DNA from: Candidatus Latescibacterota bacterium
GTDB lineage: Bacteria > Latescibacterota > UBA2968
Length of the DNA stretch: 43,864 bases
Assembly: GCA_038279365.1 (NCBI GenBank)
Contig: JAYODI010000048.1
Location: 1 to 43,864 of the forward strand
Direction: 5' to 3'
Shown here: positions 1 to 43,864 of the stretch, in pieces
Numbering within the stretch: the first letter of the stretch is position 1
How the letters are laid out: every line of letters starts with the position of its first letter
Translations under genes and position numbers: made by a program
The notes under the pieces: generated by a model
Database searches by the model: none
Told to the model about the DNA's origin: nothing
What the model saw: only the letters and a program-made list of their open reading frames with translations

Positions 1-2
1 TG

Positions 3-764
3 ATGTTGTTGTTGGCGGCACTCATTGCGCGGGCTGTGTCGATGGAGTTTCGGGGAAAGGTCGATTCACCCAAATGGCGCAATGTGTGGGACTGGGCGTT
101 TGGGTTGGGCAGTTTTTTACCGGCTCTGCTTTTTGGCGTGGCGGTAGGCAATGTGTTGCGTGGGGTGCCGATTGATTCATCGGGAGAATTTGTGGGTACG
201 TTTTTGGGTTTGTTGAACCCTTATGCATTGCTGATTGGTGTGTTGAGCTTGGTGATGTTTACGATGCATGGTGCTCTTTATTTGGTGATGAAGACTGAGG
301 GTGAACAACAAATGCGGGCCAAAGTGACGGCCACACGACTTTGGCCTATTTTTGTGGTGTTGTATATTTTGGCGACGGTGGCGAGTTACATGGTTTCGCC
401 TTATTTGTTTGAACATACCTTTTCGCGGATACCGTTTTGGGTGTGTGCTGTGATTGCACTGCTCGGTATGACTTATATACCCATTGCGATTCGACAAGAC
501 AAAGCGTTTCCTGCGTTTATTGCTTCATCTGCGTCGATTGCAGGTTTGATTGGCGTTGCATTAACCAGCATGTTTCCCAAGTTGTTGCCTTCGAGTGTGG
601 ATTTGGCTTATAGTTTGACGGCTTATAATGCATCTTCGACACCACCAACGTTGACTGCGATGTTGATTATTGCGTTGATTGGGATGCCGTTGGTGCTTGT
701 GTATACGTTTGTGATTTATCGGGTGTTTAAGGGGAAAGTGGTTTTGACGCCGGATAGTTATTGA
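3..764 (+). CDS. cydB: Cytochrome bd ubiquinol oxidase subunit II, 5'-truncated by the window edge
   Basis: Multi-TM protein with typical CydB segments RAVSMEFRGK, WRNVWDWAF, GVAVGNVLRGVP, LNPYALLIG, HGALYL, SLTAYNASS and C-terminal YRVFKGKV. Confidence 0.93.
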   Translation: MLLLAALIARAVSMEFRGKVDSPKWRNVWDWAFGLGSFLPALLFGVAVGNVLRGVPIDSSGEFVGTFLGLLNPYALLIGVLSLVMFTMHGALYLVMKTEGEQQMRAKVTATRLWPIFVVLYILATVASYMVSPYLFEHTFSRIPFWVCAVIALLGMTYIPIAIRQDKAFPAFIASSASIAGLIGVALTSMFPKLLPSSVDLAYSLTAYNASSTPPTLTAMLIIALIGMPLVLVYTFVIYRVFKGKVVLTPDSY

Positions 765-780
765 GGAAAATAGGAATCGA

Positions 781-869
781 CGCACAGCCGTAGGCTACAA
801 CGAGCGTAGCGAGTAATCAGCGAATTAACGAATAGACGGAAAGTCAAAAGCATGACGGGGTAGAAGGAA
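781..869 (+). repeat. REP/MITE-like intergenic repeat, copy 1
   Basis: 781-825 matches the reverse complement of 26602-26646 at 41/45 nt. CGAATAGACG...GGGTAGAAGGA (829-868) recurs in direct orientation at 26562-26602. Confidence 0.8.
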
Positions 870-871
870 TG

Positions 872-906
872 ATCGGAGTGACCTAACTGGTTGCTCCGAT
901 TTTTTT
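872..906 (+). terminator. Rho-independent terminator after cydB
   Basis: Stem ATCGGAGTGACC / GGTTGCTCCGAT (two G-U pairs), 5-nt loop, followed by a T run. Confidence 0.75.
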
Positions 907-1006
907 GACCCTGTATGGCACTTAGTGTAACAGATCGGTGACACCTTTTATGCAACATGGGGTCTAAGCTTACAGACTTGTTTCCTTACGCTGAGAGGGG
1001 GCTGAA

Positions 1007-2632
1007 ATGGACATTAAAAAATGGGTTTGGAGATCTTCATCAATCATATTGGCCGCTTTTATTCTTTCAGGTATCTGTCTTTACATCTATCTCCCATCCG
1101 TTCCTGAATTGTTCAAACTGAACAAAACGTGTCAGGAAGACGGGTATTATATGGCGGAATTTGAATTTAAAATGTTGGGGTTGGCCTATTATATCGATAA
1201 GGGTGAATATTGGAAAGCAATTACTGGCCTTAGGAGATTGCACAGGCAGCTTAAATTGAGGGAAGGCTTGGTCAAAATGCCTGCGTTTGCGGATAAAAAT
1301 GAAGAACTGTCATTTTATTTGAACCTTCAGAACCCGAAAACGGGCGCATTTATGGACGACTTCTATCCGATGTGCGTTTATCATGGGCCTACTGGGAATG
1401 TCTTGACACATCTTGATGCATTGGCAGAAGAAACTGGACAGCCTCTTCGGCTTAAATATCCACTCACATATCTGGATGAGATCAATACACCGGATAAGGT
1501 GAAGGCATATTTTGATGATATCTCTGCTGTGGGTTGGATCGCGGCCCAATTTCCACAAACCACGTTTCATCAAGCAAGAGACATGCTTGTTTCTATCAAT
1601 GGTGAAGGAGATGGAAAAGGCGTTCTTGAGAAACACAATATATACGCGTTTTCGCCAGAATGGAAAGCGGCGGTGCTTCAGTGGTTTTATGAAAATCAAG
1701 ATCCTGAAACAGGGTTTTGGGGGCCACGATTGAGAAGCAGTGGCAGACTGGCAAAACTGGATTTGAGCAACACGGCTTCGATTGTTAAAACATTTGTGGA
1801 TCGGGATGGTAATGATATCTATGCGTCGTTTCCTTTGCGTTATAAAAACGAGATGTTTGCAACGGCGCTTCAAGTGTTGTCTGAGGGGACACCTTCATCT
1901 GATGATGACCTGGATGAATGGCATGAATGGGCTTTAAAGACACGGAAGGGTACTTATCTGTTGACCAGATATTTGTGGTCTGATGCGTCTACGGAAAATA
2001 AGGTTCAGGCCAGATCATTGATCGAGAAATATCAAAGAACTTATTTTGAGAAATATTATGTGGCAAGTGAAGGGGCATTCAGCTATTATCCTGGATCGCA
2101 GCATGCTACTTTGGACGGCACAAGCGGTGGTTTAAGTTTTTATTCGGATATGGGTGCTTTTTCAACAGAAAAACAGAGCCATCTCTGGGGATGTGCTAAG
2201 GAGACGTGTCGTGACCTTGGCCAATTTCACGTCTCTGTATTGACGGAAAAGGACTTCGACTCCATCAGGGATTTTAAGAATGTCAACGCTTGGCGCTTCT
2301 ATCCTACGGTGCCAGTTGTGGAGGATTATACGGCCAATGTCGCTGGTGTATTATATCCTGAAGTTACGCCCGTATTGGATGTTGTAGAATTTGTGCCAAA
2401 ACTGAGAACTTGGATAAATATTACCTCGCAGAGTATGGGCAATTGGGTTTCTCGGGAGGAGATTGAGAGCCGGCTGTCAGATGTGCAGATAGAGTCGGTT
2501 CCTGTGTCTCGGGGACATATCCCACTTGAACAGATAAACCTTATCTTGAAGCAGAATCAAACACTCACTGTCATCGGTTTTGATGTGCTTCAGGTTCCAC
2601 GATGTAAAATCACATTTCATTTGACTGAGTGA
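1007..2632 (+). CDS. Hypothetical membrane-anchored protein with prenyltransferase/squalene-cyclase-like (QW-type) repeats
   Basis: 541-aa ORF with a purine-rich RBS and an N-terminal hydrophobic helix. Motifs YLNLQNPKTGAF, WFYENQDPETGFW and YYVASEGAFSY. The CDS is secure; the fold is inferred. Confidence 0.6.
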   Translation: MDIKKWVWRSSSIILAAFILSGICLYIYLPSVPELFKLNKTCQEDGYYMAEFEFKMLGLAYYIDKGEYWKAITGLRRLHRQLKLREGLVKMPAFADKNEELSFYLNLQNPKTGAFMDDFYPMCVYHGPTGNVLTHLDALAEETGQPLRLKYPLTYLDEINTPDKVKAYFDDISAVGWIAAQFPQTTFHQARDMLVSINGEGDGKGVLEKHNIYAFSPEWKAAVLQWFYENQDPETGFWGPRLRSSGRLAKLDLSNTASIVKTFVDRDGNDIYASFPLRYKNEMFATALQVLSEGTPSSDDDLDEWHEWALKTRKGTYLLTRYLWSDASTENKVQARSLIEKYQRTYFEKYYVASEGAFSYYPGSQHATLDGTSGGLSFYSDMGAFSTEKQSHLWGCAKETCRDLGQFHVSVLTEKDFDSIRDFKNVNAWRFYPTVPVVEDYTANVAGVLYPEVTPVLDVVEFVPKLRTWINITSQSMGNWVSREEIESRLSDVQIESVPVSRGHIPLEQINLILKQNQTLTVIGFDVLQVPRCKITFHLTE

Positions 2633-2694
2633 TTCTATTTTTAGCGTTTGGTTTATTGTTGTTAAAATTTGTATTGCATTGGTTTTTGTATGAT

Positions 2695-2732
2695 AAAATG
2701 GGGCGATCTGTTCGGATCGCCCCATTTTTTTT
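2695..2732 (+). terminator. Rho-independent terminator, potentially bidirectional
   Basis: Perfect stem AAAATGGGGCGATC / GATCGCCCCATTTT with a 6-nt loop and T tail. Confidence 0.88.
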
Positions 2733-2860
2733 ATGGTGTAAGAGGTAAAAATGAATTAGTCTATACAACTTGTTTTGTTGTTTAAAGTGGATTGTTGCGC
2801 GCATATTGTAATGAATGATCTATTGACGCCCAATACATAGGATATCAAAAGGAGATGGGT

Positions 2861-4411
2861 ATGGCATCACAACGTTCTTGGATGGTTTTGCACCCCTCAT
2901 CGGATAATGTGGCAATTGCTTTGCGGGCATTTGAAGTGGGTGAAAAGATGGCCGATGTGGCGGTGGCGGAATCGATTCGGCAATATCATAAAATGGCGTT
3001 GACCGATATCGCTGAAAATGCACCTGTGTATAAGTATGGTCAGATAATTGGGTATACAACCAAACCTATTGCGGCGGGCACGTGGGTGCACACGCATAAT
3101 TTGGGGATGGGGCGTTTGATGGAGACGAATATTACAGATTTGTCAAATGACATTCCCGAACCTGAACCTGCGATTATGGATCGCTACTTTTTGGGTTATC
3201 GCAGTGGTGATGGTCGTGCGGGTACGCGTAATTATGTGTTGATTGGCAGCACCGTGGATTGCTCTGGGCGAGTTGTGGAAATGGTATTGGAGGAGTTGAA
3301 CCGAAAGAAGGCCGATTATACACGGCGCTACCCCAATGTGGATGGGATTGTTGGCCAGACCCATGACAGCGGATGTGGATTGGTGACATTAAGTGAGGGG
3401 CACAAACAACAAAATCGTACGATTCAGAACTTGATGAATCACCCCAATGTGGGGGGGCGTGTGATTGTGCAACTGGGCTGTGAAAAGGGTCAGGCCAAGT
3501 TGATTTTTGGTGACGATCAGGTGATGCCCATTGAAGGGGCAACGGGTGGATCAGATGAGACATTGCCTTTGATTACGATTCAGGAATCGGGTGGCACGTG
3601 GGCGACGGTGGATCGCATTGTGGAATATGTGGAGAAAGTGTTGTTGCCGCGGGCCAATCGGCGACGCAGGGTTTTGATTCCGGCGAGTGAATTGATTTTG
3701 GCGACCCAATGTGGGGGCAGCAATGCCAACAGTGGGTTTACGGCCAATGCGTCGATTGGGTATGCATCGGATTTGTTGATTCGTTGTGGTGGCACAGCTT
3801 TTATTGCGGAGACAACAGAGACGTTTGGTGCAGGACATTTGCTCACACGACGCGCGAAGACCCCTGAGATTGGTCAAAAGTATTTGGATTATGTGGCGGA
3901 TTATCGCAAATATTTGGCTACAGGTGGTGGCACACCCGAAAACAACTTGGCGTATGGGAATATGGAAGGTGGTTTGTCGACCATTGCTGAGAAGGCATTG
4001 GGGTCTATTGCAAAGGGGGGCACTTCGGCATTGTGTTGGGTGAATGATTATGCCGAATTGATTACGGAAAAAGGATTTGGATTTATGAACACACCTGCAT
4101 TTGACCCCGCATCGTGTACGGGACAAACAGCGGGTGGTGCGCAGTTGGGTGTGTTTAGCACGGGAGCTGGCAGTTGTTTTGGTGGTATTTTGGTGCCGTG
4201 GTTAAAGGTGGTGAGCAACAGTGATACGTTTGAACGGATGGAAGATATGGAGATTAATGCGGGTGGTATTGCCGAAGGTGTGGACTCCTTTGAAGATGTG
4301 GGGCGCACGATTTTTGAATATTTGCTGGCAATGGCGAGTGGGGCAAAAACGTATAGTGAAAAGGTGGGGTATTCGGTGGTGAATATTTGGGATAAGGGTG
4401 TGACGACATAA
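2861..4411 (+). CDS. UxaA/GarD-family (altronate/galactarate) dehydratase with N-terminal SAF domain
   Basis: DNVAIAL, HKMALTDI, KYGQIIG, WVHTHN, GTRNYV, HDSGCG, LGCE, QCGGS, GNMEGGLSTIAEKALG, FSTGAGS. Start placed at ATG 2861 from GGAG spacing (alternative 2855). Substrate not assignable. Confidence 0.88.
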   Translation: MASQRSWMVLHPSSDNVAIALRAFEVGEKMADVAVAESIRQYHKMALTDIAENAPVYKYGQIIGYTTKPIAAGTWVHTHNLGMGRLMETNITDLSNDIPEPEPAIMDRYFLGYRSGDGRAGTRNYVLIGSTVDCSGRVVEMVLEELNRKKADYTRRYPNVDGIVGQTHDSGCGLVTLSEGHKQQNRTIQNLMNHPNVGGRVIVQLGCEKGQAKLIFGDDQVMPIEGATGGSDETLPLITIQESGGTWATVDRIVEYVEKVLLPRANRRRRVLIPASELILATQCGGSNANSGFTANASIGYASDLLIRCGGTAFIAETTETFGAGHLLTRRAKTPEIGQKYLDYVADYRKYLATGGGTPENNLAYGNMEGGLSTIAEKALGSIAKGGTSALCWVNDYAELITEKGFGFMNTPAFDPASCTGQTAGGAQLGVFSTGAGSCFGGILVPWLKVVSNSDTFERMEDMEINAGGIAEGVDSFEDVGRTIFEYLLAMASGAKTYSEKVGYSVVNIWDKGVTT

Positions 4412-4417
4412 AAAATG

Positions 4418-4453
4418 GTCGCAGGTTGCAGGTCTAAAAGTCACAGGTTAAAA
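4418..4453 (+). repeat. Degenerate 7-mer tandem repeat (GTCNCAG-like)
   Basis: GTCGCAG GTTGCAG GTCTAAAA GTCACAG GTTAAAA just after the stop codon; similar units at 31767-31845. Confidence 0.5.
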
Positions 4454-4503
4454 TTGCTGTGTATTTTTGATGTGGGTTTATGACTTGTGAGGAGGGAGGG
4501 TTT

Positions 4504-6264
4504 ATGGAACCGACGATGATTGAGTATGTGGTGGTGGGGTGTTATTTGGTGGCGTTGGTGGGGGTGGGGATGGTGTTTCGCACTTTTAATGAAAATGTGA
4601 GTGATTATTTTCGCAATGGGTTTAAGGGCACGTGGTGGCTGGTGGGATCCAGTGCTTTTATGACGGCATTTAGTGCGTGGACGTTTTCGGGTGCGGCGGG
4701 TGCGGCGTATGAAGCGGGGTGGAGTGTGTTGGTGATTTATTTGGCCAATTCGGTGGGGTTTGCGATTAATGGATTGTTTTTGGCGCGCTGGTTTCGGCAG
4801 ATTCGGGCGTTGACGGGGCCTGAAGTGATTCGGTTGCGGTTTGGGGTGAGCACACAGCAATTTTATGCATGGATGGCGTTTGTGACACAAACATTGTATT
4901 CGTCGTTGCATTTGTTGGGGTTGGCCATTTTTTGTTCGGCGGTATTTGGTTATCAAATTGAACAGGTGATTGTGGTGGTGGGGGTGGTGGTTTTGCTGTA
5001 TTCGTTGATTGGGGGCAGTTGGGCGGTAACGGCAACGGACTTTTTGCAGACTTTGATCTTGATTCCGGTGACCATTTTGGTGGCCGTTTTGTGTTTGGTT
5101 AAATTAGGTGGCATAGGTGCGTTGTTTGATGGTATTGAGGCTATGCACTTATCATCTGATTATGCGGTGTTTAATGCACCAGAACGGTTTCCATTGCGTG
5201 CGTATACATATGCTTGGGCGGTGGCGATGTTGTTGAAAAATGTGATAGGTTACAATACACTGACATCGGCTCAGAAATATTTTTCGGTGAAGGATGGACG
5301 CGAAGCACAAAAGGCGGCGTGGTTGGGATTTGTCTTGATGACCGTGGGGGCATTTATCTGGTTTATTCCACCGATGACAGCAAGGTTATTGTATGATGCG
5401 CAAGTGATGGGTGTGGCCATTCCTAAACCAGCGGAAGCAGCGTATGCAATTGCGAGTTTGAATGTGTTGCCGGTGGGATTAACGGGGTTAATGGTGGTGG
5501 CCATGTTTGCCGCTACGATGAGTTCTATGGATTCGGGCCTCAACAGCAATGCGGCCATTTTTACCAATGATATTTACCCAACATTGTGTGGTTTGTTTGG
5601 AAAAACGCCTGTGGAGGGCAAACAGTTGTTGCATTTGGGGCAAATGTTTTCGGCAGGATTTGGTGTGTGTATTGTTTCTATTGCAACTTATTTTGCCAAT
5701 ACGGATGGGCAAGGTGTGTTTGAACATATGCTGAATGTGGGCGCATTGTTGGCACTTCCAATGGCGGTACCTACGGTGATGGCTTTGTTTATTCGTACAA
5801 CACCACACTGGGCGGCAATAGCAACAGTATGTGTCACTTTTATACCTTCGGCATTGGGATTTTTTAGTGAGACCTTATTTGGTGAGACATGGTCTTTTCA
5901 ACAAAAAGTATTTATCAATATTTTTGTAGGTGCTGTGGCGTATGTGTTGACGATGCCGTTTTGGAAATATGCACCGAATGATTATCGCAATCAGGTAGAT
6001 GATTTTTTTGGTCGTATGTTGACACCTGTTGACTTTGCAAAAGAGGTGGGCGTACCCAATGATTTGCGACAGCTAAAAATTATTGGGCGTTTTGCGGCCA
6101 TTATTGGTGGATTGATTTGTTTTATTGTGTTTATACCCAATCCATTGATTGGACGTTTGGGTATTTTGTTTGTGGGTGGTTTTGTGTTGGGGATCGGATG
6201 CCTGTTTATGTGGTTGGGCAATCGCAGTGTTTCGGATGGTATTGCTGTACAAGCAGTTGATTGA
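4504..6264 (+). CDS. Sodium:solute symporter (SSS) family transporter
   Basis: SDYFRNG, WWLVGSSAFMTAFSAWTFSGAAG, GGSWAVTATDFLQ, FAATMSSMDSGLNS and many TM helices. RBS GGAGGG before ATG 4504. Confidence 0.9.
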   Translation: MEPTMIEYVVVGCYLVALVGVGMVFRTFNENVSDYFRNGFKGTWWLVGSSAFMTAFSAWTFSGAAGAAYEAGWSVLVIYLANSVGFAINGLFLARWFRQIRALTGPEVIRLRFGVSTQQFYAWMAFVTQTLYSSLHLLGLAIFCSAVFGYQIEQVIVVVGVVVLLYSLIGGSWAVTATDFLQTLILIPVTILVAVLCLVKLGGIGALFDGIEAMHLSSDYAVFNAPERFPLRAYTYAWAVAMLLKNVIGYNTLTSAQKYFSVKDGREAQKAAWLGFVLMTVGAFIWFIPPMTARLLYDAQVMGVAIPKPAEAAYAIASLNVLPVGLTGLMVVAMFAATMSSMDSGLNSNAAIFTNDIYPTLCGLFGKTPVEGKQLLHLGQMFSAGFGVCIVSIATYFANTDGQGVFEHMLNVGALLALPMAVPTVMALFIRTTPHWAAIATVCVTFIPSALGFFSETLFGETWSFQQKVFINIFVGAVAYVLTMPFWKYAPNDYRNQVDDFFGRMLTPVDFAKEVGVPNDLRQLKIIGRFAAIIGGLICFIVFIPNPLIGRLGILFVGGFVLGIGCLFMWLGNRSVSDGIAVQAVD

Positions 6265-8738
6265 TTTTTATAAAACCAACGCGTTGGTTTGTGAAGATGA
6301 CGCGTTTTTTTGATTGGGTATGCATGCAAAACTGGGCGAAGTATGGATTGATTGTGGTTTTGGTTTTTTATGCGGGTGTGATTGTTTGGACCTTTGGCGA
6401 TTATGGTGTAACCCCCGATGAAAGACATCATGTGGCTTATGGTGAAAGTGTGGTATTGTGGTATACCACAGGGTTTCAAGAGCGTCGTATTTTTACGTGG
6501 GCAGATATGTGGCTTTATGGTGGCTTTTATGATACTCTTGTGCATTTGATGACACGTGTTTCACCTTTGGATTTGTACGATACACGTCATTTGTGCAATG
6601 CTTTTGTGGGGTTGTTGGGTGTTTGGATTGCTTATCGGTTGGGCAGTTTGTTTGGGTCACGGTGGATAGGATTGTTGGCTGCGGTGTTTTTGATTTTGAC
6701 GCCTCGTTATTATGGCCATGCATTTAACAATAATAAAGACATTCCATTTGCCGTGTTGTATTTGTGGAGTGTGTTTTGGCAAATAAAGGTGTTGTGGGTG
6801 TTGCCACGTGTGCCGTGGCATTGGGTTATCATTACAGGTTTGGTTACGGGGTTGGCCATGGGCATTCGCGTGGGTGGGGTGTTGTTGGTGGGCTATGCGG
6901 GTTTGTTTTGGGGGCTTTGGTACTTTTTGTATTGGAAACGCGAACGTGGTGCATTGGGCGTATTGATTAAAGACTATGTTTTGCGCTTGGGATTGATGTT
7001 TGTGATTGCATATGGTGTGATGTTGGTCTTTTGGCCTTGGGCACAAACGGATCCGTTGCGTCATCCGTTGAAAGCGTTGACTGTGTTTTCGCAGTTTCCG
7101 GGTGGGCATTTGAACTTTTTTGAAGGTGCATATTTTCACAGCTATGAAATTCCATGGTACTATGCTCCCAAATGGTTGTTGTTGACATTGCCAGAGTTTG
7201 TTTGGGTGGGGTTGTTATGTGGTATGGGCTTGATGGTTTATCGCAAATATAATTTTCTAAGTTTGCAAACGGGATTTTTGGGATTTGCGGCATTGTTCCC
7301 ACTTTTTTATTTGATGGTTGCAGGAACCCCTCTTTATAATGCGACTCGGCATTTTATGTTTGTGGTGCCTCCTCTTGTGGTGTTGGCTGGGTATGGTTTT
7401 TGTGGTGTGTTCTATTTATTGGAACATAAGTGGCGCATTGGCTTGTGTGGGGTTGTGGGGGTGATGGTGCTTGTAACGGCAAGCGATATGGTTCGTTTGC
7501 ATCCGTTTCAAACGACATTCTTTAACCGCAGTGTGGGAGGTGGGCTTTGGGGGGGCGTGTCTGTGTATGATACGGATAATTATAACAATGGATACAAACA
7601 GGGTGCGTTGTGGTTGATGGATCATGTGGAAAAAACGGATTCTGATCCTATTCGTGTTGCGGGTGGTGCTGCGCTTGATGTGATGTTGGATGGAGATCGA
7701 TTTGTGATTGAGGATATTGCTTGGCGGGCCGATTATTATTTGACGACGACCAATATGCGGCAACATACAATAATTCCTGGGGAAGTGGTGCATACCGTTG
7801 CACGGATGGGTGTGCCCTTGTTGTATGTGATTCGCCCGGATACCACACGCAAGAATGACGAATTGTTTTCTCAAGATCCTTATCCTTTTCGAGATTTGAT
7901 TTGGGGGAAATGGTATGCGGCAGAAGGACGGTGGGAAGATGCGTTGGCGATGTATCAACGTGCACTGCAAATAAAAGGATCTGAGGCGGATGTGTATGGT
8001 TTGATGGGTGAGGCATATGCCGCACAAGAGAAGTATGAAAAATCGGTAATGTATTACAAAAAGGCTTTGGATATAGGGGCAAACGCTGTGGTTGTGGGCA
8101 CGAAACTGGGCAATGTATTACAAAGTATGGGTGCTTTAGAAGCATCCATACCTTATTATGAACGTGCACTTGAGATACGCCCTAATTATTTGGGCGCGTT
8201 GATGAATTTGGGACGTGCTTATTTTTCTTTGAGGCGGAATGAGGATGCGGTTGTGCCACTTGAAAAAGTGGTTTTTTTTGCACCCGATCAATCTTTGCAT
8301 TTTCAAAGATTGGGCCTTGTTTATTATCAGATGGGGCGCTCTGCTGATGCCATTGAAGCGTTTAAGAGGGCTGTGGAGTTGGATCGACACAGTATGTTGT
8401 CTTGGTATCATTTGGGTTTGGCTTTGGAACAATCGGGGTATGTAGATACGGCTGAAGATATTTATTTGCAAGCATTAGAATACGATGCGCATCGCCCCGA
8501 CATTTTGTTGCGCCTTGCGTCTATTTATCGGGATAATGGAAATTTTGATACGGCTGTACGTGTGCTGATGACTTTATTGGAAAACAACTCAAATAATTGG
8601 GAAGGGTATTATTTGTTGGGGCAAATTTACGAGCAATTGGGTGAAAAGCAGATTGCGATTGTTGCATATGAGAAGGTTTTGGCACTGAACCCCGAACATG
8701 AAAATACGAAAATACAATTGTCAAAATTAAAGCTATGA
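6261..8738 (+). CDS. GT-C (PMT/ArnT-like) glycosyltransferase fused to C-terminal TPR repeats
   Basis: DYGVTPDE loop after TM1, PRYYGHAFNNNKDIPFA, multi-TM N half and a run of TPR-like repeats in the C third. Start uncertain (TTG 6261 overlapping the upstream stop, or ATG 6297). Confidence 0.8.
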   Translation: MIFIKPTRWFVKMTRFFDWVCMQNWAKYGLIVVLVFYAGVIVWTFGDYGVTPDERHHVAYGESVVLWYTTGFQERRIFTWADMWLYGGFYDTLVHLMTRVSPLDLYDTRHLCNAFVGLLGVWIAYRLGSLFGSRWIGLLAAVFLILTPRYYGHAFNNNKDIPFAVLYLWSVFWQIKVLWVLPRVPWHWVIITGLVTGLAMGIRVGGVLLVGYAGLFWGLWYFLYWKRERGALGVLIKDYVLRLGLMFVIAYGVMLVFWPWAQTDPLRHPLKALTVFSQFPGGHLNFFEGAYFHSYEIPWYYAPKWLLLTLPEFVWVGLLCGMGLMVYRKYNFLSLQTGFLGFAALFPLFYLMVAGTPLYNATRHFMFVVPPLVVLAGYGFCGVFYLLEHKWRIGLCGVVGVMVLVTASDMVRLHPFQTTFFNRSVGGGLWGGVSVYDTDNYNNGYKQGALWLMDHVEKTDSDPIRVAGGAALDVMLDGDRFVIEDIAWRADYYLTTTNMRQHTIIPGEVVHTVARMGVPLLYVIRPDTTRKNDELFSQDPYPFRDLIWGKWYAAEGRWEDALAMYQRALQIKGSEADVYGLMGEAYAAQEKYEKSVMYYKKALDIGANAVVVGTKLGNVLQSMGALEASIPYYERALEIRPNYLGALMNLGRAYFSLRRNEDAVVPLEKVVFFAPDQSLHFQRLGLVYYQMGRSADAIEAFKRAVELDRHSMLSWYHLGLALEQSGYVDTAEDIYLQALEYDAHRPDILLRLASIYRDNGNFDTAVRVLMTLLENNSNNWEGYYLLGQIYEQLGEKQIAIVAYEKVLALNPEHENTKIQLSKLKL

Positions 8739-8753
8739 TGTAGGAGTGTTTTT

Positions 8754-9992
8754 ATGATAGATGATCATTTTCAACGCTATACGGCGTATGATCCGATGGT
8801 TCCTGTATGGATTGTGACGCCGGACTTAAATGGGTGTATTCATCGTTTTTTTGATGCGTCTTCTATTAGTCCTTCTGGGCGTTATGTGGGGGTATTTCGT
8901 TTGCCATCTGAACGTCAGTTGCCCAAGCCTGGTGATGTGGGCGATATTGTGGTGATTGATTTGGAAACAGGTGAGCAAAGTGTGGTGGCCAAGTCGCGGG
9001 GGTGGGATACACAGTTGGGCGCACAGGTGCAGTGGGGCGCAACAGATGAGGAATTGTTTTTTAATGATATGGATACGGATGCTTGGCGGCCGTTTGGTGT
9101 GAAGTTTAACCCATTGACGGGTGAACGGTTTGAAATGGACGGCACAGTGTATATGGTGTCGCGAGATGGCAAACAGGCGCTGAGCCCATGTTTGTTGCGT
9201 ACGGGTGCGACTCAGGCAGGATATGGGGTCATTGCACCTGTAGATGCAGTACCGAAGAATGTGGGCGCTGTGGATGATGATGGGATTTATATTACGGATA
9301 CGACAACTGGTGCATCGCGTTTGTTGGTGTCGATACGAGAGATTGTGGAGACGGCAGAACCAAAATTTGATTTGGATGCATATGCAGATGGAGATTTTTA
9401 TGGGTTTCATGTGAAGTGGAATCCGCTGGGTGATCGCATTATGTTTGTTTTGCGCTGGGTGTCGCGCACGCATGGGCTTAAATATGGGCCCAATTTGATT
9501 ACCATGCGAGCAGATGGTTCTGAGATTTGTTGTCCGATTCAGGATGAGGTGTGGTCAAAAGGTGGGCATCATCCGGATTGGTGCCCTGATGGGGAGACGG
9601 TGATGATGAATTTGCGAGTCGGGGATGATAAGGGATTAAGTTTGGTTCGGGCGCATTATGATGGCAGTGGATTTGAGGTGATGACGACAGTGGCGGGGTC
9701 TGGGCACCCAACGTTGCATCCCAATGGACGGCATATTGTGACGGATGTTTATGCACATGAATCACTGGCATATGGGGATGGTACGACACCACTTCGGTTG
9801 ATTGATATAGAGACACATACGGAGCAAGTAATTGCGCGGATTAATAATGACCCACCTTGGTCGGGACCCAAACGGGAGTTGCGGGTTGATCCACATCCGG
9901 CGTGGGATCGGGATTATAAACGGGTGGCGTTTAATATGTGTGTGGATGGATTGCGGCGGGTTTGTGTGGCGGATTTGAGTGGGGTGGTATAG
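8754..9992 (+). CDS. Beta-propeller protein, oligogalacturonate-lyase/TolB-like
   Basis: HRFFD..SPSGRY, WDTQLGAQVQW, HVKWNPLGDRI, HPDWCPDG, HPTLHPNG, RVDPHPAW blade motifs. RBS AGGAG. Confidence 0.65.
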   Translation: MIDDHFQRYTAYDPMVPVWIVTPDLNGCIHRFFDASSISPSGRYVGVFRLPSERQLPKPGDVGDIVVIDLETGEQSVVAKSRGWDTQLGAQVQWGATDEELFFNDMDTDAWRPFGVKFNPLTGERFEMDGTVYMVSRDGKQALSPCLLRTGATQAGYGVIAPVDAVPKNVGAVDDDGIYITDTTTGASRLLVSIREIVETAEPKFDLDAYADGDFYGFHVKWNPLGDRIMFVLRWVSRTHGLKYGPNLITMRADGSEICCPIQDEVWSKGGHHPDWCPDGETVMMNLRVGDDKGLSLVRAHYDGSGFEVMTTVAGSGHPTLHPNGRHIVTDVYAHESLAYGDGTTPLRLIDIETHTEQVIARINNDPPWSGPKRELRVDPHPAWDRDYKRVAFNMCVDGLRRVCVADLSGVV

Positions 9993-10062
9993 GGTGCTGT
10001 TGCATCAATTATTCCGTCTGTACGACGGAATAATTGATATCTTAACTTCTTGCCTTCGGCGA

Positions 10063-10094
10063 CTTACTTTTTTTCAACAGCTAAAAAAAGTAAG
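10063..10094. repeat. Perfect AT-rich palindrome in the intergenic region
   Basis: CTTACTTTTTTT-caacagct-AAAAAAAGTAAG, 12-bp stem with 8-nt loop. Confidence 0.65.
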
Positions 10095-10282
10095 CAAAAA
10101 AAGCCGCCCCTCAGGTGCCGGGGAGGCTGATTTTCCGCAAATACCTTCAGTGGGTACATGGAGGGTAGTGGCCTGTCAGGTGGGGTGTTTTTAGGAAAAA
10201 ATAGCTGGACGGAATGGTGCGGAAAATCCGGATGGATATTGTGATTGGTTTTTTTTAGGTGTTATCGTGATAGGAGGGTGAT

Positions 10283-11326
10283 GTGGATATTTTGGAGCGG
10301 TTGTCGGGGGATTATTTTGGGGGAGTGGTGGGTGTTGAGTGGGGGCGTGATGGGGTGCTTTTGAAGCGGGTGACGGATGGGCAGATGGGGCATTATGAGG
10401 GGTGTAATGATCGGTGGCCTTTGCGGGCGCATTGCAATGCGGGTTGTGTGTTGGAGTTGCGGACGGATTCGAGGGTGTTGGATATTTCGTTTTCGGTTGT
10501 GATGGGGGCGCGGCAGTATTTGGGGTTGGATGTTGAGGTGGATGGGCAGGTTGTAAGGTCTGTTTATGTGGATGATTTTTCAAAGCCTGAACAGGTTGTG
10601 ATTACGAATAATGCGCGGGGGGAGGCGCGCGTGATTTTGGCTGAAGCGGGGCGGTTTACACTTCGGTTGTTTGAATATGCAGAGCAAAAAGAGCGGACTG
10701 TTTGTGTGTATTTACCTCAGAGCGTTGCATTGGCGTTTACGGGGGTGGTGGTTGATGATGGAGCTGTGGTGGAGCCTGTTGAGCGGCCTCAACGGAAGCT
10801 TTTGTGTTTGGGAGATTCGATTACACAGGGGATGGATTCAAAGAGTCCGATGGCAGCTTATACAACACAATTGGCACGGTTGTTGGATGCAGAGTTGTTG
10901 AATCAGGGGGTGGGGGGGCATGTTTTTGATGCAGATTCATTTGATATGGGGCTTGCTTTTGATGCGGATGTGGTGACAATTGCTTATGGTACGAATGATT
11001 GGAATGGGAATAAGACGGTTTCAGAAATTGAAAACAATGTGCGGGCTTATTTGACTAAGGTGAAAGCACGGTTTCCCTCAGTTGATATTTATGTGTTGAG
11101 CCCTATTTGGCGAGTGATTGGGAATGAGGTTCGGCAGGGTGGGAATTTGTGGGATTTTTCGCAGGTGATTTTGAAAACTGCTCAGGCATTTGATCGGGTC
11201 ACCTGTATAGATGGTTTGGTGTTAATGCCACATCAGGAATATTTGTTGCCCGATGGTACACATCCGAATGATGAAGGATTTTTGTATTATGCATTGAATT
11301 TGTATCGGGTGATAAAACGATCATGA
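10283..11326 (+). CDS. SGNH/GDSL-family hydrolase (esterase)
   Basis: Block I LGDSITQG, block II NQGVGG, block III YGTND, block V DGTHPN. GTG start after GGAGG. Confidence 0.9.
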   Translation: MDILERLSGDYFGGVVGVEWGRDGVLLKRVTDGQMGHYEGCNDRWPLRAHCNAGCVLELRTDSRVLDISFSVVMGARQYLGLDVEVDGQVVRSVYVDDFSKPEQVVITNNARGEARVILAEAGRFTLRLFEYAEQKERTVCVYLPQSVALAFTGVVVDDGAVVEPVERPQRKLLCLGDSITQGMDSKSPMAAYTTQLARLLDAELLNQGVGGHVFDADSFDMGLAFDADVVTIAYGTNDWNGNKTVSEIENNVRAYLTKVKARFPSVDIYVLSPIWRVIGNEVRQGGNLWDFSQVILKTAQAFDRVTCIDGLVLMPHQEYLLPDGTHPNDEGFLYYALNLYRVIKRS

Positions 11327-12594
11327 TATACTATGAATTGTTGAAATTTTTGTTGCCTTTGTTGGTGACGGTTGTTGTGCAAGAGATGGGTTTGCAGGTG
11401 CTCAATGGCGGTATGGCGCGGGTGCCAAAAGCGATGGAAACGTTGGCCGCTTATGGTTTGGCTTGGGGCATTACGATGTTTTTACAAGGACCATTGGCAC
11501 AAGGTAAACAGTTGGGTTTGGTGTTGGTGGATTCACGTAATGCATTAAAGCAGGTGCATCGGTTTGTGCTTGGTACGGGGTTTTTGTTGGCGTGCTTGTT
11601 GGCGTGTTTGGCTTTGACGTCTGTGGGGGTTTGGGTGGTTGAAGATGTGCATTTGGTATCTGCCGATTTGAGTGGGGTGGTTCGACGTGCATTTTTTTGG
11701 CTGGTGCCCATTCCTGCAATGGCTGGCGTAAATCGGTTGTATATGGGAATGTTGATGCAGGTGCGCCGAACGGATGTGGTGAGTGTGGCCATGATGGGTG
11801 GCATTGCGGCGAGTATTGGTTCGGTGTTTGTTTTGTTGCCTACCGAATTTGTGCAGGCCGATCCGATTCGGTTGCCTTTGGCGGCCACTTATGCCAGTGC
11901 GTTGACGGAGTTTGTGATTGTGTTTTATGGGCGGTTGCGGTGGGTGCATTTATCCGATGAATCTGAAGGTGAGCCATTGACGTTGGCCGATGTGATTCGG
12001 TTTTTTTGGCCCTTGGCATTTATTATGGCGATTCAGGGATTGAGCCGACCGGTGATTAATTTATTTGTGTCGCGCAGCAGCAATGGGCCAGAAGCGTTGG
12101 CGGTGTTGACGGTTGTTTATGCATTGGCACATGTGCCCTATGGGTGGGTAAATGAGACGCGGAGTTTGCATACGGCGTTTAAACATATTCCAAATCATTT
12201 GCATTATGTGAAACGATTTGTGTGGGGGTGTGGGTTGGTTTCTTTTGGGAGCATGGTGTTGTTATTTTGGACGCCAATTCGTGGGATCTTGTTACAAGAT
12301 TGGATTGGTGTGTCTGAAAATTTGGCAATGCAGTGTGCGACACCGTTGTTTTTGTTTTCGTTTTTTCCTTTGGCCGTGATGATACGTGCGCACTATCATG
12401 GTGTGGGGCTACTGGAACGGCGCACCAAAGCGATGGCACCCAGTGCGCCGGCGCGAATTGGTGCGATTGTGGTGGTTTTGTTGATTTTTTCGGGCACTGA
12501 TATCCATGGCGCAACATTGGGGATTGGTGCTTTGTTGTGTGGGTTTGTGTGTGAAGCGACAACGGTTTGGTGGTGTGTGCAAAAAATGAAATAA
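11323..12594 (+). CDS. ANKH (progressive ankylosis protein)-like membrane transporter, MOP superfamily
   Basis: Multi-TM protein with collinear ANKH-like motifs LAAYGLA, FFWPLA...SRPVINLFVSR, HVPYGW, FWTP, FSFFP..V.IRAH and HGATLGIGALL.GFV.E. ATGA overlap with the SGNH gene. Confidence 0.85.
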   Translation: MIYYELLKFLLPLLVTVVVQEMGLQVLNGGMARVPKAMETLAAYGLAWGITMFLQGPLAQGKQLGLVLVDSRNALKQVHRFVLGTGFLLACLLACLALTSVGVWVVEDVHLVSADLSGVVRRAFFWLVPIPAMAGVNRLYMGMLMQVRRTDVVSVAMMGGIAASIGSVFVLLPTEFVQADPIRLPLAATYASALTEFVIVFYGRLRWVHLSDESEGEPLTLADVIRFFWPLAFIMAIQGLSRPVINLFVSRSSNGPEALAVLTVVYALAHVPYGWVNETRSLHTAFKHIPNHLHYVKRFVWGCGLVSFGSMVLLFWTPIRGILLQDWIGVSENLAMQCATPLFLFSFFPLAVMIRAHYHGVGLLERRTKAMAPSAPARIGAIVVVLLIFSGTDIHGATLGIGALLCGFVCEATTVWWCVQKMK

Positions 12595-12627
12595 AATGTT
12601 TATTGATAGATTGGTATGGAGGGTTTT

Positions 12628-13887
12628 ATGGGTGTGATTAAAACAGATGTGCTCGTTTGCGGCGGTGGGTGTGCAGGTTTGGTGGCGGCACTTGCATCTG
12701 CAAGAATGGGTGCAAAGACATTGTTGATTGAACGTGCAGGATTTGCTGGTGGAATTGTGACGGCAACAGGGTTGCCTTTTTTTGATGGGATTGCACATCA
12801 AGGGAGCAACCGCATTGTTGTGCGGGGAATTGCGATGGAGCTGGCTGTAAAGATGGGGCTTTGTAAGGCAGGCGATACGCATATTGAACCGCACAACCCA
12901 CGTATTCGGAATATTGAACAGTTTAAACTTCTGGCAGATCGCCTGCTTTTGGAACACGATAATTTACAGGTATTGTATCACACGGTGGCTTGTGATGTGG
13001 TGGTGCGTGATGGGCGTATTGCAGGTGTGCGGATTGCAAATAAAGATGGGCTGACCACAGTGGAAGCACGGCAAGTGATTGATACAACGGGTGATGGTGA
13101 TATTGCAGCATGGGCGGGTGCACAGACAGAAAAGAATGATCCGCTAATGCCGATGACGATGCATTTTCGTGTGGGACATGTGGGTGCAGATCGCCAGAAT
13201 ATGGGGGAGTTGGCGCGGGCTTCTTTGATTAAGGCACATGAGGCAGGGGATTTGCCTCTTTTTTATGGACCAGCCATTATGTTTGCCTTTGCAAATGATG
13301 AGGCCTATTTTCATGCGATTCGGGTGACGGGGGATGGTACGATTGCGGCCGATTTGACACGGGCCGAAATGCAGGGGCGCAAAGATGCTTGGACGATTTT
13401 TGAATGTTTGAAGCGCGACGTGCCTGCTTTTAAGGACGCCTATTTTATTGAGAGTGGGCCTTATATCGGTGTGCGAGAAACACGGCGTTTGGTTGGGCAA
13501 CATGTATTGAGTGAAGATGATATTCAGGCGTGTAGGTCGTTTGACGATGCAATTGCGACGGGGTGTTGGTACCTTGATGTACACCCCAATAAGGTGACGC
13601 TTCGGGGGGCAAATGAGGGTAACAAGATTCAACCAGAGCCTTACGATATTCCGTATCGGGCACTGCTTTCAAATGAGCTGGCCAATTTGGTTGTGGCTGG
13701 GCGGTGTCATTCGGCAACGGCGTTTGCGGCGAGTTCGACACGGGTGAATGTGACGGCAATGGGGTTGGGTGAGGCGGCGGGAACGGCAGCGGCCTTGTCT
13801 GTGGCACAGGGTGTGGATTTGGCAGAGTGTGATGGTGTGAAGGTGCGTGAGACATTGTCTGCGAAAGGTGCTGGGCCATTTACTTGA
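12628..13887 (+). CDS. FAD-dependent oxidoreductase (FAD_oxidored family)
   Basis: DVLVCGGGCAG, IDTTGDGDIAAWAG, GVRETRR, YDIPYRAL, NLVVAGRCHS, MGLGEAAG. RBS GGAGG before ATG 12628. Confidence 0.88.
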   Translation: MGVIKTDVLVCGGGCAGLVAALASARMGAKTLLIERAGFAGGIVTATGLPFFDGIAHQGSNRIVVRGIAMELAVKMGLCKAGDTHIEPHNPRIRNIEQFKLLADRLLLEHDNLQVLYHTVACDVVVRDGRIAGVRIANKDGLTTVEARQVIDTTGDGDIAAWAGAQTEKNDPLMPMTMHFRVGHVGADRQNMGELARASLIKAHEAGDLPLFYGPAIMFAFANDEAYFHAIRVTGDGTIAADLTRAEMQGRKDAWTIFECLKRDVPAFKDAYFIESGPYIGVRETRRLVGQHVLSEDDIQACRSFDDAIATGCWYLDVHPNKVTLRGANEGNKIQPEPYDIPYRALLSNELANLVVAGRCHSATAFAASSTRVNVTAMGLGEAAGTAAALSVAQGVDLAECDGVKVRETLSAKGAGPFT

Positions 13888-13958
13888 GATGTGGTTTGGT
13901 GGTGATTATAAATTTGATGTGCATTATATCATTGGTATTTCGTTTTGAGGAGCTTTTT

Positions 13959-14738
13959 ATGGCAGAAAAAAATGTGATGGATCAGTTTCGTTTGGATGGC
14001 AAAGTGGCGTTGGTTGTGGGTGGTTCGAAGGGGTTGGGCAAGTCGATGGCTTTGGGATTTGCACAGGCTGGTGCAACAACAGTGATTGGTGCACGTACAG
14101 AGGCCGATTGTGAAAAAACAGCTTTGGAGATAGCAAATGAGACGGGGCAAGAGAGCATTGCCATTGCGGGGGATGTGACAAAACAGGCCGATGTGGATCG
14201 TATTTTTAATGCGGTAAAGGACAAGTATGGCCACTTGGATGTGGTGGTGAACAGCGCAGGGATTAATGTGCGGCATTTGATTGAAGATTTTCCGTTGGAA
14301 GATTTTAAGAAGGTGATGGATATCAATATGACGGGGGTGTGGTTGTGTTGCCGAGCGGCTGCGCGCATTATGAAATCCCAAGGTTCGGGTTCGGTGATTA
14401 ATGTGGCATCGGCTCTAAGTGGGGTGGGTTTGTCTGAGCGCTCGGCGTATTGTTCGTCTAAGGCGGGGGTGATTGGGTTGACCAAGACATTGGCTATGGA
14501 GTGGGCATCTTCAGGCGTACGTTGTAATGCACTGTGCCCAGGCCCTTTTTTGACAGAGATTAATGTGCCTTTGTTGAAAACGCCTGAAAAGGTGAAGGAT
14601 TTGTTGGCTTTGACGATGTTGAATCGGTGGGCTGAGTTGGAAGAAATAAGAGGTGCGGGTTTGTTTTTGGCCAGTGATGCATCGAGTTTTATGACGGGTG
14701 CGTCGTTGTATGTTGATGGGGGCTGGACGGCACATTGA
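13959..14738 (+). CDS. Short-chain dehydrogenase/reductase (gluconate 5-dehydrogenase/KduD-like)
   Basis: VGGSKGLG, NSAG, YCSSK, LYVDGG. RBS GAGGAG before ATG 13959. Confidence 0.9.
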   Translation: MAEKNVMDQFRLDGKVALVVGGSKGLGKSMALGFAQAGATTVIGARTEADCEKTALEIANETGQESIAIAGDVTKQADVDRIFNAVKDKYGHLDVVVNSAGINVRHLIEDFPLEDFKKVMDINMTGVWLCCRAAARIMKSQGSGSVINVASALSGVGLSERSAYCSSKAGVIGLTKTLAMEWASSGVRCNALCPGPFLTEINVPLLKTPEKVKDLLALTMLNRWAELEEIRGAGLFLASDASSFMTGASLYVDGGWTAH

Positions 14739-14788
14739 TGTTTTATGGTGAAATATTGAATGGTAAATTGGGTGTTTATACATAGGAG

Positions 14789-16186
14789 ATGGATTTGGAC
14801 AATCGACCAAATTTTTTGGTGATTATGACCGATCAACAACGTGGTGATTGTTTAAGTGCCGATGGTCACCCTGTATTATTGACGCCGAATATGGATGCCA
14901 TTGGTGGGGCGGGTGTTCGGTTTTCTCGTGCTTATACCACGTGCCCTGTTTGTGTGCCTGCACGACGATCCTTTTTGTCGGGGCAGTTTCCTTCCACGCA
15001 TGGGGTGTTGAACAACAGCAGTATCGAGTGGGAGGGGCCTTCTTTACCTGGGGTGTTGCGCGATGCGGGATATCAGACCGAGTGGGTGGGGCGTGGGATG
15101 CATCAGACACCTCCGCACAAGCGATATGGTTTTGAACATATGGTGTTTAAAGACCATCGGGTGAAAGATGATTATGATGCTTTTTTGGCTCGACGCGAAC
15201 CTGAAGGCGGTGGTGGGTATTATGGCACGGGTGTGATGCACAACGACTGGACGGCACGACCGTGGCATATGGATGAGGCCTTGCACGCGACAAATTGGAC
15301 GGTGAATGAAGCGTTGAACTTTTTGGATCGGCGCGATCCTTCGTGTCCATTTTTTTTGGTGGCTTCTATTTTGGCACCGCACCCACCGCTTGTGCCGCCT
15401 GCGTTTTATATGGATCGCTATTTGCGCCAAGAATTACCTGATCGGGCGCTGGGTGATTGGGCATTGCCACCCGATCGAACAGATGGTGATACGAGTGCTG
15501 AACGGGTGGATTTAAAGGGAGAAGCGTTGCGTTCGGCACGGGCGGGGTATTATGGGTTGATCAATCACGTGGATGATCAGATTCGTCGGTTGCTCAATCC
15601 TGTGGATGGGGTGCAACAAAAAACAAAGCGCAATACGGTGGTGATTTTCTTTTCAGATCATGGGGAAATGTTGGGTGATCATTATCGGTGGCGAAAGTCT
15701 TTGCCTTATGAAGGTTCGGCACGTATTCCATTTATGATTCAAGCACCTGAGCGATTTGGTTTGCAGGTGGGGATGGTGAGTGATACACCAGTGTGTATTG
15801 AAGATTTGATGCCCACAGTTTTGGCAATGGCCAATGTGCCTTGTCCTGAAGGCGTGGACGGTTCTAATTTGTTGCCATTGATGCAAGGGGAAAGGGGTTT
15901 GGATCGTGAATATTTGCATATTGAAACGGCACCGACGTATCATTGTTTGACCAATGGCAAAGAAAAATTTATTTGGTTTGTAAAAGATGGCAGCGAACAG
16001 TTTTTTGATTTGGAAGTTGATCCAAATGAATGTTGCAATTTAATTGATGCAGAAAAGCGACAAGAGCAGATTGCAAATTGGCGTGTGGCATTGATCCAGG
16101 TGTTGAAGAATCGACCGGAGGGATTTTCTGATGGTCATCGGTTGATTTCTGGGCAAGCCTATCCGGGGTTGATGGCGCGAAAATAA
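14789..16186 (+). CDS. Formylglycine-dependent (Cys-type) sulfatase
   Basis: RPNFLVIMTDQQR, TPNMD, CVPAR signature, PHPP, SDHGEMLGDH. No signal peptide. Confidence 0.92.
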   Translation: MDLDNRPNFLVIMTDQQRGDCLSADGHPVLLTPNMDAIGGAGVRFSRAYTTCPVCVPARRSFLSGQFPSTHGVLNNSSIEWEGPSLPGVLRDAGYQTEWVGRGMHQTPPHKRYGFEHMVFKDHRVKDDYDAFLARREPEGGGGYYGTGVMHNDWTARPWHMDEALHATNWTVNEALNFLDRRDPSCPFFLVASILAPHPPLVPPAFYMDRYLRQELPDRALGDWALPPDRTDGDTSAERVDLKGEALRSARAGYYGLINHVDDQIRRLLNPVDGVQQKTKRNTVVIFFSDHGEMLGDHYRWRKSLPYEGSARIPFMIQAPERFGLQVGMVSDTPVCIEDLMPTVLAMANVPCPEGVDGSNLLPLMQGERGLDREYLHIETAPTYHCLTNGKEKFIWFVKDGSEQFFDLEVDPNECCNLIDAEKRQEQIANWRVALIQVLKNRPEGFSDGHRLISGQAYPGLMARK

Positions 16187-16217
16187 AGTGGGTGTGAGAA
16201 TTTGAAATGAGGTGGTT

Positions 16218-16676
16218 ATGAAAGAGAAAGTGCACTTGTCTGAGGTGGAAGAAGTTGTCGATGATTCACCTAAAAAAAAGTATGGATCGTCATGGAAAGA
16301 TATCTCTGGGGCATTGGATGTAGAGGGCCAGCCTTTTGAAGTAGAATGGGTGCGATTGGCTCCAGGGAAAACGAATTTTCCTTGTCATGCGCACCAAGTG
16401 CAATGGGAATTTTATATGGTTGTGAGTGGTGCGGGTGCTGTGCGTCGCAATGATGATTGGTTTGAGGTGGGTGCTGGCGATTCATTTGTACAACCACCAG
16501 GAACAGCGCATCAGATTCGCAACCCGAGTGAAACTGAAGATTTGATTTATTATGTGATTGCAGACAATCCGGTGAGTGACCCTGTGTATTACCCAGATTC
16601 GGGTAAGTGGTTGATTCGTCCACCTCGTATACTGGGGCGAATGACTGAGGCGAGTTATTATGATGGAGAAGAGTAG
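16218..16676 (+). CDS. Cupin-domain protein
   Basis: PCHAHQVQWEFYMVVSG and PPGTAHQIRN motifs, VYYPDSGK tail. RBS GAGGTGG. Confidence 0.87.
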   Translation: MKEKVHLSEVEEVVDDSPKKKYGSSWKDISGALDVEGQPFEVEWVRLAPGKTNFPCHAHQVQWEFYMVVSGAGAVRRNDDWFEVGAGDSFVQPPGTAHQIRNPSETEDLIYYVIADNPVSDPVYYPDSGKWLIRPPRILGRMTEASYYDGEE

Positions 16677-16889
16677 TTTCGTTTATTGTGATCGTTGCCA
16701 CGCGTTATTTGGCATTTGGGAAAGTAATGGGTGTTGCCTGACCAGGTCATTGGGTAGGGGGGGAAATGTTGGGTGATTTTTACGCCTTGATTATCTGGGT
16801 GTGGCGAGTTCGAAGGGTTTGATGCTTCTTATAACACAGGGATAAATTCCTATGCGATGGCACATAACGACTGTTCAAGGGAGATTGAA

Positions 16890-17630
16890 ATGGATTTAAA
16901 AAATAAAGTTGCCATTGTTACAGGTGGCAATGGTGGTTTGGGGCAGCGTATTTGTTTGGCATTGGCCAACGCAGGTTGTAAGATTGCAGTGGTGTATGCT
17001 AAGAGTAAAGAACAAGCTGAAGAAGTGGCTTCGAGATTGGATACTGAAGCAATGGCCGTGCAGTGCGATTTGGCCAGTGCGAGTGATATTCAAAAGATGG
17101 TCGATGCGGTGTTGGCGCATTTTGGGCAGATTGATATTTTGGTGAATGACGCGGCGTATAATAAGTGGATTCCGTTTGATGATTTGGATGCGTTGACATT
17201 GGAAGAGTGGGATAAGATTTTGGCCATTAATTTGACTGGGCCGATGTTGTGCATCAAGGCTGTGGCACCTGCAATGAAAAAACAGGGTGCTGGGCGGGTG
17301 ATCAATATTTCGTCTATTGCGGGTTTGGGGCCAAGTGGATCATCCATTCCTTACGCAGTGTCTAAGGCGGGGTTGAATCATTTGACCAAGTGTATGGCTG
17401 TGGGGTTGGCCCCTGAGGTGACGGTGAATGGGTTGGCACCTGGGTATATTGAAGGCACGCGCGCAACGTCAAATTTAGCACCCGAATATCGTGAACGGGC
17501 AGCTACGAACAACTTGTTGCAAAAGCCAGCGGATAAAGATGATATTGCCGATCAGGTGGTGGCGCTGTGTAAGGCCGATACGATTACGGGGCAAACATTG
17601 GTTATTGATTCAGGACGGGTTTTTCACTAA
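16890..17630 (+). CDS. Short-chain dehydrogenase/reductase
   Basis: TGGNGGLG, VNDAA, YAVSK, ITGQTLVIDSG. RBS AGGGAG before ATG 16890. Confidence 0.9.
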   Translation: MDLKNKVAIVTGGNGGLGQRICLALANAGCKIAVVYAKSKEQAEEVASRLDTEAMAVQCDLASASDIQKMVDAVLAHFGQIDILVNDAAYNKWIPFDDLDALTLEEWDKILAINLTGPMLCIKAVAPAMKKQGAGRVINISSIAGLGPSGSSIPYAVSKAGLNHLTKCMAVGLAPEVTVNGLAPGYIEGTRATSNLAPEYRERAATNNLLQKPADKDDIADQVVALCKADTITGQTLVIDSGRVFH

Positions 17631-17691
17631 GACGGGTGGGAGATATATTGGTTTTTGGTTGAACGAAAATTATATAATAAATTATTGTTTT

Positions 17692-17705
17692 TGTAAGCGA
17701 TTTCG
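17692..17705. promoter_or_regulatory. Possible LacI-family operator in an AT-rich intergenic region
   Basis: TGTAAGCGATTTCG fits TGWAANCGNTTWCA at 13/14 positions; single site, no regulator gene in the window. Confidence 0.3.
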
Positions 17706-17803
17706 AAATTTTTATTGTAAATAGTCTATTTTTATAGATTATAGTTTGAGTTTTATGGTTTGGATAAATTGTAAAAGTATCATTTACGCACAAGGAGTGT
17801 TTT

Positions 17804-19234
17804 TTGGAACTTCAGATTTGTCGCCCAGAGGCCGAAGGGTTGTCGTCTTCTGCCATTCTTGCTTTTGTTGAAGCTGCCGAAACGGAGTTGGAGGCCTTAC
17901 ACAGCTTGATGATTCTTCGTCATGGGCATATTGTGGCACAAGGGTGGTGGCAACCTTATGGCGCATCTTATAATCACCGATTGTTTTCGCTCAGCAAGAG
18001 TTTTACGTCTACAGCAATAGGATTGGCTGTGTCGGAAGGTCTTTTGCGTGTGGATGATTTGGTGGTTTCATTTTTTGCCGACGCGCTTCCTCAAGAACCC
18101 AGCGAAAATTTGTTGGCGATGCGTATTCGCGATTTGTTGTCGATGACGAGTGGGCATCATAATGATACATTGGGTCGTCTTTTGGCGTGTGAAGATGGCC
18201 AGTGGACCCGCGCGTTTTTGGCTTTGCCTGTGGAACACAAGCCCGGTACGCACTTTGTGTATAACACGGGAGCTACGTATATGTTGGCGGCCATTTTGCA
18301 ACAGGTGACAGGTGAAACCTTGCAAGATTATTTGCAACCGCGTTTGTTTGGGCCATTGGGCATTCAAAATCCCAAATGGCAGATGAGTCCAGAGGGTGTT
18401 CATGTGGGTGGCTGGGGTTTGCGGGTAACAACAGAAGATATTGCGCGGTTTGGTCAGTTGTATTTGCAAAAGGGGCAATGGGAAGGCAAACAATTGGTGC
18501 CTGAAGAATGGGTCGCACAGGCGACATTGCGGCAGACTTCTAATGGCAGCAATCCTGAGAGCGATTGGGAGCAAGGATATGGCTATCAGTTTTGGAGATG
18601 CCGACACAATGCGTATCGGGGCGATGGGGCTTTTGGTCAGTTTTGTTTGGTGATGCCCGATCAAGATATGGTTGTGGCAATTACTTCGGGTCTAAAAAAT
18701 ATGCAAAGTGTTTTGGATTTGATTTGGAAATATGTGTTGCCTGCTGTGCAGAGTGAACCTTTGCCACCCAATGATCAGGATTATGATTTGTTGCAAGAAA
18801 AAATGGGATCGTTGTCTTTACCTGTGGTTCAAGGTCAGGCTATGTCATCGCTTGCGACGGATGTTTCGGGGCAGGTTTATGTACGTGAGAAGGATGACAG
18901 CGAAATTCAATCTGTTGCGTTTCGATTTGAAGAAGAAGCGTGTGAGATCACGTTGAAAGATGCTGAAGGCGAGCATTCGTTTGGATGTGGGTATCAAACT
19001 TGGGTAAGGGGTGAGACGACTTTTGATAGTGAAGATGGTTTGCCACAAGTGATTGCTGCTGCAGGTGCGTGGACAGCGCAAGATACCTATACGGTTAAGA
19101 TGTGTTTTTATGAAACACCGTTTTGCTCGACGATTACGATTCGATTTGATGGCGATCTGGTGTTGTTGCACTATGAGGTGAATGTGGGATTTGGTGGGGT
19201 GAAACAGATTGATTGGGTGGGAAAACGCACATAA
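17804..19234 (+). CDS. Serine hydrolase, beta-lactamase class C/esterase family
   Basis: FSLSKS (SxxK), LLSMTSG, FVYNT, LFGPLGI, YGYQFW, GDGAFGQ. TTG start after AAGGAG, no signal peptide. Confidence 0.88.
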   Translation: MELQICRPEAEGLSSSAILAFVEAAETELEALHSLMILRHGHIVAQGWWQPYGASYNHRLFSLSKSFTSTAIGLAVSEGLLRVDDLVVSFFADALPQEPSENLLAMRIRDLLSMTSGHHNDTLGRLLACEDGQWTRAFLALPVEHKPGTHFVYNTGATYMLAAILQQVTGETLQDYLQPRLFGPLGIQNPKWQMSPEGVHVGGWGLRVTTEDIARFGQLYLQKGQWEGKQLVPEEWVAQATLRQTSNGSNPESDWEQGYGYQFWRCRHNAYRGDGAFGQFCLVMPDQDMVVAITSGLKNMQSVLDLIWKYVLPAVQSEPLPPNDQDYDLLQEKMGSLSLPVVQGQAMSSLATDVSGQVYVREKDDSEIQSVAFRFEEEACEITLKDAEGEHSFGCGYQTWVRGETTFDSEDGLPQVIAAAGAWTAQDTYTVKMCFYETPFCSTITIRFDGDLVLLHYEVNVGFGGVKQIDWVGKRT

Positions 19235-19248
19235 GGTCACTTTCTAAC

Positions 19249-19286
19249 TGTTCATTATCGGACACCACTGTATCATTATCGGACAC
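19249..19286. promoter_or_regulatory. Tandem enhancer-like (bEBP) binding sites
   Basis: Identical 14-mers TCATTATCGGACAC at 19252-19265 and 19273-19286 (21-bp period), lying within TGT-N10-ACA and TGT-N11-ACA. Confidence 0.7.
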
Positions 19287-19318
19287 TTTAAAAGGCAGTT
19301 TATTTTACTCAACATGCA

Positions 19319-19331
19319 TAAACTATTGATA
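19319..19331 (-). promoter_or_regulatory. IHF binding site
   Basis: Reverse complement TATCAATAGTTTA matches WATCAANNNNTTR exactly and lies between the enhancer sites and the promoter. Confidence 0.6.
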
Positions 19332-19350
19332 AATGAGGGTGATAGATTTT

Positions 19351-19366
19351 TGGCACATCTTTTGAT
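19351..19366 (+). promoter_or_regulatory. Sigma54 (-24/-12) promoter
   Basis: TGGCAC-ATCTT-TTGAT versus consensus TGGCAC-N5-TTGCW (GA instead of GC at -12), about 65 nt upstream of the permease ATG. Confidence 0.65.
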
Positions 19367-19430
19367 AGAATCGGATAGGTGATTGTTTGGCTTGAGATGT
19401 GATGAGATCTGATGATTTTGGGAGTGGCAT

Positions 19431-21899
19431 ATGTTTCGCAATTATTTGATGGTTGCTGTTCGCAATTTGATGCGGCAAAAATTATATGCTGGCATTAACG
19501 TTTTGGGGCTTGCCATTGGGATGGCGTGTTGTTTGTTGATTTTGCTTTATATCCAAGGTGAGATGGGGTATAACAGCAACTATGCAAATGTAGAACGTAT
19601 TTTCAAAGTGATTCGAGAAACAAAAACAGCCACGGGTACCCAAACGTTTAGTGACCGCACCTCAGGGCCTTTGGGATCAAAATTGAAAACACAGTTTCCC
19701 AAAGTGGAAGATGTTGCGCGTTTGTTTCGGCGCAATGCGTGGATTAAGACCCAAGATGATGTGTATCCGATGACTTTGTGTGTGTCTGATCCCAATCTGT
19801 TTTCATTTTTCAATTTTGAACTTGTTGTTGGAGATCCACAATCGGTTTTTCGAGATCCGCAAGGTGTTGTGCTCACTGAAACAACAGCGCGCCGGTTGTT
19901 TGGAAATCGCAATCCAATGGGTGAAGTGGTTGAGGTCGAAGAGTTTTCAACGGGGGGTGCCTATACGGTTTGCGGTGTGATGAAAGATATTTCTCCAAAG
20001 TCTACGGTGCAGTTTGATTTGGTATGTGCGGTTTCACCCACCGATCCTTTTTGGATGTGGAAAGAGTGGATGCCTACGGGTTGGTTACAGATGGAGACGT
20101 ATGTGTTGTTGTCTGCACGTGATTTGGCAACCTCGTTAGAAGAAAAGATGCAGGTGTTGTTGGGGCAACATATGGGCCAAATGGTTGCGCAATATAACCG
20201 CTACCATTTGCATGCTTTTGATCGTATTTATTTATATTCGGCACACGACTACAATATTAAAAAAGCGGGGTTTGGTGGCAGTGGGATGGCTTATGGCGAT
20301 TTGGATCGGCTTTATTTGGCGGCGTTTATTGCTGTGGCAATTTTGCTTATCGCCTGTGTAAATTTTGTCAATTTGGCAACGGCCCGATCTGCCAAACGTG
20401 CTCGCGAGGTGGGTTTGCGAAAAGCGGTGGGGGCATCGTTTGGAAATTTGGTGGTACAATTTTTGGGCGAGTCTTTGTTGCTTACTTTGGGTGCTGTGTT
20501 TGTTGCTGTCGGGTTTGTTGAGATTACGTTGCCCGTTTTTGGCGATTTTGTGGGAAAACCATTGTTATTTGATTTTTGGAATACACCAAGTGTGTTGATT
20601 TTGTTGTTGGGTTTGGTTGTTGTTGTGGGTGTGTTTGCAGGCGGATACCCAGCTTTTGCATTGTCATCTTATCGACCTGTGGATGTGCTCAAAGCGCAAT
20701 CTGCACATCCGCGTGGTGGGCATTGGCTTAGAAAAGTGTTGGTTGTTTTTCAGTTTGCGGTGTCTGTTGTTTTGATTGTGGGGATGTTAATCTGTGCGGC
20801 TCAGGTGTCTTATTTGCGCAATCGCGATTTGGGTTTTGACAAAGAAGCTATTCTTGAAGTGCCTATTTTTGTGACGGCGAGCAATGTTCCCGAATGGGGT
20901 TCTTATGGTGGCGATTTGAAGCGGCAATATAATCGTGTGAAAGAAGCTTTTTTAAAACATCCCAATATTCTGGCGGCATCTTCTGCGCGTTTTGCTTTGG
21001 GAAGCTATTCTCCACAGTCTATTTTTCAAGCAGAAGGCATAGGCGATCAAGGTTGGCAGTTTCGCGTTTATCCCGTTGATGAAGATTTCATATCTACTTT
21101 GAATATTGAATTGATAGAAGGTAGTGGGTTTTCGCGCACACATACCGAACTTGATTTTTATGAACGCGATCAAAAAAATGTGCCTGAGACTTTTATTTTG
21201 ACCGAGTCTGCTGTGAAACAGTTGGGTTGGCAAGATCCATTGGGTAAAAGGCTCAGTGGACATCAACGTGCGGGTACGGTGATTGGGGTGGTAAAAGATT
21301 TTCATTTTCAGTCGTTAAAACAAATTCAAGAACCTGCGGTATTGGTGCCAGATTTTGAACATTTGAAGGTGTTGTATTTAAAGATTAATCCTGCTCACTT
21401 TGAAGAGACACGTGCATTTATTGAAGCAACTTGGAAACAATTTTTACCCACCCGACCCTTTAAATTTTCTTTTTTAGATGATCGTTTGGATTTGATTTAC
21501 AATGAAGAAGAAAGTTTGGAACGGCTATTTACCGTGTTTGCTTTGCTGGCTATTTTTGTGGGATGTTTAGGATTGTTCGGTTTGTCGTCATATATGACCT
21601 TACAGCGCACACGCGAAATTGGTATTCGCAAAATGTTGGGTGCTTCGGTATCTCAGGTGGTGACGCTTTTGGTTCGCGATTTTGCCAAATTGATCATTGT
21701 GGCCATTGTGATTGCTTTGCCTGTTTCATATTATATGATGACTTCGTGGCTTGCAAACTTTCCTTATCGAATTGATTTGACGCCCGTGCCATTTGTGGCG
21801 GGTGGTTTCATCGCTTTTATGATTGCTCTTGCAACGGTGATGTATCAGGCATTTTCGGCAGCACTGTCTGACCCTGTGGATGCGTTGAAGTGTGAATGA
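19431..21899 (+). CDS. ABC transporter permease, duplicated MacB_PCD/FtsX type
   Basis: MFRNYLMVAVRNL, INVLGLAIG, IACVNFVNL..ARS..RAREVGLRK, LVVFQF, RTREIGIRKMLGAS, DPVDALKCE. No ATPase gene adjacent. Confidence 0.92.
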   Translation: MFRNYLMVAVRNLMRQKLYAGINVLGLAIGMACCLLILLYIQGEMGYNSNYANVERIFKVIRETKTATGTQTFSDRTSGPLGSKLKTQFPKVEDVARLFRRNAWIKTQDDVYPMTLCVSDPNLFSFFNFELVVGDPQSVFRDPQGVVLTETTARRLFGNRNPMGEVVEVEEFSTGGAYTVCGVMKDISPKSTVQFDLVCAVSPTDPFWMWKEWMPTGWLQMETYVLLSARDLATSLEEKMQVLLGQHMGQMVAQYNRYHLHAFDRIYLYSAHDYNIKKAGFGGSGMAYGDLDRLYLAAFIAVAILLIACVNFVNLATARSAKRAREVGLRKAVGASFGNLVVQFLGESLLLTLGAVFVAVGFVEITLPVFGDFVGKPLLFDFWNTPSVLILLLGLVVVVGVFAGGYPAFALSSYRPVDVLKAQSAHPRGGHWLRKVLVVFQFAVSVVLIVGMLICAAQVSYLRNRDLGFDKEAILEVPIFVTASNVPEWGSYGGDLKRQYNRVKEAFLKHPNILAASSARFALGSYSPQSIFQAEGIGDQGWQFRVYPVDEDFISTLNIELIEGSGFSRTHTELDFYERDQKNVPETFILTESAVKQLGWQDPLGKRLSGHQRAGTVIGVVKDFHFQSLKQIQEPAVLVPDFEHLKVLYLKINPAHFEETRAFIEATWKQFLPTRPFKFSFLDDRLDLIYNEEESLERLFTVFALLAIFVGCLGLFGLSSYMTLQRTREIGIRKMLGASVSQVVTLLVRDFAKLIIVAIVIALPVSYYMMTSWLANFPYRIDLTPVPFVAGGFIAFMIALATVMYQAFSAALSDPVDALKCE

Positions 21900-22026
21900 C
21901 TGTTTTGAAATAGTTTTGCTGAGATCATAAATGGATTTTTTTGATTGTCAAACCTGGCTTTCTTTTTTGGAGATTATCAGTTATTATTAGTCATCCAATG
22001 TCTCAATCCACAGATGAGGTTGTATT

Positions 22027-22332
22027 ATGAGTAGTGTACTTGAAAAAATTCAAGCGATTGAAAAAATAGGTGCAAGAGATGAAATTGATCAAACCTTGCG
22101 CAAATGGATACAGATCCATTTACAAAAGTATGAACAACAAATAGAAAGTGTTCAGAATGAACTTCTTCCATTTGAGAAACAATTTGGCATGTCCTCTGCA
22201 ATGGGATATGAAAAGTATGAAGCTGGAACTTTAGGTGATGATGCCGATGTGATGGATTGGATGGGGGTTTATGATAACTTTCGTCTCTACCAAGAGCGGA
22301 TAGAGATGTTACGCTCGGTTACTGAAGAATGA
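22027..22332 (+). CDS. Probable antitoxin
   Basis: 101 aa with FEKQFGMSS...YEAGTLGDDADVMDW, a pattern common in small TA partners. ATGA overlap with the DUF6516 gene. Confidence 0.65.
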   Translation: MSSVLEKIQAIEKIGARDEIDQTLRKWIQIHLQKYEQQIESVQNELLPFEKQFGMSSAMGYEKYEAGTLGDDADVMDWMGVYDNFRLYQERIEMLRSVTEE

Positions 22333-22718
22333 TCGAAGACTATTTAAGACAGCTTGATGATGTTTTGAGTGCCCATTCTGAAGTAACACAGGTTGTTGTT
22401 TTTCGGCGGCATATTGTTGATACTGGATGGGAAAAGGTTCTAAATTACCGCTATCGGATTATTTTGTCAGATGGTGGACTTATGGACATGTCTGAACGAA
22501 TATTAGAGTCGGGCAATGCATTAACTGTGACGAAATATCGATTTCATTGGCAAAATACACAGGGTCAACTTATTCGTCGATGGGACAATGCACCTCATCA
22601 TAAAGACGTTGAAACATTTCCCAATCACCTTCATGATGGTACTGAAGGGAATGTGGTGCCCCATTCGGCTGTTACGGGTCTTGACGCATTGAAGCTTATT
22701 TTGAGTGAAGTAGGATAA
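22329..22718 (+). CDS. DUF6516-family (TumE-like) putative toxin
   Basis: KYRFHWQ...LIRRWDNAPHH...TFPNHLH motif. Confidence 0.75.
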   Translation: MIEDYLRQLDDVLSAHSEVTQVVVFRRHIVDTGWEKVLNYRYRIILSDGGLMDMSERILESGNALTVTKYRFHWQNTQGQLIRRWDNAPHHKDVETFPNHLHDGTEGNVVPHSAVTGLDALKLILSEVG

Positions 22719-22744
22719 TCAGAACTTACTCTGGTGAGAATATC

Positions 22745-22778
22745 AAAAAAAGCGACCACTTTATGTGGTCGCTTTTTT
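22745..22778. terminator. Bidirectional Rho-independent terminator
   Basis: A6-AGCGACCAC-tttat-GTGGTCGCT-T5 between convergent genes. Confidence 0.9.
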
Positions 22779-22816
22779 ATTTGGATGTATTCTGTTTTGA
22801 CCTGTGACTTTTTTTA

Positions 22817-23854
22817 TCAATCCAACTCTGAGAGTTTCACGGTGCGACCTTCTTTGGCTGAAAGGTCGGCGGCAAAGTTGACCCGATGTGTTTCGAAGGC
22901 AATTTCGAAGTTGGTTTTGGGCATGGGTTGGTTGTTGTTTACGCCGTCAACAAAAGCTTGGAATTGCGGTTGATAGGGGTGATCGGATACATCACCCGAG
23001 TCGATTAATGAGGTTTCAAGTGTGCTCCATTTGTTTTTGTTCATGCCGTGTAGCTTGTGAGAATAAAACTTGTTGTCGAGCAAACTGCCTTCGGAGCCAA
23101 CCAAGTGAATGTGGAAGTAATAAGGTTGCATACAATCGACACAAGAAGTGACTTTGGCCACTTTGCCATTGTTGTATTTGAGCAAGGTTACTGTGGTGGT
23201 ATCGTATTCATAAGGTGTGAAGTATTGTGATTTTGATTTGGTCGATAAACTGGTAACTTCTTCAACCTGGCCATCCATAAAAAAGAGTTGGGCATCTAAG
23301 GCATGGCACCCGGCGGTGAGCAAGCTGGAACCTGCAAAGTCTTTTTTGACGTTCCACTCATATTGACCATACCAAGGGCCAATACCGTGGTAATAGTCCA
23401 CTTCGCCATAATGCAAGTCGCCGAGTAATCCTTGGTCGATGACGGAGCGAATCATGGTAAAGTGTGCGCTGAATCGACACTCAAAACACACACACGATTG
23501 CACACCTGCTCTTTTGATGGCATCTCGCACGCGCTTTAGGTCTTCATAGCTGAGGCAAATGGGTTTTTCAATAATGAGATGTTTGCCCGCTTCAGCGGCG
23601 GCAATGGCTTGGTCGGTATGAAATTTGTGTGGCGTGCAAATGTCAATAATGTGAATGTCTGGATCGGCAAGCATGTCTTCAAATTTTGTATATGCTTTGA
23701 GTGGTATGCCATATTGTGCTGCGAGATCTGCTTCGTTGTGATCTCTGCGTGAGCAAATGGCCGTGACATTTGCGCCTTTGACAGACTTGAATGTTTCAAT
23801 ATGTGCGCCTGCTACCCAACCAAGTCCTACAATGCCAACATTCAGATCGCTCAT
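22817..23854 (-). CDS. Gfo/Idh/MocA-family oxidoreductase
   Basis: [41 protein letters not shown] before ATG 23854. Confidence 0.9.
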
Positions 23855-24099
23855 AAAAACCTCCAAAAAGAATGCATCTTAAAACGATACGATAATACCA
23901 ACTTTAGAGATGGCATGATGAAGCGAATCACAAGAGATGTCAATACAAATATGAGCTATGATGTGGAGGTTAAAATCTCAAAACTTAAATACGACTCGCG
24001 GGTGGTGTGGGCCGTTGTGCAGTTGGTGTGTGGGGATGGGGTGTAGGAACTGCGCGGGCAGGTAGGGGATATGTGTTTGTAAAAACACCGAAGGTCATT

Positions 24100-24876
24100 T
24101 TAGAGAGAAAGTTCGTAGAGCTTATACAAAAGAATACCAGAAGCAACTGCCACATTGAGCGATTCAACGGGTGATGTCATGGGAATTGTAACTGTTTGTG
24201 TGGCTCGTGCAAGTAATTCAGGATCAACACCAAATGCCTCGTTGCCCAAGAGCAGTGCAACGGGGTTTTTTTGTGTGAGTTGATGATACGGTGTGCCATC
24301 TATGTGTGCCGCCAAAATGGAGATGTTGTGTTGGGTGAGTTCTTGGATCAAGTCTAAACCATTTTCGCCCGAAAAAACAGGCAATCGAAAAATGGCACCC
24401 ATGGTTGAACGAACCACTTTGGCATTAAACAATTCAACCGACCCGGGTGTGAGAAAAATGCCTGCACAAGATGCGGCTTCAGCGGTGCGCATGATCATGC
24501 CCAAGTTGCCAGGATCTGAAATGCGATCGAGAATGAGAATGGGTTTTGTCGATTGGAGAACGGTATCTCTATTCCACTTGGGCATGTTGACCACACCCAA
24601 GACACCTTGAGGGGTCTCGGTGTCGCTCATGCCTTTGAAGGCACGCCAATCGGTTTGTTGGATGGGGATTTTATTTTGAACGGTATTTTGAAAGAGAGTT
24701 GCCAGACGCTCGTTGCGATCTATGCTTTCGCGGCAAAAGAGAAACTGTTCGATGGGTGCATGTGAAGCAATGGCTTCTTCGCACAAACGAATGCCTTCAA
24801 TGAGGTACTTGCCTTGTTCGTCGCGGCTTTTGCGCTGTTTGAGTGCAAGAATGTGTCTTGCGCCTTTAATGGCCAT
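24100..24876 (-). CDS. TrmH/SpoU-family RNA methyltransferase
   Basis: IEGIRL, TPQG, DPGNLGMIMRTA, LGNEAFG, ESLNVAVA. Confidence 0.93.
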   Translation of the reverse strand: MAIKGARHILALKQRKSRDEQGKYLIEGIRLCEEAIASHAPIEQFLFCRESIDRNERLATLFQNTVQNKIPIQQTDWRAFKGMSDTETPQGVLGVVNMPKWNRDTVLQSTKPILILDRISDPGNLGMIMRTAEAASCAGIFLTPGSVELFNAKVVRSTMGAIFRLPVFSGENGLDLIQELTQHNISILAAHIDGTPYHQLTQKNPVALLLGNEAFGVDPELLARATQTVTIPMTSPVESLNVAVASGILLYKLYELSL

Positions 24877-24879
24877 ATT

Positions 24880-25041
24880 TTATATGTTGTCTTGGGGCGT
24901 TTCACCCCGGTTAAGTGTGCTACGTAAGTCTTGTAATTCTTCCCAAATGTTTTTTTCTCGTTTGGCCAAATTAAGAAAATAAAGCAAAATGGCCACCCAA
25001 ATGATGATGTAGGCCGCTGTCATATATCCGAGATACTGCAT
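24880..25041 (-). CDS. ccmD: Heme exporter protein D, 53 aa, absent from the ORF track
   Basis: Own translation: MQYLGYMTAAYIIIWVAILLYFLNLAKREKNIWEELQDLRSTLNRGETPQDNI. AY motif, one TM helix and a charged tail; GGAGG RBS; directly downstream of ccmC. Confidence 0.85.
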   Translation of the reverse strand: MQYLGYMTAAYIIIWVAILLYFLNLAKREKNIWEELQDLRSTLNRGETPQDNI

Positions 25042-25107
25042 GGTATCCTCCGGGAAACAATATTACCGATGTTGTAGGCTGTTGTTTTGAAAAGTTAAAA
25101 TGCAAAA

Positions 25108-25821
25108 TTACTTGGTGCCCACTTGACCCAATATGGTTTTGCGGTCTCTGATTTCGGCTTTGAGTGATTCAATCTCGTCGCGGGCTTTTTCGATGGAAAC
25201 GCGTTTGAATAAAAGGGACAAAAAGAGCATCAGAAAAGTGAATACACAAAAGTAAAATGCAATTTTCATGTCGATGGGTAACCCAAATTCTTCACCTCGA
25301 ATGACTTCGGGGTGGTGGGTGCGCCAAAGTTTTGTTGCATAGTGAATAAGCGGCATATCTAAAAAGCCAATGATGCCCAGAACAGCTCTAAATTTGGCAC
25401 TTTGTAGTGAATCGTCGCTGTAACTGTGTAACATCAGATAGGCAACAAAGATGAGCCACAATGTGAGGGTGAGCGTAAGTTGTGCATCCCAAGTCCACCA
25501 AGTGCCCCAAATGGGTTTGGCCCAGATCGGGCCAGTGAGCAAGACCAGGGTGCAAAACAACAAGCCTACTTCGGCACCACAAAGCGCCCAGATGTCATAT
25601 TTTTTGTCTTTTTTGTAAAGGTATAAAATGCTGGAAACAAAACAGACTGAAAACCCAGCATACATCATAAAAGCTGAAGGAACGTGATAGTAGAATATTT
25701 TTTGTGCCAAGCCCATGTCTTTTTCTAGGCCGGCATACATAAAGGCCATGTAGGGTGCAATGATAAGGCCTATGAGGGCCAAAATACCAAAGACAAAGGC
25801 AGGGATATATGGACGTCGCAT
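25108..25821 (-). CDS. ccmC: Heme exporter protein C
   Basis: IFYYHVP, WWD motif WAKPIWGTWWTWDAQLT, WRTHHP. Start moved to ATG 25821 to avoid overlap with ccmB. Confidence 0.92.
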   Translation of the reverse strand: MRRPYIPAFVFGILALIGLIIAPYMAFMYAGLEKDMGLAQKIFYYHVPSAFMMYAGFSVCFVSSILYLYKKDKKYDIWALCGAEVGLLFCTLVLLTGPIWAKPIWGTWWTWDAQLTLTLTLWLIFVAYLMLHSYSDDSLQSAKFRAVLGIIGFLDMPLIHYATKLWRTHHPEVIRGEEFGLPIDMKIAFYFCVFTFLMLFLSLLFKRVSIEKARDEIESLKAEIRDRKTILGQVGTK

Positions 25822-25826
25822 GGGGA

Positions 25827-26507
25827 TTAATCCTCCAAAACAAATTCGAATAACAATAAACAGGCGGCGCCAAAAAGCCCAGCAAAAGCTCCGCCCAATT
25901 TTAACCACGATAGCACATCTATTAAAGCGTCTCCAGCCAAGATACCTCGAAAGGCTTCTACGGCGGCCAAGAGAGCAGGGGTGAGTACAGGCAATGTGAG
26001 AATGGGCAACAATGCTTCTTGCAAGCGGGTGTTCATCGACATAGCGGCAAAGAGGGTGCCCACAGCCGCAAAGCCCAATGTGCCTAATAATATGGGGATG
26101 GATAAACGGGGCAGGACACTGAAAATTTCGATGTCTAAAAAAACGACCAATATGGGTAAGATGAGGGCTTCGAGAAACAACATGGCTGTTATATTGCCCA
26201 ACATTTTGCCCAAAAAAATGGCACCTGGGTCTGCGGGGGTCAGCCTAAGACCCAAGAGGCAATCATTTTGTTTTTCGATGGCAAATGCACGCCCCAACCC
26301 CATAAGCCCTGCAAATGTGGTCGCAATCCAAAAGATGCCAGGTGCTGCTGATTGCATAATGGGTGAGCCGGGCTCAAATACAAAATTAAAAATGAGTACG
26401 ACCAAAAATGCAAAGAATACCATGGCACTCAAGCGTTCTTTGGTGCGCCATTCGGTTCGCAGGTCTTTTTCAAATATGGCCAAAGTTTGAGTGATGAATA
26501 AGGACAT
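25827..26507 (-). CDS. ccmB: Heme exporter protein B
   Basis: KDLRTEWR, F..EKQNDCLLGL, FLGK, LLPILTLPVLTP; hydrophobic; lies between ccmA and ccmC. Confidence 0.92.
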   Translation of the reverse strand: MSLFITQTLAIFEKDLRTEWRTKERLSAMVFFAFLVVLIFNFVFEPGSPIMQSAAPGIFWIATTFAGLMGLGRAFAIEKQNDCLLGLRLTPADPGAIFLGKMLGNITAMLFLEALILPILVVFLDIEIFSVLPRLSIPILLGTLGFAAVGTLFAAMSMNTRLQEALLPILTLPVLTPALLAAVEAFRGILAGDALIDVLSWLKLGGAFAGLFGAACLLLFEFVLED

Positions 26508-26535
26508 GGAATGCGGTTCTAAAAAATGGTGGATG

Positions 26536-26646
26536 AGAGAATAGGCGAATGGGCGAATGGGCGAATAGACGAAAATCTTGCAACATACTTTGGGTAGAAG
26601 GATTCGTTGATTACTCGCTACGCTCGTTGTAACCTGCGGCTGTGTG
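26536..26646 (-). repeat. REP/MITE-like intergenic repeat, copy 2, with 8-mer tandem units
   Basis: AGAGAATA GGCGAATG GGCGAATG GGCGAATA GACGAAAA (26536-26575), then 26602-26646 is the reverse complement of 781-825 (41/45). Confidence 0.8.
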
Positions 26647-26665
26647 CTGATTTGCAGTTTCGCTT

Positions 26666-27379
26666 CTACGCATTGCTCTCGTTTACTTTTTGTTCGTACA
26701 ATGTGCGCAATTCTGTTTCGCTGATGTTTTCTGTGGGCGACTCGTGAATCAGTGTGCCGCGTTTTAAAATGGCAAATCGATTGGCCAGCGTTAAACCCTG
26801 CGACAAGTCGTGAGTGACCAAGAGAATGGTGCGTCCTTTTGATCTTAGGTTACAAATCATATCGGACAAGAGTGAACGTGCGGCCGTATCTAAACCCGTG
26901 AAGGGTTCGTCGAGCAATAAAATTTCGGGTTGGTGAAGGGTGGCGCGTGCAATGGCCAGGCGTTGTTTCATGCCACGAGAAAAACCGCGTACCCGATCTC
27001 GGTATCGATCTGCTAATCCTACGGTGTCGAGTGCTTCGCCAACACAATCGGAAATGTTTTGTAGGCCATACATTTTGGCATAAAACGCAAGGTTTTCATA
27101 TGCCGTCAGATCATCATAGAGCAATGTTTGATGTGAGATGAGCCCAATGTGGGCACGCACTTGTTCGGGTGATTCTCGCACATCAATGTTGCGGATATGC
27201 ACACTGCCCGATGAGGGTTTTCCAAGTGTGGCAATAATGCGAAGGAGCGTACTTTTGCCTGCTCCGTTGGGGCCAAAGAGGGTAAACGTTTGACCCTGTG
27301 GTATGGCCAGTGTGATGCCACGTAAAGCGGTGAGGTGCCCAAAGCGTCGGGTGACATCTTTTAGTTCAATGGCATTCAC
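26666..27379 (-). CDS. ccmA: Heme ABC exporter ATP-binding protein
   Basis: GPNGAGKS, LYDDLTAYENL, FSRGMKQR, LLLDEPFTGLD; ccm context. Confidence 0.92.
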   Translation of the reverse strand: MNAIELKDVTRRFGHLTALRGITLAIPQGQTFTLFGPNGAGKSTLLRIIATLGKPSSGSVHIRNIDVRESPEQVRAHIGLISHQTLLYDDLTAYENLAFYAKMYGLQNISDCVGEALDTVGLADRYRDRVRGFSRGMKQRLAIARATLHQPEILLLDEPFTGLDTAARSLLSDMICNLRSKGRTILLVTHDLSQGLTLANRFAILKRGTLIHESPTENISETELRTLYEQKVNESNA

Positions 27380-27384
27380 AGACC

Positions 27385-28644
27385 TTATCCTTGGTCTGTG
27401 AGGTTTGCAACGCGTTTTTTGAGCGCATCTCTTTGTTGTTGATGACGCTTTTTATCGATGTGGCCTTTTTCGAGTTGTTCATCTAAGTCGGCAATTTGTT
27501 CGAGCAATGTTTGGCGGTTTTCCGACAATTCGGCCACTTCTGCTTTGAGCACATCGCGCCGTGTGCGATAAACCTCTTCGGTGATGTTGCCACTTTCAAA
27601 ACGGTCATCTAAGTCGGCAATTTGTTCGAGCAATGCACTGCGGCGGTTGTTTGTGGGGGCCTGTGGAGATGTTTTTGAGCGGGGTTGCCGAATAGCAATA
27701 AATGCCATAGCTCCTAAGAAGAGTGCGGCGATGACAACCACTGCTATGAGTGTATTTTGTGAAACACCTGCTTCTTCAGCACTTTTGATAGATTGAAATC
27801 GAATGCCAATGCGCGCATTGGGTGCGAGGTCGGCGGCAGCAAATTGCTTGAAGGTTTGCCCGCCAAAATTGACTGTGCCGTGTTCGTGCAGGTCTGAGGT
27901 AAAGACTTCTGTTTCTGGGGGTTGCACGAGCAGGTCAAAAGAGCCTGTGGCATAAGTGATGGTTTGATTGAGTTGGTTGTTGGGGGGGAATGCGAAACTG
28001 AAGAACGATTGACTTTGTCCTGGGATGATGGGGCGTGGGTCTACAAGCACGTTGCCGTGTAAATGCACCCCTTCGGGTGCGCGCAAAATTTCGGTGACGC
28101 CATCGGGTAGAGGCAATTCCAAACCGTGCCCATGATCGCCTCCTGTAAGGTAGGTGCGATTGCTACTGTTTTTGACTATGATGATATAAGTGGCTTGTTT
28201 GGCATTGTAATCAACCAATACATGATGTGAGGCAATGGACAACGCGGTGTCTTGATCGGTTGTTTCGTATACAGGAATTTCAATGGTGTCGCCCTGTGTG
28301 GGGTTGCCTGGATAGTCGATGTTTTTGTATCGGGCAATCAGCATGGGAGGTGGATCGGCATTGGGATCTGGGGTTACATCGAGGGTGAAGCGACCATTTT
28401 GATCGGTGGTGTCGCGCACAATGGTGACACCGCTTGCGGCATGGTGAATATAAGAGACCTGAATGTTGGCTTCTGGGCGTGCAAGTGTATGATTGGTCAC
28501 TTGTCCCGTGAGGGCAAATGCGAGGGTTGGTAAAACAAGAAAAACAAGACCCAATAGAACAGATAGGGAGCTGTGGGTTTTTCGGCGAGCAATGTGAGCG
28601 TTTTGGGTGGGAACGGTTTTTGTATGGGGAACCAGATGTCTCAC
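27385..28644 (-). CDS. Ccm-associated exported/membrane protein with beta-sandwich domains, one TM helix and a duplicated C-terminal coil
   Basis: Signal-like segment ending PTLAFA, G.VTN.T...TTDQNGRF domain, a TM helix, and two LLEQIADLD..E.G.I repeats. Start uncertain. Confidence 0.65.
   Translation of the reverse strand: MRHLVPHTKTVPTQNAHIARRKTHSSLSVLLGLVFLVLPTLAFALTGQVTNHTLARPEANIQVSYIHHAASGVTIVRDTTDQNGRFTLDVTPDPNADPPPMLIARYKNIDYPGNPTQGDTIEIPVYETTDQDTALSIASHHVLVDYNAKQATYIIIVKNSSNRTYLTGGDHGHGLELPLPDGVTEILRAPEGVHLHGNVLVDPRPIIPGQSQSFFSFAFPPNNQLNQTITYATGSFDLLVQPPETEVFTSDLHEHGTVNFGGQTFKQFAAADLAPNARIGIRFQSIKSAEEAGVSQNTLIAVVVIAALFLGAMAFIAIRQPRSKTSPQAPTNNRRSALLEQIADLDDRFESGNITEEVYRTRRDVLKAEVAELSENRQTLLEQIADLDEQLEKGHIDKKRHQQQRDALKKRVANLTDQG
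27479..27635. repeat. Intragenic 31-bp direct repeat
   Basis: TCATCTAAGTCGGCAATTTGTTCGAGCAATG at 27479-27509 and 27605-27635, 126 bp (42 codons) apart. Confidence 0.9.
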
Positions 28645-28788
28645 GATTCTTCTTTCTGTTTTTGGTCAAAGTGCTTTTTAAAAAGCACCCTTATATGTTT
28701 CTCCCCTGTTTTGCGTTTTGATGGTAACAGAATATCATTACGCTTTCATCTTCTCTTGGTGAAAAGAAGCAGTTGGGAGCAGATGATT

Positions 28789-29163
28789 TTAATTGTTGTT
28801 TCTGGCTTGTCGAATGGCCGCAATTTCATCTTCTATGGTTTTGTCAACTTCTTTGGCAATGGGCGCGTCGTGCGGGCGATCTGCACGGCCATTGGTTTTG
28901 TCTAAAGCTTTCATAAGTTCCACTGCTTGAGCTTGGTAGCGCGTACGCATTTCCTTGTAGTCTTCTTCTTCTATTTTGCCCATGCGATGGTCAAAGTCAA
29001 GCTCGCGAATGGCTTCATAAACACGTTCGCTTTCTTCGCGCATTTGACGGCGTCGGCTTTCGCGTTGTGTGGTTTGTGTAATGGTATCACTTGTGGCAAA
29101 AAGTGGGGCAAATACAAATAACAACACCCCTACAGAAATTAGAATAAATGCAGCTATCATCAT
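28789..29163 (-). CDS. CcmI N-terminal-like membrane protein
   Basis: TM helix ending in PL, then YEAIRELDFDHRMGKIEEEDY; ATGA-coupled to ccmH. Confidence 0.7.
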   Translation of the reverse strand: MMIAAFILISVGVLLFVFAPLFATSDTITQTTQRESRRRQMREESERVYEAIRELDFDHRMGKIEEEDYKEMRTRYQAQAVELMKALDKTNGRADRPHDAPIAKEVDKTIEDEIAAIRQARNNN

Positions 29164-29744
29164 GACTCACGCTCCCGAAGTTCTTGTTCGAGTCTGTCTA
29201 AGTATGGGTCTTTTTCGTTGGTTGCTTGGGGTGATACACCTGCTGGTGCAGGTTTGGCATGTGACCAAGTGCGTAAGACGCTGCGCACGATAAAAAAACC
29301 AAATAACAAAACCAAAGGTGGCATGACCCAAGCGGTAAGATTAAAACCTTCGGCTGGTGGTTTGGATAACACACGCTTTCCAAATTCTGCAATATAGATG
29401 TCAATGACTTGTTGTTTTGATTTTCCTTCGCCCAACAATTTGTCAATGCGTGCTTGTTGCTGTTGTGCATATCCGCAGGTGCATTCATCTAAAGGACGGC
29501 GAGGACATGTATCGCACAAACAGGCCAGTTCTTTGCCTACTTCGTCTCGTTGTGCTTTGGTGACTGAGGCGGCAGAGGCAGGCGTGACAAGTTGTAGGCC
29601 GAGTGTGATAAACAGGATATAGAAGCACCCACTCATAATGGCAGAAGGCAAACGCCAAACGGCAAACGTGAAGCGGTCTTTGCTGTTGGGTAGGTGTGAT
29701 GGGCCATTTGCCATTTGCCATTTGGCATTTGATTTTGTTGTCAT
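29160..29744 (-). CDS. ccmH: Cytochrome c biogenesis protein CcmH, Cys-rich variant
   Basis: ELACLCDTC...ECTCG, I...L.EGKSKQQVID.YIAEFG..VLSKPP.EGFNL.AWVMP. TAATG coupling to ccmF (alternative start 29636). Confidence 0.82.
   Translation of the reverse strand: MTTKSNAKWQMANGPSHLPNSKDRFTFAVWRLPSAIMSGCFYILFITLGLQLVTPASAASVTKAQRDEVGKELACLCDTCPRRPLDECTCGYAQQQQARIDKLLGEGKSKQQVIDIYIAEFGKRVLSKPPAEGFNLTAWVMPPLVLLFGFFIVRSVLRTWSHAKPAPAGVSPQATNEKDPYLDRLEQELRERES
29638..29731. repeat. Inverted 7-mer tandem arrays in the ccmH 5' region
   Basis: GCAGAAG GCAAACG CCAAACG GCAAACG ... GCCATTT GCCATTT GCCATTT GGCATTT; the arms can pair on the - strand RNA using G-U pairs. Confidence 0.75.
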
Positions 29745-31750
29745 TATGCCATCGCCTCCTGTTCTTTGGGCAACCCAACAACACGACGGCGGCGTGCTTG
29801 GTCTCGTGGATCAGGTAACATGGTGATGATGGTGCCAATGGTGACCACCCATGCACCAATCCATACCCAAATCACGAGTGGATTGACATAAATGTGAAAC
29901 AAGACCACTTCTTGGCCATCGCGTTGGTCAAACCCCTGGCAAAGCACATAGAGGTCTTCACGGAGGGTTGAGCGAATGGATACTTCGGTGGTGCGTTGCT
30001 GGTCTTGGCGTTTGTAATACACTTTTTGTTGGGGCCACATGGTGCCTAAGCGTTCGCCACTTTGATAAACACCCAACTGGGTGGTTAAATCAACGGTGAG
30101 TGGCTTGACTTCTTCGGTTACCCCTTCATAGGTGAGGGTATAGGACCCAATGGAGACCGATTCTTGATAGGCGAGTTCGGCTTCAATATCTTGATTAAAG
30201 GCATTGCCCGTAAAACCGATAAAGAGCAAGACGATGCCAAAGTGTACCACATACCCTCCATAGCGTCGTTTGTTGCGCATGGTGAGATTGGCTACGGCCT
30301 TGAGATAAGATTCGCCCGAACTGCTGCCTCGGGCCAGTGCACCTCTGTGAAATTCGGAAACGATGGTGCCTGTGACAAAACCCGAAAATATAAATGATAG
30401 AAGCGCGTAGATGTCTCGCACACCCATTGCTGCGGGAATAATGCCACAAATGAGGCCAAAGATCGCGGGATAGGTGAAGTGTTTTTTGAGGCTTGCACCG
30501 GATGTTTTGCGCCATGCCAGCAAAGGTCCTACACCTGTTAGCAAGAGCAAAAGCAAACCAATGGGAACCATGACCGTGTTAAAATAGGGTGCGCTAACGG
30601 TGATTTTATCGCCTGTAACGGCTTCGGAGATAACGGGAAACATCACCCCCCAAAAAACAGCAAATGTGGCGGTGAGAAAGAGAACGTTGTTGAGCAGGAA
30701 CCCACCTTCACGTGAGATGGGTGATTCGTAGTGGGTTTTGCTTTTGAGCATGTCTAAACGTGTATAGAGCAAGATACCTGAGAAGATCACGATGGCTGCC
30801 ACAAATGCACCAAACCACGGGCCAATGGGCGATTGTGCAAAGGCGTGTACAGATGACACAACACCGCTTCGGGTGAGGAAGGTCCCATAAATACAGAGGG
30901 TAAATGTGAGGGCAACAAGGGCCATGTTCCAAACTTTAAGCATGCCCTTTTTTTCTTGAATCATGACAGAGTGTAAAAAGGCGGTGCCCGTTAACCATGG
31001 CAAGAGAGCGGCATTTTCAACAGGGTCCCAACCCCAGTATCCGCCCCAACCCAATACAACATATGCCCATTTGCCACCTAAGAGCTGCCCGGTGCCCAAA
31101 AAGAACCACGGAAAGAGCGTCCAGCGGCGGGTGATGCGAATCCATTCTTCGTCTAATTTTTTAGATAAAAGTGCGGCCATAGCAAAGGCATAAGGCACCA
31201 CAAAGCCCACATAACCGAGATAAAGCATGGGTGGGTGAATGGCCATGGCGGGGTGAACCAACAAGGGGTTCATGCCTTGTCCATCGGCGGGTGTAAAATT
31301 GAGTTCGATAAATGGGTTTTCGTGAACGCCTATGAGACCTAAGAAAAAGACTTGGGTAAAAGCCATGATGGCAGTGGCATAAGATGCCAAATGTCCACGA
31401 AGCTTGCGAGTTGTTAAAATGGCAAAAAAGTTAAAACCTGATAAGATAAATGCCCACAGAAGCAGGGAGCCCTGCATGCCTGACCAAACGGCAGTGAATT
31501 TATACCCTGTGGCCAAATCACGACTGGAGTGGGTAGCCACATAATGCACGTTGAAGCTGTCGGTTAAAAAGAGGTATTCGAGTATACCCATGGCCACAAG
31601 GCACAATGCAAAAGTGGCATAAACTGCGCGTTCTGTGCTGTGTGTGAGGTCGAGTCTTTTGGTGCGCCCCGAAATGATGGCGGCTACGAAGGCATAGGCC
31701 GATGTGACAAGGGCCAACCAAAGTGCAAAATTGCCAAGTTGTGCAAGCAT
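29744..31750 (-). CDS. ccmF: Cytochrome c-type biogenesis protein CcmF (heme lyase)
   Basis: W.G.QGSLLLW, GMNPLL, HPPMLYLGY, WAY..LGWGGYWGWDPVENA, HS, RSG...SVHAF, NPLVIWVWIG. Confidence 0.97.
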   Translation of the reverse strand: MLAQLGNFALWLALVTSAYAFVAAIISGRTKRLDLTHSTERAVYATFALCLVAMGILEYLFLTDSFNVHYVATHSSRDLATGYKFTAVWSGMQGSLLLWAFILSGFNFFAILTTRKLRGHLASYATAIMAFTQVFFLGLIGVHENPFIELNFTPADGQGMNPLLVHPAMAIHPPMLYLGYVGFVVPYAFAMAALLSKKLDEEWIRITRRWTLFPWFFLGTGQLLGGKWAYVVLGWGGYWGWDPVENAALLPWLTGTAFLHSVMIQEKKGMLKVWNMALVALTFTLCIYGTFLTRSGVVSSVHAFAQSPIGPWFGAFVAAIVIFSGILLYTRLDMLKSKTHYESPISREGGFLLNNVLFLTATFAVFWGVMFPVISEAVTGDKITVSAPYFNTVMVPIGLLLLLLTGVGPLLAWRKTSGASLKKHFTYPAIFGLICGIIPAAMGVRDIYALLSFIFSGFVTGTIVSEFHRGALARGSSSGESYLKAVANLTMRNKRRYGGYVVHFGIVLLFIGFTGNAFNQDIEAELAYQESVSIGSYTLTYEGVTEEVKPLTVDLTTQLGVYQSGERLGTMWPQQKVYYKRQDQQRTTEVSIRSTLREDLYVLCQGFDQRDGQEVVLFHIYVNPLVIWVWIGAWVVTIGTIITMLPDPRDQARRRRVVGLPKEQEAMA

Positions 31751-31766
31751 CTCTATTTCCTTTTTG

Positions 31767-31845
31767 GTCTCAGGTCACAAGTCGGCATGTCAAAACATTT
31801 CTTTTAAGGTTTTGACATGTGACCTGAAACTTGTAGACGTGTGAC
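31767..31845. repeat. Inverted repeat built from 7/8-mer units between ccmE and ccmF
   Basis: CATGTCAAAAC (31786-31796) / GTTTTGACATG (31809-31819), and CAGGTCACA (31771-31779) / TGTGACCTG (31818-31826). Confidence 0.65.
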
Positions 31846-31866
31846 AGGTTTTAATAATGGCTGTTT

Positions 31867-32304
31867 TTACTTGTAAGAATCTTTGATTTCGTCGTAGCTT
31901 TTGCTTTCGTACTTGGACGGGCATTTGGCCAAGAGTGTCTCGGCGACAAAGACGCCATCAGAATGGGTTTTGCCTTCTAAAACCACATCTGATTCATCGC
32001 GGAAGGTGTCGGGAATGATGCCACTGTAGCGCACAACACGTTTATCAGAAAAGACATCTTTTTCAAGGGGTTCCCAAATCAGAAATTCGACTGTGCGGTT
32101 GCCATCAATTTGTTTGATGGAGCCAGGTACCACCTTGCCTGCCAATTTAATGCGTTTGTCTACAAATTCGATTTCGCGCGCTTCAAGCTCTGTGACCGTG
32201 AAGTAATACATGGAGAGTTGCTTGGAACTGGAAATGACCAAGACAACCAATGACGCAATGATGACCACAAATCCGGCGATAAATTTTATTTTTTTTGCAG
32301 ACAT
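31867..32304 (-). CDS. ccmE: Heme chaperone CcmE, CxxxY type
   Basis: N-terminal TM helix, YYFTVTE, G.VVPGSI, Y.GIIPDTF, VVLEG, LLAKCPSKY. Confidence 0.93.
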   Translation of the reverse strand: MSAKKIKFIAGFVVIIASLVVLVISSSKQLSMYYFTVTELEAREIEFVDKRIKLAGKVVPGSIKQIDGNRTVEFLIWEPLEKDVFSDKRVVRYSGIIPDTFRDESDVVLEGKTHSDGVFVAETLLAKCPSKYESKSYDEIKDSYK

Positions 32305-32624
32305 GGTGTACTCCTACGTGAACTCTTTGAAATAACGTATGTTATTGTATTGTGAGTGGTTAAAAATAAACAAGATACTTGTGGATGACAACCGAAATCG
32401 GGTTGTATGGATTGGTGACCGGTGCTTGGCCCTATGCATTGTGCAAAAACAAAGATTTGTGTAAAAGGTCTAAAGCCGTTGATATACCCAGTGTTTGGTG
32501 ATGCTTTTTAGTTAATCAATTTCCGTGCCATGTGTTGCAAAAGTGTTTCAGGCTGATTTAAAGGCATTTTTAAAGGATTGAAATGGCTATGGTGTGGGCA
32601 TGATGAGACAGATGTGTCTCATTT

Positions 32625-33782
32625 TCATGATGTCCATAAGGGGTCACATACAATGACTGTGGGGTGATTGTCAATGCGGGTAAGGAAGAGGGTGAGCCAA
32701 CCGTCACCTTTTAACTTGAGTTTGGCACGCAATGCTTCTGGTGTGAGTGGAAAATGGCGTTTTTTGATGTCTAAGCGTCCAATTTTGCGTGCAGAAAGGT
32801 ATTTTTGCAGGTTCTTGAGGTTAAATGGCAAGGTATCTTGGATGGCATAACAGGTGACAAAGGGTGATTGCATAGGGTGATCGGCACTTAAATAGGCCAC
32901 ATCAGCTGATAGTTTCCAAGCATTTAGGTCGTGAGCGAGTTGGTCGATGAGGTGGGCGCGTACAACGGCGTTATCGGGTTCGGCAATGTATGCGCCAGGC
33001 GGTTGAACATTGGCCTTTGATGTTTGTCGGTAAAGAAGCGTGTGTCCTTCTGGCAATAGTGTTGCGCGTCGTGTGGTTTGAGATTGTAAATGACCAAACC
33101 AAAGTACGGCTTCTTTGCAATTGCCCAATTCGGAGATGAATTCAACCTCGCAATGGGGGGGAATGTCTGATTCGGGCAGGCCTGGCGCGACTTTTATGCC
33201 CATATTGGGTGTGATGGTTTGTAGATGTTCTAAGTTAACAGATGGATGGTAATCCGACAAGGCGTAGAGCCGGCGGTTGTCTTGGCGACGGCCAGGGTCC
33301 ATAAAGATGGCATCACATGGGGGAATCCATTGTGAGACATCGGTGCAGATAGAGCGAATGTTGTGGGCTACGTCATAAACATGTGCATTGTGCCGTGTGA
33401 TGGCCAAGCGGTTGGGGTTGATGTCTGCGGTAATTACTTTTGCATTTTGTGCCAAGGGAATGGCATCACCACCAATACCACAACAGAGGTCGGCTATTTG
33501 TGCAAAGGATTGGTAGCGTTTGGCACGATATTGGGCAATGGTTTCACCAGAGGATTGTTCTAATCCTTCACGATCAAAGACCATGTCATTGGCTTTCGAG
33601 AATTTGGCTTGGGCACGTTTGCGCAAGTTGAGTAAGTGAACAACGGTGCGACATTGGTCTGGCGGGTGGGTTTTGCGTAGCTGGGTGAGTACAGTGAGTT
33701 CATCACCACTGATCTGGGAGGCGTGTTGGAGAAGTGCTTGACCTGCTGGAGATTGGATGTAGGTGATTTCTTGTGGGGTCAT
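32625..33782 (-). CDS. Class I SAM-dependent methyltransferase with C-terminal THUMP-like domain
   Basis: LEQSSG, ADLCCGIGGD, FMDPGRR, KVAPG, KEAVLWFG, EPD.AVVRA. Confidence 0.85.
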   Translation of the reverse strand: MTPQEITYIQSPAGQALLQHASQISGDELTVLTQLRKTHPPDQCRTVVHLLNLRKRAQAKFSKANDMVFDREGLEQSSGETIAQYRAKRYQSFAQIADLCCGIGGDAIPLAQNAKVITADINPNRLAITRHNAHVYDVAHNIRSICTDVSQWIPPCDAIFMDPGRRQDNRRLYALSDYHPSVNLEHLQTITPNMGIKVAPGLPESDIPPHCEVEFISELGNCKEAVLWFGHLQSQTTRRATLLPEGHTLLYRQTSKANVQPPGAYIAEPDNAVVRAHLIDQLAHDLNAWKLSADVAYLSADHPMQSPFVTCYAIQDTLPFNLKNLQKYLSARKIGRLDIKKRHFPLTPEALRAKLKLKGDGWLTLFLTRIDNHPTVIVCDPLWTS

Positions 33783-33789
33783 GAGGAGA

Positions 33790-34163
33790 TTACCACACGG
33801 CCTGTTGAAAATGAGTGAGGATGGTTGGGGCTTTGGTGAGCAATGGGGTGTTGTTTAAGGCTGCGTGTGCGACAATGATGCGATCAAAAGGGTCACGCGT
33901 CCAGGCGATACTTTGAGCTTGTGTGATAATTTGATTGAAGTCTTTGTTACAAATTTTAAGCCCGATGTCATTTGCAAGGTGAGAGAGAACGGTTTGTGGT
34001 TTTTGGGTGATGTGCTCTATTTCAAACAGATATTGTAGTTCTAACTTTACGATGGGTGAGATATAAATATCAGGTTCATTATGTGTGATTGTGCGGTTAT
34101 GCTGATGTTTTCAATATGTCCTGCATATAACCAAACAACTACGTGGGTATCAAGGTAAATCAA
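33790..34163 (-). pseudogene. PIN-domain (VapC-like) toxin, frameshifted
   Basis: MIYLDTHVVVWLYAG... in one frame and ...YISPIVKLELQYLFE...WTRDPFDRIIVAHA...LLTKAPTILTHFQQAVW* in another. The span is 374 nt, consistent with a 1-nt loss near 34080. Confidence 0.85.
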
Positions 34164-34260
34164 AGTTGATCTCCTTTTCCCAAGTTAGGTTGACGAGATC
34201 ATTTGGGTCGCCCTTGATGATATTTTTTCGCTTTTTTAAGTTTGTTGGGTTGCTCTGTGT
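34150..34260 (-). pseudogene. Antitoxin C-terminal remnant
   Basis: ...NLKKRKNIIKGDPNDLVNLTWEKEINFDLP* overlaps the PIN start; there is no start codon before the upstream in-frame stop. Confidence 0.65.
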
Positions 34261-34279
34261 TTGTAGGTAGATATTTTGG

Positions 34280-37171
34280 TTATTTTACAAACAACTCTTG
34301 GGCATCTACTGGCATGACAGTTCCAACAGGTACAAGCTGCGTCATGTCGATTTGTGTGGTGTCGCCTACTATTGAGATGAGTTTGGCCCGTGATTGAATG
34401 TGTGCATTGTGGAAGTCGAGCATGGTGTTGATGCCGGCTTTCTGAATGGCTTCAAAACGTGCTTGGCGCGGATCGGGTGATAAACCGCGGTTTTCCCAAG
34501 TTCTGATGGCTGGGAGTATGTCGCGAAATTTGAGTTTGTTGCCTCGATATTGGTTGAGGACTGCATTTTTGGTTTCTTCAAAGCGTTCGGGCGTTTCTGG
34601 CAAATTGTCTATCAAGTCTACAAATGCTGTAATGGCTTCGGGTGTTTTGTCGGCTTGGCAACCGATATAACCCCACATGAGGTTTTGCTCACCTTCTCGA
34701 TCGCCCAATTCATATCGGGCAAATGTTGAATAAGCCAGTGCGCGTATTTCTCGTAGTTCTTGAAAGATGATGCTCGCCATGCCACCAGAAAAATAGTCAT
34801 TGTAAAGATCTACAGAAGGTTTTAGAGAATTATCGTATGGTACATCGCCAAATTCGATGAAGATCAATGACTGGGCCATTTCTTTGTGTACGATGCGAAT
34901 TTCATTTTGAGCTGAGGTTTGTACCTGAAGAAATTCGTAGGGTGGTGTTTCTTGCAATGCTTCGGGTATTGTATGGTGTTGTTTTATCAGGGCCGTGACA
35001 TCATCAATGGATTTTGTGCCTACGTATAAAATGTTGTGTTGGTAGGTCAATAAACTGCCGATGAGGGTGTGTAATTCTGATACGGTAAGCTTGTTGAGTG
35101 CATCTGTACTTATTTGACGTTTATATGCCGAGTTGTCACCATAGCGGCTGTATTGACGCAGTGCATTGCGAATGGATCGTGGGTTTTTCTTTTCATCTTC
35201 TCGCTCAGCGTGTGTGATGTTGATCAATTCTTGGAGTGTCTCTTGTGTTGCTGTGGGGGTGGTCAGGTAGCGATGCAGCAGTATGAGCGAGGGTTCTAAG
35301 TTTTCATCTAAGCCTGATAGGGTGATGTTGGTTTGATTGTCTTCGACGCCTATTGTAAAATCTGTGCCCAAGGCATACCACGTTTTTTTGAGGGCTTCTG
35401 ATGTCAAGTCACCAGCACCAGATTTGTCCATGAGTGCTTTGGCCATGCCGAGTTTGTTGTTTTGATAGGTGCCTATGTCTACTGAAATGGTGAGGGTAAA
35501 TAAATCATTGATGGGGTTTTGTGTGTGATAGAGCTTGAGGCCGTTTTGAATATCTACAATTTGATAGTCTTTGTCGGTGATGTAAACGGGGGCGATGGAT
35601 ACTGTGGGTATGGAGAGGATTTTTTGAGCCAGTATGGATTGGCGCGTGGGGTCTAATTCAACTTTTGCCAAGTCGGGCTTTTCTATTTTGGGAAGTTCGT
35701 GCTGGGCATCTATGCGATAGACAACGGCATATCCTTGACCAAAATATTGATTGGCCACGCGAATGATGTCTGTTTTGGTGATTTTTTCTAAGCGTTGAAT
35801 CTTGGCAACGGCTTCATCCCAATCCGTTTCTGAAATAAACGCTTCACGCAACTGGGTTACTCGGCTTCGATTTGATTCTAAGGCGCGTTTTTGGCTCTTT
35901 TTGAAGTCTGTGACGATGGCCGATAAAAGGTTGGCATCAAATTCGCCACGTTGGATGATGCCAATTTGTGACAACAACAATTGTTCAACATCGGATAGGG
36001 TTTGCCCTTCTTTGGGTATGCCCCATAAATATTGTACACCATATTCATTGAGGAATAATGGTTCACTACCCGCATCACGTACGGTTTGCTTTTGTACGAG
36101 ATTAAGGTTAATGAGCCCTGCTGTGGCATTGTCTAAGAGCATGTCAATCAGTATCAGTGCTTCGGTGTCTTTGTGATTGTTTGGAGCTGTGCGAAAACCT
36201 ATTTGAACTTTTTCTTCTCCTTGAAAACGAACTGTGTCTCGTTCTATGTTTTTAAGATCTTTTTCTTTGTAGATTTTGGGTTTGGGCAGTGCTTTTTTTT
36301 GCCAGATCGAAAAACTTTGGTCAAGGGTTTGGATGGTTTCATCAATGTCGATATCGCCAGAGATGCAAATGGCCATGTTGTTGGGCACATAATATGTGTC
36401 GTAAAATTCATATATGTTTTTGAGAGACGGATTTTTTAAATGCTCTGCTTCCCCTATGGTTGTTTGTTGACCGTAGGGATGTTTTTTGAAGAGGAGTTTG
36501 CCAATGGCGTCATATACCAACTCGTCTTTGTCGTCTAAGGTTTGGTTTTTTTCTTCATAAACAATTTCGAGTTCCGATTGGAACAGGCGAAAGACGGGGC
36601 TTTGAAATCGGTCTGATTCAATGGTGGCCCATTGTTCTAAGCGGTTGGATGGCAATGTGACGTTGTAAACGGTTTCCTCATACCAAGTGTGTGCATTGAA
36701 CCACGTTTCGCCCATGGCTTTGTAGAGCTTGTCGGTTTCGTTGGGGATGGCATATTGTGCTGCTTTTTGAGAGATGTCATTGATTTGGGCATAGATGGTT
36801 TTGCGTTTGTCTGGGTCTTTTTCTTTGTAATGTGCTTCATACAGTTCTGTAATTTGATCCAAATAAGGTTTTTCTTTGACGTAGTCGATGGTGCCAATTT
36901 GTTGGGAACCTTTAAAGAGCAGATGCTCCAAGTAATGTGCCAAGCCTGTTGTTTCTTTGGGGTCGTTTTTGCTGCCTGCTCGCACGACAATTTCGGCATG
37001 AAATTGTGGCTCTTCATGGTTTTCTGTGAGATAGATCGTTAACCCATTTTCAAGCTGATAGATATGCACGTCCATTGGGTCATCGGGGTTGGGGGCATTG
37101 ATGCGTGTAAAGGCAAATGAGGATGTGTTCAGGAGAAAGAGTGCGAGTATAACAACAAGGCGTTGAAACAT
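34280..37171 (-). CDS. M16 (insulinase family) zinc peptidase, PqqL-like, with signal peptide
   Basis: RAGS.NDP.ETTGLAHYLEHLLFKGS (HxxEH), NAHT, VYEEK, ELREIRALAYS; signal peptide ending SSFA. RBS AAAGGA before ATG 37171. Confidence 0.9.
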   Translation of the reverse strand: MFQRLVVILALFLLNTSSFAFTRINAPNPDDPMDVHIYQLENGLTIYLTENHEEPQFHAEIVVRAGSKNDPKETTGLAHYLEHLLFKGSQQIGTIDYVKEKPYLDQITELYEAHYKEKDPDKRKTIYAQINDISQKAAQYAIPNETDKLYKAMGETWFNAHTWYEETVYNVTLPSNRLEQWATIESDRFQSPVFRLFQSELEIVYEEKNQTLDDKDELVYDAIGKLLFKKHPYGQQTTIGEAEHLKNPSLKNIYEFYDTYYVPNNMAICISGDIDIDETIQTLDQSFSIWQKKALPKPKIYKEKDLKNIERDTVRFQGEEKVQIGFRTAPNNHKDTEALILIDMLLDNATAGLINLNLVQKQTVRDAGSEPLFLNEYGVQYLWGIPKEGQTLSDVEQLLLSQIGIIQRGEFDANLLSAIVTDFKKSQKRALESNRSRVTQLREAFISETDWDEAVAKIQRLEKITKTDIIRVANQYFGQGYAVVYRIDAQHELPKIEKPDLAKVELDPTRQSILAQKILSIPTVSIAPVYITDKDYQIVDIQNGLKLYHTQNPINDLFTLTISVDIGTYQNNKLGMAKALMDKSGAGDLTSEALKKTWYALGTDFTIGVEDNQTNITLSGLDENLEPSLILLHRYLTTPTATQETLQELINITHAEREDEKKNPRSIRNALRQYSRYGDNSAYKRQISTDALNKLTVSELHTLIGSLLTYQHNILYVGTKSIDDVTALIKQHHTIPEALQETPPYEFLQVQTSAQNEIRIVHKEMAQSLIFIEFGDVPYDNSLKPSVDLYNDYFSGGMASIIFQELREIRALAYSTFARYELGDREGEQNLMWGYIGCQADKTPEAITAFVDLIDNLPETPERFEETKNAVLNQYRGNKLKFRDILPAIRTWENRGLSPDPRQARFEAIQKAGINTMLDFHNAHIQSRAKLISIVGDTTQIDMTQLVPVGTVMPVDAQELFVK

Positions 37172-37201
37172 GAATCGTCCTTTAATGCAAGTTGGTGATT
37201 T

Positions 37202-37234
37202 AAAAAATGGCACGCAGGGTTGCGTGCCATTTTT
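37202..37234 (-). terminator. Terminator-like hairpin between the two M16 genes
   Basis: A6-TGGCACGCA-gggt-TGCGTGCCA-T5. Confidence 0.8.
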
Positions 37235-37255
37235 ATTTTGGATGTGGCTGTTGGT

Positions 37256-40135
37256 TTATTTGTATTGTCGTGTTTTTTTCCAAGTGTTCAGATCTTCAAA
37301 CGAAGGTTTGAGGCCATATGTGGCTTCGTGGTCACGTGCAAAGCCGAGGGTGGTTTGCATGCGCCGTGTCTTTTCTGATAACGTGGTTTTGAGCACGGTG
37401 CCCACTTCTTCTTTGGTGAGTGTTTGCAGGGCGTTGATGGCTTTTTGATTGCGATCAAAGTCGCCATCATAGGTAAAGGCTTGCGCATTGAGTTCACTGG
37501 CTTTTTCGGCAATGGTTTTGGCTTTTTTCTTAAGCTCTTCCAGTGCGGTTGCTTTTAAATTTTCAAATGCTTCATCAGGCATGGTTTCAAATTTTTCGAT
37601 ATATGTGGCAATAAATTCATCGGCACGTTTATTGACTTCATCGGCAGGATACCCGTCAGATTGAATGATGAAGTAGGCATAAATGCTGGTGCGTTCGAGT
37701 GAGGCCACACCCGCGGCGGCAATGTAGCCCAACTGCTGGTTGGATCGCATTTCAGTGAAAAAGGGGCGGTCAACAAAGCTGCCTAAAATGAGGGCTATGC
37801 CGTGGTTTTTTGGAGAATTTTCGCCCATGTAATAATTGCGTCTAAAACCCGAGTTGTTGACTTCGAGTTTGGAAATGGACCACAGGGCTTCAGGCTCATT
37901 TTGACGCAGATAGGTTTGCTCAAATGTGGTTTCTTTGGGTACGGGTTGCATGTTGAGGTTTTGTTGCATTTTGCGCGTGAGGGCCTTGGCTTGTTCGGCG
38001 GGTAAGTTGCCATGTACCAGGGCTTCGATGAACCCTTTTTGATACAGGGTTTGTGCAAAGGTTTGAATGTCTGATAAGGTGAGGGTTTCCAAAATGGCCA
38101 GTTGTTCTTCTGGGGTATACGATACAGCGTTGAGCATGTCATAAGCATAGGCGCGAACTGTGCGCCAGGCTTCTTGTTTGGGAAAGTTTTTGTGGTTGCG
38201 GATGTTGCGGTCTTTAATGGCCTCAAAGGTTTGTTGTGTGATGTTTACATTTTTCATGTGTTCGAGCACGTTGGCATATAATTTTTCGGCTGATTCATCA
38301 AAGCCATCAATGCTAAAATAAACTCCTTCATAGCCGTTTTGAAAACGGTAGTTGAGACCTGCTAAGGAGGCGGGGTAGGCCAGTTCGTTGAGTGATTCGT
38401 TGACACAGTTTGTATAGGTATCGAGTAAGACTTTGAAGCGAGGGGTCATGCGTTCTTGGGGCAGACGGAGCTTGTATTGCAACGATACTTTGGGGCGTAA
38501 AAATTGATGGTCTAAAGAGTGATAAAGTTCTACACCCGGTTCTGTGATGATTTTGGTGGGTGTGACGGTTTCTTGATAGGGGCGGTTGGGAATGGTGGCC
38601 TGTTTGGGCATAAAAGGGTTGGGTGCAGGTAAGTGCAGGTTGGAATCGATGGATATCGTTTTAAGTGTGGCATACAGGCTGTCATTTTCGATGTATTCAT
38701 ATGAAGTGCCAAAAAAGGGTTCTGTTTTTGTGGTGGGCAGGCCTTTGGCTGTGAGGGTGATAATCATGTTGTTGGGGCGCAAGTAAGAAAGCAAACGTTT
38801 ATATGCGGCTGGATTTTCTTTTCCATAAAGGTAGTTGATGCGTTCGGCTACTTCGAGTGGATATTTGGAAAGGGTGCGGCCCAATGCAGAGGCATAGCTG
38901 TATCCTTCTCCTCGGTCGGTGTAGATTTCATCGAGTTTGGCTTTGGCGGCAAGCTCTTGGTAATAGTAGGAGGGATAGGATTCTTTTTTGAGCATTTCGA
39001 TGTAAGACAAACACAGGCGAACCACGTCTTGATAGTTTTCGAGTCCTTTGGGTGTGACGGTTACAGTCATGCTCACACGCCCAAAGTCGAGCGTCCAGAG
39101 ATAGGCGCCGGAACTCAGGCCGGTTGCATATCCTTTTTGTTTAAGGAGTGATAGCAGGCTGCCTTTGCCTTCGTGACCAATGAGGCTGCCCAACAGGGCA
39201 TCGGGTTTGCTTTTGTAGTCTTGATAGTAGGAGGGTAAGGGAAATTCAATTTCGATGGTGCGGATGTCTTTGATGGGTTCGATGTGAATGAGACGAACGG
39301 TTTCTTTTTCGGGTTGATAATTTTCTTCGTATTGAATTTGCCCCAGTTTTTTGTTTTCGATGGGTGTGAAATATTTGGTGGCCCAAGCTTGCAAGGTGTC
39401 TAAGGGTGCTTTGCCCAATAAGACCAAGCGCATGCGATCTGCACTGTATGTGTTGTTATAAAAGGTGAGCAGTTCTTCTGGTGTGACCCCTGTGAGGGTT
39501 TCTGTGGAGCCGACAACAAATTTAGATACGGGATGGTCTTGGCGCAGAAACAATTTCTGAACCTGAGACGTGCGCCATCCGTCGTTTTCGAGTAGGCGTT
39601 GAAATTCGGAGTTAACAGCATTGATTTCGCGCTCGGTGTAGGTTTTGTCAAAGAGTGGCGCAATAAAGAATTGCGAGAGGCGATCTAACGCGCCTTCAAA
39701 GGCATCGTGTTTGATGTCGAGGTGATAGTTGGTGTGATCGCTGGTGGTATACGCATTTCGCCAGCCCCCATTTTCGCTGATGTATTGGGGGTAGTCATCT
39801 ACAGCAGGATATTTTTGAGTGCCCATAAAGAGCATGTGCTCTAAGTAGTGCGCCATGCCCAATCGCTCTTTGGGGTCACTCATTGAACCAATGGTGACGG
39901 TGAGCGATGCGGCAGATTTGTTGAACTTGGGGTCGGAGATGATGAGCACCGGAATGCCATTGTCTAAGACAAATCGACGGATTTCAGATTGGTCTAAGGG
40001 GTGTTTTTGAACTGTTGATGTGGTTTGTGGTTGAACCGCTGTTGTTTGGGGTTCTGGCATTGTGGCCTGGTTTGCGGCACACGATAAAAATGAAACGCAG
40101 AACAGAATGCTAAATATACGCAGGAAGTTGCGCAT
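37256..40135 (-). CDS. M16A pitrilysin/insulin-degrading-enzyme-like peptidase, probable lipoprotein
   Basis: GMAHYLEHMLFMGTQKYP, NAYT, FFIAPLF, REINAVNSE, LIGHEGKGSL, MRSNQQLGY; lipobox-like FLSC. Confidence 0.92.
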   Translation of the reverse strand: MRNFLRIFSILFCVSFLSCAANQATMPEPQTTAVQPQTTSTVQKHPLDQSEIRRFVLDNGIPVLIISDPKFNKSAASLTVTIGSMSDPKERLGMAHYLEHMLFMGTQKYPAVDDYPQYISENGGWRNAYTTSDHTNYHLDIKHDAFEGALDRLSQFFIAPLFDKTYTEREINAVNSEFQRLLENDGWRTSQVQKLFLRQDHPVSKFVVGSTETLTGVTPEELLTFYNNTYSADRMRLVLLGKAPLDTLQAWATKYFTPIENKKLGQIQYEENYQPEKETVRLIHIEPIKDIRTIEIEFPLPSYYQDYKSKPDALLGSLIGHEGKGSLLSLLKQKGYATGLSSGAYLWTLDFGRVSMTVTVTPKGLENYQDVVRLCLSYIEMLKKESYPSYYYQELAAKAKLDEIYTDRGEGYSYASALGRTLSKYPLEVAERINYLYGKENPAAYKRLLSYLRPNNMIITLTAKGLPTTKTEPFFGTSYEYIENDSLYATLKTISIDSNLHLPAPNPFMPKQATIPNRPYQETVTPTKIITEPGVELYHSLDHQFLRPKVSLQYKLRLPQERMTPRFKVLLDTYTNCVNESLNELAYPASLAGLNYRFQNGYEGVYFSIDGFDESAEKLYANVLEHMKNVNITQQTFEAIKDRNIRNHKNFPKQEAWRTVRAYAYDMLNAVSYTPEEQLAILETLTLSDIQTFAQTLYQKGFIEALVHGNLPAEQAKALTRKMQQNLNMQPVPKETTFEQTYLRQNEPEALWSISKLEVNNSGFRRNYYMGENSPKNHGIALILGSFVDRPFFTEMRSNQQLGYIAAAGVASLERTSIYAYFIIQSDGYPADEVNKRADEFIATYIEKFETMPDEAFENLKATALEELKKKAKTIAEKASELNAQAFTYDGDFDRNQKAINALQTLTKEEVGTVLKTTLSEKTRRMQTTLGFARDHEATYGLKPSFEDLNTWKKTRQYK

Positions 40136-40262
40136 GAACGGCTCCTTCGAATGAGATGGGATAATCGATTTTTATTTTTGATGTCGGAGATACACAATAT
40201 GTTTCAAGATGATATGACAATATAAATGGATTGGGTAGGGTTCTACCACTGTTTTTTTAAGC

Positions 40263-40295
40263 AAGGCTTCGACTTTTATGTATCGAAGCCTTTTT
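40263..40295 (+). terminator. Terminator-like hairpin in a divergent intergenic region
   Basis: AAGGCTTCGA-10 nt-TCGAAGCCTT followed by TTT. Confidence 0.5.
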
Positions 40296-40562
40296 GGTTG
40301 GGTGTTTCAGTGGGAGGACTTTTAGAATTGAACGTTTTGAAGCATGAATATAAGGATGGTGAACATGGTGTTTCAGGTTATGTTCGCTGGTTTTTTTGTT
40401 TTTGAAACTGTGTTGTGCGATGGGTCTTGGGTATCCAGTGTTTTTACAGCATTTTATGAATTTTGTGATAAAAAGTATTCCATTTTTGAGTGCTTGGAAT
40501 GCCTTTTGCGAAAGAGATGGATAGAAGCGTATTTCTTTTGGTTTTAGATATCGGATTGTTTT

Positions 40563-41864
40563 ATGACCGCGCAAGTGCACACACAATCTTTTCCTGTAAA
40601 TGGACATCATAAAAAGCGGACTTTGACGGATGTTCCTCAATCGGCAATTCAGGAAGATATCTCTCCTCCAGAATTTCAGGCAGTTGGGTTTCGATTTGTG
40701 CGCTATTTCTTGGTGGTCATTTTGGGTGTTGTGGGCAGTATGATTGGAGGCATTGTCTTTTTGGGGTGGCATTTGGGTATGGATATCACGGTTGAAGGAC
40801 AAGGGGTGATAGAACCCACTGTTCGATATGAAGTAAAGGTGCAACGGTCGGGTTTAATTCAAAAGGTTTATGTACATCATGAGGATCACGTAGAACTGGG
40901 TGATTTGATGCTTTCTTTGGATGATACAGATTTGCGCAGTGAGTTGACGCAAATTGAACAGGAGTTGATTATGAACCAGAGTCGCCGTGTTGCATTGGAC
41001 GCAGAACTCGAACGAGAGCGTGCCGTGTTGGAGACTGACGTTACACGTGCGGAAATGGCGTATGAAACGGCTCGATTACAGTTGTTACAGATTCAAAAAG
41101 AGTATCAGATTTATCACAAATATTCACCGTACCGCTTAGATGGAAGTGTGAGACCTACTCTTGAGACATTAATGCCTATTCGTTTGCATCAAACAAGGGT
41201 TCATCGTGCTGAGGTGGATATTGAGTATGCAAAACGGCGTTTGAATGCTTTGGAAAGTCGCAAACAAGAGTTGCGTTCTTTAGCACAGGTGTATGAAAAA
41301 TTACAAGTTGATCGTCGCCTCATTCAAACACATTTGAACAATTTGAAGGTTTATGCACCCGTTTCGGGCACGGTATTGACACGTGATTTGGATAAGCGCA
41401 CAGGAGATAGGCTTCAAGCGGGTGATGCGGTTGTCGAGTTGGCAGAGTTAGATGGGTGGCGAGCAGAAGTGATGATTCAAGAAGTCGATTTGCCTAAGGT
41501 GCATGTTGGGCAAGTCGTCAGGCTTTATGTGAATGCTTTTCCACATATGACGTACAAGGTTTTTGAAGGAGAAGTGACGGATGTGCCGCGTAAGCCAGAG
41601 TTGATAAAACCTGTTGAGGCAGGTGCTGATTTTGGTGGTATGAGGCGTGTTTATCCGGTAAAGGTGCGTGTGTTAGATCCGTATGTTTCAGATGGTGAAA
41701 AGGTGTATTCGCTGGCTTATGGTATGGGGGTAGATGCAAAGATTGTAACAGAGCGTGGACCCATCGTTGATTTGATTTGGAAGAAGTTTTTGAAAACGGT
41801 TGGCAAAATTGGACGGCCTGAAATCTATCGATTATCAGATGGTATGAATCACGTAGCGAATTAG
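40563..41864 (+). CDS. HlyD-family membrane fusion protein
   Basis: Single TM helix, V.GQGVIEP, SGLIQKVYV....V..GD.MLSLD, long coiled coil, VYAPVSGTV, V.VGQ.V.L.V.AFP...Y. Confidence 0.9.
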   Translation: MTAQVHTQSFPVNGHHKKRTLTDVPQSAIQEDISPPEFQAVGFRFVRYFLVVILGVVGSMIGGIVFLGWHLGMDITVEGQGVIEPTVRYEVKVQRSGLIQKVYVHHEDHVELGDLMLSLDDTDLRSELTQIEQELIMNQSRRVALDAELERERAVLETDVTRAEMAYETARLQLLQIQKEYQIYHKYSPYRLDGSVRPTLETLMPIRLHQTRVHRAEVDIEYAKRRLNALESRKQELRSLAQVYEKLQVDRRLIQTHLNNLKVYAPVSGTVLTRDLDKRTGDRLQAGDAVVELAELDGWRAEVMIQEVDLPKVHVGQVVRLYVNAFPHMTYKVFEGEVTDVPRKPELIKPVEAGADFGGMRRVYPVKVRVLDPYVSDGEKVYSLAYGMGVDAKIVTERGPIVDLIWKKFLKTVGKIGRPEIYRLSDGMNHVAN

Positions 41865-41869
41865 GTGAT

Positions 41870-43588
41870 GTGATGCGACAAATATTAAAAATCATTAAAA
41901 TGCTCAGGTCTTACTGGCGGTTTATCATGCAATCTCTCCTTGTGGGGATTATGGTGATGTTGCTCCAAATACCTGGGCCTTATATCACCAAGGTTTTGAT
42001 TGATGATGTGTATCCTCACAAAGATTATACATTGTTGACGTTTGTTTTGATTTTTGGAGCCGTTATGTCTGTGGGCTTAGGGCTCACTGGTTTGCTCAGT
42101 GGTTATTTTGGTTCTTGCGTGGGTGTCAATATGGGTTTGGATTTTAAGTCGCGTTTTTATAGTCATATTCAATCTTTGGATTTCAGCTTTTTTGATGGTC
42201 GACAGACAGGTGAAATATTGTCTCGTTTTAGAGATATGGACAGTGCAATTGACAGTACGATTGGTTTGGTAAACAGTTTGATTATGAACACGCTTCAACT
42301 GCTTATTTTCCCTCCAATTTTGCTGTATATCAATTGGAAACTTGCGTTGATCAGTTTGCTTGTTTTGCCTTTTGATACAACGCTGGTCATCGTGTCTAAG
42401 AAATATTTGAGTCGCATTTCGAAGAAGGTCACTGAAGCTTCGGCAGATTTGTCGGCCAAAACATTTGAGTCGATTTCGGGTATTCGAACGGTTCAATCTT
42501 TGGGATTGGAAACGTCATTTTATCATAAGTTGCGGACATTGTTTATTCAGGTGTCACATTTGCGAATCAGGATGTCTCTTTTGAGTGGGAGCACTGGTTT
42601 TATTGGCACCATGATTAAAACGACGGGTACGTTGGCTTATGGGTGGTATGGATGGACAGAGGTTTTGGCAGGCAATTTATCTTTGGGTAGTTATATGGCC
42701 TTTTCAGGATATGTGGGCTACCTCTATGGACCTATTGGCAATCTCATTGGTTTGATTGGGCGTATTGAAATGATGCTGGTTCGGATTAACAGATTTTTTG
42801 AAGTGTATGATTTGCGTCCTGAAATTCAGGATCGACCTCATATGCCTATGCTAAAATCTGTACAAGGTGAAATCGGTTTTCATAATGTGACCTTTTGTTA
42901 TGCCAATAATCAGCCTGTTCTTCGCGATATCACGTTATGTCTACCTGCACAAACAACCGTTGCTCTGGTTGGCAAGAGTGGGTCAGGTAAGTCAACATTG
43001 GCCAAGTTGATTCCCCGGTTTTATGACCCACAAGATGGATATGTTTCTATTGATGGACACGATATTCGGCAGTTTCGTTTGAAATCTGTTCGTCAGCAAG
43101 TGGGTTTTGCAATGCAGGGTAATACCTTATTTCAAGGTAGTATTTGGGATAATCTCACTTTTGGTCAGGATATCTTAAGGCGAGATGTGGAAGATGCAAC
43201 ACGCGCAGCTTATATCCACGATTTTATTGCGATGCTACCAGAAGGTTACGACACATTGGTGGGCGAGCAAGGTGCTCAAATGTCTGAAGGCCAGAAGCAA
43301 CGTATCGCACTGGCACGGGTGTTGTTGATGAACACGCCCATTCTAATTTTAGACGAACCGACCTCTGCGTTAGATATGGAGTCGGAATATCATGTTCAGG
43401 AAGCATTGAAAACTGTGAAAGAAGGGCGAACTACAATCATTATCGCACATAGGCTTTCTACGATTCAAAATGCGGATGAAATTGTGGTTTTGGATAATGG
43501 GCAAATAGCGGAAAAAGGAACACACGATTTGTTGATGATTCGGGGAGGGGTTTATGCGGGGTTGAATGAAAGGATGGCTAGTATATAA
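41870..43588 (+). CDS. ABC exporter (TMD+NBD), peptide/protein export type, without C39 domain
   Basis: N-terminal TM domain, FFDGRQTGEILSRF, Walker A GKSGSGKS, signature MSEGQKQR, ILDEPTSALD, IAHRLST. Start GTG 41870 or ATG 41873. Confidence 0.92.
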   Translation: MMRQILKIIKMLRSYWRFIMQSLLVGIMVMLLQIPGPYITKVLIDDVYPHKDYTLLTFVLIFGAVMSVGLGLTGLLSGYFGSCVGVNMGLDFKSRFYSHIQSLDFSFFDGRQTGEILSRFRDMDSAIDSTIGLVNSLIMNTLQLLIFPPILLYINWKLALISLLVLPFDTTLVIVSKKYLSRISKKVTEASADLSAKTFESISGIRTVQSLGLETSFYHKLRTLFIQVSHLRIRMSLLSGSTGFIGTMIKTTGTLAYGWYGWTEVLAGNLSLGSYMAFSGYVGYLYGPIGNLIGLIGRIEMMLVRINRFFEVYDLRPEIQDRPHMPMLKSVQGEIGFHNVTFCYANNQPVLRDITLCLPAQTTVALVGKSGSGKSTLAKLIPRFYDPQDGYVSIDGHDIRQFRLKSVRQQVGFAMQGNTLFQGSIWDNLTFGQDILRRDVEDATRAAYIHDFIAMLPEGYDTLVGEQGAQMSEGQKQRIALARVLLMNTPILILDEPTSALDMESEYHVQEALKTVKEGRTTIIIAHRLSTIQNADEIVVLDNGQIAEKGTHDLLMIRGGVYAGLNERMASI

Positions 43589-43638
43589 AGCTGGAAATAA
43601 GAATTCAGTGAAAGAAACACACGATTTGTTGATGATTC
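43519..43638 (+). repeat. 23-bp direct repeat duplicating the ABC gene 3' end
   Basis: AACACACGATTTGTTGATGATTC at 43519-43541 (coding) and 43616-43638 (intergenic). Confidence 0.88.
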
Positions 43639-43747
43639 AATATGGAGATTATACACAATTAAAGGTATAGGGAGTATTTGAATAATTAGACGTAGAAAAC
43701 AAAATAAATAGCCTTCGGGAACTTATATTTTAACAAGGAGATTGGTT

Positions 43748-43864
43748 ATGAAGCTTTACAAAAAACCTGCTTATTCTTATGAGAATACTTATAATAGATT
43801 GCATTACACAAAGCTTTATGGAGAAGAGCTTCCTGATAACGTTGGTGAATGGGTTGAGCAGACT
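43748..43864 (+). CDS. Partial ORF running off the window; candidate exported peptide or RiPP precursor
   Basis: RBS AAGGAG at 43735-43740; reads MKLYKKPAYSYENTYNRLHYTKLYGEELPDNVGEWVEQT with no stop before the edge. Confidence 0.65.
   Translation, partial: MKLYKKPAYSYENTYNRLHYTKLYGEELPDNVGEWVEQT

Follow-up and report, generated by a model that had tools for sequence, protein, structure and literature searches.

The protein of 423 amino acids described here, encoded in a contig of a Candidatus Latescibacterota bacterium, is almost certainly a member of the ANKH family (SLC62; PF07260; TCDB 2.A.66.9) of the MOP superfamily. In humans, ANKH (SLC62A1) governs the mineralisation of tissues and regulates pyrophosphate and citrate outside the cell; mutations in it underlie craniometaphyseal dysplasia and CPPD disease. 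To our knowledge, the mechanism of its ATP and citrate transport is not understood. The family itself is already known, and databases already assign such bacterial proteins to PF07260. In the following, the whole analysed stretch of 43,864 nucleotides is referred to as the window; the positions of the gene and its neighbors are given in Table 1.

Compared to the Pfam ANKH profile (PF07260, cut-off 22 bits), the protein showed a score of 171.2 bits (E 4.9e-50), with residues 3-288 matching positions 10-305 of the 344 in the profile. The same profile gave 169 bits for a choanoflagellate ANKH and 35-67 bits for a distant group of bacterial ANKH-like proteins. In a whole-genome scan the gene reached 172.9 bits, and 0 of 14 control genomes were matched. 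A better score to generic MATE or MurJ families, named in the original prediction as speaking against it, was looked for: neither MatE (PF01554) nor MurJ, Polysacc_synt or Rft1 gave a Pfam match at E <= 1. The sole other Pfam match was sub-threshold, and no NCBIfam family was matched at E <= 1. As vertebrate comparator in the pairwise alignment, ANKH-B of sturgeon (P0272, 496 aa) was used and not the human sequence. BLASTP determined 148 identities in 435 positions (34%, E 3e-81), spanning residues 3-415 of the 423 and 10-444 of the fish protein, and thus covering the C-terminal third beyond the Pfam model. With HMMER, the identity was 37% both to a fish cluster representative and to sponge ANKH. 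All seven motif pairs that had been quoted for the human protein are visible in the sturgeon alignment, with one or two differences between fish and human. The predicted likeness to ANKH over the full length is therefore borne out by the Pfam score as well as by the end-to-end alignment.

The assignment to the MOP/MATE superfamily, likewise part of the original prediction, is in agreement with the AF2 model (pLDDT 92.6, pTM 0.87), according to which the protein has a MOP fold with two homologous helical lobes. Foldseek found 55 PDB chains at E <= 0.001, and every match listed was a MATE, MurJ or Wzx protein, among them inward-facing PfMATE (6fhz, E 6e-8, TM 0.71), MurJ (6nc6, TM 0.76) and WzxE. 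The fold likeness to the lipid-linked-glycan flippases MurJ and WzxE was as strong as that to MATE. A comparison of the N-terminal with the C-terminal half by hhalign (probability 99.4%, E 6e-22) shows them to be an internal repeat, and the roughly 12-14 helices would form two homologous halves around a central cavity. No ANKH structure was found in the PDB copy by sequence or fold search, the sequence search with the bacterial protein giving two chance matches only (E 0.74 and 1.3).

Reading frame and gene neighborhood

The ATG with which the reading frame begins shares bases with the TGA that ends the GDSL/SGNH gene before it (ATGA at 11323-11326). Since all five natural variants found within it in metagenome contigs of three other samples were synonymous third-position changes (5/5), it can be regarded as a real gene under purifying selection. 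A contig from a different study, 3261 bases long and covering positions 10419-13679, corroborated the layout. From the only RNA run (n=1, X20), a single contig of 175 bases was obtained, located in the FAD oxidoreductase gene (13650-13824); the ANKH gene was without a contig. A scan of positions 8500-17900 showed no excess of promoter-like sites over shuffled sequences and no terminator-like site in the gap between the ANKH and FAD oxidoreductase genes.

Table 1. Genes surrounding the ANKH-family gene in the window
Feature	Positions	Strand	Basis or remark
Altronate/galactarate-type dehydratase	2855-4411	+	Pfam GD_AH_C/SAF; galactarate dehydratase model 372 bits vs cut-off 731
Sodium:solute symporter	4480-6264	+	Pfam SSF
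TPR protein	6261-8738	+	Pfam TPR
412-aa predicted beta-propeller, most like PL22 oligogalacturonate lyase	8754-9992	+	AF2/Foldseek
SGNH/GDSL esterase	10283-11326	+	Pfam Lipase_GDSL_2 at residues 175-332
ANKH-family (SLC62-like, MOP superfamily) membrane transporter	11323-12594	+	423 aa, internal two-fold repeat
FAD-dependent oxidoreductase (PF12831)	12616-13887	+	Pfam FAD_oxidored E 1.6e-95; between ANKH gene and SDR
SDR resembling gluconate 5-dehydrogenase and KduD	13884-14738	+	Pfam adh_short_C2
Sulfatase, probably cytoplasmic	14789-16186	+	Pfam Sulfatase; NCBIfam arylsulfatase 462 bits vs cut-off 481
Small cupin	16212-16676	+	Pfam Cupin_2
Second SDR	16857-17630	+	Pfam adh_short

The predicted gene order, with an ATGA-coupled SGNH esterase upstream and an FAD oxidoreductase, an SDR and a sulfatase downstream, was found as described. 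For the 412-aa protein no Pfam or NCBIfam match was obtained, although it belongs to a large family (1672 homologues at E <= 1e-10). Its AF2 model (pLDDT 92.8) was most similar to 3c5m and 3pe7 (E ~7e-17, TM 0.65-0.72), followed by TolB (E ~1e-10). The SGNH esterase comprises an extra N-terminal domain of ~170 residues without a visible signal peptide, and its weak NCBIfam matches to acetylxylan esterase and glucomannan deacetylase models lie far under the cut-off. The SDR following the FAD oxidoreductase showed NCBIfam scores of 222 bits for gluconate 5-dehydrogenase and 198-200 bits for KduD, all below cut-off. In the sulfatase, the domain starts at residue 7, a CxPxR-type motif is present and a hydrophobic leader is missing. 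Because a PL22-like lyase, an SGNH esterase, a KduD-like SDR, a sulfatase and a uronate-type dehydratase lie close together, the local cluster suggests that sugar oligomers of an acidic, acetylated or sulfated type are degraded in the cytoplasm. A theme of sulfur-oxyanion export was also considered and dropped, as neither a CuyA-like PALP protein nor the sulfatase reached the respective NCBIfam cut-off. A TPP enzyme with a distant likeness to sulfoacetaldehyde acetyltransferase passed only the uncharacterised model PRK06154.

The retention of the neighbors was determined by tblastn of 12 of them against the 80 listed loci with ANKH homologues. None of the 80, not even the 81%-identical locus L004, showed a homologue of the FAD oxidoreductase close to the ANKH gene, and the placement of this oxidoreductase beside the ANKH gene is specific to this lineage. 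The esterase was found upstream in 4 and the PL22-like gene in 5 of these loci. The SDR followed downstream on the same strand in 7, being the downstream partner kept most often, and a sulfatase occurred within 8 kb in 14, while the dehydratase and the symporter were retained in L004 only. Altogether, the layout of the window recurs in just 4-7 of the 80 listed loci. A crude survey by ORF clustering, which kept the ANKH ORF in 70 of 81 sources (in the other 11 it was displaced by a longer overlapping ORF), yielded at least three unrelated recurring layouts around ANKH homologues, and elsewhere, too, these homologues lie among catabolic enzymes and uptake carriers. Since the members of the clade do not share a common gene context, the neighbors do not reveal a substrate, and the suggestion that the catabolic operon could serve as a guide to it is not supported in this form in view of the low counts for the FAD oxidoreductase, esterase, SDR and sulfatase.

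Proposed function

An ANKH-dependent cellular release of ATP or other NTPs and of citrate is described in three papers (PMC7371198; PMC13664135; PMC13356900). A search of freely available full texts found no literature on bacterial ANKH homologues, experimental data included. With ANKH, an outlet for ATP, citrate and further small polyanions, and with other MOP exporters as models, an efflux of small anions is the function we infer for the bacterial protein. Taken as a whole, the reading as a bona fide bacterial ANKH that exports a small anionic metabolite from the cytoplasm is, by this analogy, probable. For its parts, the analogy with ANKH somewhat favors a small anionic solute as cargo, and the outward direction is proposed tentatively, its chance being put slightly below even. 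The inside-negative membrane potential or coupling to an ion would provide the driving force for such an efflux. The cargo in this genome could be an anionic product or intermediate of the sugar-oligomer degradation suggested above; the neighboring catabolic enzymes on the same strand show no visible signal peptide.

The neighborhood can also be read in the opposite direction. A cytoplasmic lyase, esterase and sulfatase need imported substrates, which fits uptake equally. As an uptake carrier, the protein would bring anionic oligosaccharides or sugar acids, e.g. unsaturated, acetylated or sulfated oligo-uronides, into the cytoplasm for these three enzymes. Since no signal peptide is visible in the PL22-like protein, the esterase or the sulfatase, their substrates must enter the cell, and the translational coupling of the ANKH gene to the esterase as well as the position of homologues elsewhere among catabolic enzymes point the same way. 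However, all characterised MOP members known to us are exporters or flippases, and the cluster already contains a sodium:solute symporter that could carry out the import. Moreover, the varying context indicates that the homologue is not tied to uronide catabolism, and PMC7371198 and PMC13664135 describe ANKH as mediating release. Uptake is therefore considered unlikely, though not negligible.

Considerably less probable is a protein akin to Wzx, MurJ or Rft1, which would flip lipid-linked glycans or export polysaccharides and whose likeness to ANKH would be due to shared MOP ancestry only. The Foldseek TM values to MurJ (0.74-0.76) and WzxE (0.63-0.66) are as high as or higher than the values for MATE, and one member of the distant bacterial ANKH-like group showed a weak Polysacc_synt match below cut-off. 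Against this stand the missing Pfam matches to MurJ, Polysacc_synt and Rft1 and the identity of 12-18% to MOP structures compared to 34-37% to ANKH; furthermore, the annotated neighbors included neither glycosyltransferase genes nor genes for the synthesis of the cell envelope.

Going beyond the small-anion efflux proposed for the single protein, the bacterial clade might derive from the ancestor of eukaryotic ANKH, or from the lineage that donated it, and perform the same potential-driven efflux of small cytoplasmic polyanions, e.g. citrate or other carboxylates, nucleotides or sulfur oxyanions. This extension is possible but doubtful. If shared ancestry and mechanism held true, the ancestral role of ANKH would be that of a metabolic overflow valve attached to catabolic pathways, and with the small, tail-less, operon-encoded proteins one would have, for the first time, a tractable system in which the structure of ANKH could be solved, its transport mechanism studied and disease mutations, e.g. 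L244S (L231 here), examined.

Distribution and phylogeny

A locus search with the bacterial alignment found relatives in 131 species genomes. The 80 matches listed all belong to uncultured Latescibacterota, Gemmatimonadota or Chloroflexota, and the samples of the carriers were of estuarine, marine or marsh origin. Within the phylum the distribution is patchy: the gene occurs in 2 of 14 families, and even within its own family one genus lacks it in all 21 genomes. The bacterial clade comprises at least three phyla, with an internal divergence down to ~40% identity.

In a maximum likelihood tree of 42 rows, 15 bacterial ANKH and 17 eukaryote-labelled rows were united with a support of 99/96 against an outgroup of 10 distant bacterial-type rows, among them named bacterial MAGs, Phycisphaerae and Tectomicrobia. 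A quick tree of 75 rows showed the same split between the bacterial plus eukaryotic group and the outgroup (support 99). The monophyly of the bacterial ANKH reached a support of just 76/69, and the monophyly of the eukaryotic ANKH was not rejected (p-AU 0.43). Since choanoflagellates, a chlorarachniophyte and a marine-protist transcriptome sequence (MMETSP) also fall into the eukaryotic clade, it is not restricted to animals. On the basis of these sequences, the whole bacterial clade is the nearest prokaryotic relative of eukaryotic ANKH, and the lineage of the window is no closer to the eukaryotes than the other bacterial members. More than one branching order within the joint group, and either direction of transfer, are compatible with the tree. 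Accordingly, of the proposal that this lineage lies near the prokaryotic source of animal ANKH, the part that applies to the clade as a whole stands (99/96), whereas the special position of the lineage itself does not.

The 37% identity to fish and sponge ANKH, which exceeds that of most bacterial-eukaryotic homologue pairs, and the patchy distribution within the phylum could be brought forward for a gene recently taken up from a eukaryote or for an assembly contaminated with eukaryotic DNA. This is hardly credible and is refuted by the bacterial gene context (ATGA coupling in a same-strand bacterial cluster, a contig that also bears cytochrome bd and Ccm genes, the same layout in contigs of other studies), by the breadth and divergence of the clade and by the bacterial MAGs in its outgroup; an ancient transfer is possible in either direction.

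The bacterial members show that the ANKH family is no animal invention, and they mark an uncharacterised transporter family that recurs beside catabolic enzymes in Latescibacterota, Gemmatimonadota and Chloroflexota. With its core of 34-37% identity, the retained disease residues and no disordered tail, the protein could realistically stand in for ANKH in structural and proteoliposome studies. This value is tempered by the PF07260 assignment already present in databases and by the fact that all carriers found are uncultured.

Comparison with vertebrate ANKH and other MOP proteins

The bacterial protein and vertebrate ANKH are co-linear over residues 3-415 at 34% (BLASTP) to 37% (HMMER) identity and share the motifs WPLA..Q..SRP..NLFVSR, PYGW, FSFFP...RAH and HGATLG..LL.GF..E. 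In 38 columns one residue is common to both groups, being present in no fewer than 85% of the bacterial (n=26) and 80% of the eukaryotic sequences (n=20); these common columns include R242, R355, R378, Q25, Q238, N246, W275 and E411. Positions altered in disease include, according to PMC13356900, L244, C331, S375, F377 and G389 of human ANKH. As far as this list goes, the corresponding residues L231, C303, S346, F348 and G360 of the bacterial protein, assigned via the fish alignment, are identical. At the position equivalent to human M48 the bacterial protein carries a T, as in the human M48T variant, and the disease position P5 falls into the first ~7 residues, which are absent here.

Vertebrate ANKH is longer (about 492-496 aa compared to 423 aa). 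Sturgeon ANKH-B comprises ~50 extra C-terminal residues, a lysine run followed by an acidic D/E-rich stretch, whereas the bacterial protein stops 8 residues past the aligned core. The acidic tail characterises the animal proteins rather than the Pfam family. The statement that only this tail is lacking was correct for the tail and incomplete for the N-terminus, where the first ~7 residues of vertebrate ANKH are missing as well. In addition, a loop insert of ~10 residues after residue 310 of the fish protein has no counterpart here. Since the tail and the first residues are missing, the regulation and perhaps the behavior of the bacterial protein may differ from ANKH; unlike the vertebrate gene, its gene is also embedded in an operon.

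The distant bacterial ANKH-like proteins, for example from Phycisphaerae and Tectomicrobia MAGs and from a second gene of this assembly (contig C21), are similar in length (about 410-470 aa), have the same two-repeat architecture and score above the PF07260 cut-off. However, they are 23-31% identical, reach only the 35-67 bits mentioned above, form the separate outgroup clade (99/96) and do not keep columns such as Q238, N246, W275 and Y273. Compared to the structures of MATE (PfMATE 6fhz, NorM), MurJ (6nc6, 5t77) and WzxE (9g9n), the fold of the AF2 model is alike (TM 0.6-0.76, best to inward-facing states), while the identity in the structural alignments amounts to just 12-18%. MurJ comprises 14 helices, and the length of the bacterial protein fits a 12-helix MATE rather than MurJ.

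Family membership and predicted fold

By sequence comparison and structure prediction, the 423-aa membrane protein belongs to the ANKH family, with a predicted MOP two-lobe fold and with polar and charged residues in common with animal ANKH. The only significant family in Pfam-A was ANKH (PF07260; E 4.9e-50, 171.2 bits compared to a cut-off of 22), with residues 3-288 aligned to positions 10-305 of the 344-position profile. MatE, MurJ and Polysacc_synt gave no match in Pfam-A even at E <= 1, and NCBIfam provided no model for the ORF. The original prediction of an ANKH likeness along the full length was borne out completely by this match and by BLASTP against sturgeon ANKH-B (P0272, used in place of human ANKH), which resulted in 148/435 identities at E 3e-81 (query 3-415, subject 10-444). 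Every motif pair originally quoted for the human protein is visible in the sturgeon alignment.

The AlphaFold2 model, based on an alignment of 36 sequences, was all-helical with a mean pLDDT of 92.6 and a pTM of 0.87. Foldseek found 55 PDB chains at E <= 0.001, and among the matches listed all were MOP-superfamily transporters, including inward-facing PfMATE 6fhz (E 6e-8, TM 0.71), MurJ 6nc6 and 6nc8 (TM 0.74-0.76), plant and human MATEs, and WzxE. Compared to the model, the MATE, MurJ and WzxE structures showed 12-18% sequence identity in the structural alignments. The predicted fold thus agrees with the superfamily originally named for ANKH, which is also listed under TCDB 2.A.66.9 with the fold label 'MATE' in a table of PMC9333335. 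In hhalign, the N-terminal half (2-207) matched the C-terminal half (220-422) with a probability of 99.4% and E 6e-22, a likeness that, judged from sequence, corresponds to the two-lobe repeat of the superfamily. No ANKH chain was found in the PDB, either by sequence search or among the listed Foldseek matches.

Near-identical DNA is present in metagenomes from estuaries, marine sites and marshes, generated in 12 studies. A different study, not the likely source, provided a 3261-base contig that covers the esterase, ANKH and FAD-oxidoreductase genes with 15 differences, and the five inside the ANKH ORF are all synonymous third-position changes. The single RNA contig found maps to a neighbouring gene. 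Databases already assign proteins of the close clade (the bacterial sequences near eukaryotic ANKH) to PF07260. The ORF adds a new, as yet uncharacterised protein to this known family. No paper discussing bacterial ANKH homologues or an ANKH structure was found in the open full text searched.

Gene context and possible transport role

The ANKH gene is part of a long same-strand gene run (Table).

Table. Features of the window and the ANKH-like gene on contig C21 of the source assembly
Feature	Position	Strand	Remark
Cytochrome bd subunit II	3-764		gene fragment
Run, gene 1		+	altronate/galactarate-type dehydratase
Run, gene 2		+	sodium:solute symporter
Run, gene 3	6261-8738	+	TPR protein
Run, gene 4	8754-9992	+	412-aa protein without any Pfam model
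Run, gene 5		+	SGNH esterase, directly upstream of the ANKH gene
ANKH-family ORF	11323-12594	+	ATG start, 423 aa
ATGA	11323-11326		ANKH start codon overlapping the upstream gene's TGA stop
T40 codon	11440-11442		within the ANKH ORF
Run, gene 7	12616-13887	+	PF12831 FAD oxidoreductase
Run, gene 8		+	SDR, nearest models gluconate-5-dehydrogenase and KduD
Run, gene 9		+	sulfatase, domain from residue 7
Run, genes 10-11		+	cupin, then second SDR
Heme-exporter set	25108-27379	-	CcmA-like ABC ATPase, CcmB, CcmC-like
Distant ANKH-like gene	L002:1141-2451	+	436 aa, Pfam ANKH 43 bits

The 412-aa protein, for which NCBIfam likewise holds no model, belongs to a very large family with 1672 matches at E <= 1e-10; identities are about 57-65% in several phyla (Latescibacterota, Gemmatimonadota, Armatimonadota, Planctomycetota and a cyanobacterium). 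The AlphaFold2 model (pLDDT 92.8) matched best the PL22 oligogalacturonate lyases 3c5m and 3pe7 (E ~7e-17, TM 0.65-0.72), with the TolB match weaker by about six orders of magnitude. The protein may represent an unrecognised lyase family. Among the neighbours, the sequences of three were inspected (lyase-like protein, esterase and sulfatase), and none showed a signal peptide. Taken together, the lyase-like fold and an esterase and sulfatase without signal peptide suggest that acidic, acetylated or sulfated sugar oligomers are imported and then processed in the cytoplasm. The FAD oxidoreductase and TPR genes are missing from the 81%-identical locus L004, in which the SDR directly follows the ANKH gene; between the window and L004, they are lineage-specific insertions in an otherwise syntenic cluster.

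The description of the locus as a catabolic operon holds insofar as the gene lies among same-strand catabolic genes, but this layout recurs in few of the 80 related loci. A lyase-like gene upstream was found in five, an esterase in four, a downstream SDR in seven, a sulfatase within 8 kb in 14 and the FAD oxidoreductase in none; two of the counted loci come from a single MAG, on contigs of identical layout. Hence, the gene context of the window is not characteristic of the ANKH family. A crude survey by ORF clusters, which kept 70 of 81 sources, showed two other recurring layouts. The first comprises an amidohydrolase, ANKH, a TPP enzyme (NCBIfam PRK06154; 736 bits compared to a cut-off of 607) and a GFO/IDH/MocA oxidoreductase. 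The TPP enzyme was the most frequent neighbour, adjoining the homologue in 25/70 loci of two phyla (L013-L066 in Latescibacterota; L062, L079, L080 and L083 in Chloroflexota), and this uncharacterised enzyme is a possible functional partner. The second layout (about 10-13 loci) comprises a PALP enzyme of the ACC-deaminase / D-cysteine-desulfhydrase / CuyA kind, with scores below the cut-offs, ANKH, a divergent class-V aminotransferase, and then SMP-30 and a symporter. The only theme common to the layouts is catabolic enzymes for small polar compounds together with uptake carriers.

The protein would probably translocate a small anionic solute. Outward movement appears somewhat more likely than inward, because an inside-negative membrane potential favours anion exit, because MOP transporters are, to our knowledge, exporters or flippases, and because ANKH itself mediates release. 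Passages of PMC7371198, PMC13664135 and PMC13356900 name ATP, citrate, succinate and malate as the released compounds. The main alternative to such an exporter is an uptake carrier for anionic oligosaccharides, with which the putative processing of imported oligomers would be consistent. A flippase role is unlikely, even for a fold that resembles MurJ and WzxE.

Distribution and phylogeny

A search of 5.8 billion proteins resulted in 467 matches, the best 120 of which were 50-100% identical, 319-498 aa long and carried a precomputed PF07260 tag, a few being named 'progressive ankylosis protein' by JGI. Scanning one prokaryotic genome per species, we found 131 stretches encoding a relative. The 80 loci retained were all MAGs or 'uncultured' records, with titles naming Latescibacterota, Gemmatimonadota, Chloroflexota (Anaerolineae, Caldilineaceae, Litorilinea), Handelsmanbacteria and unclassified bacteria; the closest (81% identical) is a Latescibacterota MAG of the same genus as the source genome. 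Within the source phylum, 67/168 genomes matched at E <= 1e-5, a number that includes some matches to distant paralogues only. These matches were confined to two of 14 families (8/30 and 58/76 genomes; 0/61 in the other twelve), and one genus in the source genome's own family showed none in 21 genomes, most of those listed being 95-99% complete. The gene is therefore a patchy accessory rather than a core gene of the phylum.

The second ANKH-like gene of the source assembly, on C21, encodes a protein whose two halves both match the N-terminal part of the PF07260 profile. This protein is a member of the distant bacterial group and not of the close clade. With the assembly rated 7.4% contaminated, the gene may stem from another organism.

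A quick tree of 75 rows combined the window protein, 66 full-length representatives and eight added rows, leaving out fragments and multi-stretch matches among 150 listed representatives. The careful tree of 42 rows contained 15 bacterial ANKH, 17 eukaryote-labelled and 10 distant sequences; the long-branched bryozoan trio and P0160 were dropped, and three representatives were swapped for named cluster members. For 14 of the 17 eukaryote rows, a source gives a eukaryotic name (animals, three choanoflagellates, a chlorarachniophyte, an MMETSP transcript and a EukProt entry); tree position and length were the only basis for placing the remaining three. Look-ups of outgroup rows yielded an organism for only two, which are MAGs of Phycisphaerae and Tectomicrobia.

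In both trees, bacterial and eukaryotic ANKH formed one group (99/96 in the careful tree) apart from the distant bacterial-type group. On the basis of this union, no prokaryotic proteins are nearer to eukaryotic ANKH than the close bacterial clade; the eukaryotic sequences may or may not be nested in it, and a transfer could have gone either way. The core eukaryotic clade of 15 rows was supported by 100/98 and the grouping of the window protein with P0005 by 100/100, while the bacterial rows lie on one side of a branch with only 76/69. Constraining all 17 eukaryote rows together cost 1.2 log-likelihood units (p-AU 0.43). The suggested proximity of this lineage to the prokaryotic source of ANKH may thus apply to the bacterial clade as a whole, but the lineage of the window is not specially close to eukaryotes. 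A recent eukaryotic origin of the gene, to which its likeness to animal ANKH might point, is unlikely, and the cytochrome bd and Ccm genes, as ordinary bacterial respiratory genes, support a native bacterial contig.

Comparison with animal ANKH

Among 1.84 billion representative proteins, 954 homologues were found at E <= 0.001, 72 of them reaching E <= 1e-30, and cluster membership named several as animal ANKH. The fish ANKH-B cluster (496 aa) showed 37% identity over query 3-415 (E 4.7e-67) and the sponge Sycon homologue also 37%; further clusters came from crinoid, acorn worm, amphioxus, Lingula and bryozoan, and choanoflagellate homologues from Hartaetosiga, Monosiga and Salpingoeca. Within the set P0173, P0294, P0184 and P0166, a chlorarachniophyte (Norrisiella) sequence and a 531-aa cluster adjoin the animals, and an MMETSP transcript is placed with the choanoflagellates in the tree, which hints at a wider or horizontally spread distribution among eukaryotes.

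When 26 bacterial, 20 eukaryotic and 34 distant sequences were aligned, bacteria and eukaryotes had a conserved residue in common at 38 columns (present in at least 85% of the bacterial and at least 80% of the eukaryotic rows), including R242, R355, R378, Q25, Q238, N246, Y273, W275 and E411. The ORF, a member of the close clade, keeps the arginine cluster; Q238, N246, Y273 and W275 are not conserved among the distant sequences. Passages of PMC13356900 give the human variants P5L/T, M48T, L244S, C331R, S375del, F377del and G389R, and the sturgeon protein carries the human residue at all seven position numbers (P5 from the sequence, the other six in the alignment). Via the sturgeon alignment, L244, C331, S375, F377 and G389 correspond to the identical L231, C303, S346, F348 and G360 of the ORF, while P5 falls before the start of the bacterial protein. 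M48 aligns with T40, the residue of the CPPD-associated variant M48T; threonine is nearly invariant here across 15 close bacterial sequences, and the match may be a coincidence.

Compared to sturgeon ANKH-B, the bacterial protein begins about seven residues later and lacks the lysine run and acidic tail that extend about 50 residues beyond the core. Altogether, its closeness to animal ANKH and its possible use as a model system make this bacterial protein notable.
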